Source: Myxococcota bacterium
Lineage (GTDB): Bacteria > Myxococcota_A > Polyangia > Polyangiales > Sandaracinaceae
DNA length: 64,000 nt
Assembly (NCBI GenBank): GCA_036149055.1
Contig: JAYZQJ010000007.1
Span: forward strand, 75,485-139,484
Direction of reading: 5' to 3'
Shown: positions 1-64,000 of the stretch, piece by piece
Layout of the letters: each line of letters opens with the position of its first letter
How positions within the stretch are numbered: position 1 is the first letter of the stretch
Translations under genes and position numbers: made by a program
Notes under the pieces: model-generated
The model's input: only the letters and a program-made list of their open reading frames with translations
Told to the model about the DNA's origin: nothing
The model's database searches: none

Positions 1-45
1 CGTGCCCTTCGCCGGCGACGACTGGACCCGCGAGCTCGGCCCGCC

Positions 46-1179
46 GTGAGCGTCGACCGCCCGATCTTCGATCGGCTGCCCGGCTTCGACGCGCCGTGGG
101 AGCCGCTGGGCGACTTCCCGACCCCGGTCGAGCCGATGCGCGAGACGGGAGCGCGGCTCGGCGCCCCGGACGCGTTGTGGATCAAGCGAGACGATCTCTC
201 GTCGCCGGTCTACGGAGGCAACAAGGTCCGCACCCTGGAGGCGCTCTTCGGGCTGGCGAAGGCGCGAGGCGCCGCCCGCGTCTACTCGACCGGCGCCTAC
301 GGGAGCAACCACGCCACCGCCACCGTGCTGCACGCCCCGCGCGCCGGGCTCGAGCCGGGGGTGATCCTCTTCCCGCAGCCGAAGAGCCACGCCGCGGTCG
401 AGAACCTCCGGGTGATGCTCTCGCGCCGGCCGGCGCTGCGGGCCCTGCCGCACTGGTCGTTTCTCCCTCTCGGCATGCAGTGGCAGGCGCTCCAGGACCG
501 CCGGGCCGGGATCGAGGCGTTCCAGATGGTCCCCGGCGGCGCGACCCCGGAGGGCGCGCTCGGCTACGTGTCGGCGGCGCTCGAGCTGGCCCTCCAGGTC
601 GAGGCGGGCGAGGCCCCGCGACCGCGTCAGGTGCTGCTCGGGGTGGGCTCGACCTGCACGAGCGCGGGGCTCCTGCTCGGGCTCCGGATCGCCGCGGCGC
701 TCGGGATCGGCTGGAAGACGCCGCCCCGGATCGTCAGCGTGCGCGTCACCCCGTGGCCGGTCACGAGCGCCTTCCGCATCGTCGGCCTCGCGGTCCGCAC
801 CGGCCAGCTCCTCGCGCGCATCACCGGCGAGCGTCGCTGGGGGCGGTCCCGCGCCGAGCTCGCGGCCGGGCTCGAGGTCGACGGCGGCCAGCTGGGGCTC
901 GGCTACGGTCGCCCGACCGCGCGCGGCGTCGAGGCCATCCGTTGGGTCCGCGAGGCCGAGGGGCTGGAGCTCGACACGACCTACAGCGCCAAGGCGTTCG
1001 CGGCCGCCCTCGCGCGGGCCCGCGCCCACGCCGCCCGGACCGACGAGCCGGGCCCGCTCCTCTACTGGTCGACCAAGAGCACCGCGCCCCTGCCCGAGGT
1101 CGACGAGGCCGACTGGCGCTGGGCCCCCCGCGCGATGACGCGGTGGATCGAGCGGGCTCAGAAGAAGCCGCGGGCCTGA
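46..1179 (+). CDS. PLP-dependent enzyme, D-cysteine desulfhydrase/ACC deaminase family
   Basis: PTP, IKRDD, GGNKVR (PLP lysine), SNH and DTTYSAK motifs; GTG start overlaps a TGA at 47-49. Confidence 0.85.
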   Translation: MSVDRPIFDRLPGFDAPWEPLGDFPTPVEPMRETGARLGAPDALWIKRDDLSSPVYGGNKVRTLEALFGLAKARGAARVYSTGAYGSNHATATVLHAPRAGLEPGVILFPQPKSHAAVENLRVMLSRRPALRALPHWSFLPLGMQWQALQDRRAGIEAFQMVPGGATPEGALGYVSAALELALQVEAGEAPRPRQVLLGVGSTCTSAGLLLGLRIAAALGIGWKTPPRIVSVRVTPWPVTSAFRIVGLAVRTGQLLARITGERRWGRSRAELAAGLEVDGGQLGLGYGRPTARGVEAIRWVREAEGLELDTTYSAKAFAAALARARAHAARTDEPGPLLYWSTKSTAPLPEVDEADWRWAPRAMTRWIERAQKKPRA

Positions 1180-1442
1180 TCCGGGGTCACCCCGTCGACC
1201 GCGACCCGCTTGCTCCGCCCGGTCTCGCCGCTGGTGATGCGCACCGCCGACTTCGCCACCCCGAGGCGCTTGGCGAGGAGCTTCACGAGCGCCGCGTTGG
1301 CCGCGCCGTCGACCGGCGGCGCGGTGAGCGACACCTTCAGCGCGCCGTCGTGGGCCCCGCCGATCGCGTCTCGGCTCGCCCGCGGGCTGACCCGCACCCG
1401 GAAGGCGCAGCCGGTCTCGGTGGCCTCGATCACCACGGTCAC
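1158..1442 (-). CDS. DUF167 (YggU-like) protein, ~94 aa
   Basis: C-terminal part of track ORF 1158..3089: VRVSPRASR, APPVDGAANAALVKLLAK, SGETGRSK; GTG start at 1442 inferred. Confidence 0.85.
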   Translation of the reverse strand: MTVVIEATETGCAFRVRVSPRASRDAIGGAHDGALKVSLTAPPVDGAANAALVKLLAKRLGVAKSAVRITSGETGRSKRVAVDGVTPDQARGFF

Positions 1443-1478
1443 TCGACGGAGCCTAGCCGCTCGGCCAAGCTCCGCGCG

Positions 1479-2033
1479 ATGGCGAACAAGACGGGGCTGC
1501 CGGGCGCCCCGAAGGAGAAGCTCGGCGCGCCGACGATCATGGACCGCGCGCTCGCCGCGAGTCACGGCGTCACCTACGTGCACCTCGCGGTCTTCTCGAT
1601 CGACGTCGACCGGATCCGCGAGGCGGTCGAGGGCTACGACGACCCGCGCCCCTTCGGCTGGGAGGTGTTCCTCACCGAGCAGTACCTCCTGACCCACTTC
1701 GACCCGGCCAAGCGCCCCGAGGAGGCGGCGTTCTTCGAGGAGGTCGTGCTCTCGATCCTCGACGGCCGGCCCGACGCGCTCGGCTCGCAGCTCTCGTTCG
1801 CGGTGTGGGACGCGATCCAGCGCGGCCGGTTCCCCAAGCGCCTGGAGGGCGCGTTCCGGAGCTGGAAGGCGCGGCCCAAGGAGCTGGTGAAGGATCTCGC
1901 GAAGCTGTGGGCCGACGAGGAGGCGCTCCGGGAGTCGCTCGCGCGCGGCTGCCTCGAGGTCACGCTCGAGCCGCCGCTCGCCCCGCCGACCGTCGAGGCG
2001 CTCCGGGATCTTGCCGACCCCCTGGTCGGTTGA
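1479..2033 (+). CDS. hypothetical protein, 184 aa
   Basis: ATG at 1479 (MANKTGLPG...); normal protein composition, unlike the Arg/Pro-rich upstream part of the track ORF. Confidence 0.7.
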   Translation: MANKTGLPGAPKEKLGAPTIMDRALAASHGVTYVHLAVFSIDVDRIREAVEGYDDPRPFGWEVFLTEQYLLTHFDPAKRPEEAAFFEEVVLSILDGRPDALGSQLSFAVWDAIQRGRFPKRLEGAFRSWKARPKELVKDLAKLWADEEALRESLARGCLEVTLEPPLAPPTVEALRDLADPLVG

Positions 2034-2066
2034 CCCGGGCCATCCCTCGGACGAGAGTTCGCGCCG

Positions 2067-2978
2067 ATGCACCCGATCCTGTTCGAGATCCCCGGCGTGG
2101 GCCCCGTCTACTCGTACGGAGTGATGCTGGGCACCTCGCTCTTCGCCGCGTGGTTCCTGATCATGTGGCTCGGGGAGACCAAGGAGGGCCTCGACACGGA
2201 CACGATGGCCGGCACCTTCATCACGACCGCCATCGTCGCGATCGTGATGAGCCGGGTCCTCTACATCCTCACCAACCCCGAGGACTTCGGCGACCCGGCC
2301 GACTGGTTCAGGCTCAGCGCGGGCGGGCTCGTCGCCTACGGCGGCTTCCTCGGCGGGCTGCTCGGCTCCTGGCTCTATCTGCGCCGCAAGCCGGGCGCGA
2401 GCCTGCTCGGGTGGGCCGACGTGGTCGCGCCGACCCTGGGCATCGGGCTCGGGGCGACCCGGATCGGCTGCTACCTCTACGGCTGCGACTTCGGCGCGCC
2501 GCTCTCGGCCGACGCGCCCTCCTGGCTGCGCGATTGGGGCACCTTCCCGCGGCACGCCGACGGCACCGGCTCGCCGGCCTGGTCGCACCACGTCGCCGAG
2601 TACGACCTGTCGCCGCTCAGCGACTACAGCCTCCCGGTCCACCCGACCCAGCTCTACGAGTCGCTCTTCGGCTTCGCGCTCGCCGGCCTCGCGCTCTGGC
2701 TCTGGCGGCGCCGCGCCTTCAAGGGCCAGATCATCCTCACGATCACCGCCCTCTACGCCGTCTGGCGCTTCTTCATCGAGTACGTGCGGGACGATCCGGA
2801 GCGCGGCTTCTACCTCGGCTTCTCGACCTCGCAGCTCATCTCGCTCGCGCTGCTCCCGATGGTGGGCTTCCTCTATCAGCAGCTCGCCAAGCAGGCGAAG
2901 CAGGCCCCGGTCCCGGCCGAGGAGCCGCCGGCCGAGAAGCCCCGGAAGAAGAAGGCGAAGAAGAAGAAGCGCGCCTGA
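2067..2978 (+). CDS. lgt: prolipoprotein diacylglyceryl transferase
   Basis: MHPILF start, YGVM, GGLVAYGG, RIGCYLYGCDFG, HPTQLYES, RFFIEYVR; multiple TM segments. Confidence 0.92.
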   Translation: MHPILFEIPGVGPVYSYGVMLGTSLFAAWFLIMWLGETKEGLDTDTMAGTFITTAIVAIVMSRVLYILTNPEDFGDPADWFRLSAGGLVAYGGFLGGLLGSWLYLRRKPGASLLGWADVVAPTLGIGLGATRIGCYLYGCDFGAPLSADAPSWLRDWGTFPRHADGTGSPAWSHHVAEYDLSPLSDYSLPVHPTQLYESLFGFALAGLALWLWRRRAFKGQIILTITALYAVWRFFIEYVRDDPERGFYLGFSTSQLISLALLPMVGFLYQQLAKQAKQAPVPAEEPPAEKPRKKKAKKKKRA

Positions 2979-3088
2979 CGGCCTGTCAGGAGGCGCCCGG
3001 GGGCGATGACAGAATGTCAGCCACCGGGGCGTCGGGCGGCCCGGATCCTCGCGGGATCGGCCTCGACACGCTCGGCACGCCGGCTGCA

Positions 3089-3544
3089 ATGCCTGAAGGC
3101 ATGCAGTCCCGATTCGTGCTCTACAGCGTGCTCGCGACCCTCTTCATCGGCGGCTTCGCCTTCGTGGCGGACGCGCTGGTGGTCTCGGACGAGGAGCACC
3201 TCGGCGAGCTGGCCGAGGCGGTGACCGAAGGCGACGGCCAGGCGCGGGTCGACGCGGCGATGCGCTGGATGGATCTCTCGCGCGCCGAGGTGACCGTCCG
3301 GCAGAACGGCTCGAGCGCCACCTTCGACGAGGGCGACGGCTTCCGGCTCCAGCGGGAGGTCGAGGACGCGCTCTCGGCGTTCCGCGACCCGGACGCGGAG
3401 GTGGTCCAGCGCTCGGTCGACGTCGACGGGGAGCGAGCCACCGTCGCCGTCCGGGTGCGCACCGGCGGCGCGGCCCACGACGCGAGCTTCCACCTCGTCC
3501 GGAGCGGGCAGGGCTGGCTCGTGGAGCGGCTCTCGACGCGCTGA
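3089..3544 (+). CDS. hypothetical membrane-anchored protein (possible NTF2-like fold)
   Basis: ATG at 3089 or 3101, N-terminal hydrophobic helix, C-terminal beta-rich VDVDGERATV...FHLVRSGQGWLV. Confidence 0.55.
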   Translation: MPEGMQSRFVLYSVLATLFIGGFAFVADALVVSDEEHLGELAEAVTEGDGQARVDAAMRWMDLSRAEVTVRQNGSSATFDEGDGFRLQREVEDALSAFRDPDAEVVQRSVDVDGERATVAVRVRTGGAAHDASFHLVRSGQGWLVERLSTR

Positions 3545-3584
3545 CCTTTGCATCGGGCCCCGGCCTCCCTATGTCGGTGTCGTC

Positions 3585-4946
3585 ATGCACGTCATCAACC
3601 CGACCACGGGCGAGAAGGGCCAGCAGTTCGAGCTCCACACCGACGAGGAGGTGGAGGCGAAGCTGAAGCTCGCCGCCGGCTCCCAGGCGCAGTGGGCCCA
3701 GACCCCGCTCCATCACCGCGCGGAGCTGCTCCGGCGCGTGGCCGAGAGCCTCCGGTCGCAGAAGCGGCCGCTCGCCGAGCTCATGACCCGGGAGATGGGC
3801 AAGCCGATCGCCCAGGGGGAGAGCGAGGCGGAGAAGTGCGCCTGGGTCTGTGACTACTACGCCGAGAACGCGGCCGCGTTCCTGGCCCGGGAGGACATCG
3901 AGACCGACGCGAGCGAGAGCTACGTCGCCCACCGCCCGTACGGCGTGGTCCTCGCGATCATGCCGTGGAACTTCCCCTTCTGGCAGCTCTTCCGGCACGC
4001 GGCGCCCGGGCTGATGGCCGGCAACGCCATCCTGCTGAAGCACGCCGCCAACGTGCCCGGCTGCGCCGAGGCGATCGAGCGCATCTTCGTCGAGGCCGGC
4101 TTCCTCCACGGCCTGGTGACCAACCTGCGCATGGACCACGACGTGTCCGAGCGGGTCATCCGCGATCCCCGGGTCGCGGGCGTCACCCTCACCGGCTCGA
4201 CCGCGGCCGGCAAGAAGATCGCGTCGATCGCGGGCGAGGCGCTCAAGAAGACCGTGCTCGAGCTCGGCGGCAGCGACCCCTACGTCATCCTCGACGACGC
4301 CGACCTCGAGGAGGCGGTGGAGGCCTGCGTGAAGAGCCGGCTGATCAACAACGGCCAGAGCTGCATCGCGGCCAAGCGCTTCATCGTCACCGAGAAGAAC
4401 CACGACGCCTTCGTCGAGCGCATGGTCGCGCGGATGGCGGACCAGTCGATGGGCGACCCGATGGAGGAGAGCACCGACGTCGGGCCGCAGGCGCGCGAGG
4501 ACCTGCGCGACGAGCTGCACGCCCAGGTCGAGAAGAGCGTGGAGGCGGGCGCGACCGTGGCGCTCGGCGGGGAGATCCCCGACCGGCCCGGCTTCTTCTA
4601 TCCGCCCACCGTGCTCACCGGGGTGGCGAAGGGCATGCCGGCCTACGACGAGGAGCTCTTCGGCCCGGTCGCCGCGGTGATCCGCGCGAAGGACGAGGAG
4701 GAGGCGATCGCGATCGCGAACGACACCTCCTTCGGGCTGGGGGCGGCGGTGTTCACCGCCGACGTCGCGCGGGGCCGCGAGATCGCCGAGACCCGCCTGC
4801 ACGCGGGCTGCTGCTTCGTGAACACGTTCGTGCGGAGCGACCCGCGGCTGCCGTTCGGCGGGGTGGGGGAGAGCGGCTACGGCCGCGAGCTCGCCCGCCA
4901 GGGCATCCTCGAATTCGTCAACCAGAAGACCGTCTACGTCGCCTGA
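3585..4946 (+). CDS. NAD(P)-dependent succinate-semialdehyde dehydrogenase-like aldehyde dehydrogenase
   Basis: INPTTGE, MPWNFP, TGST, LELGGSDP, GQSC (catalytic Cys), EELFGP, PFGG. Confidence 0.92.
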   Translation: MHVINPTTGEKGQQFELHTDEEVEAKLKLAAGSQAQWAQTPLHHRAELLRRVAESLRSQKRPLAELMTREMGKPIAQGESEAEKCAWVCDYYAENAAAFLAREDIETDASESYVAHRPYGVVLAIMPWNFPFWQLFRHAAPGLMAGNAILLKHAANVPGCAEAIERIFVEAGFLHGLVTNLRMDHDVSERVIRDPRVAGVTLTGSTAAGKKIASIAGEALKKTVLELGGSDPYVILDDADLEEAVEACVKSRLINNGQSCIAAKRFIVTEKNHDAFVERMVARMADQSMGDPMEESTDVGPQAREDLRDELHAQVEKSVEAGATVALGGEIPDRPGFFYPPTVLTGVAKGMPAYDEELFGPVAAVIRAKDEEEAIAIANDTSFGLGAAVFTADVARGREIAETRLHAGCCFVNTFVRSDPRLPFGGVGESGYGRELARQGILEFVNQKTVYVA

Positions 4947-5064
4947 TCGTCCGCCGACCGGGACCGTGTCGCTTTTGTGACGGGGCGCCGAAACGTGTTG
5001 AACGAATCGATTCGGGGAACATGATCGCGGCGTCTTGAGCGGAGACGAAAGACCATCTGGGAAG

Positions 5065-6168
5065 ATGGAGGGGCCGAGCGGTTTCGGGCTCGCCAACCTC
5101 TACGACTTCTTCGTCGAGATCGTCGTCCGCGAGCGGGTCTTCCTCACCCTGCTCGGCGTCGGCTTCCTGGTCGCCGCGCTCACCTACGACATCCCGCGGA
5201 TCGCGATGTGGGTGGGCTTCGGGGTCGCCGGCTACTCCGCGGTCGCCAACGACAGCATCCAGACCATCGGCACCTTCATCGCGTCCAACCGCGAGCAGCG
5301 CTGGTGGCATCTCTGGCTGTTCATCGGCGGCATCTGGCTCGCGACCGTAGGCTACAGCTGGTGGGCCTACGACGGCGACGTCACCTACGGGCGACTCGCG
5401 GCGAAGGGCTTCGACGAGTCGCCGACCAGCTTCTCGTTCCTGCAGGTCGCGGCGCCGCTCTTCCTGCTCGTCCTGACCCGGCTGCGCATGCCGGTCTCGA
5501 CCACCTTTCTCCTGCTGTCGAGCTTCGCCGCCGGCGCAGGCAGCGTCGCGTCGGTGATGACCAAGAGCCTGGCCGGCTACGGCGTCGCGTTCGGGGCGGC
5601 GTTCGTGATCTGGATGGCGACCACCAAGATCATGGACCGGCACTTCACCGGGCCGCCGGCTGGCTTCTGGCGGCCGTTCCAGTGGGTGACCAGCGGGCTG
5701 CTCTGGAGCGTCTGGATCCAGCAGGACGCGGCCAACATCGCCGTCTATCTCCCTCGCCAGCTGAGCCCCATCCAGGTGCTCGCGTTCGGCGGAGTCGTGT
5801 TCGTGGGGCTCGGCTTCCTCTTCAAGATGGGCGGCGAGCGGGTCCAGGAGATCGTCGACGAGAAGTCGAACGTCGTCGACGTGCGCGCGGCCACCGTGAT
5901 CGACCTCGTCTACGCGGTGATCCTCTACGTCTTCAAGATCTGGTCGAACGTGCCGATGAGCACGACCTGGGTGTTCATCGGGCTGCTGGGCGGCCGCGAG
6001 CTGGCGATGTCGATCCGCAAGAGCTCGGAGCTCAGCCTGAAGCAGGCCGGCAAGCTGATGGGGCGCGACGTGCTCGCGGCCGGCATCGGCCTGATCGTCT
6101 CGCTGGCCCTCGCCTACGCGGTGAACCAGGACTTCCGCGACGAGGTCTGGAACACCTTCGCGGGTTGA
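5065..6168 (+). CDS. integral membrane protein, distant PiT (inorganic phosphate transporter)-like permease
   Basis: About 10 TM segments; duplicated PiT-like signatures AND...PVSTT and DAAN...PMSTT; start 5065 (or TTG 5035). Confidence 0.6.
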   Translation: MEGPSGFGLANLYDFFVEIVVRERVFLTLLGVGFLVAALTYDIPRIAMWVGFGVAGYSAVANDSIQTIGTFIASNREQRWWHLWLFIGGIWLATVGYSWWAYDGDVTYGRLAAKGFDESPTSFSFLQVAAPLFLLVLTRLRMPVSTTFLLLSSFAAGAGSVASVMTKSLAGYGVAFGAAFVIWMATTKIMDRHFTGPPAGFWRPFQWVTSGLLWSVWIQQDAANIAVYLPRQLSPIQVLAFGGVVFVGLGFLFKMGGERVQEIVDEKSNVVDVRAATVIDLVYAVILYVFKIWSNVPMSTTWVFIGLLGGRELAMSIRKSSELSLKQAGKLMGRDVLAAGIGLIVSLALAYAVNQDFRDEVWNTFAG

Positions 6169-6182
6169 GCGAGACTGCCGGC

Positions 6183-6692
6183 ATGAGCGACGAGCAGCGC
6201 ATCGAGTCCTTCGAGGAGTTCTGGCCCTACTATCTGTCGGAGCATCGGAACCCGACCTCCCGCCGGCTGCACTTCGTCGGCACGAGCGGATTCCTGGCGA
6301 GCTGCGCGGCCAGCGCCGCCCTCCACCCGGTCCGCTTCCCGCTGGCGATGGCCGGCTTCGCGGCGATCGGGCGCGACGCGCTGAAGAAGGGCGAGACCGA
6401 CGGCCCGTCCTTCAAGCACATCGCCGGCATGCTCGCCTGCGGCGTCGCCGGCTCCCCGCTCACCTTCCCCGCCGGCGTCGTCTTCGCCTACGGCTGCGCG
6501 TGGATCGGGCACTTCAAGGTGGAGCACAACCGCCCCGCGACCTTCAAGTACCCGCTCTGGTCGCTCGCGAGCGACTTCAAGATGTGGTCGCTGATGCTCC
6601 GCGGGAAGCTCTGGAGCGGCGACCCGCTCGAGGAGCTCGGCCTCGAGGACCCCGACGTGGAGCCGCCCCCCGCGCCCCACGTGATGGCCTGA
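6183..6692 (+). CDS. DUF962 / Mpo1-like membrane protein
   Basis: FEEFWPYYLSEH, RRLHFVG, AWIGHFKVEHNRPATFKYPLWSL. Confidence 0.85.
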   Translation: MSDEQRIESFEEFWPYYLSEHRNPTSRRLHFVGTSGFLASCAASAALHPVRFPLAMAGFAAIGRDALKKGETDGPSFKHIAGMLACGVAGSPLTFPAGVVFAYGCAWIGHFKVEHNRPATFKYPLWSLASDFKMWSLMLRGKLWSGDPLEELGLEDPDVEPPPAPHVMA

Positions 6693-6724
6693 GTCCCCGA
6701 CCTGGGAGGAGGGGACTGGGAGGA

Positions 6725-6795
6725 GGGGACGGAGTGAACTTGTGAACTCACGTCGGCGTCATGCCTACGTAAGTTCACAAGTCAACTCCGTCCCC
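6725..6795. repeat. 71-bp imperfect palindrome (33-bp arms, 29/33 complementary) with GGGGAC...GTCCCC ends
   Basis: Left arm GGGGACGGAGTGAACTTGTGAACTCACGTCGGC; reverse complement of right arm GGGGACGGAGTTGACTTGTGAACTTACGTAGGC; preceded by 14-bp tandem duplication CTGGGAGGAGGGGA (6702-6729). Confidence 0.85.
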
Positions 6796-8266
6796 ATGTC
6801 TTCGGATGGGGGCGGCGTCGGCGGCGGACCCACGGGGCGGCGAGCAGGACGGTGAGCCAGAGGGCGCTCGGGCGGGAGCGGGTCGCGCGGCAGCCGCAGC
6901 CTGCTGACTCGGGCGGCGAGGCGGGGCCGGCGTCCAGGGGCGCGCCGGCGTCGGGGCCCGGCGGCGCGAGGCCGAGGAGAGTCCGGAGCGCGGGCGCGGG
7001 GGCGACGACGCCGCGGCCATAGAGCGGGTCGTGGCCGGTCTCGTCGGGGGTCGCGAACGGCGCCGGCCGCGTGGTCTCGAGCAGCACGTCGTGGATCTCG
7101 GCGGCCGTGGCCTCGGGATCGGCGCTGAAGAGCAGGCCGGCGACGCCCGCCACCACGGGGCAGGCGGACGAGGTGCCGCCGAAGAGGCTCGTGTAGTCGG
7201 TGTCGTTCTCGCCCTCGGCGCCCTGGATGTCGGTCGTGAACGTGCCGGTCGGCGCGGTGAGGTCGAGCGACGGGCCGAAGTTGCTGAACGGCGCGGCCTC
7301 GTCGAAGAGGGTCAGGGCGCCCACCGCGATCACCCCGCGCACGCCGGTCAGCTCGTCGTCCGACAGCGCGCGGTTGTCGTTCCCGGCGGCGAAGACGACG
7401 AGCGCGCCGAGACCGCCGCGCCCGTTGTCGTGGAGGTCCTCCAGCACCGCCCGGAGCATCGGCGGGGCGTCGATGGGCTCGGCGAAGCCCCAGCTGTTCG
7501 AGACGACCGCCGCGCCCTGATCGAAGGCGTAGCGGAAGGCGGCGATGTCCGCGCTGAGCGGCGTGAGGCTGCCGCGCGTGCCCAGCAGGCGGACGCAGCG
7601 GAGCGTGCACTCGGGGCAGACCCCCGCCACGCCGACGCCGTTGTCGCCCACCGCCGCCGCGATGCCCGCGCACGCGGTCCCGTGCTCGTTCCCCGGCTCG
7701 CCCGGGACGAAGCTCGGGTCGTCGTCCTCGTCTCGCACGTCCCGGCCGCCGAGCAGCGCGGCCTCCAGGTCGGGGTGCGTCATGTCGCAGCCGTTGTCGA
7801 CGATGACGATGGTGGTCGACGGGTCGCCGGTCTCGATCGCCCACGCCTCCTCGACGCCGATCCGCTCCAGGTACCACTGCCCGCCGTAGCGCGGATCGTT
7901 CGGGGGCACGTCGATCGCTTCCGTCTGCCGCGGCAGGTAGAGGTCGGGCATCACGTCGAGGAGGGCGCCGTCGCCCGCGAGGCGATCCGCCAGCGCCGCG
8001 CCGTCCCCCGACGCGTCACGCACCCGCCAGATGCCGAGCCGCGGGTGGATCGCGCGGGGCACGTCCAGGTCGCGTGAGGCGGCCCAGCGCGCGGCGTCGA
8101 CCCCGGGCCGAACCCGCACCAGCGCGTGCGCCCCGACCTGCGCCTCGATGCGCGCGCCGCCCGCTTCGTAGGTCGTCGCCGTCAACGCGTCCGGCGCGGT
8201 CTGCGCAGACGCCATCGCGCCCTGCAGAAGAAAAAACGAAGCGATGAGATTGACAGCCGTTCTCAT
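6782..8266 (-). CDS. S8 (subtilisin-like) serine peptidase with MYXO-CTERM tail, 494 aa
   Basis: Triad motifs VDNG, HGTACAG, GTSSACP; signal-like N-terminus from ATG 8266; tail GCGCRA-hydrophobic-RRRRR. Confidence 0.9.
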   Translation of the reverse strand: MRTAVNLIASFFLLQGAMASAQTAPDALTATTYEAGGARIEAQVGAHALVRVRPGVDAARWAASRDLDVPRAIHPRLGIWRVRDASGDGAALADRLAGDGALLDVMPDLYLPRQTEAIDVPPNDPRYGGQWYLERIGVEEAWAIETGDPSTTIVIVDNGCDMTHPDLEAALLGGRDVRDEDDDPSFVPGEPGNEHGTACAGIAAAVGDNGVGVAGVCPECTLRCVRLLGTRGSLTPLSADIAAFRYAFDQGAAVVSNSWGFAEPIDAPPMLRAVLEDLHDNGRGGLGALVVFAAGNDNRALSDDELTGVRGVIAVGALTLFDEAAPFSNFGPSLDLTAPTGTFTTDIQGAEGENDTDYTSLFGGTSSACPVVAGVAGLLFSADPEATAAEIHDVLLETTRPAPFATPDETGHDPLYGRGVVAPAPALRTLLGLAPPGPDAGAPLDAGPASPPESAGCGCRATRSRPSALWLTVLLAAPWVRRRRRPHPKTWGRS

Positions 8267-8278
8267 TCTCACCAAGGT
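8246..8278 (+). promoter_or_regulatory. putative Fur-like box overlapping a sigma70-like promoter
   Basis: ATTGACAGCCGTTCTCATT (8249-8267) matches AATGAGAATCATTCTCATT at 14/19; exact TTGACA at 8250-8255; weak -10 CAAGGT at 17-bp spacing; upstream of the HmuY/TBDR operon. Confidence 0.55.
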
Positions 8279-8314
8279 AGCGCACCTTCGCGGCCCCACG
8301 GAAGAGGAAACACG

Positions 8315-9109
8315 ATGCGCTTGATACTCGGCCTGACCCTGACTCTCTTCGCCGTCGGTTGTGACGACGGCGCGATGGTCGTCGACGACGCCGGGACGAC
8401 TCCCGAGACCGACGCCGGCCTCCCGCCCGGGGACTCGGGCGCTCCGCCCGTCGACTCCGGGGCGGCACGCGAGGTCGCCTGCGTCGACGAGTCGATCTCG
8501 CAGCTGATGCTCTTCGACGACGTCTCGAGCGGCGCCATCACCGAGGAGAGCGCGGAGAGCGGCACCTTCGTGCACCACGTCGACGCGACCGCGGGCGGCC
8601 GGGCGCCGACCGAGAGCTACGTCTACGCGCGCTTCACCGACGCGGGCCTCGAGAAGGTCGAGATCGACGACGAGTCGGCGTTCGAGTCCAACGACTGGCA
8701 CATCGCGCTCCGCCGCTTCGTCATCCGCGTCAACGGCGGCGTCTCGGGCCCGGGCACCGTCACCGCGGCCCGCACCGCCCCGGACACCGCCTTCGAGACC
8801 CTCGACGCCGTGCCGGACGGGCTGATGTACCGCGAGGAGGCGTACTTCACCGACACCTGCGAGTACGTCTCCGACGGGTCGGGCATCGGCTCTCCCGCCA
8901 CCGCCCTCGCGAGCTTCTGGACGTACGCCGGCTGCGTCGCGATGACCGGCAACGTCTACGTGGTCGCGCTCCCGAGCGGCCGTCACGTCAAGCTGCAGGT
9001 CCTCTCGTACTACAGCCCGGACGTCCAGACGACCTGCGACGAGAGCAGCACCATCAGCAGCCCGTCGGGCGCGGGCAACCTGCGAATCCAGTGGGCCTTC
9101 ATCGACTGA
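8315..9109 (+). CDS. HmuY-family heme-binding lipoprotein, 264 aa
   Basis: RBS GAGGA, lipobox-like FAVGC, VDATAGG, WHIALRRFVIRVNGGVSG, VKLQVLSYY. Confidence 0.75.
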   Translation: MRLILGLTLTLFAVGCDDGAMVVDDAGTTPETDAGLPPGDSGAPPVDSGAAREVACVDESISQLMLFDDVSSGAITEESAESGTFVHHVDATAGGRAPTESYVYARFTDAGLEKVEIDDESAFESNDWHIALRRFVIRVNGGVSGPGTVTAARTAPDTAFETLDAVPDGLMYREEAYFTDTCEYVSDGSGIGSPATALASFWTYAGCVAMTGNVYVVALPSGRHVKLQVLSYYSPDVQTTCDESSTISSPSGAGNLRIQWAFID

Positions 9110-10572
9110 TCGCGCTCGGCGCGGCGTGCCTGACGCTCGCCTGCGAGGCGGACGTGGGCGCCACGCGCGCCGCCCAGCGCCCGGACACGCCGGACACCAC
9201 CGATCTCCCGCCGGTGTTCGGCGACGCCGACGTGGTCGAGACCCACGACTCGGTGGGGGGGCGCTTCCGCGTCCACTTCACACGCGCCGGACAGCACGCC
9301 GTGCCCCTGGACGACGACGACATGGACGGAACCCCCGACTACGTGCAGGAGGTCGGCGAGGAGTACGAGCGGGTGCTCGCGTTCTTCACCGACGAGCTCG
9401 GCTTCGCCGCCCCGCTCTCCGACGCGGACGTGCCCGACAACGGCGGCGACGATCGCTTCGACGTCTACCTGCTCGACTTCCCGCCCGGCGCCGACGGCTC
9501 GTTCCGGCGCGACGAGTGCACGCTCGCGCCGACGCGCTGCCCCGGCCACATGCTGCAGGAGAACGACTTCGCCGGCCGGGGCTATCCCTCGCGCTCGGTC
9601 GCGACCCGCATCCTCGCCAGCCACGAGCTCTTCCACGCCGTACAAGCCGGCTACGAGGCCGAGCCCGGCGTCGTGGTCGGGGAGGGCACCGCGGTGTGGG
9701 CGTCCGAGGCCTACGACCCGAGCCTCGACGACTTCGAGAGCTTCGTCGGCGGGTACCTCTCTCGGCCCGAGCGATCGCTCGGCCAGGAGCCCACCGGGCC
9801 GGTCGACCCGTTCTCCTATGGCGCCGGCCTCTTCTTTCGCTTCCTCGAGGAGCGTCACGACCGCGGGGTGATCCGCGAGCTGTGGGAGACGCCCGCGCCT
9901 GGTGGCGCGATCGACTGGCTCGCGGCGCTCGACGCCGTCCTCGCGACCCGCGGGAGCAGCTTCCCGGAGGCCTTCGCCGAGCTCGCCCGGTGGAACCTCT
10001 ACACCGCGCGCCGCGCCGACGCGGAGCTGGCCTGGGCCGAAGGGGCCGCCTACCCGCCGGTCACCGAGCGCGCGGTCGAGCTCCCCTACGCCGACGACCT
10101 GGTGCGCGTGTTCCCCGCCTCGGTCCGCTACTACGCGGCGCCCACCGGCGGCCGGGGTGAGGTCGAGGTGGCGTCGACCGCGGCCGATCCGGCGGACCTC
10201 GCGGACGTGCGGCTGCTGCTGGCGTTCGAGGAGGACGGCCGCATCACCCACACCCGGGAGACCGCCGAGGCCCGGCTGAGCGCGCCCGCGCAGACCGCCA
10301 CGACCGTGCACGTCGCGCTCGTCGGCACCGCGACCTCGGGCGGCAGCCGGCGCGTCGGGCTCTGCGTCGGCTCTCCGGCCGAGGTCTCGGCGTGCCTGGG
10401 CGAAGGGACCGAGGCGGACGGCGGGCCGACCCCGGTCGACGCCGGCGCCCCCGACGCAGGGCTCGCCCCTCCCACTTCCGGCGGCTGCGCGGTGGGCACG
10501 CCGCGCGCCCTGCCCGCGGGGTGGGCGCTCCTCGCGGCCCTCGGGCTCCTCGCGCGCAGGAGGCGGCGGTGA
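9091..10572 (+). CDS. HExxH zinc metalloprotease (MXAN_6640-like) with lipobox and MYXO-CTERM tail
   Basis: SHELFHAVQ plus downstream EGTA; LTLAC; C-terminal GGCAVG...WALLAALGLLARRRRR. Confidence 0.8.
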   Translation: MGLHRLIALGAACLTLACEADVGATRAAQRPDTPDTTDLPPVFGDADVVETHDSVGGRFRVHFTRAGQHAVPLDDDDMDGTPDYVQEVGEEYERVLAFFTDELGFAAPLSDADVPDNGGDDRFDVYLLDFPPGADGSFRRDECTLAPTRCPGHMLQENDFAGRGYPSRSVATRILASHELFHAVQAGYEAEPGVVVGEGTAVWASEAYDPSLDDFESFVGGYLSRPERSLGQEPTGPVDPFSYGAGLFFRFLEERHDRGVIRELWETPAPGGAIDWLAALDAVLATRGSSFPEAFAELARWNLYTARRADAELAWAEGAAYPPVTERAVELPYADDLVRVFPASVRYYAAPTGGRGEVEVASTAADPADLADVRLLLAFEEDGRITHTRETAEARLSAPAQTATTVHVALVGTATSGGSRRVGLCVGSPAEVSACLGEGTEADGGPTPVDAGAPDAGLAPPTSGGCAVGTPRALPAGWALLAALGLLARRRRR

Positions 10573-12608
10573 AGCGCGCGCTCGTCGCGGTCCTGTTCAT
10601 CGGGCTGGGCTCCACGCCCGCCGCGGCACAGGAGCGCGAAGCCGATGACGTCGTGCTGAGCGACGAGGACGTGCTGAGCGACGAGGACGTGCTGAGCGAC
10701 GGGGACGTGCTCGAGCCGGCGCAGACCGAGGACGGCGACGAGCGCGATCTCTTCGACGAGGACGAGCTCACCGTGCCCGAGGTGGTCGTCACCGGCTCGC
10801 GCATCGAGGAGCCGGCCGGGCAGGCGGCGGTGGCGACCGAGGTGATCCGCCGCGAGGAGATCGAGCAGATGGGCGCGCGGGACGCCGCCGAGGTGCTCGA
10901 GGAGCGCGCGGGCCTGCAGCTCCAGCGCTCCTTCCGCGGCACCGAGCTGTGGCTGCGCGGCATGGACCCGGCCTACACGCTCGTGCTCGTGGACGGGGAC
11001 CGGGTGCCCGGTCGGATCGGCGGCGCCGTCGACCTGTCCCGCTACGGCGTCGAGAACATCGAGCGCATCGAGATCGTGCGCGGCCCGAGCTCGGCGCTCT
11101 ACGGCTCCGACGCGATCGGCGGCGTCGTCAACCTGATCACCCGCGACTCGGACCGCGACTTCGAGGCGGACGCGCTCGCGTCGTACGGCCTCAACAACGT
11201 CATCGACGCCACCGCGCGGGTCGCGGGCCGGCCCGAGGAGCACCTCCGGCTCCGGCTCGCGGGCGGGCTCCACTACGCCGACGCCTTCCGTCGCGGCGAC
11301 GACGAGGCGACGACCGGCAGCTCCCGCCTCCAGTGGTCGCTCGGCGGTCGCGTCGACTGGCGGCCCGACGCCCGCCACCGCTTCCGGGTCAACGTCGACT
11401 ACCTCCAGCTCCAGATGCAGGGCGTGGACGAGGGCGCGGGCGGCGCGCTCTTCGACCGCACCCAGCTCCAGGAGCAGGCCCGGGTCTCGGGCGAGCACGT
11501 GCTGCGCGGCGCCGACGGCCTGACGCTGCTCACGCGCTTCACCTACAACCAGTTCCGCGAGCAGTACCTCAACGACCAGCGCGGCAGCAGCCAGCTCGAC
11601 GACTACGAGGACAACCGCGAGCACATGGGCCAGGTGACGACGCTCGTGCGCTTCAACCTCGAGGGGCTCGGCACGCACTCCGTCACCGTCGGGTTCGAGG
11701 AGCTCTTCCAGTCCCTCGACTCGGATCGGCTGACGACCTTCGCCCGCCGCGCGCGCTTCGCCGCGCTCGCTCAGGACGAGTGGATCCCCTGGGAGGACGG
11801 CGACGCCTCCCTGACCATCGTCCCCGGGCTGCGCTACGACGTCGACTCGCAGTTCGGCGATCAGCTCTCGCCCAAGCTCTCGGTCCGCTTCGACCCGGTC
11901 TCGCAGCTCGTCCTGCGCGCCACCTACGGCCGCGGCTTCCGCGCCCCGTCGTTCCAGCAGCTCCTCCTGCGCTTCGAGAACCCGACCGTCGGCTACATCG
12001 TCGCCGGCAACCCGAGCCTCGGCGCGGAGACCTCGCACGGCGTCGACGCCGGCTTCGAGTGGCGACCGATCGACGAGCTCTCGCTCTCGGCGAGCTTCTT
12101 CCGCAACGACATCGAGGGGCTCATCGCCACCGTCACCGTCGACGACCCGACCGCGACCGGCACCCTCTTCAGCTACGCCAACGTCTCGAGCGCGTGGACC
12201 ATGGGCGTCGAGTCGACCGCGACCTTGCGGGTGGACGACGTGCTCGGCGTCATCGCGGGCTACACCCTCACCGAGACCTGGGACGGCCAGAACGAGCGGC
12301 ACCTCGAGGGGCGCGCCCGTCACCGCATCACCGCCGCCGCGCGGGTGGCCTACGAGCCCTGGGAGATCAGCTTCGTCGCGCGCGGCGCGCTCATGGTCGA
12401 CCGCGTCTACTACGTGGACGTCGACGACGACGGGATCGAGGAGGCGCTGTACCCCGATCCGATCGCGCAGGTCGACCTGCGCCTCTCGAAGACGTTCACG
12501 CGCCACCTCGAGCTCTTCGTCGGCATCGACAACCTGCTCGACGCCGGAGACGCCTACAGCGTGCTTCGGCCCTTCACCGTCTACGGCGGCGCACGCGGCC
12601 GCTACTGA
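10569..12608 (+). CDS. TonB-dependent outer-membrane receptor, 679 aa
   Basis: GTG overlaps upstream TGA; EVVVTGSR; plug motif IERIEIVRGPSSALYGSDAIGGVVNLIT; GFRAPS, GNPSL, GIDNLLD; terminal aromatic residue. Confidence 0.92.
   Translation: MKRALVAVLFIGLGSTPAAAQEREADDVVLSDEDVLSDEDVLSDGDVLEPAQTEDGDERDLFDEDELTVPEVVVTGSRIEEPAGQAAVATEVIRREEIEQMGARDAAEVLEERAGLQLQRSFRGTELWLRGMDPAYTLVLVDGDRVPGRIGGAVDLSRYGVENIERIEIVRGPSSALYGSDAIGGVVNLITRDSDRDFEADALASYGLNNVIDATARVAGRPEEHLRLRLAGGLHYADAFRRGDDEATTGSSRLQWSLGGRVDWRPDARHRFRVNVDYLQLQMQGVDEGAGGALFDRTQLQEQARVSGEHVLRGADGLTLLTRFTYNQFREQYLNDQRGSSQLDDYEDNREHMGQVTTLVRFNLEGLGTHSVTVGFEELFQSLDSDRLTTFARRARFAALAQDEWIPWEDGDASLTIVPGLRYDVDSQFGDQLSPKLSVRFDPVSQLVLRATYGRGFRAPSFQQLLLRFENPTVGYIVAGNPSLGAETSHGVDAGFEWRPIDELSLSASFFRNDIEGLIATVTVDDPTATGTLFSYANVSSAWTMGVESTATLRVDDVLGVIAGYTLTETWDGQNERHLEGRARHRITAAARVAYEPWEISFVARGALMVDRVYYVDVDDDGIEEALYPDPIAQVDLRLSKTFTRHLELFVGIDNLLDAGDAYSVLRPFTVYGGARGRY
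10653..10712 (+). repeat. 18-bp tandem repeat (3 copies plus a partial) encoding VLSDED in the TBDR N-terminal extension
   Basis: GTGCTGAGCGACGAGGAC x2, then GTGCTGAGCGACGGGGAC, then GTGCTC. Confidence 0.9.
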
Positions 12609-12616
12609 GGTACGAG

Positions 12617-14251
12617 ATGACACGATACGTGACGTGGTTCATGGCGCTCACCCTGCTGGGATGCGCGCCCACCCTCACCCCGGACGGCGACGACGCCGGG
12701 GTGATCGACTCCGGCCCGTGGACCGGCGGGGACATCCCGCCGTCGAGCGGCAGCTTCACCCACTCCGTCGCGGACGGCGTCGTGACCACGGTGGTGGACG
12801 CGACGAGCGCCACGGACTGGCAGCACCTCGACATGGACAGCGGCCACTCGGTCGAGCCGAGCGAGGGCTGGGAGCTGGCCTTCTCGCGTTTCCGCGTGCG
12901 CATCAACGGCGGGACCACCGGGAGCGGGGGGGTGCAGGTCGCGGCGCTCGACGGCGTCGCCTGGGACGACGTGACCCGGGCGCCCGAGGAGGGCTGGACC
13001 GTCCCCGGGCCCGACGGTGAGGTCGACGACGACACCGAGCCCGACAACGTGTTCAACGACGGCGAGCGCGACTGGTACGACTACGACGTCGAGACGCACA
13101 CGCTGACCCCCCGTGACGTGACCTACGTCGTGGCCTCGACCGAGGGGGCCTTCTTCAAGCTGCGCTTCGAGGCCTACTACGACGACGCGGGCTCACCCGC
13201 GGTGGTGCGCTTCCGCTGGGCCCCGGTCGCGGCGCCCGCCTCGATGCTGCCCGACGCGGGCACGGGCGGCCCGGTCGACGGCGGCGTCGCTCCCGACTCC
13301 GGCACCGAGCCGCTGCCCGACCACGCCATCACGGTGAACGCCGGCGACGGCGCGGCGTGGGTCTACGTCAGCGCGACCGAGGGCGTCGTCACGCCCGCCG
13401 ACCCCGAGAACGACCCGAGCTGGGACATCGCGTTGCGTCGCACCGAGGTCCGCACCAACTCCGGCACCAGCGGGGTCGGCCTGGCCGGCGCCCGGATCGA
13501 CGGCTCGGGCCTCGCGTTCGACGCGCTGACGGACGCCTCGACGTTCGGCTTCGTGGTGGACGAGGTGGTCGACACCGGCCGGCCCGGCACCGAGCCGACC
13601 AGCCTCAGCCCCGTGCTCACCGACTGGTACGACTACGATCCGGCCACCCACAGCGTGGCGCCGAGCGACCTCACCTTCGTCGTGCGCACCGGGGTCGGCG
13701 GCTACGCGAAGCTCCGCATCTGGGGCTGGGACGACGGCACGTACCAGCTCTCGCTCGTGCCGATCGAGCGGCGTGTCGAGCGCCTGGAGCTCGACGTCGA
13801 CGCGACGAGCAGCGACGCGTGGACCTACCTGAGCCTGCGCGACGGCGCGCTCGTGACGGTGATGGACCCGAGCGCCGAGACGCACTGGGACCTCGGGATC
13901 TCGCGCACCCGGTTCCGCACCAACTCCGGCACGAGCGGCGGAGGCATGGGCGCCGCGGTGGAGACCCCCGTCGACACGATCGCCGCGCTCGGCGACGCGC
14001 CGACCGAGGGCTGGACCCCCGACGAGACCATCACGCCGGCCCGCCCCGGCGCCGAGCCCTACAGCGCCAACCCGGTGCTCGAGGGCTGGTACGACTACGA
14101 CCCGGCGACCCACGTCGTGTCGCCCCGCCCGGTGGTCTACGCCGTGCGCACCGCGGACGGACACGTCGGCGCCCTGCGCATCCTCAGCTACGCGAGCGGC
14201 ACCTACCGCGTCGCGATCGCCTTCGCTGGACCCGGACGTACTTCCTTCTGA
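12617..14251 (+). CDS. lipoprotein with three tandem HmuY-like domains, 544 aa
   Basis: ATG 12617, lipobox LLGC; three repeats of W(D/E)(L/I)xxxRxxxRxN(G/S)G and WYDYDxxTH. Confidence 0.8.
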   Translation: MTRYVTWFMALTLLGCAPTLTPDGDDAGVIDSGPWTGGDIPPSSGSFTHSVADGVVTTVVDATSATDWQHLDMDSGHSVEPSEGWELAFSRFRVRINGGTTGSGGVQVAALDGVAWDDVTRAPEEGWTVPGPDGEVDDDTEPDNVFNDGERDWYDYDVETHTLTPRDVTYVVASTEGAFFKLRFEAYYDDAGSPAVVRFRWAPVAAPASMLPDAGTGGPVDGGVAPDSGTEPLPDHAITVNAGDGAAWVYVSATEGVVTPADPENDPSWDIALRRTEVRTNSGTSGVGLAGARIDGSGLAFDALTDASTFGFVVDEVVDTGRPGTEPTSLSPVLTDWYDYDPATHSVAPSDLTFVVRTGVGGYAKLRIWGWDDGTYQLSLVPIERRVERLELDVDATSSDAWTYLSLRDGALVTVMDPSAETHWDLGISRTRFRTNSGTSGGGMGAAVETPVDTIAALGDAPTEGWTPDETITPARPGAEPYSANPVLEGWYDYDPATHVVSPRPVVYAVRTADGHVGALRILSYASGTYRVAIAFAGPGRTSF

Positions 14252-14264
14252 AAGGGACAGGATC

Positions 14265-16256
14265 ATGCGCGCTCGAATTCTCATCGCACTCCTCCTGACC
14301 GCCTGCGGGAGCGCCTCGGCGCCGCCCGTCCAGTCCGCCGACGACTCGGCGGGCGTGAGCGAGGCGCCCCCGGCGCCGCCCGGCGACGACGGCGTCGACG
14401 TCGAGGCGGGGCTCTTGCCGCCGATGCCGGTGGCCGTGACCAGCTTCGGGGCGGCCGTCTCCGGCGACCACCTCTACGTGCTCGGCGGCCACCACGGCAC
14501 GCCTCACCAGTACTCGCGGGAGGGGCAGTCGCGCTCGCTGTGGCGCGTCCCGCTCGTCGGCGGCGAGTGGGAGCAGGCCGGGCACATCGAGCACGGCCTC
14601 CAGGGCCTCGCGCTCGTCGCCCACGACGGAGTGGTCTGCCGCTTCGGCGGCAACCGCATCCTCAACCCCGCGGGCGAGCCGGCGAACATGCGCTCGGTGG
14701 ACGACGCCGCCTGCTTCTCGCCGGCGACGAACGAGTGGACGGCGCTGCCGGAGCTGCCCGCGGGCCGCTCGTCGCACGAGGCGGCGGTGATCGGAGAGGT
14801 CGCCTACGTCGCGGGCGGATGGCAGCTCGACGACGGCGGTCCGACCGACGCGACCTGGGCCGAGGACGTGCTCGCCCTCGACCTGCACGGAGGAGATCGG
14901 GAGTGGCGCCGCATCGAGGCCCCCTTCCGGCGCCGCGCCGTGGGCGTGGCCAGCGCCGCCGGCAAGCTCGTCGTGCTCGGCGGCCTGACCCCGGAGCGCG
15001 AGGTCTCGCGTCAGGTGGACGTGCTCGACCCGGCCACCGGCGAGTGGAGCCGCGGTCCCGACTTCCCGAGCGACGCGTTCGGCGCCGCGGCGGTCGGCGT
15101 GGGCGACCGCGTCTACGCCTCGGCGCGCGACGGCGTCGTCTACGCCTGGCAGGTGGGCAGCGAGGCGTGGGCCCCGGCCGCGTCGCTCGCGTTCCCGCGC
15201 TTCTTCCACCAGCTCCGGCCCGCGGCCGACGGGGAGCTGATCGCGGTCGGCGGCATCAGCGGCATGCACACCGCGGGGCGGACCCGGCACGTGGAGCGCG
15301 TCGCCCTCGACGCCACCGCGCCGCAGCTCCTCACCTGGACCGCGAACTACCCGGGCGCGGCGAAGAACCGGCAGGCGGCGTTCGTGAACGACGACTACCT
15401 CTACCTCTTCGGCGGCAACAACAGCCTCGGCCAGCACGACTTCGAGCCGGAGAACTTCGTCTCGGACGGCTGGCGGCTGCACCTCCCGTCGATGACCTGG
15501 GAGTCGATCGCCCCCTACCCCGCGAACCGCCAGACCATGCAGACCGTCACCCTCGGCGGCCAGGGCGTCGCGGTCGGCGGCTTCGGCCACGACGGCGAGG
15601 CGGCGGTGACCCATCCGCAGGCGTTCGCCTTCGACTTCGCGTCCGGCCAGTGGTCCGAGCGCGGGGGCCTGCCCCGGGGGCGCACCCAGTTCGGGCTCGT
15701 GAGCCACGGCGAGCGCCTCTGGATCTTCGGAGGCCTCAACTACGATCCGTCGCGAGAGGGTCAGGCGGCCTTCGATCACGTGACCGGCTCGCTGGCCACG
15801 CCCGAGGGCGAGCCCGGTGGCGCCTTCGCGGACGCCTCGGTCGAGCTCCCCGGCCCCCGCCGCGCGTTCGCGGGCGCCGCGCTCGAGGGCCGCTACTACA
15901 TCGTCGGCGGCATGCAGGAGGGCTTCCAGCTCGTCGACGACTGCCTCGTCCACGACTTCGACTCGGGCGACTTCGCGCCGATCGCCTGCCCGCGCCGCAC
16001 GCGGCTGAGCGGCCACCTCATCCCCCTCGAGGGCAAGCTCTACCTGCTCGGCGGCTCGTACCGCGGCGACGACAGCATGGAGACCGATCGCTCGGTCGAG
16101 GTCTACGACCCGGCCACGAACACGTGGGAGGTCCTGGTGGAGGAGCTCCCCTTCGACACCCGGCACATGCACGCGCTCGCCTACCGCGATCGCATCCTGA
16201 TGTTCAGCACCCACACCGAGGACCCGAGGGCCCGGGTCGCGCTCCTGGCGCCCTGA
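14265..16256 (+). CDS. Kelch-repeat lipoprotein (probably two beta-propellers)
   Basis: Lipobox LTAC; many GG-containing repeats (LYVLGG, AYVAGG, LYLFGG, LWIFGG, YYIVGG, LYLLGG...YDPATNTW). Confidence 0.85.
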   Translation: MRARILIALLLTACGSASAPPVQSADDSAGVSEAPPAPPGDDGVDVEAGLLPPMPVAVTSFGAAVSGDHLYVLGGHHGTPHQYSREGQSRSLWRVPLVGGEWEQAGHIEHGLQGLALVAHDGVVCRFGGNRILNPAGEPANMRSVDDAACFSPATNEWTALPELPAGRSSHEAAVIGEVAYVAGGWQLDDGGPTDATWAEDVLALDLHGGDREWRRIEAPFRRRAVGVASAAGKLVVLGGLTPEREVSRQVDVLDPATGEWSRGPDFPSDAFGAAAVGVGDRVYASARDGVVYAWQVGSEAWAPAASLAFPRFFHQLRPAADGELIAVGGISGMHTAGRTRHVERVALDATAPQLLTWTANYPGAAKNRQAAFVNDDYLYLFGGNNSLGQHDFEPENFVSDGWRLHLPSMTWESIAPYPANRQTMQTVTLGGQGVAVGGFGHDGEAAVTHPQAFAFDFASGQWSERGGLPRGRTQFGLVSHGERLWIFGGLNYDPSREGQAAFDHVTGSLATPEGEPGGAFADASVELPGPRRAFAGAALEGRYYIVGGMQEGFQLVDDCLVHDFDSGDFAPIACPRRTRLSGHLIPLEGKLYLLGGSYRGDDSMETDRSVEVYDPATNTWEVLVEELPFDTRHMHALAYRDRILMFSTHTEDPRARVALLAP

Positions 16257-16264
16257 GCGTCAGC

Positions 16265-17701
16265 TCACCAAGGGACCGGGCGGTAGTCCTTCAGGAAGAG
16301 CCCGTAGGGGTGCTCCCCGGTGAGGAAGCCCTCGAAGATCGGGTCGACGATCCGGGCCGCGCCGTCGACGATGTCGAGCGGGGGGTGGAAGCCGTGCACC
16401 TCGGTCTTCCTCGTCGCGATCGCGGCCGGGTCCTCGTCGGTCACCCACCCGGTGTCCACGCTGTTCATGTGGATGCCGTCGGCGAGGTAATCGGAGGCGG
16501 AGGTGCGCGTCATCATGTTGAGCGCGGCCTTCGCCATGTTCGTGTGAGGGTGCCGGTCGGTCTTGAAGCGGCGGTAGAACTGCCCCTCCATCGCGCTGAC
16601 GTTGACGATGTGCTTGTCGCGCCCGGGCGTGCGTCGCATCAGGTCGCGCAGCCGCGCGTTGATCACGTAGGGCGCCACCGCGTTGACGAGCTGCACCTCG
16701 AGGAGCTCCACCGTCGGAACCTCGTCGAGCGCGAGCCGCCAGGAGTTGCGTCCGCGGAGATCGACCTGCTGCCCGTCCGCGTCGAGCTGGTTCGCGGGGA
16801 AGAGGCGGAGATCGCGGCCGAGGTCTTCGGGCAGCAGCGCGCTCTGGGAGAGCGCCGCCGAGTCCGGGAGATCGGCCTCGGCGCGGACCTCGACGAGCGA
16901 GCGCGCCTCCGGGGGCAGGGCCTTCGCCTCCTCGCCCTGCATCAGGTGGCGATAGAAGCCCGCGGGGCGACGCACCGTCTGGCACGCGTTGTTGAGGATG
17001 AAGTCGAGGCGATCGCGGGTCTCGTTCACGTGCGCGCAGAAGCGCTCCACGCTCGGCGTGTGCCGGAGGTCGAGCCCGTAGACCGCGAGGCGATCGCGCC
17101 AGTCCTCGAAGTCGACCTCGCGCGCGTAGCGAGCGGCGGCGTCGTGCGGGAAGCGCGTGGTCACGATCACCGAGGCGCCGGCCCGGAGCAGCTTGATGGC
17201 CGCCTGGTAGCCGATCTTCACGCGTGAGCCGGTCACGATCGCGACCCGCCCCGAGAGATCGGCCGACCGCGTGCGGCGCTCGTAGTTGAGGTCGCCGCAG
17301 GGGATGCACATCTGGTCGTAGAAGTGGTGGACCTCGCGGAAGGTCCGCTTGCAGATGTAGCACTTCCGGTCTTCGCTCAGCTCCGGCGCGTCGCCCTCGG
17401 GCAGCGGCGGCGGGAGCGCGGGGGGCGTCTCGTAGAGCGCGGCCGTCCGGGCCCGACGGATCCCGGTGCTGCGCAGCACCGCCTCGTCGCGCGCCTTCGC
17501 GGCCAGCTTCTTCTTTCGCCGCCGCGCCTTGGCCGCCGCGCGCAGCTCGGACTTCAGCGGGAGCGTCACCCGCCCGGCCGCCTCGAGCAGCGCCCTCCGC
17601 GCGTCCTCGGGGAGCACGTCGAGCAGCGTGCGATCCTCGGCGATCGCCTCCAGCGTCTCCCGGCACGCCTCGAGCTTCCCGGCGATGTCGTCTCGACTCA
17701 C
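16265..17701 (-). CDS. SDR-family oxidoreductase with N-terminal CxxC...CxxC module, 478 aa
   Basis: TGSRVKIG, NNACQT, NVSAMEG, HTNMAKAALNM, SVDTGW; GTG start overlaps aroE stop. Confidence 0.85.
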   Translation of the reverse strand: MSRDDIAGKLEACRETLEAIAEDRTLLDVLPEDARRALLEAAGRVTLPLKSELRAAAKARRRKKKLAAKARDEAVLRSTGIRRARTAALYETPPALPPPLPEGDAPELSEDRKCYICKRTFREVHHFYDQMCIPCGDLNYERRTRSADLSGRVAIVTGSRVKIGYQAAIKLLRAGASVIVTTRFPHDAAARYAREVDFEDWRDRLAVYGLDLRHTPSVERFCAHVNETRDRLDFILNNACQTVRRPAGFYRHLMQGEEAKALPPEARSLVEVRAEADLPDSAALSQSALLPEDLGRDLRLFPANQLDADGQQVDLRGRNSWRLALDEVPTVELLEVQLVNAVAPYVINARLRDLMRRTPGRDKHIVNVSAMEGQFYRRFKTDRHPHTNMAKAALNMMTRTSASDYLADGIHMNSVDTGWVTDEDPAAIATRKTEVHGFHPPLDIVDGAARIVDPIFEGFLTGEHPYGLFLKDYRPVPW

Positions 17702-18543
17702 GCGGGGGGCATAGCGTCGAGAGCGGCGGCGCGCATGATCTCGACCGGCGCCTCCCGCCCCGTCCACCGCTCCAGCGCGAGCGCCGCCTGCCAGACGAGC
17801 ATGCCGAGGCCGTCGACCGCGCGGAGGCCGAGGCGCCGGGCCCGGGCCAGCGCGGCGGTCTCGAGCGGGGCGTAGACGAGGTCGACGACCACCGCGCCGG
17901 AGCCGAGCGACTCGAGCGGGAGCGCGGCCGCGAAGCCCTCGGGATCGGCGGCGCTCTCCAGGGTCGCGCTGGTGGCCTGCACGAGCAGATCGGCCTCGCC
18001 CTCGAGCGGGCCGTGAGAGAGGCGGGCGCCCGCGAGGGGCTCGAGGTCCGCCACCAGGGCCTCCGCCTGCGCCGGCCGACGCGCGTGCACGCGGATGGAG
18101 GCCGCGCCCGCCTCGGCGAGCCCGGCCACCGCCGCCCGCGCCGCGCCGCCCGCGCCGACCACCCACACCCTCCGCCCGGCGAGCGCGACGCCGGCGTCCT
18201 CCAGGGAGCGCACGAGCCCCGGCGCGTCGGTGTTGGAGCCGACCAGCGCGTCCCCCTCCCGCGCGATCGTGTTCACCGCGCCGATCGCCGCCGCCGCCGG
18301 CTCCACGCGATCGAGGTGCGCCATCACCGCGCGCTTGTGGGGCACGGTGACGTTGGCCCCGAGCGCGCCGAGGGCCCGGAGCCCCTCGACCGCGGCGCCG
18401 AGCGCCTCCGGGCGCACGTCGAACGCGAGGTAGCGCGCGTCGACGCCCAGGGCCGCGAGCGCGGCGGCGTGGATCGCGGGCGAGCGGGAGTGCGCGACCG
18501 GGTGCCCCAGGAGGGCCAGCAGACGGGTGGCCGCGGTGCTCAC
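17698..18543 (-). CDS. aroE: shikimate dehydrogenase
   Basis: GHPVAHSRSP, NVTVPHK, GAVNT, NTD, GAGGAARA, DLVYAP, GLGMLVWQA. Confidence 0.93.
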   Translation of the reverse strand: MSTAATRLLALLGHPVAHSRSPAIHAAALAALGVDARYLAFDVRPEALGAAVEGLRALGALGANVTVPHKRAVMAHLDRVEPAAAAIGAVNTIAREGDALVGSNTDAPGLVRSLEDAGVALAGRRVWVVGAGGAARAAVAGLAEAGAASIRVHARRPAQAEALVADLEPLAGARLSHGPLEGEADLLVQATSATLESAADPEGFAAALPLESLGSGAVVVDLVYAPLETAALARARRLGLRAVDGLGMLVWQAALALERWTGREAPVEIMRAAALDAMPPA

Positions 18544-20033
18544 TCCGCATCTCCCGGCCGCGAGTCGATCACCTCGGCCTCGAGTTCGCCGCGCGCGAGC
18601 CGGACCCGGACGCGGTCGCCGGCCGCCACCTCGCCCGCGTCGAGGAGGGCCCGGCCGGTCTCGGCCGAGAGCGCGATGGCGTAGCCGCGCTGCAGGACCT
18701 CGAGCGGAGAGAGCGCCGAGAGCCGGCCCACCACCGCCGCGAGCCGCGCCCGATCCGCCGAGACCCGAGGCGTCATCAGGCGGCGGAGCGACTGGTCGAG
18801 GCTCTCGAGGGCGCGGCGCCGGCGCTCGACGAGGGGCGGCGCGGCGGCGGCGACCGCGGCCGCCTGCTCGTCCAGCGCGCGGCGCCGGGCGGCCAGCGAG
18901 GGCGGCAGCGCGCGCCCCAGCCGGGCGACCAGGGCGTCGAAGCGAGCGCGGTCGCGGCCGAGGGAGGCGCGCGGATCGCGGCGGTGCAGCCGGTGCTGGA
19001 GGTGCACGTGGCGCTGCCGGCCGCGCGCGATCTGCGCCTCGACCGACCGCTCCAGAGACGCCCGGGCCACGTGCAGCCGATGCGCGATCTGCTCGAGGGC
19101 GCGCGAGGGGTCCGCCACCCGGTGCCCGAGGCGCTCGAAGGCGTGTCGGCGCCGGCCGAGCGCGGCGTCCATCGCCTGCTCCAGCTGGCGCGTGCGGGCC
19201 CGGAGCTCCCGCTCGAGCGCCTCGCGGTCGGGCACGACGAGCTCCGCCGCGTTCGACGGCGTGGCGGCGCGCACGTCGGCCACCAGATCCACGACGCAGG
19301 CGTCGACCTCGTGCCCCACGCCGCTGACCAGCGGGACCGGGCAGGCCGCCGCCGCCCGGGCGACAGACTCTTCGTCGAACGCGCTCAGGTCCACGCTCGC
19401 GCCGCCGCCGCGGGTCAGGATGACCACCTCGAGGTCGGGGACCTGCCCGATCGCCTGGAGCGCGCGCACGATGGAGACGGGCGCGTCGGGGCCCTGGACC
19501 TGACAGTGGGCCACGACGATGCGCACCGGGGCGCGGCCGCGGGCGACCCGGATCACGTCGTGGAGCGCGGCCCCTCGGCGGCTGGTGACCACGCCGATGA
19601 CCCGAGGGTAGATGGGCAAGGGGCGTTTCCGCGAAGCGGCGAAGAGGCCTTCGGCGTGCAGCTTCTTCTTGAGCCGCTCCACTCGCTCGCGGCGGTCCCC
19701 TTCGCCCACCGGCAGCGCGAGCCGAGCGACCAGCTGGAAGCCGCCCCGCGGCTCGTAGAGCGAGAAGCTCGCCTGGAGCCGCACCAGCTCGCCTTGCCGG
19801 AGCTGGGCCCGGCTGTGCGCGACCTCGGTGCGAAACATGATGACGCGGATGCGCGCCTCGGCCTGGGGATCGCAGAGCGTGAAGTGGAAGTGCCCGGTGG
19901 CGCCGCGGTTGACGTCGGTGATCTCTCCCTCGACCCACACCGTGCCCCAGCGCTCGAGCTTCTTGCGCGCGAAGTGGTTGAGGTCGCGCACGCGGAGCAC
20001 GCGGGGTTTGCCGTCCGACACGAGCGCGAACAT
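18540..20033 (-). CDS. xseA: exodeoxyribonuclease VII large subunit
   Basis: VWVEGEI, GHFHFTL, IGVVTS, RGGG, GVGHEVD, ADVRAATPSNAAE, LSPLEVLQRGYA. Confidence 0.93.
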   Translation of the reverse strand: MFALVSDGKPRVLRVRDLNHFARKKLERWGTVWVEGEITDVNRGATGHFHFTLCDPQAEARIRVIMFRTEVAHSRAQLRQGELVRLQASFSLYEPRGGFQLVARLALPVGEGDRRERVERLKKKLHAEGLFAASRKRPLPIYPRVIGVVTSRRGAALHDVIRVARGRAPVRIVVAHCQVQGPDAPVSIVRALQAIGQVPDLEVVILTRGGGASVDLSAFDEESVARAAAACPVPLVSGVGHEVDACVVDLVADVRAATPSNAAELVVPDREALERELRARTRQLEQAMDAALGRRRHAFERLGHRVADPSRALEQIAHRLHVARASLERSVEAQIARGRQRHVHLQHRLHRRDPRASLGRDRARFDALVARLGRALPPSLAARRRALDEQAAAVAAAAPPLVERRRRALESLDQSLRRLMTPRVSADRARLAAVVGRLSALSPLEVLQRGYAIALSAETGRALLDAGEVAAGDRVRVRLARGELEAEVIDSRPGDAE

Positions 20034-20055
20034 AGCAGCCGTGCCAGGGTGGGGG

Positions 20056-20826
20056 ATGCCGGCCGCGATCATCGGCCTCGGGTCGAATCTGGGATCTCGC
20101 GAGGCGCTGCTCCGAGCCGCGATCCGCTCGCTCGACACCCACCCCGGCATCGAGGTCGCGGCCCAGTCCAAGCTCTACCGCAGCCCGGCCATGCTCCCGG
20201 ACGGCGGCGGCCCGCAGCCCGACCACCTGAACGCCGCGGTTCGGCTCGAGGTCGCGCTCTCCCCCCGCGCGCTGCTGACCGTGCTCCACCGGGTCGAGCA
20301 GCGCTTCGGTCGAGAGCGTCGGGAGCGCTGGGGCCCGCGGACCCTGGACCTCGACCTGCTCCACTGGAGCGAAGGCGAGATCGAGGAGGAGGGCCTGACC
20401 GTCCCTCACCCGGGGCTGGAGGCGAGGCCGTTCGCGCTCGCGCCGCTCCTGGACGTCGCGCCGGAGCTCGAGCCGCGGTACGGCGCCGTGCTCGCCGGGC
20501 TGGACAGCCCCCTGGAGGTCCTGCCCTGGGCGCACACCGAGCGGCATCCGGATGGCCTTCGGGTCCGCGGGGTGGATGACGCCGACGCGCTCGCGCTCGG
20601 CCTCGACGCCTGGCTGGGCGGGCCGGCCACCGGGCAGGCGTCGGCGGTCGCCGCCTCGGATCCCCCGGGCTTCGCGCAGGCGGTGCGCGGCGCCGCGCTC
20701 GCGGTGATCACGGGCTGGGAACCGGGCGTGATCCGGGGCCTCCGGGTCGGGGAGGCCTCCGCGCAGCCGGCGCCCATCCGGGCGGTGTCGGTCTCCGACG
20801 GGGCCGCCTGGCTGCAGTTCCGCTGA
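20056..20826 (+). CDS. folK: 2-amino-4-hydroxy-6-hydroxymethyldihydropteridine pyrophosphokinase with C-terminal extension
   Basis: IGLGSNLG, HLNAAV, RWGPRTLDLDLL, LTVPHP, RPFALAPL. Confidence 0.9.
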   Translation: MPAAIIGLGSNLGSREALLRAAIRSLDTHPGIEVAAQSKLYRSPAMLPDGGGPQPDHLNAAVRLEVALSPRALLTVLHRVEQRFGRERRERWGPRTLDLDLLHWSEGEIEEEGLTVPHPGLEARPFALAPLLDVAPELEPRYGAVLAGLDSPLEVLPWAHTERHPDGLRVRGVDDADALALGLDAWLGGPATGQASAVAASDPPGFAQAVRGAALAVITGWEPGVIRGLRVGEASAQPAPIRAVSVSDGAAWLQFR

Positions 20827-20916
20827 CCGGAAACGGGGCGTTGCCCAAGTTGTTGTTTTCGCGGGGCTCGCGAGGGTACGATGGTGCCCCTTTCTCCCCT
20901 TTGGAGGCGTGCGAAA

Positions 20917-23031
20917 ATGGCCGACACGCGCAAGGACAAGCGCGCTCCCATCTCTCTCAAGGTGCGCTTCAAGAGCGCTACCCTCGACGAGTTCATCGAG
21001 CAGTACAGCGTGGACATCAGCCGGGGCGGCATCTTCATCAAGTCGAAGACGCCGATGTCCGTCGGCACGCTCCTGAAGTTCGAGTTCCAGCTGAAGGATG
21101 AATCGCGGCTGATCCACGGGGTGGGGCGCGTCGTGTGGAAGCGGGAGCCGGCGGACGGGGACGACCCGCCGGGGATGGGCATCAAGTTCATCAAGATGGA
21201 CCCGGAGAGCCGGGCCCTCGTCGAGCAGATGGTCCAGAAGCGCGGCGACAAGCCGGGGCGCTTCGAGGAGGGCCAGGACGGCGGCAAGCCGGATCCGACC
21301 GCGGGCGGGTTCTTCCCGAGCACGACCCCCGAGTCCGAGCTGCCCGCGCCGGAGGACCGCACCCAGGTCCGCCACGCCAGCGAGTTCCTCGCCAGCGCCC
21401 TCGCCGAAGGGGACGCCGACAGCGCCAAGCAGGAGGCGGAGGCGAAGGCGGAGGAGGCCCGCAAGCGCACCGAGGAGATCGAGAAGAAGCGCGCCGAGGC
21501 GAAGAAGAAGCGGAAGCCGCGCATCAAGAAGACGCTCGTCGGCATGGGCATCCCGGCGGCCGGGGAGAACGAGGGCGAGGAGATCGAGCCCCCGTCGTCC
21601 GAGGCCGACGAGCCCGCCGAGGAAGAGGCCAAGCCGGCTCGCGAGGTGAGCGAGTCCGCCGAGACCCTCGCGATGGATCGCGAGGCGATCGAGAAGCAGG
21701 AGGCCGCCGCGGAGGAGGCCGAGGAGGCCCCCGCGAAGGCCGCCGAGCCCGAGCCCGAGGAGCCGGAGGCGGCCGAGGCGGACGACGCGGACGACGCGGA
21801 CGAGAAGGCCGCCGAGGAGGCCGCGGCCGCGGCAGCCGCCGAGAAGGAGGCCGCCGAGAAGGCGGCCGAGGCGAAGGCCAAGGACGAGGCCGCGGCGAAG
21901 GCGGCCCAGAAGAAGGCCGAGAAGGCGAAGGCCGAGAAGGCCGAGCCGAAGCCGAAGCCCAAGCCGGCGGTGTCGGAGGCGCGGCCTCAGACGGCCGCCG
22001 CGGAGGAAGAGCCCAAGTCGCGCATGGGCATGATCTTCTTCGCGCTCGTCGCGGCCGTCGTGGTCGGCGTGATCGTCTACATGCAGATGCAGCCGGGCGA
22101 CGATCCCGTCACCGAGCCCACCGACGTCGTCGATCCCGGCGAGGAGGAGGGCCTGGCCGCCGAGGGCGAAGGCGAGGAGCCGATCGAGGAGGCCATCGAG
22201 GAGCCGGTCGAAGAGCCGACCCCGACGGTCAGCGTCAACGTCACCACCGAGCCCGAGGGCGCGACCGTGTTCGTCGGGGGTGAAGAGGCGGGCGCCGCGC
22301 CGCTCGACGTCGACCTGCCGATCGGCGAGGCGGTGACCGTCGCCGCGCGACTGACCGGCTACACCGAGGCCACCCAGGAGGTCACGGCGGCCGAGGAGGG
22401 CACCGAGGACATCAGCCTCACCCTCGAGGCGATGGACTACGTCATCAGCGTCACCACCAGCCCGGGCAACGCGCGGGTCCGCGCGACCGGCGGCGGGAGC
22501 GGCCAGGTCACCGGGACCGGTGAGATCGAGCTGCGCGGGGCGCCCGACGAGGCCGTCGAGCTGACCGCGTCGCTCCGCGGCCACGACAACGCGACCGCCA
22601 CCGTGGAGCCCGGCGCGTTCACCGCGCAGGACGGGCGCATGGTCGCGTCGGTCACCCTCACGCTGACCGAGCGGGAGCGTCCGCGTCCCACCGGCGGCGG
22701 CGGCGGAGGCGGCGGCTCTGCAGGCGGCGGCTCTGCAGGCGGCGGCTCTGCAGGCGGCGGCGGCTCGGCGGGCGGCGGCGGTGCTGGCGGCGGCTCGGCG
22801 GGCGGCGGCGGTGCTGCGGGCGGCGGCGCTGCAGGCGGCGGCTCTGCTGGCGGCGGCGGTGCTGGCGGCGGCGGTGCTGGCGGCGGTTCTGCGGGCGGCG
22901 GCTCTGCGGGCGGCGGCTCTGCGGGCGGCGGCGGTGGCGGTGGCTCTGCGGGCGGCGGCGGTGCTGGCGGCGGCGGTGCGGGCGGCGGCGAGGCCCCCGA
23001 AGAAGAGGCTCCGCCGGACAACCCCTTCTGA
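20917..23031 (+). CDS. TIGR02266-like PilZ-domain membrane protein with Ala/Glu/Lys linker, TM helix, PEGA-like domain and Gly-rich tail
   Basis: RBS GGAGG; RKDKR, DISRGGIFI, GRVVW, GMGIKF; TM FFALVAAVVVGVIVY; VTTEPEGATVFVGG. Confidence 0.8.
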   Translation: MADTRKDKRAPISLKVRFKSATLDEFIEQYSVDISRGGIFIKSKTPMSVGTLLKFEFQLKDESRLIHGVGRVVWKREPADGDDPPGMGIKFIKMDPESRALVEQMVQKRGDKPGRFEEGQDGGKPDPTAGGFFPSTTPESELPAPEDRTQVRHASEFLASALAEGDADSAKQEAEAKAEEARKRTEEIEKKRAEAKKKRKPRIKKTLVGMGIPAAGENEGEEIEPPSSEADEPAEEEAKPAREVSESAETLAMDREAIEKQEAAAEEAEEAPAKAAEPEPEEPEAAEADDADDADEKAAEEAAAAAAAEKEAAEKAAEAKAKDEAAAKAAQKKAEKAKAEKAEPKPKPKPAVSEARPQTAAAEEEPKSRMGMIFFALVAAVVVGVIVYMQMQPGDDPVTEPTDVVDPGEEEGLAAEGEGEEPIEEAIEEPVEEPTPTVSVNVTTEPEGATVFVGGEEAGAAPLDVDLPIGEAVTVAARLTGYTEATQEVTAAEEGTEDISLTLEAMDYVISVTTSPGNARVRATGGGSGQVTGTGEIELRGAPDEAVELTASLRGHDNATATVEPGAFTAQDGRMVASVTLTLTERERPRPTGGGGGGGGSAGGGSAGGGSAGGGGSAGGGGAGGGSAGGGGAAGGGAAGGGSAGGGGAGGGGAGGGSAGGGSAGGGSAGGGGGGGSAGGGGAGGGGAGGGEAPEEEAPPDNPF
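22693..22990 (+). repeat. Gly-rich coding minisatellite (GGGSA/GGGGA units)
   Basis: Repeated GGCGGCGGCTCTGCA / GGCGGCGGTGCT units. Confidence 0.9.
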
Positions 23032-23046
23032 TCCGAGCCGAATGGA

Positions 23047-23083
23047 GAGAGACGGAGCGCTTCGGCGCTCCGTTTCTCGTTTC
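23047..23083. terminator. intrinsic terminator-like hairpin between convergent genes
   Basis: 14-bp stem GAGAGACGGAGCGC / GCGCTCCGTTTCTC (one G-U pair), C(UUCG)G tetraloop, short T-rich tail on +. Confidence 0.75.
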
Positions 23084-23780
23084 AGGGCTCCTCGACGGAG
23101 GCGAGCCTCCGCGCGGCGCCGCCCTCCGGGGTGGGGGCGAGCCAGCGCACGAGCGCGAAGCCGACCACGAACCCGCCGATGTGCGCGAAGAACGCCACGC
23201 CGCCCGCCGTCTCGGGCAGCCCGAGCGCGGTGAAGCCCTGAAGCGTCTGGAGCCCGAACCAGACGAAGAGGAAGATCCAGGCGGGTGACTCGAAGAGCAC
23301 GAAGACGATCGGGAAGATGAAGGTCACCACCGGCGCGCGGGGGTGCAGCATCATGTAGGCGCCGAGCACGCCCGCGATCGCGCCCGACGCGCCGACCATC
23401 GGGATCTGGCTGTCGGGCCCGATCGCCACCTGGGCGGCGACCGCGCCGAGGCCGGCCAGCAGGTAGAGCGCGAGGTAGCGGAGCTTGCCCAGCTCGTCTT
23501 CGATGTTGTCCCCGAAGACGTGCAGGAACCACATGTTCCCGATGAGGTGCGTCCAGCCGCCGTGCAGGAACATGCTCGTCAACGGCGTCAGCCAGCTCCC
23601 GAGGGAGGGCTCGCGCACGAGGTAGTACGGGATGACCCCCTTGCGGAGCAGCAGCGCCGCGCCGGCGACGTCGTCCAGGGTGAGCTGGTAGAGCCAGACC
23701 GCGACGTTGAGCGCGATCAGGGACCAGGTCACCAGCGGGAAGCGCCGGGTGGGGTTGATGTCCCGAACGGGGATCAGCAC
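23082..23780 (-). CDS. rhomboid-family intramembrane serine protease
   Basis: IPVRDINP start, MFLHGGWTHLIGNMWFL, GASGAIAG (Ser), AHIGGF (His). Confidence 0.92.
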   Translation of the reverse strand: MLIPVRDINPTRRFPLVTWSLIALNVAVWLYQLTLDDVAGAALLLRKGVIPYYLVREPSLGSWLTPLTSMFLHGGWTHLIGNMWFLHVFGDNIEDELGKLRYLALYLLAGLGAVAAQVAIGPDSQIPMVGASGAIAGVLGAYMMLHPRAPVVTFIFPIVFVLFESPAWIFLFVWFGLQTLQGFTALGLPETAGGVAFFAHIGGFVVGFALVRWLAPTPEGGAARRLASVEEP

Positions 23781-23840
23781 CTCGGGAAGCTGTGGCGCGG
23801 GCCCCCCGACGTCAATCGCGGCTCGTGCTACCAGGTCCGG

Positions 23841-25775
23841 GTGCGATCGTCGGAGCTGCTCGGAGCGACGGGACCGCTCGCGTCGGCCCTCGCGGGGTAC
23901 GAGCTGCGCGAGCCGCAGCTCCGCATGGCCGAGATGGTCGAGACCGCGCTCGAGCGCGAGGGCGTCGCGCTGATCGAGGCCGGCACCGGGACGGGCAAGA
24001 CGCTGGCGTACCTGGTCCCTGCGCTCCGCTCGGGCCGGAAAGTGATCGTCTCGACGGGCACCCGGGCGCTCCAGGACCAGATCATGGAGCGCGACCTTCC
24101 GGCGCTCACCCGCCACCTCGGCCTGCCGGTGCGCGCGGCGTGCATGAAGGGGCTGTCGAACTACCTCTGCCGCCGCCGCTTCGGCGAGCTGAAGGACTCG
24201 CCCGAGTCGGAGCGGCCGAGCGTGGCGCGCCACCTCCCGCTGATCGAGGCGTGGTCGCAGCGGAGCCGCCTCGGCGATCGCGCGGAGCTCGCCGAGGTGC
24301 CCGAGGACGATCCCGTCTGGGCGGCCGTGCAGTCGGGCTCCGACACCCGCGTGGGTCCCCGCTGCGCGCACTTCGAGTCCTGCTTCGTGACCGCCATGCG
24401 GCGCGAGGCCGAGGACGCGCAGCTGGTCGTGGTCAACCACCACCTGTTCTTCGCGGACCTCGCGATGCGCGGCTGCGCGGACGGCCCCCGCGGCGGGGCG
24501 GTGCTCCCCGACTACGACGCGGTCATCTTCGACGAGGCCCATCAGATCGAGGACGTGGCCACGCTCTTCTTCGGCGTGCAGGTGTCGGAGACGATGATCG
24601 AGCGCCTGCTGAAGGACGCCGAGCGCGCCTTCTCCGCGCGCGGGCTGCTCGACGAGCGGACCGATCGCGTCCTCCGCACGGTGCTCGGTCGGGCCGAGGC
24701 GTTCTTCGAGCAGGTCCCGGCCGGAGGCGGCGAGGGGCGGGTGGAGCTGCCGGCCGGCCTCTTCGAGGGCGCGCGATCGCGGGCCTACCACGACCTCGAC
24801 GCGGCCCTCGAGGCGATGACCCTCGTGTGCCGTCGGCAGGAGAGCGAGGGCGAGTCCTTCGGGCAGCTCGCGCGCCGCACGCGTCGCATCCGGGACGAGC
24901 TCGCGCAGGTCGCCGACGGGGGCGAGCCCGGGCGACAGATCACCTGGTCGGATCGGCGTCGCGACCGCCGCGTGGTCGGCGCGAGCCCGGTCGACGTGAG
25001 CGCGATCTTCCGCGACGAGGTCATCCGCCGCGTGCCGAGCGTGGTGCTGACCAGCGCCACCCTCACGGTCTCGGGCAGCTTCCAGTTCGTGAAGCGCCGC
25101 CTCGGCGTCGACTTCGAGGTCGACGAGGCGATCCTCGAGTCGCCCTTCGACTACGCGTCGCAGGCCGCGCTCTACGTGCCGCCGCTCCCGGATCCGCGCG
25201 CGCCGGGCTACTCGGACGCGGCGGTCGATGAGATCGCGCGGCTGGTCGCGCTGACCCGGGGCGGCGCCTTCGTGCTGTGCACCTCGGTGCGCATGATGGA
25301 GCGCTTCGCGGCGCGCGCTCGGCCTCGCCTCCGCGGCCGCCCGATCTACGTGCAGGGCGACGCGCCGAAGGGCGCCCTGCTCGAGCGCTTCCGGCGGGAC
25401 GGGGACGCGGTGCTCTTCGCGACCGCGAGCTTCTGGCAGGGCGTCGACGTGCCGGGCGACGCGCTCCGCCTGGTCATCATGGACAAGCTCCCCTTCGACG
25501 TGCCGAGCGATCCGCTCGTGGAGGCCCGCTGCCGCCGGGTCGAGGAGGAGGGGGAGTCCGCGTTCGCCCGCTACCTCGTCCCGTCCGCGGCGCTGACCCT
25601 GAAGCAGGGCTTCGGCAGGCTCGTGCGCAGCCGCCGGGATCGCGGCGTGGTCGCGGTGCTCGACGGTCGCCTGCGCACGAAGGGCTACGGCAAGGTCTTC
25701 CTGCGCAGCCTCCCGCCGGCGCGCCGCTGCGACACCTTCGAAGAGGTCGAGGCGTTCTGGCGGTCGATCAGCTGA
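23841..25775 (+). CDS. DinG/YoaA-family ATP-dependent DNA helicase
   Basis: LREPQ, AGTGTGKT, VVNHHLF, DEAH, TSATL, FWQGVDVPG, QGFGRLVR. Confidence 0.92.
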   Translation: MRSSELLGATGPLASALAGYELREPQLRMAEMVETALEREGVALIEAGTGTGKTLAYLVPALRSGRKVIVSTGTRALQDQIMERDLPALTRHLGLPVRAACMKGLSNYLCRRRFGELKDSPESERPSVARHLPLIEAWSQRSRLGDRAELAEVPEDDPVWAAVQSGSDTRVGPRCAHFESCFVTAMRREAEDAQLVVVNHHLFFADLAMRGCADGPRGGAVLPDYDAVIFDEAHQIEDVATLFFGVQVSETMIERLLKDAERAFSARGLLDERTDRVLRTVLGRAEAFFEQVPAGGGEGRVELPAGLFEGARSRAYHDLDAALEAMTLVCRRQESEGESFGQLARRTRRIRDELAQVADGGEPGRQITWSDRRRDRRVVGASPVDVSAIFRDEVIRRVPSVVLTSATLTVSGSFQFVKRRLGVDFEVDEAILESPFDYASQAALYVPPLPDPRAPGYSDAAVDEIARLVALTRGGAFVLCTSVRMMERFAARARPRLRGRPIYVQGDAPKGALLERFRRDGDAVLFATASFWQGVDVPGDALRLVIMDKLPFDVPSDPLVEARCRRVEEEGESAFARYLVPSAALTLKQGFGRLVRSRRDRGVVAVLDGRLRTKGYGKVFLRSLPPARRCDTFEEVEAFWRSIS

Positions 25776-26667
25776 CCGGGGGCGCCTCGCGAGCGAGGAA
25801 GACCATGTCGCGCCCGACCGGCACCTCGTCGTTCGGCATCAGCACGTAGCAGGGCTCCCGGACCCGTAGCTCGGCGATGCGATCCCGCGCGATGACCTCG
25901 CCCGCCTCGATGCGCTCGAGCCCGTGCAGCGGCCGGGTGAAGCGGAAGCCCTCGCTCGGGCGGCTGATGATCTCGACCACCTCGAGGAAGGTCGGCTCGC
26001 CGCTCGGGGGCGCGCCGTCGAGCACCGCGCTGGCGCGGAGGAAGGCGAGCGCGCAGTCCCAGGCCGCGTCCACCGTGCCCGGGTCGTCGTGGGGCCCGCA
26101 CTCGACGCTGACCGCCGGGCGGTCGACGCGCTGCATGATGCCGATCGTCACCTTGTCCATCAGCAGGCCGGGCGCCGCCCAGCCGTGGGTGACGAAGCCG
26201 AAGCCGAGCTGCCGGGAGAGCTCCGCCGCCCGCGGCACGTCGTTGATGATCGCGAACGGGGGCGTCGGCGAGGTCGCCGAGTGCAGATCCAGCAGGGCGT
26301 CGAGGTCCGCGAGGAGCGGCTCGAGCACGTGGGCGCGCGCGTGCTCGGGAGACCATCGCTCGCGGGGCAGCTCGTCCACGAACGAGAGATCGAAGAGGCG
26401 GTTGAGGTCGGCGCCGCCGCGCGTGAAGCGGCGCCCCTCCTCGATCGCGGCGGGGTTGCCCTCGATCAGCACCCAGGTGCCCGCGGTCGGCGCGATGCGT
26501 CCGTCGGCGACGTCGCGCTCCAGGCGCCGTATCACCTCGACTCCACAGCGCTCGTTGCCGTGCACGCCGCCCAGGATCCCGATGTGCGGGCGGGGCAGGG
26601 ACGGATCGAGGGAGATTCGGGTGACACCCTCGAGGGTCGGATGGCGAACCAGGGTCGCTCGAGTCAT
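25768..26667 (-). CDS. succinylglutamate desuccinylase/aspartoacylase-family (M14-like) hydrolase
   Basis: GGVHGNE, GNP, DLNRLF, DLHS, VECG. Confidence 0.88.
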   Translation of the reverse strand: MTRATLVRHPTLEGVTRISLDPSLPRPHIGILGGVHGNERCGVEVIRRLERDVADGRIAPTAGTWVLIEGNPAAIEEGRRFTRGGADLNRLFDLSFVDELPRERWSPEHARAHVLEPLLADLDALLDLHSATSPTPPFAIINDVPRAAELSRQLGFGFVTHGWAAPGLLMDKVTIGIMQRVDRPAVSVECGPHDDPGTVDAAWDCALAFLRASAVLDGAPPSGEPTFLEVVEIISRPSEGFRFTRPLHGLERIEAGEVIARDRIAELRVREPCYVLMPNDEVPVGRDMVFLAREAPPVS

Positions 26668-26836
26668 ACAGCTCGCGCGGATGCTAGCTCGGAGGCGTCC
26701 CCAAATCGACCGCTCGCGTCATCGACAGGGCCCGTCTCGCGTGAGATCCTCGCCGGTCCGGGGTAGGATTCCACTCCCCCGAGGCGGTTTCATGGGGCGA
26801 CCCCACGAGCAGCGCGGCACCTCGCCCGAGGTGTCC

Positions 26837-29800
26837 ATGAGCGACTTCCCGAGCACGGACCGGTTCGAGATCCGCCGTCGCCTCGGCTCGGGCAGCTACG
26901 GCGTGGTGTTCGAGGCCTTCGATCGCGAGCGGCGGAGCCCGATCGCGCTCAAGTGGCTCAGCTACGTCGAGCCCGAGACCATTCATCGGTTCAAGAACGA
27001 GTTCCGGAGCCTCGCGGAGATCAGCCACGACAACCTCGTGCAGCTCTTCGACCTCGAGAGCGACGGGGACCGCTGGTTCTTCACGATGGAGCTCGTCCGC
27101 GGGGTGCCGCTGCCGGAGTTCTTCCGGCCGGACGCGATGCCCCCCGGGGCCGAGACCATGCGCCGGCTCGCGGCGAGCGACGTGATCCCCCGGGTCCGGC
27201 GCGGAGAGGGCAGCGTGCCTCCGCCCGGCACGACCCTGCCGCCGCTCGACGTCGACCCGGAGGAGCTGCGCGCGGTGTTCCGCGAGCTCGCCCTCGGGGT
27301 CGCCGCGCTGCACGAGGCGGGCAAGCTGCACCGCGATCTGAAGTGTCAGAACTGCCTCGTGACGCCGGACGGCCGGGTCGTGCTCCTCGACTTCGGGCTG
27401 GTGCGAGACCTCGAGCAGGTGCGGCGGGCCGAGCCGAACGACATCGCGGGCACCCCCCTCTACATGGCTCCGGAGCAGTGCGCGGGCGCCCCGACCGAGC
27501 GCTCGGCCGACTGGTACGCGTTCGGCGTCATGCTCTTCCGCGCGCTGACCGACTCGTTCCCGTTCGACGGGCGCATGTACGAGGTGATGGCGGCCAAGCA
27601 GCAGTTCCCGGCGCCTCGCCCGTCCGACCGCGTGCTCGAGATCCCCGAGGATCTCGAGTCGCTCTGCGTCGATCTGCTCGCCCGTGACCCGAGCGACCGT
27701 CCGGGGGCGGAGGCCATCCTCCGGCGCCTCGGGGCCGGGCCGGATCGAGCGCGCGCCTCTTACCCGGGGCGCTCCGCGGAGGTCTTCGTCGGCCGGCGCC
27801 GCGAGCTCCGCGCGCTCGAGTCGGCGCGCCGGGCGGTCGAGGCCGGCCAGCCGCGCGCGGTCTTCGTGCACGGGGCGAGCGGCATCGGCAAGAGCTCGCT
27901 GATCCGGCACTTCCTCGACCGCCTCCAGACCAGCGATCCCGACGCGCTCGTGCTCGAGGGGCGCTGCTTCGAGCGGGAGACGCTCCCCTACAAGGCGCTC
28001 GACAGCGTGGTCGACGCGCTGGTGAGCCACCTGCTGACGCTCCCGCAGGAGGAGGCCGAGGAGGTCGTCCCGCCGGAGATCGGCGATCTCGTGCGGGTGT
28101 TCCCCGCGCTGACCCGCGTGCCGCACCTCCGCGACGGCAACGCGGTCCTCTCCGACGTCCCGGACCCGCAGGAGCAGCGACGCCGCGCGGTGGCCGCGTT
28201 CCGCGAGCTGCTCGCCCGGCTGGCTGCGCGCCGCGAGGTGATCGTCTTCATCGACGATCTGCAGTGGGGCGACCGGGACAGCGCGCACCTGCTCGGGCCG
28301 ACCATGGCCACGCTCGACGCCCCTCCGATCTTGTGGATCGGCGCCTGCCGCAGCGACGAGGCGGCCGACAGCCCCTTCCTCTCGGCGATCGAGGCGGACG
28401 ACGACGTGATGAGCGTCATCCAGGTCCCCGAGCTCGAGGACGAGGAGGCGCGCACCCTGCTCGAGCTCCGGCTGAGCGGGACCGCGCGGGACGAGGAGCT
28501 CCTCGACGAGCTCGCGGACGAGGCCGCCGGCAGCCCCCTGCTCATCGATCTGTTGATCCGGCACGCCCGGGAGCAGTCGCGGGGCGGCGTCGACCTCGGG
28601 CGGGTGCTCGAGGCGCAGATGGCCGACCTCGACGAGCACGCGCGCGCCCTGCTACGGGTGCTCGCGGTGCGCGGGCGACCGATGCTCTCCCGGCTCGCGG
28701 CCGAGGTGGTGGGCGTGGACGCGTTCGACGTCAAGGCGTTGACCGGCCTGCGGAACGCCCGGCTCCTGCGCGCCCGCGGCACCGAGGACGGCGAGGAGCT
28801 CGAGATCTATCACGACCGGATCCGGCAGACGGTGGCGCGGAGCATGGACGCCGAGGTCGAGCGTCAGGTGCACGCCCAGCTCGCGCGAGCGCTGCGCGGC
28901 GCCCCCGACGTGGAGCCGGAGAGCCTGGCGCTGCACTACCGCGGCGCGGGGGAGCTCGGCGAGGCCTTCCACTACACGCTCGAGGGCGCGCGCCGCGCGG
29001 AGAGCGCCCTGGCCTTCGAGCGAGCGGCGGATCTCTACCGGTCCGCGCTGGCGCTCCGGCCGCAGGTCGAGGACGCGCGCGAGCGGGAGGCGGAGCTCTG
29101 GGTCGCGCTGGCCGACGCGCTGCGCAACGCCGGTCGAGGCGCGGAGGCGGCGGAGGCCTATGTCGCCGCGGCCGCGCTCTCGCCTCGCCGCCGCGCCCTG
29201 GAGCTGCGCCGCCGGGCGGCCGAGCAGTACCTCTTCAGCGGTCACCTCGACGAGGGCCGCGCGGTGCTGCGCACGGTGCTCGAGGCGGTGGGGCTCACCT
29301 TCCCGACCCACCCGGCGCGCGCGTTCGCCGAGTTCCTCACCCGCCGCGCCCAGGTGAGGCTCCGGGGGCTGTCGTTCCGCGAGGCGAGCCCCGAGCGCAT
29401 CCCCGAGGAGGAGCTCCTGCGGATCGACACCTGCTGGAGCGTGTCCATCGGGCTCGCGATGATCGACCCGGTCCGCGGCGGCGTCTTCCAGGCGAGACAC
29501 CTCCTCATGGCGCTCGACGCCGGGGACCTGGGGCGGGTCGCGCGGGCGGTGGCCGTCGAGGTCCCCTTCGCCGCGACCGCGGGCACCTCCGCCCACGCCC
29601 GGACGCTCGAGCTCCAGCGCCGTGGCCGCGAGCTCGCGGAGCGCGCGGGCTCTCCCTACAACCTCGGGCTGCTGGCCTCGTCGAGCGGCGGCGCGGCGTG
29701 GCTCGAGGGGCGCTGGCGAGACGCCTTCGGCCTCGAAGAGGAGGCGCTGCGCATCCTCCGCGAGCAGTGCACGGGCGTGGCCTGGGAGATCGCCAGCTCC

Positions 29801-30562
29801 ACCATCGTCTACCTCGACGTGCTCTGGCGCATGGGGCGCTGGAACGAGCTCTTCGAGCAGGTCCCGGCGATCCTGGCCGACGCGACGTCGCGCGGTGATC
29901 TGCTCCTCGAGATCTACCTGCGGGTGAAGTTCCGGGCGCTCGGGGAGCTCGCGCGGGGTCGCCCGGACGATGCGGTGCGCGAGGCTCGCGAGGGCCTGGC
30001 GCGCTGGTCGCAGCCGAGCTTCCAGCTGCTCCATCTGTGGGAGCTCTTCCTGCGGGTGGAGGCCCAGATGTACGCCGGCCGACCGGGCGCGGCGCGCGAG
30101 CGGCTCGAGGCGGCCTGGGGCGCGCTCTGGCGCTCGCAGCTCCTTCAGCTCCAGATGTACGACGTGACCATGCAGGACCTCGCGGCGCGCGTGAACGTGG
30201 CGTGCGCGACGGAGACGTCGGGCCGGGCGCGCGCGAGGCTGCTCAAGGGGGCGCGCAAGCACCTGAAGAAGCTCGACAAGTCGGCCGCCCCGTGGGCCCG
30301 GGGGCTCGTCGCCCTCACGCGCGCCGGCGCGGCCACCCTCGACGGGACCGAGCGCGAGGTCCGCGCCTGGCTCGACCGGGCGGAGGCTGAGCTGACCGGG
30401 GCCGACATGGAGCTGCACGCCGAGGTCGCGCGGGCTCGGAGGGCACAGTGGGACGGCCACGCGGCCCGCCTCGCCGCGAGCCGGGAGGCGATCGAGCGCG
30501 CCGGCGTCGCGGAGCCCGCGCGCTTCCTCGACACCTGGGCCCCCGGTCGATGGGACCGCTGA
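26837..30562 (+). CDS. Ser/Thr kinase - STAND/AAA ATPase - TPR-like protein, 1241 aa
   Basis: LGSGSYG, ALK, HRDLK, DFG, GTPLYMAPE; FVGR, GASGIGKS, IDDLQWGD, GSPL. Confidence 0.9.
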   Translation: MSDFPSTDRFEIRRRLGSGSYGVVFEAFDRERRSPIALKWLSYVEPETIHRFKNEFRSLAEISHDNLVQLFDLESDGDRWFFTMELVRGVPLPEFFRPDAMPPGAETMRRLAASDVIPRVRRGEGSVPPPGTTLPPLDVDPEELRAVFRELALGVAALHEAGKLHRDLKCQNCLVTPDGRVVLLDFGLVRDLEQVRRAEPNDIAGTPLYMAPEQCAGAPTERSADWYAFGVMLFRALTDSFPFDGRMYEVMAAKQQFPAPRPSDRVLEIPEDLESLCVDLLARDPSDRPGAEAILRRLGAGPDRARASYPGRSAEVFVGRRRELRALESARRAVEAGQPRAVFVHGASGIGKSSLIRHFLDRLQTSDPDALVLEGRCFERETLPYKALDSVVDALVSHLLTLPQEEAEEVVPPEIGDLVRVFPALTRVPHLRDGNAVLSDVPDPQEQRRRAVAAFRELLARLAARREVIVFIDDLQWGDRDSAHLLGPTMATLDAPPILWIGACRSDEAADSPFLSAIEADDDVMSVIQVPELEDEEARTLLELRLSGTARDEELLDELADEAAGSPLLIDLLIRHAREQSRGGVDLGRVLEAQMADLDEHARALLRVLAVRGRPMLSRLAAEVVGVDAFDVKALTGLRNARLLRARGTEDGEELEIYHDRIRQTVARSMDAEVERQVHAQLARALRGAPDVEPESLALHYRGAGELGEAFHYTLEGARRAESALAFERAADLYRSALALRPQVEDAREREAELWVALADALRNAGRGAEAAEAYVAAAALSPRRRALELRRRAAEQYLFSGHLDEGRAVLRTVLEAVGLTFPTHPARAFAEFLTRRAQVRLRGLSFREASPERIPEEELLRIDTCWSVSIGLAMIDPVRGGVFQARHLLMALDAGDLGRVARAVAVEVPFAATAGTSAHARTLELQRRGRELAERAGSPYNLGLLASSSGGAAWLEGRWRDAFGLEEEALRILREQCTGVAWEIASSTIVYLDVLWRMGRWNELFEQVPAILADATSRGDLLLEIYLRVKFRALGELARGRPDDAVREAREGLARWSQPSFQLLHLWELFLRVEAQMYAGRPGAARERLEAAWGALWRSQLLQLQMYDVTMQDLAARVNVACATETSGRARARLLKGARKHLKKLDKSAAPWARGLVALTRAGAATLDGTEREVRAWLDRAEAELTGADMELHAEVARARRAQWDGHAARLAASREAIERAGVAEPARFLDTWAPGRWDR

Positions 30563-31779
30563 TCCGGCGCGTCGCGCTCGCCGCCGCGCTGCTCGGGTGC
30601 GCCGAGGATCCCGCGCCGACCCAGCCCCCGGAGGAGACCCTCCCCGAAGTGACCGAGCCAGGGCCCGGGTCGGATCCCGAGCCCGAGGCGCCGCCCGAAG
30701 AGCCGGCCGATCTGCCCGCCCCGGAGGCGGCCGCGCCCGCCGCCCTCGGCGCGGTCCCCGAGCTCACCGAGCCCGGCTGCGCCTTCGCGGCCCCCGCCGC
30801 GATCGGGCCCGGCGAGTGGGGCGACGTCGCGGCGTCGGAGGGCGGCTTCGTGGCCGCGGTCCTGCACGCCGACGAGGCCGGCGAGACGCTCACCACCTTC
30901 CGGCTCGACCCGGCGGGAGGCTCGGCGCCCTTGACCGAGCGCCGGCTCGACCACCCGGTGCCTCCCGCCCGACGCGGCGCCGGCCCGATCGTCGACGCCG
31001 CGCGCGTGGCGTGGGTCGACGCGGAGCGCGGCCTCCACGTGGCGCCGCTCCAGGGCGGCGACCCGGCGCCGGTCGGCCAGCCCGCCTCGCTCCGCTTCAC
31101 GCCCGCGCTGGTCTCCGGCGGAGAGGCCCGCGCCATCGCCTGGACCGACGACTCCGGCACCCCGATGCGGGTCCGCGCGCGGCGGCTCGGCGCCGACGGC
31201 CGCCCGACCGGCGAGGCGGCGGACCTGACGCCCTCGGGCGGCGGCGGGGCGGCGCCGGTCGCGCACGGGGAGGGCCTCGTCTTCCTAGACCCTCGGGCGG
31301 CGATGAGCGTCGCCCACCGCGCGTCGGTGGGGCCCCAGGGCTTCGGCGAGGCCGCGGTGGCGCGCCCGGTGGGCCTCGTGACCGCGCCGCCCCAGATCGC
31401 CGCGATCGGCGAGCCGCCGGGCCTGCTCGCGTTCACCGCGGTGGGCGCCGCCGCCACGACCGCGGTCGGGCTCGTGCCCCTCGAGGGGGCGACCCCGGCG
31501 CAGCCCATCGTCCGCGGCACCGGGTACGGCACGCTGCACGTGGACGGCGACGGACGGCTGCTCGTGGCCGACGCGCCGCTCGACCGGCCCCCGGAGTCGC
31601 CGCGCGAGCTCCACGTGCACGCGGTCGGCGCGGACGGCGCGCTGAGCGAGGCGACCGTGATCCGGGGCCCCGACGGGCACGCGCGTCGCGGCCGGATCGC
31701 GTCGTCGGGGGAGCTCGTCGCGGTGCTGTTCGAGGCGGCCGGCCGCGTCTACGTGTCCCTGGGACGCTGTCGGCCCTAG
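30550..31779 (+). CDS. hypothetical lipoprotein (beta-rich)
   Basis: ATG 30550, lipobox ALLGC, Pro/Glu linker; overlaps kinase stop. Confidence 0.6.
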   Translation: MGPLIRRVALAAALLGCAEDPAPTQPPEETLPEVTEPGPGSDPEPEAPPEEPADLPAPEAAAPAALGAVPELTEPGCAFAAPAAIGPGEWGDVAASEGGFVAAVLHADEAGETLTTFRLDPAGGSAPLTERRLDHPVPPARRGAGPIVDAARVAWVDAERGLHVAPLQGGDPAPVGQPASLRFTPALVSGGEARAIAWTDDSGTPMRVRARRLGADGRPTGEAADLTPSGGGGAAPVAHGEGLVFLDPRAAMSVAHRASVGPQGFGEAAVARPVGLVTAPPQIAAIGEPPGLLAFTAVGAAATTAVGLVPLEGATPAQPIVRGTGYGTLHVDGDGRLLVADAPLDRPPESPRELHVHAVGADGALSEATVIRGPDGHARRGRIASSGELVAVLFEAAGRVYVSLGRCRP

Positions 31780-31792
31780 GGAAGAGCAACGA

Positions 31793-33214
31793 ATGAAGAG
31801 AGTGAACGTCGACGTCGCCGTGATCGGCGCCGGGACGGCCGGCCTGAACGCGCGCCGCGAGGCCGCGCGCGCGGGCAAGTCCCACGTCTTGATCGAGCGG
31901 GGGGCCTACGGCACCACCTGCGCCCGGGTGGGCTGCATGCCGTCCAAGCTGCTGATCGCCGCCGCCGAGGCCGCGCGCGGCGTGTCGCGCGCCGCCACCT
32001 TCGGGGTGCGCGCGGCCGGCGTGGAGATCGACGGGCGCGCGGTGATGGAGCGGGTGCGCGCGCTGCGCGACGACTTCGTCTCCGGGGTCGTCGAGTCCAC
32101 CGAGGCGATCGACGACGAGGCGCGCCTCCGCGGCGAGGCCCGCTTCGTCGACACCACCACCCTGCGGGTGGGCGACGACGTGGAGGTGCGCGCCGGCGCG
32201 GTGGTCATCGCCACCGGGAGCGCGCCCTGGATCCCCCCGGCCTTCGAGGGCGTAGGCGCCGACACCAGCGACACGATCTTCGAGTGGGAGACGCTGCCCG
32301 CGCGCCTCGCGGTGATCGGCACCGGGGTGATCGGGCTGGAGCTCGGCCAGGCGCTCTCGCGCCTCGGGGTGGAGGTGGCCTTCTTCAACCCGAACGAGGA
32401 GGTCGGCGCGTTCACCGATCCCGAGCTGGCCCAGGCGCAGCGTCAGCTGCTCGAGGCGGAGCTGGAGCTGCACACCGGGGTCGAGGAGCTCGGCGCGCGG
32501 CGCGAAGGCGAGACGATCACCGTCACCTGGTCGCGCGACGGCGAGCGACACTCCCGCGCCTTCGATCGCGTGCTGGTCGCCGCAGGTCGCCGCCCGAACC
32601 TCGAGGGCCTGGGCCTCGAGCGCACCGGCCTCCCGCTCGACGAGCGCGGCGTGCCGCCCTGGGATCCGCGCACGTGCCGCTGCGGGGACGCGCCCATCTT
32701 CATGGCCGGCGACGTGACCGGGCATCGGCCGCTCCTGCACGAGGCCTCCGACGAGGGGCACATCGCGGGCGAGAACGCGTCGTTCCCCTGCGCCGTCGGC
32801 GCCCACGTGCGGCGCACCCCGCTGCACATCGCCTTCACCGACCCCCAGAGCGCGATGGTGGGGACCTCGTTCGAGGCGCTGCCCGAGGACGCCGCGACCG
32901 CGAGCGCGTCCTTCGTCGACCAGGGCCGCGCCCGGGTGATCGCGCAGAACCACGGCCTGATCCGCGTCTACGCCGATCGATCGAGCTGCGAGCTGATCGG
33001 GGCCGAGATGCTCGGCCCGCAGGTGGAGCACCTGGCCCACCTCGTCGCCTTCATGGTGCAGCGGAAGCTGACGGTGCAGGAGACGCTGCAGCTGCCGATC
33101 TATCACCCGACGCTCGAGGAGGGCCTGCGGACGGCGCTGAGGCAGCTCGCCAAGGCGCTCGAGATCGACGGCAGCTGCCGCCACGAGGACCTCGCCGACT
33201 GCCCGGGTGGGTGA
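31793..33214 (+). CDS. dihydrolipoyl dehydrogenase-like pyridine nucleotide-disulfide oxidoreductase
   Basis: GAGTAG, CARVGCMPSK redox disulfide, IATGS, GTGVIGLE, AGD, HPTLEE. Confidence 0.9.
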   Translation: MKRVNVDVAVIGAGTAGLNARREAARAGKSHVLIERGAYGTTCARVGCMPSKLLIAAAEAARGVSRAATFGVRAAGVEIDGRAVMERVRALRDDFVSGVVESTEAIDDEARLRGEARFVDTTTLRVGDDVEVRAGAVVIATGSAPWIPPAFEGVGADTSDTIFEWETLPARLAVIGTGVIGLELGQALSRLGVEVAFFNPNEEVGAFTDPELAQAQRQLLEAELELHTGVEELGARREGETITVTWSRDGERHSRAFDRVLVAAGRRPNLEGLGLERTGLPLDERGVPPWDPRTCRCGDAPIFMAGDVTGHRPLLHEASDEGHIAGENASFPCAVGAHVRRTPLHIAFTDPQSAMVGTSFEALPEDAATASASFVDQGRARVIAQNHGLIRVYADRSSCELIGAEMLGPQVEHLAHLVAFMVQRKLTVQETLQLPIYHPTLEEGLRTALRQLAKALEIDGSCRHEDLADCPGG

Positions 33215-33217
33215 CGA

Positions 33218-34339
33218 TCACTCGGCGGCGATGGCCGGCGCGCTCACCTTGCTCCTGAGCGTGCCGCTCGTGCGCTCCGAGAAGACGATCGAGGGGAAGA
33301 GGCCGGGCGCGACCGCCGACGGCGTGACCTCGCTCGAGGGGAACATCTGCACGAACGCGGGCGCCCCGGGCACCCGGTCGACGACCGAGCGCTCCAGCAC
33401 CATCGAGATGTACTGCTCGGCGCCCTCCTCGGGCGTGTTCGCGTTGAGCACCACCTCGACGTCGTAGGTCCGCGCGAAGCCCTGCAGGCCCGGGATGCGC
33501 GACTCGTAGGGGCTCCAGTTGTCGGCGCTGGTCCCGTTCTCGCTGCAGCCGAAGACGCCTCCGTCGGCGTGCGCGAAGAGCGTCTGGTTGCCGCTGGTGT
33601 GGCCCGGGGTGCGCAGCAGCAGGCAGCCGTCCCCGAGCGAGAGGTCCCCGTCGGTCAGCACCACCCGGTCGAGCGGCACGTCGCGCTTGCCGTCGGCGAT
33701 GAACCACGCGCGCTGCATCGGGTGGAGTCGATCCCAGTCCTCCCACTCGGCGCGGGGCGCGAGCAGCTTCGCGTTGGGGAAGCGCGCCTGCATCGGGCCG
33801 CGGAGCCCGTCGCCCTTCACCGTGCCGAGGCTCGGCCGGAGGTCCTGGGTGTGGAAGTGGTCGAAGGCGATGACGTCGATGTCCTCGGGCGCGACGCCGA
33901 GCTCGCGCAGCCCGTCCTCCACGGTGCCGAACGAGCGGCCGATGAGGTCCTCGGCCCAGCCGAAGCGCTCGAGCAGGTGCGCGAAGAACGGCGTGTTGCG
34001 AGAGGTCTCGCGATCGGTCGGGTTGAAGAGGATGTTCCGGAGCCGGCCCTCGGCCTCGACCTGTACCAGCAGGCAGCGGTGACGCAGGGTGACGTACGGG
34101 AAGGGCAGCGGGCAGGCGGTCTGGAAGGCGTACTTCGTCGGGTAGACGAGGTCGGTGACGTCGAGCGTCCGGACGGCCACCACCTTCGGCCCCTCGCGGA
34201 GATCGTCGCCGAGCCGCTCGCCCGCGCGTCGCACCGCGTCGAGCCTTCGCCCCGCGCTCCGGTGGGCGCGCGCCTCGTCGAGGTCGTGGATCTGTCGGAC
34301 CCAGGGCAGGTCCGGGTGCACGGGATCGCCGGTCTTCAT
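33218..34339 (-). CDS. metallo-beta-lactamase-fold protein (atypical motif)
   Basis: DHFHTQD in place of HxHxDH; FPNAK; TPGHTSG. Confidence 0.7.
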   Translation of the reverse strand: MKTGDPVHPDLPWVRQIHDLDEARAHRSAGRRLDAVRRAGERLGDDLREGPKVVAVRTLDVTDLVYPTKYAFQTACPLPFPYVTLRHRCLLVQVEAEGRLRNILFNPTDRETSRNTPFFAHLLERFGWAEDLIGRSFGTVEDGLRELGVAPEDIDVIAFDHFHTQDLRPSLGTVKGDGLRGPMQARFPNAKLLAPRAEWEDWDRLHPMQRAWFIADGKRDVPLDRVVLTDGDLSLGDGCLLLRTPGHTSGNQTLFAHADGGVFGCSENGTSADNWSPYESRIPGLQGFARTYDVEVVLNANTPEEGAEQYISMVLERSVVDRVPGAPAFVQMFPSSEVTPSAVAPGLFPSIVFSERTSGTLRSKVSAPAIAAE

Positions 34340-34342
34340 CGC

Positions 34343-34795
34343 TCACACGATGGAGCATCCGGCGCCGCGATCAACCTTCTTCGACAGCTCCGCCCAGCTG
34401 CGCCCGGGCTCGGCGTCGGTCGCGCTCGGCAGGCCCTCCTGCTCCCAGCCCGCCTCGAGCGCGCGCCCGAACGGATCGGTCGCGCCGCTCCACCCGCCGC
34501 GCTGATCCAGCACGTGCGTGTAGCCGCGGGCCTCGAGCTGCTGCGCCGCCCGGAACGAGCGGCCGCCGGCCTTGCAGCCGAGCACCAGCTTCGCGTCCTT
34601 GGGGAAGGACGCCTCCACCGCGGCGATGAAGTCGGGGTTCGGCTCCATTCCGCCTGCGCCCATGTGCATCAACGGCACGTTGTAGGCCCCGGCGGGGTGA
34701 CCCTGCTCGAACTCCGGCACGGAGCGGACGTCCAGATACGTCCACCCCTCGTCCAGCCGCGCCTTCGCGTCCTTGGGGGAGATGCGCTCGACCAT
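34343..34795 (-). CDS. rhodanese-like domain protein
   Basis: LDVRSVPEFEQGHPAGA, CKAGGRS active loop, GGWSG. Confidence 0.9.
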   Translation of the reverse strand: MVERISPKDAKARLDEGWTYLDVRSVPEFEQGHPAGAYNVPLMHMGAGGMEPNPDFIAAVEASFPKDAKLVLGCKAGGRSFRAAQQLEARGYTHVLDQRGGWSGATDPFGRALEAGWEQEGLPSATDAEPGRSWAELSKKVDRGAGCSIV

Positions 34796-34826
34796 GCCTG
34801 GCATGTGACCGCTGCCGGGGGGCCCG

Positions 34827-35753
34827 TCAACCCAGCGCGTCGCGCACGAACACGTCCTCCAGCGTCTCCCGATGGGGAGTCACCCCCAGCACCCGAGCGC
34901 CGGCCGCGAGCGCCGCCTCGAGCACCGGCTGCGCCCCCTCCGCGCCCTCGGCGAGCACGACCCAGCGGTCGTCGTCCTCGCGCACCGTCACCGCGAGCCT
35001 CTCGAGCTCGGTCACCAGCGCGGGCGTGACCTCGGCGAGCTCCACCTCCACCCGGCGCGTGTCGGCGCGGAGCAGCTCGGCGAGGCGCCCGTAGTGGATC
35101 ATCTCGCCCCGGCGCATGATGCCGACCCGATCGCAGAGCAGCTCCACGTCCGCGAGGATGTGGCTGGTGAAGAGGATCGTCTTGCCGGCCCGACGCTGCT
35201 CGAGGATCAGGTCGCGCACCTCCTTGCGCCCGATCGGGTCGAGGCCGCTCATCGGCTCGTCCAGGATCAGCAGCTCGGGATCGTGGAGGAGCGCCTGGGC
35301 GAGCCCGATGCGCTGCATCATGCCCTTGCTGAACTTGCCGATCGGGCGATCGGTCGCGTGGCCGAGGCCCACCCGCTCGACCATCTCCTTGCCCCGCTTC
35401 TCCCGCGCCGCGGCGTCCAGGCCCGCGAGCCGCCCGCAGAGATCGAGGAACTCGAGCGGCCGGAGGTACTGATAGACGTACGGATTCTCGGGCAGGTAGC
35501 CGACCCGGCCCATCACCGACGGCCCGGGGCTCTCCTGCCCGAAGAGCGTGATCGAGCCCGCGCTCGGGAAGATCAGCCGCAGCACGCACTTGATCGAGGT
35601 GGTCTTGCCCGCCCCGTTGGGGCCGAGGAGGCCGAAGATCTCTCCCGGGCGGACCTCGAAGTCGATGCCCCGGACCGCCTCGACGCGCTTGCGGAAGAAC
35701 CCGATCCGGAAGGTCTTCTCCAGGCCCTTCACCACCAGCACGTCGTCGCTCAT
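34827..35753 (-). CDS. ABC transporter ATP-binding protein, 308 aa
   Basis: [14 protein letters not shown] signature, [13 protein letters not shown]. Confidence 0.92.
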
Positions 35754-36826
35754 GGCGCGCCCCCGGTCGCCCGCCCGAAGGCGGCCAGCACGTGGTCCAC
35801 GTCGGCGTCGGTCAGCAGCGGGTGGAGGGGGATGGCGAGGCCCTGGGTCTCGATCCGCTCGGCGTGCGGGAAGGGGCCCCCGGCCGCGCGTCCGGCCAGG
35901 CTGCCGACCCGGTGGAGGGCGTAGCTCAGCCGCCCCGCCTCGACCCCGTCCGCCCGGAGGGCCTCGACCACCGCGTCCCGATCCAGGGCGTCCGGGAGCA
36001 CCACGCCGAAGGTCTGCCAGTTGCTCTCCGCCCCGGCGACCGGCGCCTGCAGCCCGAAGCCCCCGAGCGCCTCCTGGTAGCGCGCCGCGATCGCCCGGCG
36101 GCGGGCCACGATCGCGTCGAGCCGGTCGAGCTGAGCGAGCCCCATCGCGGCCGCGAGCTCCGTCAGCCGCTGGTTGCCCGCCGGCTCCGCGAACGCGCCC
36201 GGGCCGCTGATGCCGTGGTTTCGGAGCTGCCGCAGCCGGGCGGCCAGGGCGTCGTCGTCGGTGAGGCAGGCCCCGCCTTCGCCGGTGGTGAGGAGCTTGC
36301 GCGGGTGGAAGCTGAGGCAGGCGATCGCGCCGAACGAGGGAGAGGGGCGGCCGCCGATCTCGGCCCCCAGCGAGCAGGCCGCGTCCACCACCACCGGCAG
36401 ATCGGGCAGCGCGCGCTCGACCCCGGGGTGATCGGCGGGGTTGCCGAACTGGTCGATGACGATGGCGGCCCGGGTGTCGGCGCGGCGCGCGGCGGCCAGC
36501 GCCTCCGGGCTCGCGTTCCAGCTGGCGGGGTCCACGTCGACCAGGCGCGGGGTGGCGCCGCGGCGGCAGATGGCGTGGGCGGGGCTCGGCCAGCTGAGAT
36601 CGGGGCAGAGGACCTCGCCGCCGCTCACGTCGAGCGCCTCGAGGGCGAGCTCGAGGGCCGCGGTGCCCGAGCCGCAGGCGATCGCGTGTCGGCGACCGCA
36701 GCGCTCGGCCAGGCGCGCCTCGAACGCGGCGACCCGTTCTCCCATGACGAGCATGCCGCTCTCGAGCACGGCGGCGACGCCCTCCTGCTCGGGCGGGCCG
36801 ATCCAGGGCTTCGCGAGTCGAATCAC
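35750..36826 (-). CDS. DegT/DnrJ/EryC1/StrS PLP aminotransferase
   Basis: SGTAAL, DAACSLG, SFHPRKLLTTGEGG, IPLHP. Confidence 0.9.
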   Translation of the reverse strand: MIRLAKPWIGPPEQEGVAAVLESGMLVMGERVAAFEARLAERCGRRHAIACGSGTAALELALEALDVSGGEVLCPDLSWPSPAHAICRRGATPRLVDVDPASWNASPEALAAARRADTRAAIVIDQFGNPADHPGVERALPDLPVVVDAACSLGAEIGGRPSPSFGAIACLSFHPRKLLTTGEGGACLTDDDALAARLRQLRNHGISGPGAFAEPAGNQRLTELAAAMGLAQLDRLDAIVARRRAIAARYQEALGGFGLQAPVAGAESNWQTFGVVLPDALDRDAVVEALRADGVEAGRLSYALHRVGSLAGRAAGGPFPHAERIETQGLAIPLHPLLTDADVDHVLAAFGRATGGAP

Positions 36827-36875
36827 GCGGGGAGCATACGCAATTCGGGGCCCGGGGTTGGTATACTTCGCGGCC

Positions 36876-39800
36876 GTGCCCACCCCCTCGACCCCGCCGC
36901 CGGAGAGCCTCGGGCGCTACCGGATCGTGCGTCGCCTCGGCGCGGGCGGGATGGCCGAGGTGTTCCTGGCCAAGAGCACGGGCGCCGAGGGCATCGAGAA
37001 GATCCTGGTGGTGAAGCGGGTGCTGCCCACCTTCGCGCGCAGCCCGAAGTTCATCTCGATGTTCGTCGACGAGGCGAAGGTGGCGATGCGCCTCAACCAC
37101 CCGAACATCGTGCAGGTCTACGCGTTCGAGCAGGTCCGGGACGAGTTCCTGCTCGCGATGGAGTTCGTGGATGGCCTCGATCTGGGGCGCCTCATCTCGG
37201 GAGCCCGCAGGCAGGGGCGCCGCATCCCGGCCGCGCTCGCCGCCTACGTGGTGAGCGAGATGGCCAAGGGGCTCGACTACGCGCACAACCGCAAGGACGA
37301 GAGCGGCGTGCCGATGGACATCGTGCACCGGGACGTCAGCCCCCAGAACGTCCTGCTCAGCTACGACGGCATCGTGAAGATCGCCGACTTCGGCATCGCG
37401 CGGGCCCGCCTGGTCAGCGAGGAGACCGGGGTCATCAAGGGGAAGTTCTCCTACATGTCGCCCGAGCAGGCGCGCGGTCAGCGCGTGGACCGGCGCAGCG
37501 ACGTGTACTCGATCGGCGTGCTGCTGGCCGAGCTGCTCATGAACCGCTCCATGTACCCCGGCCAGCAGGGCATGGAGGTGCTCGAGCAGGTCCGCGACGG
37601 CAAGCTCACCCTGCCGCGCCAGGTCGACCGCGGGTGCCCGCCGGAGCTCGACGAGGTCGTGCGCCGGGCCACCGCCTTCGATCGGGAGGAGCGCTTCCAG
37701 ACCGCCCGCTCCCTCGCCGGGGCCCTGTCGCGCTGGCTCCACGGGCAGGAGGAGATCCTCGACGCGCTCGACCTCGAGCAGTTCATCAACGACATCGCGC
37801 CCCGCGAGGTCACCAGCCCGGACGGCCCCACCGGCGGGCGGACCTCGGGCACCGCGGAGACCCACGCCTCGCTGCCTCACGCCGCCGGCCGCGAGCTGCG
37901 CGAGCGCCGCAACGTGGTGGTGGTGCACGGGCGGCTCCGGGGCGAGGCCGAGATCACCGGGGTCGAGCGCACCGGCCGGAGCATCTCGGACCAGGCGGTC
38001 CGGGTGCTCGACGACATCGCCTACAAGTACCACGCGATCCTCGACTGGCCGGAGGGGCAGGGGAAGCGGAGCTTCCGGCTCCTGATCGGGCTCGGCCGGG
38101 TCTCGGTCGACGACCCGCTGCACGCCGTCCGGCTCGCGATGGACGTGCTCGACGCGCTCGAGGGCCTCAGCGCCGACCTGCTGGTGCCGCTCACCGCCTC
38201 GGTGGGCCTGTCGCGCGGCGTGGTCGCGACGGTCCGCGCGGCCAGCGGACGGCTCCGCTACCAGCCCCTCGAGGGCGTCTTCGAGGTCGCGCGCGAGCTG
38301 GGGGATCACGGCGAGGCGAGCGAGATCCTCGCGACCGGCGAGGTCTTCCGGCTGGCGCGCCGCGCGTTCTCGTTCGACGAGCGGGACGTCCGCGAGATCA
38401 CGGTGACCGGGACCCAGGCCGGGCCCCGGCGCTTTCGCGCGTATCGTCTGCGAGGCGCCCGCACCCGTGAGGAGCGCGCGGCCGAGGCCCTCGCGGTGGC
38501 CGGCCAGGTCGGGCTCTTCGGCCGCTCCATGGAGATCCAGGCCCTCGTCGACGCCTACGAGGAGCTCGTCCGGGACCGGCAGAGCGCCTACTTCTGCATC
38601 ACCGGCGAGCTCGGCGTCGGCAAGAGCGCCCTCGTGGCCGCGGCGGTCGACGCGTTCGAGCCCGCCCCGCGCCTGCTGCGCATCGAGTGCGTGTTCGGCA
38701 GCGCCGAGGTCCCCTACGGCGCGGTGGGCGAGCTGGTGCGCGAGGCCTGCGACATCCCCGAGGACGCGTCGGCCGAGGAGGCGCGCCGGCAGCTCGCCGA
38801 GACCCTCGAGCGCACGCTCCCGCCGGACGCGCGCGGCCCCACCGCCGACGCGCTCGAGCCGCTGATCGCGCCGATCGCCTCCGAGGACCCGGGAGACCGC
38901 AGCGCAGGTTTGATACGGGCCGTGCGCACCCTGCTGGCCGGGCTCGCGAGCGGCGGCCCGCTGGTGGTGTGGGTCGACGCGCTGCAGTTCACCGACACCC
39001 CGAGCCTCCAGCTCATGTCGCGCTTGATGGCGCACACCTATCCGGCGCCGCTGATGGTCGTGCTCTCGAGCCGGGCCGACGAGCGGGTGGAGGAGCTGCT
39101 CGGCGGGGTGCCGCGCATCGATCTCGAGGAGCTGGACGACGACGATCGCCACAGCCTCGTCGAGGCGCGCTTCGGCGGCGCGAAGGTGCCCCGCGAGATC
39201 CAGGACAAGATCGTGCACCGCGCGGGCGGGAACCCGTTCTTTCTCATCGAGCTCATCGACGCGCTGCTCGAGCGCGACGTGGTCCGCATCGAAGGGGAGG
39301 GGGCGGCGCGGGAGGTGGTCCGCCGCAGCGGCGCCGCCTTCGCGCTCCCGACCACCCTCGAGGACGTGATCGCGGCCCGCCTCGCCGAGCTCCCGGAGCA
39401 CGAGCGACACGCGCTGCGCTGGCTGGCGGTGACCGGACCCGGGCTCCGGGTGTCGGAGCTGCGCACCCTGACCGGCGAGGATCTGGCCGGAGATCTGAGC
39501 GCGCTCGCCGAGCGCGGCCTGGTGCAGGAGCGGGCGGGCGGGGTGCTGTTCTTCCCGAGCGCGGTCGTGCGCCACGTCGCCTACGAGAGCATCGACTCGA
39601 GCGACCGGGTGCGCATGCACCGGATGATGGCGAACTACCTCACCGCGCTCGACGCGGTGCCGCCCGCCCGGCTGGCCCATCACCGCGAGCAGGCCGGGGA
39701 CCGCTCCGGGGCCGCGAGCGCGTATCTGGCCGCGGCGCAGGCGGCTCACCTCATGTACAGCCACGAGGACGCGATGCGCTTCTACGGGCGCGCGCTCTCG

Positions 39801-41105
39801 ATGGTCGCCCCGGACTCGCGCCTCGCCTTCGAGGCCCACGAAGGGCGAGAGCAGATCCTCCGGGCGCTCGGGCGCCGAAACGAGCAGCGCAACGAGCTCG
39901 AGGCGCTCCGCGCGCTGGCGGAGCGGTCCCGGGACTCGCATCAGATCGCGATCGCCTTCAGCCGCCTGGCCCGCTTCGACCTCGACGCGGCTCGCCCCAC
40001 CGGGGTCGACGCCCTGCTCCGGCGCGCGCTCGACGCCGCCATCCAGGGTGAGGACAAGGCCTCCGAGATCGAGGCGCTGCGCCTGCTCGGCCAGCTCCGG
40101 CGTGACCAGGGTGATACCCAAGGCGCGATCGAGGCGCTCGACCGGGCCCTGGCGCGGGCCGGCCGCGACGTGGACTTCCTGAGCGCGCGCGGGCAGACCC
40201 TGGTGCAGAAGGCCATCCTGCTCTGGCGCTCCGGCCGCATCGACGACTCGCTCGAGGCGGCGGCCGAGGCGGTCGCGATCTTCCGCCGGCTGGGCCTCAA
40301 GGGACACGAGGCCCACGCCCTGTCGAGCCTCGGCGTCGCGCTCGCCCACAAGGGCAGCTTCGAGGACGCGATCTCGATGATGCGCACCTCGATCCTGCTC
40401 GATCGCGAGATCGGCGACCGGCTCCACCTCGGTCGAAAGGTATCGAACGTGGGCCAGCTTTACGCCGAGCTGGGCGACGTGGACAACGCGCTCGGGTTCC
40501 TGCAGCGGGCGCTCGACGTGTTCGAGCGGGTCGACGACCAGTCGGGTCAGTCGGACACCCTCTGCGCGATGGCGGAGCTGCTCGCGGAGCAGGTGGGCGA
40601 TCTCGAGGCGGCCGACGGAGTGCTCTCGGACGCCCGCGCCCTCGCCGAGCGCATCCAGGATCCCTACGATCTCGCGCACGTGGACCTGGTCGAGGCCGGG
40701 CTCTGGATGGAGAAGGGGCAGCCTCGCCGCGCCGAGCGGCTCGCCAAGGAGGCGGCGTCGCACGCCCGGGCGGCCGGGGCCCGGGGCTACGAGCTGCTGG
40801 CGATGGCCGCGCGCTCGGACGCGCTGGCCCGGCTCCACGAGCGGGACGAGGCCCGGCGCCTGGCGGGCGAGGTCCTGCGCACCGCGCGGGATCGCTCCGA
40901 CGTCGAGCGCGCCGACCGGGTCTACTACCAGGTCGCGGTGGCGCTCGCGCGCTGCGAGCAGCCGAAGGAGGCGGAGCGGGCCATCGCCAACGCGCGGGCG
41001 GTCGTCGACGGGCGCCTCGAGCACATCCGGGACGAGCGGCTCCGCGCCCTCTATCTCGACTCGAAGTGGGTGCGATCCATCCGGCGGGATCTACCGACTG
41101 CCTGA
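36876..41105 (+). CDS. Ser/Thr kinase - degenerate cyclase-like - STAND ATPase - TPR protein, 1409 aa
   Basis: GAGGMAEVF, VHRDVSPQN, DFG, KGKFSYMSPE; RERRNVVVV cyclase-like segment; LFGR, GELGVGKS, VDALQF, GGNPFF. Confidence 0.88.
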   Translation: MPTPSTPPPESLGRYRIVRRLGAGGMAEVFLAKSTGAEGIEKILVVKRVLPTFARSPKFISMFVDEAKVAMRLNHPNIVQVYAFEQVRDEFLLAMEFVDGLDLGRLISGARRQGRRIPAALAAYVVSEMAKGLDYAHNRKDESGVPMDIVHRDVSPQNVLLSYDGIVKIADFGIARARLVSEETGVIKGKFSYMSPEQARGQRVDRRSDVYSIGVLLAELLMNRSMYPGQQGMEVLEQVRDGKLTLPRQVDRGCPPELDEVVRRATAFDREERFQTARSLAGALSRWLHGQEEILDALDLEQFINDIAPREVTSPDGPTGGRTSGTAETHASLPHAAGRELRERRNVVVVHGRLRGEAEITGVERTGRSISDQAVRVLDDIAYKYHAILDWPEGQGKRSFRLLIGLGRVSVDDPLHAVRLAMDVLDALEGLSADLLVPLTASVGLSRGVVATVRAASGRLRYQPLEGVFEVARELGDHGEASEILATGEVFRLARRAFSFDERDVREITVTGTQAGPRRFRAYRLRGARTREERAAEALAVAGQVGLFGRSMEIQALVDAYEELVRDRQSAYFCITGELGVGKSALVAAAVDAFEPAPRLLRIECVFGSAEVPYGAVGELVREACDIPEDASAEEARRQLAETLERTLPPDARGPTADALEPLIAPIASEDPGDRSAGLIRAVRTLLAGLASGGPLVVWVDALQFTDTPSLQLMSRLMAHTYPAPLMVVLSSRADERVEELLGGVPRIDLEELDDDDRHSLVEARFGGAKVPREIQDKIVHRAGGNPFFLIELIDALLERDVVRIEGEGAAREVVRRSGAAFALPTTLEDVIAARLAELPEHERHALRWLAVTGPGLRVSELRTLTGEDLAGDLSALAERGLVQERAGGVLFFPSAVVRHVAYESIDSSDRVRMHRMMANYLTALDAVPPARLAHHREQAGDRSGAASAYLAAAQAAHLMYSHEDAMRFYGRALSMVAPDSRLAFEAHEGREQILRALGRRNEQRNELEALRALAERSRDSHQIAIAFSRLARFDLDAARPTGVDALLRRALDAAIQGEDKASEIEALRLLGQLRRDQGDTQGAIEALDRALARAGRDVDFLSARGQTLVQKAILLWRSGRIDDSLEAAAEAVAIFRRLGLKGHEAHALSSLGVALAHKGSFEDAISMMRTSILLDREIGDRLHLGRKVSNVGQLYAELGDVDNALGFLQRALDVFERVDDQSGQSDTLCAMAELLAEQVGDLEAADGVLSDARALAERIQDPYDLAHVDLVEAGLWMEKGQPRRAERLAKEAASHARAAGARGYELLAMAARSDALARLHERDEARRLAGEVLRTARDRSDVERADRVYYQVAVALARCEQPKEAERAIANARAVVDGRLEHIRDERLRALYLDSKWVRSIRRDLPTA

Positions 41106-41108
41106 CGA

Positions 41109-42278
41109 ATGCTCGCGCTGGTCATGAGCGGAGGCGGGGCGCGCGGTGCCTACGAGGTGGGAGTGCTGTCCTACCTGTACGGGCAGCTGGCGCAGAGCCT
41201 CGGCCCGCCGCGCTTCGACATCGTCTGCGGCACGAGCGTGGGCGCGATCAACGGCGCCTTCATGGCCTCGGTCGCTCACGATCCGGGCCCGGGGACCCGG
41301 CGCCTCGAGGCCCTCTGGCGGGACCTCGAGATGCCCCAGGTGCTCGGGTTCAACATGATCCAGGCCCAGCGCCTCCACCGGGTCCTGCTCGGCGGGCGGC
41401 GCGGCGCGGGGCTCTTCGACGCCTCGCCGATGACCGACATCATCCGGTCCGAGATCGACTACCGGCAGCTCGCCCGGAACGTGCGGGCCGGCCGCCTCAA
41501 GGCGCTCACCGTCACCGCGACCCACGTCCCGACCGGTCAGCCCACGGTGTTCGTCGACAAGCACCCGAGCGTGGCCCTGCCGAAGCTCTCGGCCCGCAAC
41601 GTGGTGGTGCGCACCGCGCACGTGATGCCCTACCACGTGCTCGCATCGGCTGCGATACCGATCCTCTTCCCGCCGGTCTTCATCCGGACCGATCTCTACT
41701 GCGACGGGGGGCTGCGCCTGAACACCCCGCTGGGACCGGCGATCCGCCTGGGCGCGGACCGGGTGCTCGTGATCGGCATGACCGGCCAGACCCACGACCG
41801 GGTGGAGATCCCGCCTTCGCGCTTCCCCGGCTTGCCGTTCCTGCTCGGCAAGGTGCTCGACGCGTTCCTGCTCGACCACGTGAACCTCGACATCGAGGAG
41901 CTCGAGCGGATCAACGAGCTGCTCCAGGACGGGATCGCCGCTTACGGGCCCGAGTTCCTCGACCGTGTCAACGCCGAGGCCGCCAAGCGCGGGCACCCGC
42001 CGAGGCGGCTCATCGACTCGCTCGTCATCCGCCCGAGTCGCGACATGGGCGAGATGGCCGCCGACTTCCTCCGGCGGGAGCGGGTCGCGATCCGGCGGCG
42101 CCTCGGCCGGGCGTTCCTCCGGCTGATGGACGTCGGGGAGGGGGCCGACTCCGCGGATCTGGCGAGCTACCTGCTCTTCGACGGGGGCTTCTGCTCCGAG
42201 CTGATCGAGCTCGGCCGGGCCGACGCCGCCGCCCGCCACGACGAGCTCACCGCCTTCCTGAGCCCTCGCGGGTCGTGA
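41109..42278 (+). CDS. patatin-like phospholipase
   Basis: SGGGARGAY, GTSVG (Ser), ASAAIP, DGG. Confidence 0.92.
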   Translation: MLALVMSGGGARGAYEVGVLSYLYGQLAQSLGPPRFDIVCGTSVGAINGAFMASVAHDPGPGTRRLEALWRDLEMPQVLGFNMIQAQRLHRVLLGGRRGAGLFDASPMTDIIRSEIDYRQLARNVRAGRLKALTVTATHVPTGQPTVFVDKHPSVALPKLSARNVVVRTAHVMPYHVLASAAIPILFPPVFIRTDLYCDGGLRLNTPLGPAIRLGADRVLVIGMTGQTHDRVEIPPSRFPGLPFLLGKVLDAFLLDHVNLDIEELERINELLQDGIAAYGPEFLDRVNAEAAKRGHPPRRLIDSLVIRPSRDMGEMAADFLRRERVAIRRRLGRAFLRLMDVGEGADSADLASYLLFDGGFCSELIELGRADAAARHDELTAFLSPRGS

Positions 42279-42310
42279 TCCCCCAGGGCTGGGGAGCGCC
42301 TGGGACAAAT

Positions 42311-42319
42311 TGTGGATAA
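42311..42319 (-). promoter_or_regulatory. consensus DnaA box (TTATCCACA)
   Basis: TGTGGATAA on + in an AT-enriched intergenic gap; 2-mismatch copy at 42379-42387. Confidence 0.45.
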
Positions 42320-42406
42320 AGTTCCCCAAGCCTTCGAGACCACGGGCGTTTCGACAGAAAAAAAGCCTGTGCTATCGTTGGGGATAGAGGTATCAAAGAG
42401 CGTGAC

Positions 42407-43150
42407 ATGCCTCCGTTGAAAGAGGTCTCAACCTCGCCCTCACCCGAGGAGTGCCTTCGAGAGGCTCTCCAGGCGGAGAGCCCCAGTATACGGGCACATT
42501 TCGCCGAACGAGGGCTCGCGGCGGAGGGGCCGCTCGAACCTGATACAGAGGTGCTCTTGCTACGCCAGCTCTACCTGGCGCACCTCGACTCGCATCGATT
42601 TCGCGACGCCGCGGACACCGCCCTCCGCATGAGCGCGCTCGGTCCGCTGAAGGACGTCTGTCACCACGACGCGTCCCGGGCGCTCGCCGCCCTCGGAGAC
42701 CTCGACGCGGCGGTGGCCCAGCAGCGCCTCGCCGCCCGCGCCGCGCCCCCGGACCGCCGCAGCTTCCAGTGGTGGTCGCTGGCGACGCTCCTCCAGCAGG
42801 CCGGCGACCGGCAGTCTGCCATCCGGGCGCTGCGCCGCGGCGAGCGCTGGGCCCACGACGACCGGCCGCTCCTCCGGGCGCACCGGGCGTGGCTCCGGAT
42901 CGAGGAGGGGCAGATGCCCCGCGAGCTGGACGCGATCTGCGCCGACCTCGAGCGCTCCCGGGGCGCGGCCGGCTACGGCCAGCTCGTGCTCGGCATGATC
43001 CGTCACCGGATGGGCGACGCCGCGCGGGCGGCCGTGCACCTCCGCGCCTTCCTCCGGCGAAACGCCTCCGCGGACGCGGCCAAGGCGATCACCCTGCGCG
43101 AGGAGCTCCGGCTCGCGCGTGAGGCCCTCGCCGGCATCGACTCCGAGTGA
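42407..43150 (+). CDS. hypothetical TPR-like helical protein
   Basis: ATG after intergenic gap; Ala/Leu-rich helical repeats (HHDASRALAALGDLDAA, WWSLATLLQQAGD). Confidence 0.6.
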   Translation: MPPLKEVSTSPSPEECLREALQAESPSIRAHFAERGLAAEGPLEPDTEVLLLRQLYLAHLDSHRFRDAADTALRMSALGPLKDVCHHDASRALAALGDLDAAVAQQRLAARAAPPDRRSFQWWSLATLLQQAGDRQSAIRALRRGERWAHDDRPLLRAHRAWLRIEEGQMPRELDAICADLERSRGAAGYGQLVLGMIRHRMGDAARAAVHLRAFLRRNASADAAKAITLREELRLAREALAGIDSE

Positions 43151-43251
43151 CAGCCGCCCGTAAGGCGGGAGGACGCCTTCTTTCGCCCGGCGGCCTGCGG
43201 TAGGTTCCCCACGCGGCCGCGGGGGATGGCGGGCCGCGAGGAGGAGGATCG

Positions 43252-44670
43252 ATGAGGCACCTTGGCTTGATGACGGCGCTCGCGCTGACCTGCGCGGCGT
43301 GTGGTGAGTCCCACAGCGCGGACGCCGGGACCACGATCACCTTCGACGCCGCGCTCCCCGACAGCGGGCCGGGCGATCTCTGCGGCAACGGGGAGCTCGA
43401 CCCGGGCGAGCGCTGCGACGACGGCAACACCACGCCGGGAGACGGCTGCGACGCCGAGTGTGTGCGCGAGCCCTACTGCGGCGACGGGAGCGTCGACGGC
43501 GACGAGGTCTGCGACGACGGCAACAACGCCTCGGGCGACGGCTGCCGGAGCGACTGTCGCAGCGACGAGACCTGCGGCAACGGCATCACCGACCACGCCC
43601 GCGGCGAGCTCTGCGACGGCGAGGCCAACTGCGGCCCCGACTGCATGACGGTCCCCGGCTGCGGCGACGGCACCGTCACCGACCCCGAGGTGTGTGACGA
43701 CGCGAACACCGATCGCTGGGACGGCTGCGACGCGGCGTGTCGCGAGGAGATCGTGCTCGTGATGAGCTCCCTCGGGCTCGGCGACCGCCGGACCGGGTGC
43801 GACTTCAACGGCGACGGCAGCCCCGACAACGCCTTCGCGCGGGCCCTCGGCCTGCTGGCCACCGCGATCGGGCCGCTCATCGAGCAGCAGATCTCGAGCG
43901 GCGACCTGATCATCCTGCTCGGCATGCTCGGCCTGGACGACCCGACCGGGGTGAACGACGACGACTTCCGGATCGCCTGGATGGTCGGTGAGGACGCCGA
44001 CGGGGACCCGGACAACAACTTCACGGGCGCCGGCCAGTTCCGCGTCACCCCCGACGCCCTCGGCCCCGACGGCGCGCCGCTCACCTCCATCCAGAGCCGC
44101 GTCGCGAGCAGCGACCTGACCGGCGGGCCGGAGGACATCCCGCTCCCGATCGGCTTCCTGCCCATCGAGCTCAAGCAGGGCCGCATCGAGGGCACCACGG
44201 TGCCGGACGCGGGCGAGCTGTTCCGCATCGACGACGGTCTCCTCTGCGGTGGCATCCCGGTGAACCTGCTCGCGCTCCTCGGGGGCTTCCTCGGCGACAT
44301 GCTCGAGACCGAGCCCGCCTGCGACGGCGGCGATCCGCCGACCCTGCTCGACCTGATCATCGCCGGCGGCGAGGCGACCGCGAACTTCGGCGGCATGATG
44401 TTCCCGCTGCGCTTCAGCGCGACGCCGCCCGACCTCGACCTCGACGGCGACGGCCTCGAGGGCTTCACCATCACCTCCGACGGCCCCGACGGCTGCCAGC
44501 CGGTGGTGACCGCGTGCACCGACGGCGACGGCACCGTCATCGACGGCCGGGGCTGCTTCTCGGATCCGCGGATCGGAGACGGGCACTCGGCGGCCTTCGA
44601 CTTCACCGCCGTGCGCGGGCAGACCCTCGGAATCGCGGGAGGAACCGGCGGTCCCATGCCGGGCATGTGA
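43252..44670 (+). CDS. lipoprotein with Myxococcus cysteine-rich (DUF4215-like) repeats
   Basis: RBS GAGGAGG; AAC lipobox-like; repeats CGNG...ExCDDGN...GDGC...C. Confidence 0.85.
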   Translation: MRHLGLMTALALTCAACGESHSADAGTTITFDAALPDSGPGDLCGNGELDPGERCDDGNTTPGDGCDAECVREPYCGDGSVDGDEVCDDGNNASGDGCRSDCRSDETCGNGITDHARGELCDGEANCGPDCMTVPGCGDGTVTDPEVCDDANTDRWDGCDAACREEIVLVMSSLGLGDRRTGCDFNGDGSPDNAFARALGLLATAIGPLIEQQISSGDLIILLGMLGLDDPTGVNDDDFRIAWMVGEDADGDPDNNFTGAGQFRVTPDALGPDGAPLTSIQSRVASSDLTGGPEDIPLPIGFLPIELKQGRIEGTTVPDAGELFRIDDGLLCGGIPVNLLALLGGFLGDMLETEPACDGGDPPTLLDLIIAGGEATANFGGMMFPLRFSATPPDLDLDGDGLEGFTITSDGPDGCQPVVTACTDGDGTVIDGRGCFSDPRIGDGHSAAFDFTAVRGQTLGIAGGTGGPMPGM

Positions 44671-44713
44671 GGCTCGCGGCGGGCTCCACGGAGTGCTAGC
44701 CTCGCGGGCCTCT

Positions 44714-46012
44714 ATGCCGGGGGAGCCGCAGACGGAGCTCGACGCGGCCTGGGCCGCCTTCGTCGCGGGCCAGCGGGAGGTCGCGATCCGGCGATGCGTC
44801 GCGCTGCTCGAGGCGTCGCCGGGTCAGCTGGGCGCGGCGCTGCTGCTCACCGAGTTGCTGGCCGAGGCGCGGCCCGACGCGGTGAAGGCGACCGGGGAGC
44901 GGCTCGTGTCCGCGTTCATCGCGCGCGGAGACCTCCCTCGCGCCGTCGTCGCAGCCCGCACCCTGCCCGGCGCCGCCGCCACCAAGGCGATCCGGGCGAT
45001 CGCGGTCGCGTTCGGCAAGGGCTCGAAGCGCGTCGCCGACGTGGCCCCGGCGCCTCCGCCGCTGCCCGCGGAGACGGCGGACGCCGACGGCCCCGACGTC
45101 AGCGGCGAGGCGCTCCTCGATCGCGCGGCCGAGGCGCTCCGCACCCTCGACGTGGGCGAGCTCGATCCGGCCGCCAAGATCCCGCTGCTCCCGCTCTTCG
45201 GCGCGCTCTCGCCGCCGGCCCTGGAGCAGCTGCTCTCGGTCTGGGAGCTGCGCACCCTCGCGGAGGGCGAGGCGGCGATCCACGAGGGCACCGAGGGCCG
45301 GGACGCCTTCGTCGTGGTCCGCGGCCACCTCCGCGCCGAGCGGGGCGAGGGCGACGACGCGCTGACCCTGGCCGAGCTCGGGCCCGGCGCGCTCTTCGGC
45401 GAGATGGCGCTCGTCAGCGAGTCGCCGCGCGCGGCCTCGGTCATCGCCGCCGAGCCGGTGCAGCTCCTGGCCGCCAGTCGCGAGGCGCTCGAGAAGCTCG
45501 CCGCCAAGACGCCGGTCATCGGCCAGCAGCTCTCGGAGTTCTGCCGGGCCCGCATGGTGTCGAACCTCGTGCGCCACAGCCCGATCCTCGCCGCGGTGGG
45601 CGCGTCCGAGCGCGCCGCCCTGATGCGCCGCTTCGAGACCCGCCGCTTCAAGCCGGGCGAGCACCTCATCACCTTCGAGCAGGAGCCCGAGGGGCTGTTC
45701 CTGGTGGCGAGCGGCGCCGTCGACGTCGTCGGCCGCGACGCCGACGGGGACGCCCTGAAGGTCGCCGAGCTCGGCCCGGGCGACGTGGTCGGCGAGATCA
45801 GCCTCGTGCTCCGCCGCCCCGCCACCGCCGACGTCGTCGCCACCCACCAGACGGTCGCGCTCGAGCTCGCCGCGGAGCAATTCCGCGAGGCGATCCGCGA
45901 ACATCCCTCCCTCCTCGGTGAACTCTACGAGCTCGCCACGAAACGAGAGGACGAGATGAGGACCGTCGTCGCCCAAGAAGCCCTCGACGTCGAAGAGGTG
46001 GTGCTCCTGTGA
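44714..46012 (+). CDS. protein with two cyclic nucleotide-binding domains
   Basis: ELGPGALFGEMALVSESPRAASV and ELGPGDVVGEISLVLRRPATADV. Confidence 0.88.
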   Translation: MPGEPQTELDAAWAAFVAGQREVAIRRCVALLEASPGQLGAALLLTELLAEARPDAVKATGERLVSAFIARGDLPRAVVAARTLPGAAATKAIRAIAVAFGKGSKRVADVAPAPPPLPAETADADGPDVSGEALLDRAAEALRTLDVGELDPAAKIPLLPLFGALSPPALEQLLSVWELRTLAEGEAAIHEGTEGRDAFVVVRGHLRAERGEGDDALTLAELGPGALFGEMALVSESPRAASVIAAEPVQLLAASREALEKLAAKTPVIGQQLSEFCRARMVSNLVRHSPILAAVGASERAALMRRFETRRFKPGEHLITFEQEPEGLFLVASGAVDVVGRDADGDALKVAELGPGDVVGEISLVLRRPATADVVATHQTVALELAAEQFREAIREHPSLLGELYELATKREDEMRTVVAQEALDVEEVVLL

Positions 46013-46863
46013 TGCCGTCTCCCGTGCATCGCGCGCCATCGGAGGGTCAGCCGCTGCGCTTCGTCTTCGCTGGCGTCGCGTTCGACGTGCACCCCGCGCC
46101 CGGCCTCGAGGTCGAGGCGCCGACGCCGCTGCGCGACTTCGCGATGCCCTACGACGTGGCGCCGGTGAGCGCCCACGTGCGCTGCGCGATCCAGGGCGGC
46201 GCCGCGCCGGGCGCCCCGGGCCGTCGGGTCGACTGGCGATGGGACTCCGCGTCCTGCTCGATCTCGGCCGCGAGCTGTCGCGCCACGGTGACCCGCTCGG
46301 TGCCCGGTCACTACGCCGCCAGCCTCAGCCTCGGCGACAACCCATGGGCGCTCTCCGACGGCTTGCAGGGCGTCGCCGCCGCCGCGGTGTGTCGCGAGGG
46401 CGGTCTCATCCTTCACGCCACGGGCGTGCTCTTCGAGGGGCGCGCAGTGCTCTTCCTCGGCCCCTCGGGCGCGGGCAAGTCCACGGCCGCGAGCCTCTGC
46501 GCGGGCGCTCGCGCGTTCGCCTTCGACCGCGCCGCGGTCTACTCGACGTCGGACGGCTGGTACGCGGTCGGGCTGCCGGGGGGAGACCCGGTCGCGCTCG
46601 AGAGCGCTCCGGCGCGGCCCCATCCCGTCGGCGCCCTCCTCCGGGTGGTCCAGCGCGACGCGGTCGCCGTGCGCCGCGCCGGGACCCTGGACGCGCTCAC
46701 GCTGCTCCGCGAGTCGGCCCAGGCGCCGGGCACGCACGAAGACGAGGCGCGCTGCCTCGATGCGGTGACCCGGCTCGCGTCCGAGGTGCCGTGCGGCTTC
46801 GTCGAGACCGCGCTCGGCCACGATCTGGGGGCGGCGCTCCGCTCCATCTCGTCGGGGAGCTGA
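46009..46863 (+). CDS. HPr kinase-like P-loop kinase (RiPP-associated type)
   Basis: GGLILHATGV...AVLFLGPSGAGKST; coupled to upstream stop and to PqqD. Confidence 0.75.
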   Translation: MMPSPVHRAPSEGQPLRFVFAGVAFDVHPAPGLEVEAPTPLRDFAMPYDVAPVSAHVRCAIQGGAAPGAPGRRVDWRWDSASCSISAASCRATVTRSVPGHYAASLSLGDNPWALSDGLQGVAAAAVCREGGLILHATGVLFEGRAVLFLGPSGAGKSTAASLCAGARAFAFDRAAVYSTSDGWYAVGLPGGDPVALESAPARPHPVGALLRVVQRDAVAVRRAGTLDALTLLRESAQAPGTHEDEARCLDAVTRLASEVPCGFVETALGHDLGAALRSISSGS

Positions 46864-46864
46864 C

Positions 46865-47152
46865 ATGCCGGTCTCACTCGACACCGTCGTCGCACAGGCA
46901 GAGCGGACCGCAGCGCGGGTGATCGATGGCAAGGCCGTCGTCATCGTCATCGACAAGCAAGAGCTCCACACGCTCAACCCCACCGGCACCTTCATCTGGG
47001 AGCGGGCGGAGAGCGCGCGGTCCGTCTCGGAGCTCGTCGACCAGGTGGTCCGTGAGTTCGAGGTGGACGACGAGACCGCCAGGCGTGACGTGGTCACGTT
47101 CGTCGAGCGGCTCGTGGGCCTCGGCGGGCTGACGGTGGTGGAGGCGAAGTGA
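46865..47152 (+). CDS. PqqD-family RiPP recognition element (RRE)
   Basis: 95 aa; RVIDGKAVVI, HTLNPTGTFIWE, EFEVDDETARRDVVTFVERL. Confidence 0.9.
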   Translation: MPVSLDTVVAQAERTAARVIDGKAVVIVIDKQELHTLNPTGTFIWERAESARSVSELVDQVVREFEVDDETARRDVVTFVERLVGLGGLTVVEAK

Positions 47153-48453
47153 GCGTCGACTTCCGTCGCAAGGCGAGCGTCGCGACGGTCCTCGCGGGCC
47201 TCCGTCTCGACCCCCACGCGCCGATGAGCGCGATGGTCGAGATCGCCGACCGGTGCAACGAAAAGTGCGTCCACTGCTATCAGGTGCAGGGGCAGAAGGG
47301 CGAGCTCGACACCGAAGAGTGGAAGGCCATCTTCGACGAGCTCGCCGAGATGGGGGTGATCCTCCTGACCCTCTCGGGCGGCGAGGCCACGCTGCGCCAC
47401 GACTTCCTCGAGCTGGTCGCCCACGCGCGAAAGCTCCGCTTCTCGGTGAAGCTGTTCACCAACGGGCTCAACATGACGCCCGAGCTCGCCCGCTCGCTCT
47501 CCGAGCTGGCGGTGCAGGACATCCAGATCAGCCTCTACTCGACCCGCGCGGAGGTGCACGACTGGGTGACCAACGTGCCCGGGTCGTGGCAGCGCACGGT
47601 CGATGGCGTGCGGCACCTGGTGGCGGAGGGCCTGAGCGTCACGATCAAGTCGCCCGTCATGAGCTTCAACGCCGACGAGGTGGACGATTACATCTCGCTC
47701 GCCGAGTCGCTCGGTGCGGGCTTCATGCTCGATCCGAACCTCGACGGGACCGAAGAGGGGAGCGCCGAGCCGCAGCAGTTCGGCATCGACGACGAGACGT
47801 ACCTGCGCCTCCGGAGCCACCCGGCGCTCGTCACTCCGGTGAAGGGCGACGCCGCGCCCCCGAAGCAGCTCGAGCGATCCGTCTGCGGCGCTTGCAGCGG
47901 GCACGTCCACGTCGAGGCGAACGGCGAGATGCGTCCCTGCACGATGCTCGACGTCCCGGTGGGCGACGCCCGGCGCTCGGTCCGGAGCGCGTGGGCGGAG
48001 AACGCGCAGGGGCGCGCCATCCGCGAGCTGACCTGGAACGACCTCCATGGGTGTCGCGATTGCGACCTCCAGCCCCGCTGCGGGCGCTGCTTCGCGAGCG
48101 CGCGGCTCGAGGGCGGCGACGCGCTGGGGCCCTATCCCGGCGCCTGCCGCCGCGCCAAGCTGCATCATCAGCTCGCGACGGGGAGTGAGCCGATCATCGA
48201 CGATCCGTCGGGGCTCGGAGTGGAGACCGGGCCGTACCGACGGATCGCCGGCGACCGCTTCGAGCGCATCCCGGACCGCGTGCTCCCGACCGACGACGCG
48301 AAGGCGCGAGAGCTGAGCTGGACGCGCGGGGCGCGGACGGCGACCGCGCCGCAGCTGATCCGGCCGGGAGACCTCGTTCGAATTCGGCGCCCCGGGGCTA
48401 AGAAGTCGAAACTCGAGGCCGTACCGCCCCGGCATGAAGCGACGCCCGATTGA
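47149..48453 (+). CDS. radical SAM/SPASM-domain peptide maturase
   Basis: CNEKCVHC (CxxxCxxC), SGGE, TNG; SPASM CGAC-x14-C...CxxCxxxxxCxxC-x18-C. Confidence 0.92.
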   Translation: MSVDFRRKASVATVLAGLRLDPHAPMSAMVEIADRCNEKCVHCYQVQGQKGELDTEEWKAIFDELAEMGVILLTLSGGEATLRHDFLELVAHARKLRFSVKLFTNGLNMTPELARSLSELAVQDIQISLYSTRAEVHDWVTNVPGSWQRTVDGVRHLVAEGLSVTIKSPVMSFNADEVDDYISLAESLGAGFMLDPNLDGTEEGSAEPQQFGIDDETYLRLRSHPALVTPVKGDAAPPKQLERSVCGACSGHVHVEANGEMRPCTMLDVPVGDARRSVRSAWAENAQGRAIRELTWNDLHGCRDCDLQPRCGRCFASARLEGGDALGPYPGACRRAKLHHQLATGSEPIIDDPSGLGVETGPYRRIAGDRFERIPDRVLPTDDAKARELSWTRGARTATAPQLIRPGDLVRIRRPGAKKSKLEAVPPRHEATPD

Positions 48454-48535
48454 TTGCAGCGGCAGGTCTCATCAGTATATGAGCAACGAGCTTGAATTGG
48501 TGCCGCCCGGCGGCGCATCCGAGGGGAGGAAGCCT

Positions 48536-51500
48536 GTGTCCGTTCATCAGAAGCTGTTCTTGGTGCCGCTGGCGTTGTCGCTGGCGTTGGCCAGTGGCTG
48601 CGAGTGCGATCCGGTGACCGAGGCGTCGATCACCCTCACCGCGCCGGCCGACGGAACCACCCTGACCCTCGCGGACGACACGAACGAGGCCCTCGAGGGC
48701 CTGCAGATCGAGGTGACCGCCGACATCGTGGGCCTCGGCGCCGGCGACGAGCTCGGGCTCCGCGTGGACGGCGCGACCGCCTCCACCGCGTTCGTCGGCA
48801 CCGAGACCACCGTGCGCTTCACCGACGTCACCCTCAGCTCGGGCAGCCACACCCTCCAGGCTTTCAGCGTGGTCGGCGGGGTCACCTCGCAGGAGGTGAT
48901 GGTCACCGTCAACGCGGACTGCTTCGCGGTGAACATCGTGACCCCCGAGCCGGGGGGCGACGTGACCACCCTGGGCCCGGCCGACGACACCGACGGTGAG
49001 ATGTGTGAAGGAACCTTCGAGACCACGGTGGTGGCGTCGACCGGCGCCCCCGATGGCAGCGAGGCGCGCGTGTACGTCAACGGCACGCCGCGGCGCACCG
49101 CCCGCGTGATGGGCGGCGCGGTGCGCTTCGAGGGCGTCGCGTTCGACAACCGCGGCCCGACCCCCAACACCCTGCGCGTCGAGGTCTCGGATCCCGACGG
49201 GCTGACCTGTGACACGACCTTCGGCACCGACATCCTGGTGGACTGCGACGGAGTCAGCTGCGCGATCACGTTGCCCGATTCGGAGTCTCCGTTCCTGAAC
49301 GAGAGCGACGACCTCTACGCGGCGGACGGATTCCAGACCGACTTCGAGGTCACCACCGACGCGGACGGCGCCGGGCAGCCGGTGCGCCTCATCATCGACG
49401 GCGACAGCGTCGGGGCGCTCACCGCCACCCCGGACGGCCTCGTGGCTCGCTTCACCGAGGTGGAGCTCTCGGAGGGCGTGCACCGGGTGCGCGCGCAGTG
49501 CGTCGACGAGGTCGGCAACGTCTCCTTCTCCGGCACCGCCGAGTGGACCGTGGACGTGACGCCGTGCGGTGTCGCCTTCGTCGAGCCGACCGAGGGCCAG
49601 CTCTTCAACACCGACCTCGACGAGTCGACCCCCGAGTTCGACATCCTCTCCAGCGGCACCGCGGGCGCCGACTGCGTCGGTCTCCGGGTGGGCGCGTGCG
49701 GTGGCATCGACGCGCTTCCCTTCGGCACCGCCTCCGAGACCTGGGAGCAGCCGCTCGCGCTCGCCACGACCGCGATGCAGCAGGTGTGCGTCGAGACGCG
49801 CGACGAGGCCGGGAACGTCAGCCGCGAGATGGTCGGGATTCGCATCCGGACCGAGGCGCCGCAGCTCGAGATCGCCTCGCCCAGCGCGGGCGCTGGTTAC
49901 AACGTCATGGGCACCGCGGGCCGCACCGCCGACCTGGACCCGGGCACGCCGAGCTGTGAGGCGATGGTCGAGGTCTACTGCACCGACCCGGGCGAGATGG
50001 TGACCCTCCTCCGCGAGACGCCCTCGACCGTCATCGGCATGGCGAGCTGCGTGGCCGATGCGGGCGTGCCGGCCCCCTACGCGGGCATCGCCACGTTCAC
50101 GATGGCCGCGCTCCCGACGCAGAGCGACGGGATGCCGTACAACATCCTCGCGCGTCAGGAGGCCGACGGGCTCACCGGCACCTCCTCGCCCATCAGCGTC
50201 CGCGCCGACTGCGACGCGCCCAACCTCACGGTCACGCGGCCCATGTGCGGCGCGATGCTGCGCCCGGCGACGCAGGACGAGGACATGTCCACGCCCGGGT
50301 TCCAGTACCGGACCAACGTCGCCTACACGAACGGGCGCATGGGCGACAGCGTCGTGCTCGAGATCCGGCCGACCGGCGGCGGCGCGCCCGTCTCGCCTCC
50401 GATCATGCGCACCTTCACGTCGTCGCCGCTCGTGTTCAACGGCGTCGACTACGCGTCCGGCGGCATGCTCGACATCATCGCGACCGCGACCGACAGCGGC
50501 GGCAACGTCGCCTCGAACCCGACCTGCTCGGTCACGGTCGAGGATCTGCCGACGGTGACCCTCACCGCGCCGATGGACGGCGAGGTGCTGTCGACGGGCG
50601 ACGACTGCGACGGCGGCGCGGCCGGCCTGCAGGTCCGCGTGCAGGGCACGACCGATTCGCCGGCCGGCTCCACCGTCGCCGTCGTCATCGGCGGCAGCAC
50701 CACGATGGGCACCGTCGGCTCCGGCGGCGCGATCGACGAGTGCGTGTCCATCTCGGACGGGAGCCGCACGATCCGGGTCGAGGTCACCGACACGCGGGGC
50801 ACGGGCTCCGCGAGCGTGGCGGTCACGGTCGACACGATGCCCCCGACCACGGCCATCGACGACCTGTCGGCGACGGTCACCGACCGTCGAGGCGGCCTCG
50901 TTCGCCTCGACTGGACGGCGGTCGCGGACGCGGGCGGCGGTGACCTCACCGCGTACGAGCTGCGCTGCGCGGCGGCTCCCATCACGTCCGAGGCGGACTG
51001 GACCGCGGCGACGCCCGTCCCGGTGATGTCCGTGCCCGGCTCCGGGGGCTCGAGCGAGACCGAGGTGGTCGGCGGCTTCCGGCCCGGCGTCACCCGGAAC
51101 TGCGCCCTCCGTGGCGAGGACCCGACGGGCGCGATGACGCCGCTGCCGGCGTCGAGCACCACGATCACCGTGTCGTTCCTCCAGCAGGAGGTGACCAGCG
51201 GCACCCCGACGGCCAGCCGCTTCGGTGTCGACGTGGCCGCGGTCGGCGACGTCAACGGCGACGGCATCGACGACGTGCTCGTCGGTGGCCAGGGCGAGGC
51301 CTTCCTCTACTTCGGCTCGGCGACGGGGCTCGGGGCCACCGCGAGCGTCTCGTTCCCGGCCGCGGGCGGCAGCCTCAGCCACGGCCGCGAGGTCGCGGGC
51401 CTCGGCGACTTCAACGGCGACGGTCGCCCGGACTTCGCCATCACCGACCGTGAGCTCACCGTGGGCGGCGAGTCGTTCCAGGGCGCGGTCTACGTGTTCT

Positions 51501-52567
51501 TCGGACGCCCGAGCACGACCCCCTGGCCGAGCACCGTGGCCACCGGGGCCACCGGACCGGGTCCCTTCGTCTGCAGCGGCGCCGACCTCTGCTTCGTCGG
51601 CGACGACGGAGTGCCCGGCTCGGGAGCCGACACGTTCGGGCTCCTCGGCTGGTCGGTCGCCCCGGCGGGTGACTTCGACGGCGACGGCTTCATGGACCTC
51701 GCGATCGGCGCGCCCTTCGCGGGGGGCTCCGGCCGCGCCTACATCCTGCTCGGCGACAGCTCCTTCACCTCGGGCTCGGCCATCTCCGTGCCCGGCACCG
51801 GGAGCGGTCCGCAGGGCTTCTTCGTCCAGGCCACCGGCGCGATGTACTCGCAGCTCGGCAACGTGGTCGAGACGCTCGGCGGCGACCTCGGCGCCGACAT
51901 GCGGCAGGACATCCTCATCGGCGCGGCGGGCCGCACCGGCGGCAGCCCGATCCCGGCGGCGGTCCTCTTCCTCGGTGGGCGTGCCCACGCGGGCGGCGGC
52001 CTCACCAGCATCGCTCCGGCCGGCCTCCAGGTCCTCGGCACCGGCCAGGCGAACTCCTTCGGGATCGCCATGTCGGGCGCCGGTGACATCAACGGCGACG
52101 GCATCCTGGACGCCCTCGTGTACGAGAACGCGCTCAACAACCGCGGGCAGGTCACTGCCTACCTCGGCAGCGCGACCGGGTTCACGGGCGCGACCACCTT
52201 CACCTACACGAACGACACGCCGGGCCCGAGCAACGACCGCTTCGGCCGCTTCATGAGCATCGGGCGTCACCCGGCGTTGATGCTGCTGTCGGACATCGAT
52301 GGAGACCGCGTCTCGGACGTGGTACTCGGGTCGGTGGAGAGCGAAACGATGCCCGGCACCAGCGCCCTCTTCTACCGCTCCATGTCCTCCTCCTCTCAGG
52401 TCCGGTCCGCTCGTGACGTGCAATTCGGCTCCGCGAGCACCACGGCGGCGACCGACGGTTTCCGACCGACGTTCGTCGGTGACGTGAACGGGGACGGCGC
52501 CGCGGACATCGCAATCGCAGACCCCGCTTTCATGTCGAACCAGGGCCGTGTTCTGGTTCAGTACTGA
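48536..52567 (+). CDS. large lipoprotein with Ig-like/FN3-like domains and a 7-bladed FG-GAP (integrin-alpha-like) propeller, ~1343 aa
   Basis: GTG 48536 after RBS GGAGGA; lipobox LASGC; seven GD(V/F/I)(N/D)GDG-type repeats in the C-terminal third. Confidence 0.85.
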   Translation: MSVHQKLFLVPLALSLALASGCECDPVTEASITLTAPADGTTLTLADDTNEALEGLQIEVTADIVGLGAGDELGLRVDGATASTAFVGTETTVRFTDVTLSSGSHTLQAFSVVGGVTSQEVMVTVNADCFAVNIVTPEPGGDVTTLGPADDTDGEMCEGTFETTVVASTGAPDGSEARVYVNGTPRRTARVMGGAVRFEGVAFDNRGPTPNTLRVEVSDPDGLTCDTTFGTDILVDCDGVSCAITLPDSESPFLNESDDLYAADGFQTDFEVTTDADGAGQPVRLIIDGDSVGALTATPDGLVARFTEVELSEGVHRVRAQCVDEVGNVSFSGTAEWTVDVTPCGVAFVEPTEGQLFNTDLDESTPEFDILSSGTAGADCVGLRVGACGGIDALPFGTASETWEQPLALATTAMQQVCVETRDEAGNVSREMVGIRIRTEAPQLEIASPSAGAGYNVMGTAGRTADLDPGTPSCEAMVEVYCTDPGEMVTLLRETPSTVIGMASCVADAGVPAPYAGIATFTMAALPTQSDGMPYNILARQEADGLTGTSSPISVRADCDAPNLTVTRPMCGAMLRPATQDEDMSTPGFQYRTNVAYTNGRMGDSVVLEIRPTGGGAPVSPPIMRTFTSSPLVFNGVDYASGGMLDIIATATDSGGNVASNPTCSVTVEDLPTVTLTAPMDGEVLSTGDDCDGGAAGLQVRVQGTTDSPAGSTVAVVIGGSTTMGTVGSGGAIDECVSISDGSRTIRVEVTDTRGTGSASVAVTVDTMPPTTAIDDLSATVTDRRGGLVRLDWTAVADAGGGDLTAYELRCAAAPITSEADWTAATPVPVMSVPGSGGSSETEVVGGFRPGVTRNCALRGEDPTGAMTPLPASSTTITVSFLQQEVTSGTPTASRFGVDVAAVGDVNGDGIDDVLVGGQGEAFLYFGSATGLGATASVSFPAAGGSLSHGREVAGLGDFNGDGRPDFAITDRELTVGGESFQGAVYVFFGRPSTTPWPSTVATGATGPGPFVCSGADLCFVGDDGVPGSGADTFGLLGWSVAPAGDFDGDGFMDLAIGAPFAGGSGRAYILLGDSSFTSGSAISVPGTGSGPQGFFVQATGAMYSQLGNVVETLGGDLGADMRQDILIGAAGRTGGSPIPAAVLFLGGRAHAGGGLTSIAPAGLQVLGTGQANSFGIAMSGAGDINGDGILDALVYENALNNRGQVTAYLGSATGFTGATTFTYTNDTPGPSNDRFGRFMSIGRHPALMLLSDIDGDRVSDVVLGSVESETMPGTSALFYRSMSSSSQVRSARDVQFGSASTTAATDGFRPTFVGDVNGDGAADIAIADPAFMSNQGRVLVQY

Positions 52568-52576
52568 GGAGAGACG

Positions 52577-52741
52577 ATGCACAGGGATCGCTCCACCGAG
52601 GAGCGCGAAGAGCGCTCGACCCCCTACGTTCCGCCTGCCATCGAGGAATCGGCGAAGTTCGAGACCCTCGCCCTGAGCTGCGGAAAGGTCCCGGGCGACG
52701 GCACTCCGCAGTGCGAGGTCTTCAACCCGACCCAGAGCTGA
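52577..52741 (+). CDS. putative RiPP precursor peptide, 54 aa (not in ORF track)
   Basis: Hand translation MHRDRSTEEREERSTPYVPPAIEESAKFETLALSCGKVPGDGTPQCEVFNPTQS; RBS AGGAG upstream; fills the gap between two + genes; YxxPxI RRE-binding-like motif. Confidence 0.85.
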   Translation: MHRDRSTEEREERSTPYVPPAIEESAKFETLALSCGKVPGDGTPQCEVFNPTQS

Positions 52742-52754
52742 CCCTCAGCCGGCC

Positions 52755-53687
52755 ATGGTGACCCTCTGCGACGAGCTCGTGGTGGACGCCATGGTGGCGA
52801 CCCTGCAAGCGGACGGCGAAGCCACCGTCCGCCTGTGGGGTCGCAGCATGCTCCCCACCTTCTGGCCCGGAACACGCCACCGCGTGGAGGCTTGCGAGCC
52901 CGAGGACGTCAGGGTCGGCGACGTGGTCGTGATCCGGAGGGGGCCCGGGGTCACGGCCCATCGCGTCGCGGCCGTCGACGGCGGGGACCTGGCCGTGAAG
53001 GGAGATCGCTTCCCCCGGGAGGGCGCGCTCTCGGTCCCGGCCGGCGCCGTGCTCGGTCGGATCACTTCCGTCCCGGTGGGTCCGATCGCGATCTCACTGC
53101 CCGCCTCGCTCGGCCGGCGCGTCCATCGAGTGATGGCGCCTCTGCTCGCGAGCGCCCAGCCGGGCGTCGAGCGATCGATGGTGTGGGGCCGCGCCGTCCA
53201 GCGCGAGCTGCTCGCGCGCTCGATCCCGCTCCGTCGGCGGGCGCTCCCGTGGCGCGTAGAGCGCCTGAGCGAAGCGCACCTGCCGCGGATCCGCGCCGCG
53301 CTGCATCGGCGTGGCGTCCGCGCGGAGCGTCGAGACCTCGAGCGCTGGCAGGAGCTCGCCCGCGCAGAGCTCCCCTTCGCCATGGTGGCGACCGGGCGGC
53401 GCGGACGGGTCGTGGGGTGGATCCGCGCCGACCAGGGCTCCGACGGAGAGGTAGAGCTCTACGACCTCTGGGTCGAGAGGCTGCACCGTCGGCTGGGCTT
53501 GGGCTCGGCGCTGATGGGGGCGGCCGAGGCGCGCGCGTTCGCGCTCGGGGCCGCCCGGGTGACCGCCGACACCTCCGAGGCGCGCGGAGACATCCTGCGG
53601 CTCTTCGCGACGCGCGGGTTCTCGGCCACCACGGACGCGTCGGTCGGCCCTCGCCACCGCCGCTACGCGAGAGCCCGCGAGCGGTGA
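52755..53687 (+). CDS. S24/S26 (signal peptidase I-like) peptidase fused to GNAT acetyltransferase
   Basis: GRSMLP, GDVVV, AHRV, KGD; C-terminal LWVERLHRRLGLGSALM acetyl-CoA motif A. Confidence 0.82.
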   Translation: MVTLCDELVVDAMVATLQADGEATVRLWGRSMLPTFWPGTRHRVEACEPEDVRVGDVVVIRRGPGVTAHRVAAVDGGDLAVKGDRFPREGALSVPAGAVLGRITSVPVGPIAISLPASLGRRVHRVMAPLLASAQPGVERSMVWGRAVQRELLARSIPLRRRALPWRVERLSEAHLPRIRAALHRRGVRAERRDLERWQELARAELPFAMVATGRRGRVVGWIRADQGSDGEVELYDLWVERLHRRLGLGSALMGAAEARAFALGAARVTADTSEARGDILRLFATRGFSATTDASVGPRHRRYARARER

Positions 53688-54613
53688 GCTCGAGGCACGT
53701 CGCGCTGGCGATGATCGCGGCCCTGGGCGCGGTCGGCGTCTTCCTCTGCCGCGAGGACCCGTCGACCGCGGTCGCTCTCGCGGTGGCGGGGACCTGCGCG
53801 GCCATGCTCGCGTGGCGGCCGGGGACACGACCGCGCCCCGCGCTCGACGACGCGCTGCGCTCGCTCGACGCGCGCATCGAGGCGGCGGCGGAGGAGCGGC
53901 ATCGGATGAGGCTGGCGGCGGAGACCGCGGGGCGCTTCCGAGAGGAGTTCGTCGCCGCGGTCCGGCACGAGCTGAAGACGCCGCTCAACGCGATCCTCGG
54001 GTTCAGCGACGTCTTGCTGCACGACGTCGACGGGCCGCTCTCCGACGCGCAGCGCGAGGACGTCGAGGCGATCCGCTCCGCCGGAACCTATCTCCAGGAC
54101 CTCGTGGAGGCGGTGCTCGCGGAGTGGGTGCCCTCCCGCGACACCCCGGAGCCGCTGGCGCCGGTCGATCTCTGCGCGCTGGTGCGGGAGGTGGCGCGCC
54201 TGCTCGAGGGCCAGCTGCCGGGGAGCGCCATCCGCCTGGAGCAGCGGGTGTCCGACGACACGCCGGCGCCGATGGCCGACGCCCGGCGGCTCCGGCAGGT
54301 GCTCATCAACCTCGGCACCAACGCGATCCGCGCCACGCGCCAGGGCGCCATCACCCTCGAGGCCGCGCCGCACGAGGACGGGGTGCGCCTCACCGTGCGC
54401 GACACCGGGGCTGGCATCGCCGAGGCGGACCTGCCGAAGCTCTTCGAGGAGTTCACCCAGCTCGGCGCGCGCGAGGGGCGGCGCGGCGGGACCGGGCTCG
54501 GCCTGGCGCTCACCCGTGATCTCGTCGAGTGGCACGGCGGGCGGATCGAGGTGGAGAGCGAACTCGGCGTCGGCTCCGCGTTCCACGTCCTCCTGCCGAC
54601 GCAGGCCGACTGA
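53684..54613 (+). CDS. membrane sensor histidine kinase
   Basis: HELKTPLNAI, INLGTNA, DTGAGI, LFEEF, GTGLGL. Confidence 0.92.
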   Translation: MSSRHVALAMIAALGAVGVFLCREDPSTAVALAVAGTCAAMLAWRPGTRPRPALDDALRSLDARIEAAAEERHRMRLAAETAGRFREEFVAAVRHELKTPLNAILGFSDVLLHDVDGPLSDAQREDVEAIRSAGTYLQDLVEAVLAEWVPSRDTPEPLAPVDLCALVREVARLLEGQLPGSAIRLEQRVSDDTPAPMADARRLRQVLINLGTNAIRATRQGAITLEAAPHEDGVRLTVRDTGAGIAEADLPKLFEEFTQLGAREGRRGGTGLGLALTRDLVEWHGGRIEVESELGVGSAFHVLLPTQAD

Positions 54614-56031
54614 TGAGGGCGGTGGGTCGGAGCGTCGCGCTCGTCGCGATCGCCACCGTGATCGAGGTCGCGCTGCTGGTCGGCCTGTCGATCGGCTTCG
54701 GCGTGCGTGTGCCGCTCCTCAACGCCGGGATCCTGCTCGGGGCGGTGAACGTGCTCGGCGGCGTGCTCGCGCTCCGGGCCACCCTGACCGGCGCGCCGTG
54801 GCCCGCGCTCCGAGCGGCGTCGATCCCGCCGGCCGCCGGGCTGCTCTTCCTGCTCCCGAGGATCTGGGTGGGCACGCACGCCGCTCCGGCGCTGACCCTC
54901 GGCGTGCTCCTGCTGGCGGCGGTTCCGGTGGAGCGCGCGTGGCGGCGGTGCTGGCGGCTCGACGGAGGGCCGGGCGTCGAGGCGCTGGCGGCGGGCGCGC
55001 CCCTCGCCGCGCTCGGGGCGATCTGCGCGGCGCCGCTCGGGCCGGCGTTCGGCCTGATCACGCTCGGGCTGGCCGCGGCGCTGGCGGTGCGGGGATGGCG
55101 GGCCGCGCGGCGCCGCGCGCGAGAGGAGCGGACGTACGCCGACTTCCTCGACCGCATCGAGGTGCGCCCGGACGCGCTGATCCGGCCGCCGGTGCCGTCG
55201 CTGCGCGACCGGGAGCTGCGCGCCCTCGACGCCCGGCTGGCTCAGCGGGCCGAGGAGCTCTCCGCCGAGGCGAAATCGGACGCGCTCGCGCGGGCGCAGA
55301 TCGAGGACGCGCGGGCGCTCCGCACCCGGTTCATGGCCGCCATGAGCCACGAGCTCCGCAGCCCGCTGAACTCGATCGTCGGCTTCGCGCAGATGCTCGA
55401 GCGAGGCATGGAGGGCGCGCTCACCGACGGGCAGCGCGAGAGCGTGACGATGGTGCGGCGCAGCGCCGAGGAGCTGATCACCCTGCTCACCGACATCCTC
55501 GATCTGGCGCGGCTTGAGGCCGGGCTGCTCGAGCTGCGCCGCCAGTGGACGCCTTCGGTGGAGATCCTGACCCAGGCGGTCACGCGCGCGCAGGGCCTGG
55601 TCGAGGGGCGCGAGGTCGAGATCGTGGCCGAGCTGCAGCCGGGGCTGCCCCCGGTGCACGTCGACCAGCGGCGCATCGTGCAGGCGGTGGTCGCCCTCTT
55701 CCGGCATTCGGCCTCCTCGCTGTCGAAGACCCGCATCCGGCTCCGCGCGCGCGTGGCCTACGGGCCGCCGGGCCCCGAGCGGCACCTGCGGGTCGAGATC
55801 CACGACGCGATCGGGGCCATCCCGCCCGAGGAGGTGGAGCGCATCTTCGAGGCGTTCCAGGAGATCACCGAGCCGGCGGGGCGCCGGGTGGGCGGCCTCG
55901 GGATGGCGCTCTCGCTGGCGCGCGGGCTGGTCCGGTCCCACGGCGGCGAGGCCTGGGCCGACAGCTTCCCGGGCGCGGGTACGATCCTGTGCGTCGCCAT
56001 CCCGCTCGACGCCGAAGACGCGGAGCCCTAA
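54613..56031 (+). CDS. membrane histidine kinase with degenerate ATPase boxes
   Basis: SHELRSPLNSI intact; N box ALFRHS, G1 DAIGAI, G2 GLGMAL. Confidence 0.82.
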   Translation: MRAVGRSVALVAIATVIEVALLVGLSIGFGVRVPLLNAGILLGAVNVLGGVLALRATLTGAPWPALRAASIPPAAGLLFLLPRIWVGTHAAPALTLGVLLLAAVPVERAWRRCWRLDGGPGVEALAAGAPLAALGAICAAPLGPAFGLITLGLAAALAVRGWRAARRRAREERTYADFLDRIEVRPDALIRPPVPSLRDRELRALDARLAQRAEELSAEAKSDALARAQIEDARALRTRFMAAMSHELRSPLNSIVGFAQMLERGMEGALTDGQRESVTMVRRSAEELITLLTDILDLARLEAGLLELRRQWTPSVEILTQAVTRAQGLVEGREVEIVAELQPGLPPVHVDQRRIVQAVVALFRHSASSLSKTRIRLRARVAYGPPGPERHLRVEIHDAIGAIPPEEVERIFEAFQEITEPAGRRVGGLGMALSLARGLVRSHGGEAWADSFPGAGTILCVAIPLDAEDAEP

Positions 56032-56041
56032 GTTCACGGCC

Positions 56042-57031
<990 letters not shown>

Positions 57032-58039
57032 GTGGCGAAGGAGAAGAAGCGCCGACGCCGCGGCCCGCCCCGACGGCTCAAGTTCACCCGCGAGGGTCGC
57101 GTCTTCGTGTTCGTCACCGTCGGGGTCGGCGCGGCCGCCGTCAACACGGGCAACAACCTGCTCTACCTCGTGCTCGGCCTGCTGCTGAGCCTCATCGTGC
57201 TCAGCGGGATCCTGAGCGAGCTCGTGCTCCGCTCGGTGCGGGTGGGGCGCCAGCTGCCGCGTCGGGCCTTCGCCGGCACCCCCTGCCTCGTCGAGCTCTC
57301 GCTCCTGAACCTCAAGCGACGCTTGCCTTCGTACTCGGTCGAGCTCGAGGACGTGGCCGGGCCGGACGACGAGGGCGGGCGCCGCGTCTGGTTCCTCAAG
57401 GTCGGTCCGGGCGAGACGCAGCTGCGCGCCTACTCGCGCACCCCGGCCCGCCGCGGCTGGCTGCGGCTGACCCAGCTCCGGGTGCGCACCCGCTACCCGT
57501 TCGGGCTCTTCGAGAAGTGGCGCGTGATCGACGTGGAGGACGCGCTGCTCGTCTTCCCGAAGGTCGACGACGCGCCCTCGATCGCGCAGGTGCGGGCCGA
57601 GACGGGGCCCGACGCGCCGTCCCGTCGCCTCGGCCCGGGCGCCGAGGTCGCGGGCCTGCGGGACTACGTGGCCGGTGACGACGCGCGCAGCATCCACTGG
57701 CGGAGGAGCGCGTCGCTGGGACGCGTGGTGGTCCGAGAGCGTCAGCGCGACGAGGCGCGAAAGCTGACGCTGGTGGTCGACGAGGGGCGCCCCGCGGACG
57801 CGAGCGAGGGCTGGGACGAGGCGTTCGAGGCGCTCGTCTCCCGCACGGCGCGCCGGGCGGCCGACGCCCTCGAGCGGGGCGCGGCGGTCGAGATCGTGTC
57901 GCGCTCCGGCACCTCGCCGCTCGTGCTCGCGGGCCAGCCCCCCGACCCGCTCTGGCGCCACCTCGCGCTGCTCGAGATCGTCCCCCTCGAGGACGGCGCC
58001 GAGGCGCTCGCGGTCCGCGGCGAGGTGACCGCCGCGTGA
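57032..58039 (+). CDS. DUF58-domain protein
   Basis: GNNLLYL, RRG, YPFGLF, LRDYVAGDDARSIHWRRSA. Confidence 0.9.
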   Translation: MAKEKKRRRRGPPRRLKFTREGRVFVFVTVGVGAAAVNTGNNLLYLVLGLLLSLIVLSGILSELVLRSVRVGRQLPRRAFAGTPCLVELSLLNLKRRLPSYSVELEDVAGPDDEGGRRVWFLKVGPGETQLRAYSRTPARRGWLRLTQLRVRTRYPFGLFEKWRVIDVEDALLVFPKVDDAPSIAQVRAETGPDAPSRRLGPGAEVAGLRDYVAGDDARSIHWRRSASLGRVVVRERQRDEARKLTLVVDEGRPADASEGWDEAFEALVSRTARRAADALERGAAVEIVSRSGTSPLVLAGQPPDPLWRHLALLEIVPLEDGAEALAVRGEVTAA

Positions 58040-60177
58040 GCTTCGCCCGCCTCCACAAGATCGTGAGCTACGTGCTCTCCGGCCTGGGGCTGTTCGCGCT
58101 CTCGCTGGGGCCCGAGCTCGAGCTGCCGGCCGAGCTCGTGATGTTCGCGGCGTGGATCGCGAGCTGGTTCGCGGAGGGCGAGCGCATCCAGCGGCCGGGG
58201 TGGGCGCGCGCGTGGACGATCGCGCTCGGCGTCTTCCTCGCGCTCCAGGTCGGCCGCGGGTTCCTCGGTGCGCCGCTCTTGCCGCTGGTGCTCGAGATGA
58301 CGGCCGCGCTCCAGATCTCGCGGCTCTTCAACCGGCGGACCGCGCGGGAGCATCAGCAGATCGCGGCGCTCGCGCTGCTGCATCTGATCGCCTCGACCGT
58401 GCTCTCGACCGAGATCACCTACGCGGTCGTCTTCTTCGGCTTCGTCGTCGTCCTGCCGTGGACCCTGGCCCTCGGGCACCTGCGCGCCGAGGTGGAGTCG
58501 CAGCACGCGCCCTTGCCGGAGGAGGAGCGGGAGGAGGCGCTCGCCCGGACCCTGCGCAGCCGGCTGGTGGGCCCGGGGTTCCTCGCCGGGACCGCCGCGC
58601 TCGCCCTGCCGCTGTTCGCGATGACGGCGACCGTCTTCCTGGCGTTCCCCCGCGTCGGGCTGGGCTTCCTGTCGCTCGGCCGCGACCTCGGGCAGCGGGT
58701 GAGCGGCTTCGGCGCGGACGTCGAGCTGGGCGACTTCGGCACCATCCGGACCGACCCGACCGTGGTCCTGCGCGTCGAGCCGCCGGGCATGGGCGAGGAT
58801 CCTCCGGAGCGGCTCGCGCTCCGCATGCGCGGCACGAGCTTCGACCACTACGACGGGCGTCGCTGGACGCGCACGAGCGGCATGGAGAGCGAGGGCGTCG
58901 GGCACGCCGACGACTTCTACCCGGTGCCGCACCGCTTCCCGCGGCGCACCGATCGGCGCTGGACCATCGTGCTCGACGCCCTCGACGAGCCGGTCATCTT
59001 CCTCCCGCCCAACGCGGTGGCGCTCGAGATCCCGCCGCGCATGACCGGCGGCGTGCCGATCGGCCGCGAGGTCAGGGTCGCGCCGGGCCTCGACGTTCGC
59101 TACGCCGACGCGGACGGGCTCGGGCTGCGCTACGTGGCCTGGACCGCGGCCGATCCGCCGCGCGAGGAGGCCGACCCCGATCAGCTCGAGCGCTACCTGC
59201 AGGTCCCCGACGGGCACGAGCGGGTCGCCGCCCTGGCCCGCGAGTGGACCGAGGGCGCCAGCTCCGACGGAGACCGGGTCGAGCGCCTCGTCGCGCGGCT
59301 CCAGTCGAGCGGCGCCTACACCTACTCGCTCGACACGCCTCGCCTCGACGGACGGCTGCCGCTCGAGGTCTTCCTCTTCGAGGCGCGGCGCGGTCACTGC
59401 GAGTACTTCTCCACCGCCCTCGCCGTGATGCTGCGCAGCCTCGGCGTTCCGGCCCGCAACATCACCGGCTTCCTCGGGGGCCGCTTCAACCCGTACGGTC
59501 GCTACTACGCGCTCAGCCAGGGGGACGCGCACAGCTGGGTCGAGGCCTGGCTGCCGGGCCGAGGCTGGGTGGTGCTCGACCCGACCCCCGCGGGGCGCGA
59601 CGCGGTCGGGCCCGGCGGGGGCTGGCTCTCCACCGTGCGCGCGATCTTCGACGCCATCCAGACCCGGTGGGCCGACGACGTCGTGGGCTACGACCTGCGG
59701 GCGCAGATCTCGATCGTCCGGGAGCTGCGCGATCTCTTCGGGAGCGACGAGCCCGAGGCGCGGACCCCCGAGGCCCGCGCCGAGGAGAGCTCCTGGCGTC
59801 CGCCCGGCTGGGCGCTGATCCTGCTCGGGCTCGCCCTGATCGCGGTGGCCGGCGCGTGGCTGGCGCGACGGCGCGCGAGGGCCGCGCCGGACGGGCCTCC
59901 CGACGCCGCAAGGGTGGCGATCCGCGTGTACCGGGCGCTCGACCGGGCGATGGCGAAGCTCGGTCACCCTCGGCCCCCCGAGCGCACCCCGACCGAGCAG
60001 GTCGCCGCGCTCGAGACGGCCGGCTTCCGGGAGATGGACCTCCTCCACGAAGTCACGCGGCGATACCTCGAGGTGAGGTACGGTGGGGCCACCCTCGACG
60101 AGCGAGAGGGCGCCGCGCTCGAGCGGCGAATCTTGGAGATGGCGCGGCGACGGGATCTTTTCCCGCGCGCCGAATAG
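58036..60177 (+). CDS. TgpA-like membrane transglutaminase-domain protein (DUF3488/transglutaminase/DUF4129)
   Basis: N-terminal TMs, FPR, GHCEYF (Cys), AHSWVE (His), DPTP (Asp). Confidence 0.9.
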   Translation: MSFARLHKIVSYVLSGLGLFALSLGPELELPAELVMFAAWIASWFAEGERIQRPGWARAWTIALGVFLALQVGRGFLGAPLLPLVLEMTAALQISRLFNRRTAREHQQIAALALLHLIASTVLSTEITYAVVFFGFVVVLPWTLALGHLRAEVESQHAPLPEEEREEALARTLRSRLVGPGFLAGTAALALPLFAMTATVFLAFPRVGLGFLSLGRDLGQRVSGFGADVELGDFGTIRTDPTVVLRVEPPGMGEDPPERLALRMRGTSFDHYDGRRWTRTSGMESEGVGHADDFYPVPHRFPRRTDRRWTIVLDALDEPVIFLPPNAVALEIPPRMTGGVPIGREVRVAPGLDVRYADADGLGLRYVAWTAADPPREEADPDQLERYLQVPDGHERVAALAREWTEGASSDGDRVERLVARLQSSGAYTYSLDTPRLDGRLPLEVFLFEARRGHCEYFSTALAVMLRSLGVPARNITGFLGGRFNPYGRYYALSQGDAHSWVEAWLPGRGWVVLDPTPAGRDAVGPGGGWLSTVRAIFDAIQTRWADDVVGYDLRAQISIVRELRDLFGSDEPEARTPEARAEESSWRPPGWALILLGLALIAVAGAWLARRRARAAPDGPPDAARVAIRVYRALDRAMAKLGHPRPPERTPTEQVAALETAGFREMDLLHEVTRRYLEVRYGGATLDEREGAALERRILEMARRRDLFPRAE

Positions 60178-60243
60178 CGACTACCCTCGACGCGGGGGGC
60201 GGAAGCACGGAGAGAGCGTGGGAGCACGGGCCCGCGAGAGGAC

Positions 60244-63200
60244 ATGGGAGCAGCGAGCCAGGAGCTGACCGAGAGGGCGAAGCTCCTCATCGCGGAGCGT
60301 CGCTACCAGGAGGCGGTCCGGGCGTGCCGGAGGGCGCTGCTCGTGCGGCCCGATCAGGTCGAGGTGCGCCTGCTGCTCGGCGAGGCCCTGCTGGCGCTCG
60401 AGCGCTACGACGAGGTGCGCGTCGAGATGATGGCGCTCGCCCGCAAGCGCCCCGACCACGCGCCGGTGCACCGCCTGCTCGGCGAGGCCTACCTGCGGGA
60501 CGGCCGCCCCACCCAGGCGGTGGAGGCGCTGCAGAAGGCACTGAAGCTGGACCCGAGCGACGAGGTCGCCCAGGAGCTGCTCGGGGAGGCCGCCGACGAG
60601 AACGCCCCGGTGTCCACGACCATCGAGCGCTGGTTCGCGGACGAGGCGGAGCCCACCGTCGAGACGCGCGCGCCCGACTGGGAGGAGGCGAACACCCCCG
60701 TCCCGGCCACCGCGGCGCAGCTGCCCCACGAGCCCGAGCCCTCGGTGCAGGTGGATCCCAGCCTGGTCGAGGAGGCGGTGCGGCCGAAGACGAGCCCCGC
60801 CCGTCCGGCGCCCCGGGTGCGCGCGCGCAAGGCGACGACCCTCGGGCACCCCGCGGCGCTGCCTCCGCCCCCCGCGGCCCCACCGCCCGAGCCTCCGTCT
60901 CCGTCTCCGCTCCCGCAGAAGCCGACCGCGGTCGCCCGGCCGCAGCCGCGGGAAGACGACGCGCCGACCGGGCTCGTGCGCGAGCCGGTGACCGAAGAGC
61001 TGCCGCTCGACTCGGCGGACGAGGTGCCGCTCGCGCTCGAGGGCGAGCCGACGCGGGCGCAGGTCCCGAGCGCGAAGGGCCTCACGCCGAAGCCGTTCCC
61101 GCCACCGCCCGAGCCGAGCTTCGATCCGATCGGCCCGCTCGACGCCATCGCCCCGCTCGACATGGAGATCGAGGACGACTTCGGGCCCCTCGACGGCGAC
61201 CTCGACGCGGTCCAGACGTCGGCCTTCACCTCGCCCCTCGACTCGCCTCTCGAGGACATGACCGACGCGCTCGACGAGGAGCCGACCCGCGCGCGCCCGA
61301 TCGACGACGCGGAGATCGAGCCGCCGACGATGGCGCGGGTGCCGATGCCGGAGGCCCGCCCGGCGCCGATCCCCACCGGCGGCAGCGTGCACGCGCCGAC
61401 GCCGTTCCCGTCCGCCTCGGTCCCGCCCGCCTACGAGGCCGCGCCGCACCCGATGCCGGCGGCGGCGCCCCCGGCCGAGCCGCCGCGGGGGCTCGGGCGC
61501 GACATCGCCACCGAGCGGGTCCCGGAGCGCAAGCCCGGCAAGCGCTGGTTGATCCCGGCCGCCCTCGGCGCGCTGCTGCTCGCGGTGCTCGGCGTCGGCG
61601 GGGGGCTCGCCGCGTCGGCCTGGCTCGACGCCTCGGCCCGCGAAGAGGTCCGCGCCTCCGCCGCGACGGCCGGCGACAGCGGCGACCGGGGCGCCCTCGA
61701 GGGGGTGGTCGCCGAGATCGGTGACGACGGCGACCCGCGACAGCAGGCGCTGCGAGCCCGGCTCCTCGCGACCCTGGTGCTCGAGCACGGGGTGGAGCGG
61801 CAGGAGCAGGCCCGCGCGATCCTGGCCTCGCTCGAGGGCGAGGGGCCGCTGACGGACGCGGCGATCGCCTCGGCGCTCCTCTCGGTGAGCGAGGGCGCCC
61901 CCGCGGACGCGCTCTCGGTGCTGAGCGGGCTCACCGCCGAGGGCGAGCAGATCCCGGAGGCCTTCCGGGCTCGCGCCTACGCGACGGCGGCGCTCGGCCG
62001 CTGGTCGCAGGCCGAAGAGGCGGCCCGGCAGGCGGCGAGCACCCGACCCGGCGCGCCCCGCCACGTCGCCCTCCACGCGCTGATGCTCCACCGCACCGGC
62101 GACAGTCAGCGCGCCCTGACCCTGCTCGACTCCGTCCCTTCGGGCGAGGCGCACCCGTCGGTCCGGGTGGTCCGCGCCCGGGTGCTGCAGGACAGCGGCA
62201 GCGACCCGGCCCGCGCGGTCGAGGAGGCGACGGCCCTCGTCGAGACGCTCGCCGAGCGCGCGACGCCGCCCGAGATCGCCTGGGCTCACCTCGTCCGCGC
62301 GCGCCACGCCGCGGCGCAGGGCGACGCCTCCACCGCGCTCGAGAGCGCGCGCGCGGCCGCCCGGCGCGCTCCGCCCGGGGACGAGGCGTTCGCGATGGGG
62401 CTCATCGAGACGTTCCTCCGGGCGGGCTCCGCCACCGAGGCGCGCGAGCACCTCACCGCGCTGCCCGAGCCCCCGATCGACGCCTCGGGCCGAGCGCTGC
62501 TGACGGCCGAGGTGCTGCTCGAGGCCGGCGCGCTCGACGAGGCCTTCTCCGCGCTCGACGGCGCCGAGCAGACCCCGCGCCGGAGCCTCCTGCGCGCGCG
62601 CATCCTCGAGGCGCGGGGGCAGACCGACGAGGCGCGCCCGCTCTACGAGGCGGCCCTCGCGGTGCCCGGGCCGGAGGGGCGTCACGCCCGCATCCGGCTC
62701 GCCTCCATCGAGCTCGACGCCGGGCGGGCGACGCGCGCCATCGAGCTGCTCGAGCCGCTGCGGGGGGAGGCCGCGGCCGATCTCGAGACGGCGCCGCTGC
62801 TCGCGCGCGCGTACTTGCTGGAGGATCGGCTCGACGACGCGTCCGAGATCCTCGACGCGGCCATCCGCCGTCGCCCCGAGGCGGCGGAGCTGCTCGCGGC
62901 GCGGGGCTCGCTCCAGCTCCGCCGCGGTCAGGTCCAGGAGGCGCTGATCTCGCTGCGCCGCGCCGCGTCCTCGCGCGAGAACGATCCCGACCTCGCCGTC
63001 GACCTGGGCGACGCGGCCCGGCAGGCGGGCGAGGCGACCGAGGCGCAGCAAGCCTACGAGCGGGCGCTCACCCTCCGGCCCGCGCACCCGCGGGCGCTCG
63101 TCGGGCTGGCCCACCTCGCCCTCGCGGCTCGTGACATCGAGGCGGCGGCCGGGCGCATCGAGGAGGCGGCGGCGACCGGGCGTGAGGCCCTCGAGGTCGC

Positions 63201-63849
63201 GCGGCTCCAGGGGCGGCTGATGGTCTTCCGCGGAGACGGCGCCTCGAGCGCGTCCACCCTGGAGCCGCTGGCCCGCACCCACCGGGACGCCGAGCTCTAC
63301 GTGGCGCTCGGCGCGCTGCACGCGCAGGCGGAGGCGGATCGAGAGGCCTCCCGCGCCTTCGCGCAGGCCCTGCAGCGAGACCGCGACAACCCCGAGGCGC
63401 TCCTCGGTCAGTCCCTGATCGACGTGCGCCGAGGCGATCTGTCGGGGGCGCGCCGCGCGATCGCGACCGCGGAGCGGGAGGCGCGCGAGCGCGGCCTGAG
63501 CGAGGCGCTCGCCCCGGCGCTGGCGGTGGCCCGAGGGCGGCTCGAGTTCGAGAACGGCGACTTCGACGAGACGGTCGAGGCCGCCAACGAGGCGATCGCC
63601 GCCGACGAGCGCTTCGGCCCGGCCCACCTCCTGCTGGCGAACGTGGCCATCGAGCGTGGTGACGACGGCATCGAGCACCTGCGCGCGGCGGTCGGCGGCG
63701 TGATGCCCCCGCCGGAAGCGCTCGGGCGTCTCGCGCCCCGGCTCGGGCGCGGCGACGAGGCCTGTCAGCTCGCGCGGCGCTACCTCGAGGCGGCGCCCGG
63801 TGGCTACGACGCCCCGGACGTGCGCCGCGTGGCCGCGCGCTGTCGCTGA
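60244..63849 (+). CDS. large TPR protein with Pro/acidic linker and central TM helix
   Basis: RBS GAGGA; N-terminal TPRs, low-complexity linker, TM LIPAALGALLLAVLGVGG, C-terminal TPR array. Confidence 0.85.
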   Translation: MGAASQELTERAKLLIAERRYQEAVRACRRALLVRPDQVEVRLLLGEALLALERYDEVRVEMMALARKRPDHAPVHRLLGEAYLRDGRPTQAVEALQKALKLDPSDEVAQELLGEAADENAPVSTTIERWFADEAEPTVETRAPDWEEANTPVPATAAQLPHEPEPSVQVDPSLVEEAVRPKTSPARPAPRVRARKATTLGHPAALPPPPAAPPPEPPSPSPLPQKPTAVARPQPREDDAPTGLVREPVTEELPLDSADEVPLALEGEPTRAQVPSAKGLTPKPFPPPPEPSFDPIGPLDAIAPLDMEIEDDFGPLDGDLDAVQTSAFTSPLDSPLEDMTDALDEEPTRARPIDDAEIEPPTMARVPMPEARPAPIPTGGSVHAPTPFPSASVPPAYEAAPHPMPAAAPPAEPPRGLGRDIATERVPERKPGKRWLIPAALGALLLAVLGVGGGLAASAWLDASAREEVRASAATAGDSGDRGALEGVVAEIGDDGDPRQQALRARLLATLVLEHGVERQEQARAILASLEGEGPLTDAAIASALLSVSEGAPADALSVLSGLTAEGEQIPEAFRARAYATAALGRWSQAEEAARQAASTRPGAPRHVALHALMLHRTGDSQRALTLLDSVPSGEAHPSVRVVRARVLQDSGSDPARAVEEATALVETLAERATPPEIAWAHLVRARHAAAQGDASTALESARAAARRAPPGDEAFAMGLIETFLRAGSATEAREHLTALPEPPIDASGRALLTAEVLLEAGALDEAFSALDGAEQTPRRSLLRARILEARGQTDEARPLYEAALAVPGPEGRHARIRLASIELDAGRATRAIELLEPLRGEAAADLETAPLLARAYLLEDRLDDASEILDAAIRRRPEAAELLAARGSLQLRRGQVQEALISLRRAASSRENDPDLAVDLGDAARQAGEATEAQQAYERALTLRPAHPRALVGLAHLALAARDIEAAAGRIEEAAATGREALEVARLQGRLMVFRGDGASSASTLEPLARTHRDAELYVALGALHAQAEADREASRAFAQALQRDRDNPEALLGQSLIDVRRGDLSGARRAIATAEREARERGLSEALAPALAVARGRLEFENGDFDETVEAANEAIAADERFGPAHLLLANVAIERGDDGIEHLRAAVGGVMPPPEALGRLAPRLGRGDEACQLARRYLEAAPGGYDAPDVRRVAARCR

Positions 63850-63937
63850 GCTCGCTCGCGCTGCTAGCAGCGCGCGGCGAATATGCGCGTGATGGATCGG
63901 CGAGCGCGACGTCGCGTCCAGCGCGGCGGGCCGACGA

Positions 63938-63957
63938 CGAAATGCTTCAGCATTTCG
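63938..63957. repeat. 20-bp AT-rich palindrome
   Basis: CGAAATGCT-TC-AGCATTTCG downstream of the TPR gene. Confidence 0.6.
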
Positions 63958-64000
63958 GAGGAGCGACTGGCGCGCTGGGCGCGGCGTCCCGCCGGCGAGG

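Follow-up and report, generated by a model that had tools for sequence, protein, structure and literature searches.

The closest described systems are the linear polyphosphorylated peptides (LPPs) of Bacillota, encoded by lppA-K-B-S-D-N (Popov et al. 2026, PMC13381572). The LPP leader follows the consensus YxxPxVLxHQxIxFETxxS with the modified residue at Tyr+18, and the cut after FET requires both the RRE and LppS (PMC13381572). LPP clusters sit in capsular polysaccharide loci and their core lacks a lipoprotein of the kind described below; the discussion of the same paper calls the functions of both LPP and paeninodin peptides unknown (PMC13381572). Its main text contains neither 'radical SAM' nor 'Myxococc', and its supplement has four SpI rows from myxobacteria, which fall outside the LPP cluster and have no assigned precursor (PMC13381572). 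An S26 peptidase and a kinase-RRE fusion of Chondromyces apiculatus DSM 436 are also in that supplement. Phosphorylation of a terminal serine has a precedent in the phosphorylated lasso peptide systems (paeninodin, ThcoK, SyanK, pseudomycoidin; PMC9266682). The cassette examined here is, on balance, best read as an LPP-like ribosomal peptide pathway that is extended by a SPASM radical SAM enzyme (rSAM) and tied to a surface lipoprotein.

The window, i.e. the whole 64,000-nucleotide stretch of DNA that was analysed, comes from a source described as a marine myxobacterium of the phylum Myxococcota. Six open reading frames, all on the + strand, were confirmed in the cassette. The kinase gene ends 1 bp before the RRE gene (46863 to 46865), the RRE and rSAM genes overlap by 4 bp (47149-47152), 9 bp separate the end of the lipoprotein gene at 52567 from the precursor start at 52577, and 13 bp lie between the precursor end (52741) and the start of the S26-GNAT gene (52755), each on the + strand. 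The original prediction had claimed these six genes and this spacing, and both agree with the ORF coordinates. Its tight co-oriented set does not mark the limits of the run, which continues on both sides: the stop of an upstream cNMP-binding gene is overlapped by the kinase start, and the start of a downstream histidine kinase gene overlaps the S26-GNAT stop. As a unit the set stands, because the cNMP gene lies directly 5' of the histidine kinase gene in four of the eight cassette-negative genomes with a cNMP match. The six genes are one module. A scan for promoters and terminators gave nothing exceeding shuffles. As a weak hint, RNA libraries from two studies contain contigs that span the cassette; RNA cover of the downstream genes is patchy.

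The RRE (46865..47152, +; Pfam PqqD 1.7e-17) is a stand-alone protein of the PqqD family, of the lasso B1/LppB type, and the sole PF05402 match in the genome. Its best PDB matches, 9x90 and 9x8z, are named PbaB1 and LppB (PMC13381572). Asn38 and Asp75 align with Asn33 and Asp70 of LppB, the residues that bind YxxP (PMC13381572), and are retained in 26 of 28 and 28 of 28 rows, respectively. The 54-residue precursor (52577..52741, +) is preceded by an AGGAG site and carries YxxP at 17-20, FET at 28-30, Cys35, Cys46 and a terminal Ser54. Its gene is present in a single copy in the genome. No family was found for 23 members searched against Pfam and NCBIfam, and the ESM Atlas returned unnamed clusters only. 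The precursors conserve YxxP, FET and the second Cys, and Tyr17, Pro20, Cys35 and Cys46 are invariant in the 23 aligned rows. A Cys occurs at Tyr+18 in 29 of 31 precursors, a fixed distance that is partly built in because the seed pattern admitted Tyr-to-Cys distances of 17-19. The L013 precursor was excluded from these 31, as it reads through the expected stop, probably by a homopolymer error in the assembly. Ser or Thr is the last residue in 28 of the 31, compared to 15% within the cores; for comparison, 7% of the 4508 ORFs of the genome end in Ser. A precursor ending in a lipobox and exported by Sec was considered and rejected by eye, as there is no hydrophobic stretch.

The kinase (46009..46863, +; 283 aa from the ATG at 46012) is an HprK/PEPCK-fold peptide kinase homologue whose structure model (pLDDT 94) matches the PEPCK and HprK/P folds; its NCBIfam matches to ScmC and HprK_rel_A are weak (~1e-4) and far under the cut-offs. 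It retains His135, the P-loop residues Lys156-Ser157 and Asp172-Arg173, but of the His-Lys-Asp-Asp set the first Asp is missing, a residue that is reported as required in lasso kinases (PMC9266682). This Asp is absent from all 14 members of the window's clade, while 12 others have Asp-Asp or Asp-Glu. A switch to a Cys substrate was rejected as the meaning of the loss, since Cys stands at Tyr+18 in clades whose Asp-Asp or Asp-Glu is intact as well. The last gene (52755..53687, +) encodes a soluble SEC11/SipW-type S26 peptidase fused to a GNAT domain (Pfam GNAT 7e-13). The S26 domain resembles archaeal signal peptidase I (NCBIfam 5e-6) and has Ser31, His69 and Asp84, followed by Glu89-Gly90, with Gly90 where relatives have the third Asp. 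The latter is present in 8 of 11 aligned relatives and in SEC11; its equivalence to Asp93 of LppS was set by spacing, not by alignment. Cassettes such as L044, L045 and L047 pair an Asp-Asp kinase with an S26 domain that has the complete triad, and the enzymes of the window may be weak. The GNAT domain is a rare accessory found in 3 of 32 loci, and N-acetylation as a core step, as originally predicted, is not supported.

With LPP the cassette shares a stand-alone RRE with the YxxP-binding Asn and Asp, an HprK-like kinase, a soluble archaeal-type signal peptidase, a leader with YxxP and FET, a conserved heteroatom residue at Tyr+18 and the lack of any macrolactam cyclase. The statement that the system fits no RiPP class was too strong, as RRE, HprK-like kinase, SpI-type peptidase and a YxxP...FET leader together make up the LPP pathway (PMC13381572). 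The differences are that the cassette also has a SPASM rSAM, a core with two Cys and a giant lipoprotein; that Tyr+18 is a Cys instead of a phosphorylated Ser and FET lies two residues nearer to the Tyr; and that the core, which starts with L-A-L-(A/S)-C, has no conserved Ser at position 3, where LPP has a phosphorylated one. Of the triad of the SpI-like peptidase, Ser31 and His69 are in place in the window and the third Asp is replaced. The nucleotidyltransferase is mostly unlinked (linked in 7 of 32 loci) and a linked MsbA-type exporter is absent. The claims that the cluster holds no lasso cyclase, nucleotidyltransferase or exporter are correct: macrolactam synthase and B2 peptidase are absent from the cassette genes and flanks, the one PF14907 nucleotidyltransferase gene of the genome is on another contig (C69), and six PF00664 matches lie elsewhere in the genome, compared to none in the window. 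The phosphorylated lasso peptide systems are alike in the B1-type RRE, the HprK-like kinase, the conserved C-terminal Ser and the genomic nucleotidyltransferase, but here rSAM and S26 take the place of macrolactam synthase and B2 peptidase, and the kinase has only three of the four catalytic residues.

The lipoprotein gene (48536..52567, +) encodes a predicted protein of 1343 aa with a lipobox at Cys22, an Ig-like stalk with conserved Cys and a C-terminal FG-GAP beta-propeller (Pfam FG-GAP 1e-27; Big_13 sub-cutoff). The propeller is integrin-alpha-like, its profile matching integrin alpha-5 at 5e-31. GTG 48536 is most likely the start, because a GGGGAGG site lies upstream, the resulting signal peptide ends in ASG-C22, and codon use is poor in the 34 codons that a start at ATG 48434 would add.

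Linkage was examined in 32 loci, each with sufficient flanking sequence and an rSAM scoring 400 bits or more; these loci are kin and not independent. The kinase is present in 31 and the RRE in 30; the lipoprotein gene lies between rSAM and precursor in 30 loci, across several families; a precursor is found in 26 loci plus four with a divergent one, which answers the proposed check that rSAM homologues co-occur with a similar peptide; and the S26 peptidase is found in 22. Among 32 genomes of the family, rSAM and precursor are confined to the same eight. The lipoprotein occurs in all eight and in 1 of the 24 rSAM-negative genomes, the S26 peptidase in all eight (in three on a different contig), and the nucleotidyltransferase, above cut-off, in all eight and also in 16 of the 24 cassette-negative genomes. 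The rSAM family comprises 383 proteins at E ≤1e-30 among 8000 scored candidates and is present in 23 of 401 genomes of the class. Among the matches listed (120 in each of two listings) the named hosts are all uncultured, and a cultured named host was not found.

The lipoprotein could be merely a co-regulated neighbour of a real peptide pathway, whose product would be a free secreted or envelope peptide, perhaps linked to polysaccharide as is suspected for LPP and paeninodins. We consider this unlikely but worth serious attention. In the G025 genome only the lipoprotein is retained at this site, and rSAM, RRE, S26, nucleotidyltransferase and precursor have no match. In G026 the enzymes are retained, with rSAM and peptide adjacent, and the lipoprotein has moved to a glycosyltransferase locus on another contig. 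Three more distant rSAM loci (L084, L093, L163) have a precursor but no lipoprotein match. Sulfotransferase and glycosyltransferase genes adjoin several cassettes, and the capsular setting of the LPP clusters, whose core lacks such a protein, points in the same direction. A neighbour without a shared function would not, however, be expected from the position of the lipoprotein gene between rSAM and precursor in nearly all loci, nor from its presence in all rSAM-positive family genomes and just one rSAM-negative genome. Moreover, a sister cassette with a B2-type peptidase, another rSAM and a Cys-free precursor likewise surrounds a beta-propeller protein, so that the same enzyme types are paired with a different propeller protein. 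A complex prediction for the propeller (467 residues) and precursor residues 25-54 scored 0.02 against a mark of 0.32, in a run without folded controls, and bears neither way on binding. The split of lipoprotein from pathway in G025, G026 and the distant loci, the kinase without its first Asp and the S26 domain without its third Asp all count against the pathway reading preferred here, as do the four divergent precursors with a single Cys and no terminal Ser, the want of a conserved thioether acceptor, the nucleotidyltransferase genes of cassette-negative genomes and the missing exporter.

The rSAM (47149..48453, +; 434 aa; Pfam Radical_SAM 1e-22, SPASM 2e-5) has CxxxCxxC at 36-43 and seven SPASM Cys that are invariant in 31 rows. 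It has no fused RRE and belongs to no curated family. The nearest solved structures are SkfB, PqqE and SuiB, and identity to solved enzymes is at most 26%. The check on grouping with cofactor enzymes, made with a tree of 114 rows that included no PqqE and no anSME, placed it in a clade that is linked to the lipoprotein and separate from 44 NirJ2/AhbD-like rows, a split with an SH-aLRT of only 90. The tree placement and the co-occurrence of rSAM and peptide support the predicted peptide-maturation cassette. The predicted likeness to SynChlorMet and GeoRSP cassettes (TIGR04248-04251, TIGR04302-04303) stands for the set of kinase, PqqD and SPASM rSAM, with weak matches of three proteins, but all scores are far below cut-offs: ScmC 22 of 125 bits, ScmD 34 of 100 and ScmE 105 of 400 for SynChlorMet, and 98 of 400 bits for the GeoRSP rSAM; there is also one rSAM rather than two. 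The distant precursor L187 has an EEVALxxCK stretch, which we take to be typical of these cassettes. 'SynChlorMet' appeared in no paper found in the literature search. The sactipeptide and ranthipeptide maturases SkfB and CteB are alike in that a SPASM enzyme stands beside a Cys-bearing peptide; they differ in that identity is ≤26%, and here the RRE is separate, the peptide has only two Cys, and kinase and S26 are present.

For the chemistry of the rSAM, oxidation has to be weighed against ring formation. Cys35 would be converted to an aldehyde as by anSME, or the phosphorylated terminal Ser decarboxylated as by MftC, and the reactive group so created would attach the peptide to lipoprotein or glycan; apart from this, the two Cys would simply be joined in a disulfide. 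The precursor alignment reveals no conserved thioether acceptor in the core, and the Cys-to-Cys loop spans 5-19 residues. The four divergent precursors, which have one Cys each (two end in Thr, none in Ser), carry Ser or Thr at Tyr+17 where the others have Cys at Tyr+18. The enzyme anSME takes both Cys and Ser as substrate residues. The mycofactocin maturase is among the top family scores of the rSAM and anSME among its fold matches, but these scores fall far short of the cut-offs and have no discriminating power. Since the best match in both sequence and fold is the thioether-forming SkfB, and the second precursor Cys is as invariant as the first, we regard oxidation as improbable.

It is very improbable that the rSAM instead modifies the Cys-rich lipoprotein, as CrpC does a Cys-rich protein, with the peptide as a side part. 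Formation of a protein thioether by a SPASM enzyme is reported (PMC13692751), and the lipoprotein has 24 Cys and is encoded after the rSAM. Yet the lipoprotein of G025, a genome in which rSAM and RRE matches are lacking, retains 22 of these 24 Cys positions, an alignment of 27 lipoproteins shows no conserved YxxP, just 7 Cys occur in two short forms, and G026 keeps rSAM and peptide together at a site without the lipoprotein. That the rSAM is a heme or cofactor enzyme of the NirJ/AhbD type with incidental neighbours is hardly credible: NirJ2 (135 bits) and AhbD (123 bits) are its top NCBIfam scores, but against cut-offs of 500 bits, the clade is separate from the NirJ2/AhbD-like rows, and rSAM and precursor share the same genomes. 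Some databases call rSAM homologues 'AdoMet-dependent heme synthase'.

Returning to the LPP-like pathway, what was observed are genes, conservation and linkage, and from these we infer all of the chemistry that follows. The RRE would, very likely, bind the YxxP leader through the conserved residues. The kinase probably phosphorylates or polyphosphorylates Ser54 in the manner of paeninodin-type kinases, and that phosphate may in turn be a target of the unlinked nucleotidyltransferase. Cys35, at a fixed distance from the RRE anchor, is a reasonably likely site of rSAM action; a thioether ring of Cys35 with Cys46 or another core residue is the simplest option and may be the outcome, although we propose it tentatively. 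The S26 domain is expected, with somewhat better confidence, to cleave after Phe28-Glu29-Thr30, which would free a 24-residue core of 2447.1 Da (unmodified). In the window's lineage the fused GNAT might conceivably acetylate the new N-terminus or Lys37, which we consider doubtful. Judging from linkage, the exported product would then plausibly act with the integrin-like lipoprotein at the cell surface, as its ligand or small subunit. Such a fate resembles qhp, where a peptide that has been cross-linked and freed of its leader ends up as one subunit of a larger exported protein (PMC7876137), but the partner here is adhesin-like and not an enzyme.

A description of the cassette was not found in a literature search that covered mostly papers from outside the subscription journals, and nothing relevant turned up in PMC10288494 or PMC7470986. 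The LPP leader logic, the RRE and the kinase and peptidase types are known; new are the SPASM enzyme, the core with two Cys and the lipoprotein. To an LPP-type leader and its enzymes the cassette adds a likely partner protein and an rSAM outside the curated families, and it bears on the purpose of the kinase and nucleotidyltransferase module as well as on the chemistry of this rSAM clade. The precursor alignment singles out Thr30 (the cut), Cys35, Cys46 and Ser54. A more far-reaching proposal, which we consider possible but rather unlikely, concerns a dedicated myxobacterial peptide whose fixed Cys is ringed or oxidised by the rSAM and whose terminal Ser bears a phosphate- or nucleotide-linked group. 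This peptide would be the ligand or covalent linker of an integrin-alpha-like lipoprotein, and the pairing of peptide-maturation genes and propeller would have arisen two or more times within one family, from different parts. If true, this would be a RiPP for cell-surface assembly or self-recognition, and the kinase and nucleotidyltransferase module that LPP shares with phosphorylated lasso peptides would gain a possible role.

Re-derivation of the ORF coordinates confirmed the six genes, all on the plus strand, at the spacing given in the original prediction. They encode a kinase (46009-46863), a stand-alone PqqD-family protein (RRE, 46865-47152), a radical SAM/SPASM enzyme (rSAM, 47149-48453), a 1343-residue lipoprotein with its lipobox Cys at position 22 (48536, a GTG and the likeliest start, to 52567), a precursor peptide (52577-52741, MHRDRSTEEREERSTPYVPPAIEESAKFETLALSCGKVPGDGTPQCEVFNPTQS) and an S26-GNAT protein (52755-53687). 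The cassette ends overlap a cNMP-binding gene upstream and a histidine kinase gene downstream, which we take not to be part of the cassette proper. The cNMP gene was found in eight of ten cassette-negative genomes searched, followed directly by the histidine kinase (four), by other DNA (three) or by a kinase (one, G004). Because this kinase follows the cNMP gene close to where the available sequence stops, G004 may contain a fragmented cassette. The genes at 53684-63846, downstream of the cassette (two histidine kinases, a MoxR ATPase, a DUF58 protein, a TgpA-type transglutaminase and a TPR protein), hold their position in genomes without it. Elsewhere in the window, a likely heme or sterol uptake locus (8315-16253) encodes HmuY proteins, one of them with three HmuY stretches, together with a TonB-dependent receptor, a Kelch lipoprotein and a 493-residue protein that belongs to no Pfam family. 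The named relatives are one Sandaracinaceae MAG and one Myxococcota MAG, and sequencing runs containing the window DNA are mostly marine. Contigs from three RNA libraries of two studies cover the cassette, a single 7.4-kb contig in one library spanning 45929 to 53336; since such contigs cannot reveal orientation, termini or abundance and DNA may be present in RNA libraries, they hint weakly at transcription.

Of the 32 family genomes, 8 have an rSAM match, as do 23 of the 401 class genomes and, by a stricter first-look criterion, 19 of 401 phylum genomes. Of 115 screened loci, 32 were retained, each scoring 400 bits or more against the rSAM profile and offering 2 kb of upstream and 5.5 kb of downstream sequence. 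The kinase is found in 31 of these, the RRE and the lipoprotein in 30 each, the precursor in 26 (plus four divergent ones), S26 in 22 and a nucleotidyltransferase in seven. N-acetylation, earlier proposed as part of the pathway, is not supported as a core step: GNAT occurs in three loci and would be a local extra, near whose position other loci carry sulfotransferase, methyltransferase, glycosyltransferase or dioxygenase genes. Variable neighbours at L012, L013, L015, L017, L056 and L058 include sulfotransferases, methyltransferases, a glycosyltransferase and a TauD dioxygenase with an aldo-keto reductase. Within the family, rSAM homologues do co-occur with a similar peptide: the precursor profile matches exactly the eight rSAM-positive genomes. 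The lipoprotein is found in these eight and in G025, S26 in all eight (on a different contig in three) and in 6 of 24 negatives, and a nucleotidyltransferase above cut-off in all eight and in 16 of 24 negatives; these counts are a pattern and not a statistical test, because the genomes are related to one another, some of them are incomplete, and the depositors of one negative (G029) label it as unpublished. At loci L046, L049 and L050 a TetR-like gene precedes RRE and rSAM, and neither a kinase nor a lipoprotein was matched in the available stretch. The window's genome also has a stand-alone PF14907 nucleotidyltransferase (C69:120857-121690, plus).

An iterated profile gave 32 precursors, of which 31 were analysed; the one at L013 was left out because it reads through. 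The first Cys lies 18 residues beyond the Tyr of YxxP in 29 of 31, with a seed pattern that admitted distances of 17-19 and some rows being near-copies. A second Cys follows 5-19 residues later in all 31. Positions -7 to -5 relative to the first Cys are mostly Phe (24), Glu (27) and Thr (23). The peptides end in Ser or Thr in 28 cases (24 Ser); for comparison, Ser and Thr make up 15% of precursor cores, and Ser stands at 7% of the ends of 4508 genome ORFs. Two more precursors, located away from their rSAM, likewise contain Cys and have a C-terminal Ser. Four divergent precursors below the profile threshold have one Cys each and either Ser or Thr 17 residues past the Tyr; their last residues are Pro, Thr, Thr and His. 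This type (L048:11139-11303, L078, L085, L088), in which DFxQP replaces FET and the terminal Ser is missing, belongs to otherwise complete cassettes of one subclade. In genome G123 a four-Cys precursor lies on a separate contig (L187) from its RRE and rSAM.

The RRE is the sole PF05402 match in its genome, and its closest solved structures are 9x90 (PbaB1) and 9x8z (LppB). It retains the Asn and Asp equivalent to those shown to bind YxxP leaders (PMC13381572). The kinase has a predicted PEPCK/HprK fold and retains His135, Lys156, Ser157 and Asp172-Arg173, which correspond to HprK residues His140, Lys161 and Ser162 and to its catalytic pair Asp179-Arg180 (PMC9399212). The Asp preceding Asp172 is absent in this kinase and in 14 of 14 of its clade; outside the clade, 12 rows have Asp-Asp or Asp-Glu and two are degenerate paralogues. 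Since a review calls all four residues of His-Lys-Asp-Asp necessary in lasso kinases (PMC9266682), activity of the predicted kinase is not assured. Tandem kinase genes occur at L045:4173-5794 and L047:3974-5556, one with Asp-Asp intact and the other without both acids, and with S26 upstream. The window's genome has a second, stand-alone kinase paralogue (C27:260-1048, minus; 38% identity) with the same Asp-Arg motif. The SEC11-type S26 domain has Ser31 and His69; the third catalytic position, an Asp in 8 of 11 aligned relatives, is occupied by Gly. Two enzymes of the window's copy look imperfect.

We chose the most economical scheme, in which one conserved residue is assigned to each enzyme. 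The RRE would bind YxxP of the leader, the rSAM would act on the Cys at a fixed distance from this anchor, the kinase would phosphorylate the terminal Ser on the pattern of paeninodin-type kinases, and S26 would cleave after FET in the manner of LppS (PMC13381572). That the cassette serves peptide maturation is held with high confidence; the complete scheme, in which the lipoprotein is functionally tied to the peptide, is somewhat favoured. The cassette would work in the same way as the linear polyphosphorylated peptide (LPP) systems of Bacillota, with 18 residues from Tyr to target in both; the target, a phosphorylated Ser in LPP, would be a Cys here. The original prediction that it fits no RiPP class goes too far in view of this likeness. 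Leader consensus, core Ser and linked genes place the cassette outside LPP. It is not a lasso cluster. Nor is it a SynChlorMet cluster, the type it had been said to resemble, and its rSAM passes no cut-off among the NCBIfam models.

The lipoprotein combines an Ig-like stalk with an FG-GAP propeller at its C-terminus, and the propeller's profile matches those of integrin alpha chains (5e-31). It could be a passenger beside the peptide pathway, a reading that we consider unlikely but which has some weight, because an obligate partnership is weakened by two genomes: G025 (95% complete) retains the lipoprotein while none of the pathway genes (rSAM, RRE, S26, nucleotidyltransferase, precursor) has a match, and G026 has the two unlinked. 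In G025 it stands alone between the cNMP gene and histidine kinases (L167:9129-13058); in G026 a shorter orthologue of 985 residues lies beside glycosyltransferase-like and asparagine-synthase-like genes (L168:7834-10788), the enzymes and precursor remaining at the usual site. Against this, the gene lies inside the cassette across several families, and a sister cassette surrounds another propeller protein. This sister cassette (11 loci examined) occurs in other genera of the same family without the main cassette and comprises one or two RREs, a kinase, a nucleotidyltransferase, an rSAM of another kind, a B2-type peptidase and a YxxP precursor that lacks Cys. The protein these genes surround is unrelated to the lipoprotein, has PD40 propeller repeats and is about 670 residues long. 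The loci of the sister cassette include L169:6447-12120, L170, L171, L172, L175 and L176 (genomes G027, G021, G010, G012, G028 and G009, respectively); the transglutaminase-like B2 peptidase is in L170 and L171, and the precursor in L169, L172 and L175. G027 is a closed one-contig genome. A role of the lipoprotein as surface partner of the peptide product is probable. The qhp operon provides an example of a peptide that is cross-linked by an rSAM and serves as one subunit of an exported protein (PMC7876137).

The seven SPASM Cys are invariant in the 31-row rSAM alignment, and the nearest solved structures are SkfB, PqqE and SuiB. In a quick tree of 114 rows, no characterised RiPP maturase being among them, the rSAM belongs to a clade with SH-aLRT 99 that has 32 rows, of which 30 are lipoprotein-linked. 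It is probably the peptide-modifying enzyme of the cassette, with cross-linking as its candidate chemistry. A SPASM enzyme forming thioethers in a Cys-rich protein is described in PMC13692751. Oxidation instead of cross-linking would agree with the lack of any residue between or after the two Cys conserved enough to name as acceptor in the 31 precursors; we regard it as improbable, and it is compatible with a passenger lipoprotein. Modification of the lipoprotein itself is very unlikely, since the 27 aligned copies share no conserved leader motif and the pathway-less G025 keeps 22 of its 24 Cys. Cofactor synthesis is scarcely credible, the rSAM being separated in the tree from the 44 NirJ2/AhbD-like rows by a split with an SH-aLRT of 90, which is not starred.

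Neither radical SAM enzymes nor myxobacteria are mentioned in the main text of the LPP paper; its supplementary dataset contains four peptidases from myxobacteria, one of them from Chondromyces apiculatus, that fall outside the LPP cluster and are listed without precursors (PMC13381572). No description of the cassette gene set was found in the literature searched, which left out most subscription journals. Known here from sequence alone, the cassette is testable and unusual: a real and widespread variant, as yet uncharacterised, of a peptide pathway that has been described only recently.

Follow-up and report, generated by a model that had tools for sequence, protein, structure and literature searches.

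A conserved peptide gene linked to a radical SAM/SPASM enzyme and a kinase in Myxococcota and Acidobacteriota

A 54-codon open reading frame (ORF) in the DNA of a Myxococcota bacterium is confirmed by sequence comparison as a real, conserved gene. It probably encodes the precursor of a RiPP, a peptide synthesized on the ribosome and then chemically modified, a reading that, with the maturation steps proposed below, best explains the data as a whole. The cassette joins two separately described chemistries, the leader-kinase-peptidase module of linear polyphosphorylated peptides (LPPs) and lasso peptides, and a radical SAM (rSAM)/SPASM enzyme, in a large and apparently undescribed peptide pathway that is a variant of LPP/lasso-type RiPP logic. 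No paper describing the family or its product was found in a search of literature that included few subscription journals (the supplements of PMC10288494 may list these enzymes), and a term search of the survey PMC13642348 returned nothing specific to the family.

The precursor gene and its operon

The peptide gene belongs to an operon in the window, i.e., the whole 64,000-nucleotide stretch analyzed, whose genes overlap or nearly abut and all lie on the forward strand:

46009..46863, + strand: HprK/PEPCK-fold kinase, aligned over loci (weak matches to ScmC and HprK-related kinases, below cut-off)
46865..47152, + strand: discrete RRE of the PqqD family (PF05402, E 1.7e-17; best PDB matches 9x90, 9x8z and 5v1u)
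47149..48453, + strand: radical SAM/SPASM maturase (PF04055, PF13186; no NCBIfam family at cut-off)
48434..52567, + strand: large lipoprotein with Ig-like domains and a C-terminal FG-GAP, integrin-alpha-like beta-propeller (PF01839, PF13517, PF19077)
52568..52571, + strand: ribosome-binding site GGAG, 5 nt before the ATG of the precursor ORF
52577..52741, + strand: precursor peptide gene, ATG start, 54 codons, 54 aa; RRE motif Y17-x-x-P20-x-I22, then F28-E29-T30, A32-L33, Cys35, Lys37, Cys46 and terminal Ser54
52755..53687, + strand: fusion of a soluble SipW/archaeal-type S24/S26 peptidase (TIGR02228, E 5e-6, below cut-off) and a GNAT acetyltransferase domain (PF00583, E 7e-13)

None of the operon proteins reaches a named NCBIfam cut-off. 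The first-pass annotation had given the ORF its own ribosome-binding site, and the GGAG is indeed there, directly after the stop codon of the 4.1-kb lipoprotein gene; this abutment suggests that the two genes are translationally coupled. The translation, with PYVPPAI, FETLALS and ten residues between Cys35 and Cys46, also reads as first reported. The leader, described then as acidic, is of mixed charge (eight Glu/Asp against six Arg/Lys), and the ORF described as hidden does fall below the gene-track cutoff, although the exact protein is already gene-called in NCBI nr and in Logan (30 contigs). Its third-codon-position GC is 0.85, compared to 0.89-0.94 in five neighbor genes, and it is present in a single copy in the source genome. 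Pfam and NCBIfam hold no family for the precursor or for eight of its relatives, its Atlas neighbors are unnamed clusters, and a PDB search with the peptide profile returned one match, judged to be chance.

The motif itself is common by chance: YxxP occurs in 740 of the 55,133 source-genome frames of 40-100 aa, 137 of which also have two later Cys, so the case for the ORF rests on conservation. That the ORF is spurious or untranslated, which these chance frequencies alone might favor, is hardly credible given protein-level conservation across phyla, a fixed stop position and synonymous codon variation at every conserved residue (Leu33 uses all six Leu codons). The full family pattern, YxxP-x7-FExxAL[SA]-C-x-K..C..S-stop, matches a single one of 120,230 source-genome frames, but it was written only after the family had been seen.

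Part of the stretch is found in eleven RNA runs from four studies, and eight of these contain at least half of its words; runs X9-X11, at 0.05-0.06 of the words, were not counted as evidence. In all four runs examined, from two studies, contigs cover the precursor ORF, and one contig spans 45929-53336; such contigs show presence, with DNA carry-over possible, and not level, strand or translation. Contig cover is low at 55177-55627 and carries no information on the operon ends. A promoter/terminator scan gave nothing at the operon and one sigma-70-like site at 42351.

Family, linkage and conservation

The family, with 1,032 clusters at 50% identity in a peptide profile search and at least 591 rSAM matches in a genome scan, is large, common in soil Acidobacteriota and Myxococcota, represented in other phyla and without a curated family. 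The peptide profile finds a match in 29 of 201 sampled genomes of the phylum and in 13 of 41 relatives (the source genome is counted in both); 12 of the 13 peptide-bearing genomes among the 41 relatives have a strong kinase match. A quick tree of 51 rSAM proteins places the source enzyme, with full support, in a clade of 17 Polyangiales-like Myxococcota proteins, its nearest relatives being records named Sandaracinaceae. The cassette has a cultured host, Granulicella mallensis (L079). A plasmid search with one Acidobacterial locus gave no match.

The peptide search yielded 49 loci, with 57 confirmed among 248 candidate stretches. Within 9 kb of the peptide, these 49 loci hold rSAM in 42, kinase in 42, peptidase in 45, RRE in 36, NTP_transf_5 in 28 and an ABC-2 pair in 28, as counted with profiles seeded partly from those same loci. 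Seven loci lack rSAM: five are cut by contig ends, and two (L030 and L045) are not. The invariance of FETLALSC in this search was rejected as evidence because FETLALSC was the search seed, and the test was therefore repeated from the enzyme side. Three loci plus the best 80 of the at least 591 rSAM matches, minus L052, which has no cassette gene, gave 82 loci recruited by the rSAM gene alone, and 65 of these (six repeating peptide-search loci) contain the peptide. Among the other 17, seven lie near contig ends (L062 ambiguous) and ten have full flanks; all ten genomes with a full-flank, peptide-less cassette carry the peptide elsewhere. The family of FETxALxCGK peptides that the first-pass annotation had mentioned exists and is linked to both rSAM and RRE genes.

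Residue counts come from the 61 rSAM-recruited peptides, 60 of which were parsed. Tyr and Pro, which like the first Cys were required by the parser, are present in 60 of 60; the Pro-to-Phe spacing is 7 in all 60, and the second Cys is found in all. The positions of Glu29 and Thr30 are kept in 49 and 50, Ala32 in 56, Leu33 in 58 and Lys37 (Cys+2) in 56, and position 34 is Ser in 27 and Ala in 26 (Ser/Ala in 53). Thr30 is not invariant, since distant peptides have Arg there in 16 of 26; Lys37 is missing from most of the distant members and from several of the close relatives. The Cys-Cys spacing is variable, 6-10 residues in most family peptides. The terminal Ser occurs in 56 of the 61 peptides and in 146 of 150 database matches.

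Several copies depart from the pattern. The peptide at L059 is without the Cys motif, the L144 copy is without the second Cys, and the L146 copy is degenerate; a remnant precursor tail sits at the cassette position in L103 (7936-8145), and the precursor ORF at L193:1414-1725 runs past the usual end. A record titled Kiloniellales contains, at L045:8953-9111, a stretch resembling the end of a family peptide (YxxP...FETLALSC...S); it has no good start codon, lies among short phage-like genes with no cassette gene within 9 kb, and may be a captured fragment. The distant cassettes L181:6826-9987 and L182:7037-9627 have an rSAM protein with only three Cys in its C-terminal part (twitch-like), Leu for Phe28 in the leader and no large neighbor gene.

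Proposed leader recognition, cleavage and phosphorylation

The closest known system is the LPP pathway of Bacillota, lppA-K-B-S-D-N (Popov et al., 2026; PMC13381572). LPP precursors read YxxPxVLxHQxIxFETxxS; the RRE protein LppB binds YxxP through Asn33, Asp70 and Phe74; LppS, a SipW-type peptidase (Ser29, His68, Asp93), cuts after FET (Thr-1) and needs both the Ser/His/Asp residues and the RRE; and LppK phosphorylates Ser3 (PMC13381572). The window's cassette shares the YxxP...FET leader, the discrete RRE with Asn/Asp/Phe, the HprK-like kinase, the SipW-type Ser-His-Asp peptidase and the lack of a cyclase. An NTP transferase and an ABC exporter, which in LPP clusters is MsbA-like, accompany the peptide in many family loci (28/49 NTP_transf_5, 28/49 ABC-2 pair) but are not part of the window's operon; the nearest match to PF14907 is on contig C69. 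Unlike LPPs, the family adds the rSAM/SPASM enzyme and two near-invariant Cys, has a Pro-to-Phe spacing of 7 rather than 9, a short core, an exported propeller neighbor and hosts in other phyla, and has a terminal Ser but no phospho-acceptor Ser at +3 (58 of 60 peptides have Leu at +3, and +4 is Ser in 27 or Ala in 26). The main text of the LPP paper does not contain the words "radical SAM"; its table includes 14 Acidobacteriota/Myxococcota peptidase rows outside the LPP cluster, with the precursor not determined (PMC13381572).

The leader conforms to YxxPx[LVIFA] (Y17-P20-I22) and is encoded alongside the RRE, in which Asn38, Asp75 and Phe79 correspond, at the same spacing, to the three YxxP-binding residues of LppB and are conserved in 104, 107 and 88 of 110 sequences, respectively. 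By analogy with the solved LppB and lasso B1 complexes, the RRE would bind Y17-x-x-P20-x-I22, the step predicted with high confidence. The first-pass proposal that a lasso-type leader serves an rSAM pathway is supported.

The peptidase has the triad Ser31, His69 and Asp84, and its family motifs are nearly constant: GxSMxP and HR occur in 109 of 111 sequences and GD in 108. Following LppS, its likeliest cut would be after F28-E29-T30, an assignment that stands at about an even chance; cleavage after L31, A32 or S34 is the alternative. A cut after Ser34 is ranked below one after Thr30 because the LPP paper shows LppS cutting after FET. The first-pass annotation had overlooked a possible cut after FET, which would place LALS in the core, and was silent on Ser54, the kinase and the S24/S26 peptidase. 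After leader removal, the fused GNAT domain may, speculatively, acetylate Lys37 or the new N-terminus.

Terminal Ser54 is the likely kinase site in the family, as judged from covariation. Family kinases generally keep His, the P-loop Lys and Asp-Glu, and in all 89 peptide loci whose kinase has Asp-Glu/Asp the peptide ends in Ser; altered kinases pair with peptides in which this Ser drifts. The window's kinase keeps His136, Lys157 and Asp173, but Arg174 replaces the second catalytic acid, and in its clade this residue is Arg, Lys, Gln or His in all 11 peptide-paired kinases, while the terminal Ser is kept in 6 of the 11 peptides (the frameshifted L130 is left out). Among further relatives, the terminal Ser is kept in four and absent in three (G237, L186 and G220, whose ORF runs on), and at L180 a distant kinase without the first Asp is paired with a peptide without the terminal Ser. 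From the sequences, the covariation amounts to essentially one evolutionary event, most of it within a single clade. Kinases of the PadeK type act on a C-terminal Ser and require His-Lys-Asp-Asp (PMC9266682); the corresponding motif is His-Lys-Asp-Glu in the family and ends in Asp-Arg in the window. In most of the family, the kinase would act like PadeK on paeninodin and phosphorylate the terminal Ser, which a nucleotidyltransferase may then extend.

In the window's clade, this step may be weak or lost: replacement of the second acid together with Ser drift suggests relaxed kinase activity. A pseudokinase, or a kinase of changed role, that leaves the local product unphosphorylated is a serious possibility here, if somewhat short of an even chance; the altered acid in 11 of 11 clade kinases, the losses of the terminal Ser and the L180 pair speak for it, but His, the P-loop Lys and the first Asp are intact, the peptides of the window and its nearest relatives still end in Ser, and four of the Ser-losing peptides have a Ser one residue from the end. 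The source genome also has a second, orphan Asp-Arg-type kinase paralog near a contig end (G000:C27:260-1453, minus strand, L218; 38% identical), beside which no match to the peptide, RRE or peptidase profiles was found, and a same-genus genome has another orphan of this type (G211:C101:274650-275417, L217).

Phosphorylated lasso peptides (paeninodin, PadeK; pseudomycoidin, PsmK/PsmN) resemble the family in their RRE-bound leader, kinase, conserved C-terminal Ser and NTP_transf_5, and the sulfotransferase and APS kinase genes of some family loci extend the likeness (PMC9266682). The family differs from them in having neither a macrolactam cyclase nor a B2 protease nor a conserved acceptor acid. 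By these analogies, its recruitment, phosphorylation and cleavage steps would follow those of the LPP and phosphorylated lasso pathways, while the family is a member of neither.

Radical SAM chemistry and the exported neighbor

Recruited via the RRE, the rSAM/SPASM enzyme would join a backbone carbon to the sulfur of Cys35, of Cys46 or of both. Thioether rings are its likeliest product, a prediction from sequence that we rate somewhat better than even. The protein has CxxxCxxC and seven SPASM Cys that are invariant across 16 aligned enzymes, plus an eighth, Cys249, in the window's copy; its best PDB matches are SkfB, then PqqE, and MftC is among the top NCBIfam matches. NCBIfam scores are 95 bits for StsB (cut-off 625), 87 for SkfB (300) and 58 for AlbA (850). 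Six active-site-proximal residues (Y44, S76, F103, S128, T265 and M266; our own mapping, after PMC10288494) are identical in three cases to SkfB (with two conservative changes), in two each to StsB and PqqE, and in one to CteB, a weak comparison in which the Acidobacterial orthologs differ at three of the six positions.

An alpha-thioether (sactionine) fits best because the acceptor side chains around both Cys vary freely. Of the acceptors proposed by the first-pass annotation, Asp41 is disfavored, since any Asp/Glu follows the first Cys in only 14 of 60 peptides; Acidobacterial members have counterparts of Thr43 (36 of 59) and of Asn50 (26 of 59), whereas the window's closest relatives have none. 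A candidate is Ala32, invariant or nearly so and three residues before Cys35; this putative pairing would give a four-residue ring like those of streptosactin, where four-residue sactionine rings have precedent (PMC9389541). Like the sactipeptide and ranthipeptide maturases (SkfB, StsB, CteB and streptosactin GggB), the system has an RRE-dependent rSAM/SPASM enzyme, a Cys-bearing core and a partial active-site match, although its enzyme scores far below all family cut-offs, and the cited descriptions of those pathways include no lasso/LPP-type leader, kinase or signal-peptidase-like protease (PMC10288494, PMC9389541).

Several observations weigh against thioethers. The rSAM protein matches no characterized family at cut-off, the active-site comparison is weak, with the Acidobacterial differences given above, and the L059 relative is without the Cys motif. 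Thioether-forming SPASM enzymes are expected to have an open iron site, which Cys249 could close. Two Cys at a variable spacing fit a disulfide equally well. The rSAM enzyme of the same cassette might instead do other chemistry (oxidize or decarboxylate the terminal Ser, form a C-C link involving Lys37, or epimerize a residue), with the Cys pair forming a disulfide after export or binding metal and a cut after Ser34 freeing an N-terminal Cys. This is possible but rather unlikely: the PqqE and MftC matches and the prevalence of Lys at Cys+2 (56/60) favor it, whereas the active-site residues lean to SkfB/StsB, Lys37 is lost in part of the family, as noted above, and the rSAM-recruited peptides have no conserved aromatic residue for a C-C link. 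On the cleavage side, signal peptidases follow a small-residue -3/-1 rule, which A-L-[S/A] before Cys35 fits (Ala in 56/60, Ser/Ala in 53/60), and the Ni-SOD maturation protease has a weak match, below cut-off (E 6.6e-4), to one peptidase of the family.

The modified product would probably act at the cell surface with the co-encoded propeller lipoprotein. The longest ORF of the lipoprotein is 1377 aa; the likely start, GTG 48537, was picked by eye and leads to a lipobox-like Cys. A confident model of its C-terminal 464 residues (914-1377; pLDDT 89.4) forms an integrin-alpha-like propeller, with integrin alpha heads as best Foldseek matches (E 2e-15). The slot beside the peptide is occupied by three types of exported protein with propeller or propeller-like domains: FG-GAP, an unannotated Acidobacterial type (its model, pLDDT 63.6, matches propellers) that looks unrelated to it, and CBM96/PQQ-like. 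The modified peptide might be a dedicated small subunit or ligand of this neighbor, by analogy with QhpC in amine dehydrogenase, an idea compatible with either chemistry that we hold only tentatively and consider unlikely. Besides the three slot types, it draws on the position of the FG-GAP gene, whose end directly precedes the peptide gene in 9 of 10 loci from close relatives, on the joint duplication of peptide and large gene in L076 and L106, and on the off-cassette copies: after exclusion of a degenerate match and of one truncated at a contig end, 14 of the 16 peptide matches outside the cassette remain, of which 11 have the Acidobacterial-type large gene within 1.5 kb and one has an enzyme gene. 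Against it, six of these 11 orphan pairs are convergent and not co-transcribed, and the orphan genomes are probably kin rather than independent; the large gene lies within 1.5 kb of the peptide in only 19/49, 30/61 and 15/26 of the other sets, complete cassettes exist without it (L181, L182, L002), and the window's operon has no exporter.

The quinohemoprotein amine dehydrogenase system (qhp) is the model for this idea: there, a small peptide with rSAM-made thioether links and a cleaved leader becomes a subunit of large exported proteins (PMC7876137). Unlike qhp, the window's system has no heme subunit (no cytochrome family was found among the operon proteins), no Trp in its precursor for a quinone cofactor, no conserved Asp/Glu acceptors and a different protease. 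It is conceivable, if again improbable, that the pathway supplies a large exported beta-propeller protein, of integrin-alpha-like type in Myxococcota, with a mini-subunit or ligand that is stapled by thioethers and phosphorylated on Ser; the peptide and the propeller would then be variable cargo, and RRE, rSAM, kinase and peptidase a shared workshop acting also in trans. If true, this would make a RiPP a component or switch of a surface protein instead of a diffusible metabolite, and the propeller link offers a way into the binding partners of bacterial integrin-like proteins and the role of phosphorylated RiPPs. The rSAM reaction, cut site and product are within reach of expressing four small genes in E. 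coli.

A lasso peptide with a Cys35-Asp41 macrolactam, matured by enzymes encoded elsewhere, is very improbable. Asp41 is seventh from Cys35, the Y17-to-T30 spacing equals that from W-15 to -2 in the paeninodin-type leader, and the source genome has Asn_synthase and Transglut_core3 matches; but its six Asn_synthase matches are neither on the window's contig C7 nor among the operon proteins, its single match to the B2-type PF13471 is on contig C128, and the annotated conserved neighbor families include no cyclase or B2. An acid at 7-9 from the first Cys occurs in 7 of 60 peptides (3 of 60 counted after FET), and Asp41 fits only in the window's copy.

The uncharacterized SynChlorMet, GeoRSP and HPr-rel cassettes (TIGR04248-04251, TIGR04302-04303, TIGR04352) likewise combine an HprK-like kinase, PqqD and rSAM/SPASM, and ScmC is the best kinase match, yet all scores are far below cut-off and the precursor matches no model. 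Coverage of the family by these models was ruled out (ScmC 22 of 125 bits, ScmD 34 of 100, ScmE 105 of 400, GeoRSP 98 of 400).

Other genes near the cassette vary. The stop codon of a double cNMP-binding protein gene (window 44693-46012) overlaps the kinase start; such a gene also precedes the kinase in L001, L002, L003 and, by clustering, L047, and it may be co-regulated with the operon. The operon is also flanked, at 36441-41105, 41109-42278, 43252-44670 and 53690-56031, by genes for a Ser/Thr kinase-TPR protein, a patatin, a cysteine-rich repeat protein of myxobacterial type and two histidine kinases, with no evident link to it. The tailoring genes next to the peptide differ among loci and comprise a sulfotransferase with APS kinase, methyltransferases (one peptidase-fused, one PRMT-like) and a second peptidase-GNAT fusion, at the following positions:

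L051:15520-17242
L011:5441-6436
L001:9137-10219
L017:2228-2893
L185:7445-8617
L002:9126-10118

Among the Acidobacterial-type loci of L001-L132, 50 have only the ABC-2 permease, 27 only the large exported protein, five both and 13 neither; the two are nearly mutually exclusive in cassette loci, which may be a lineage effect.
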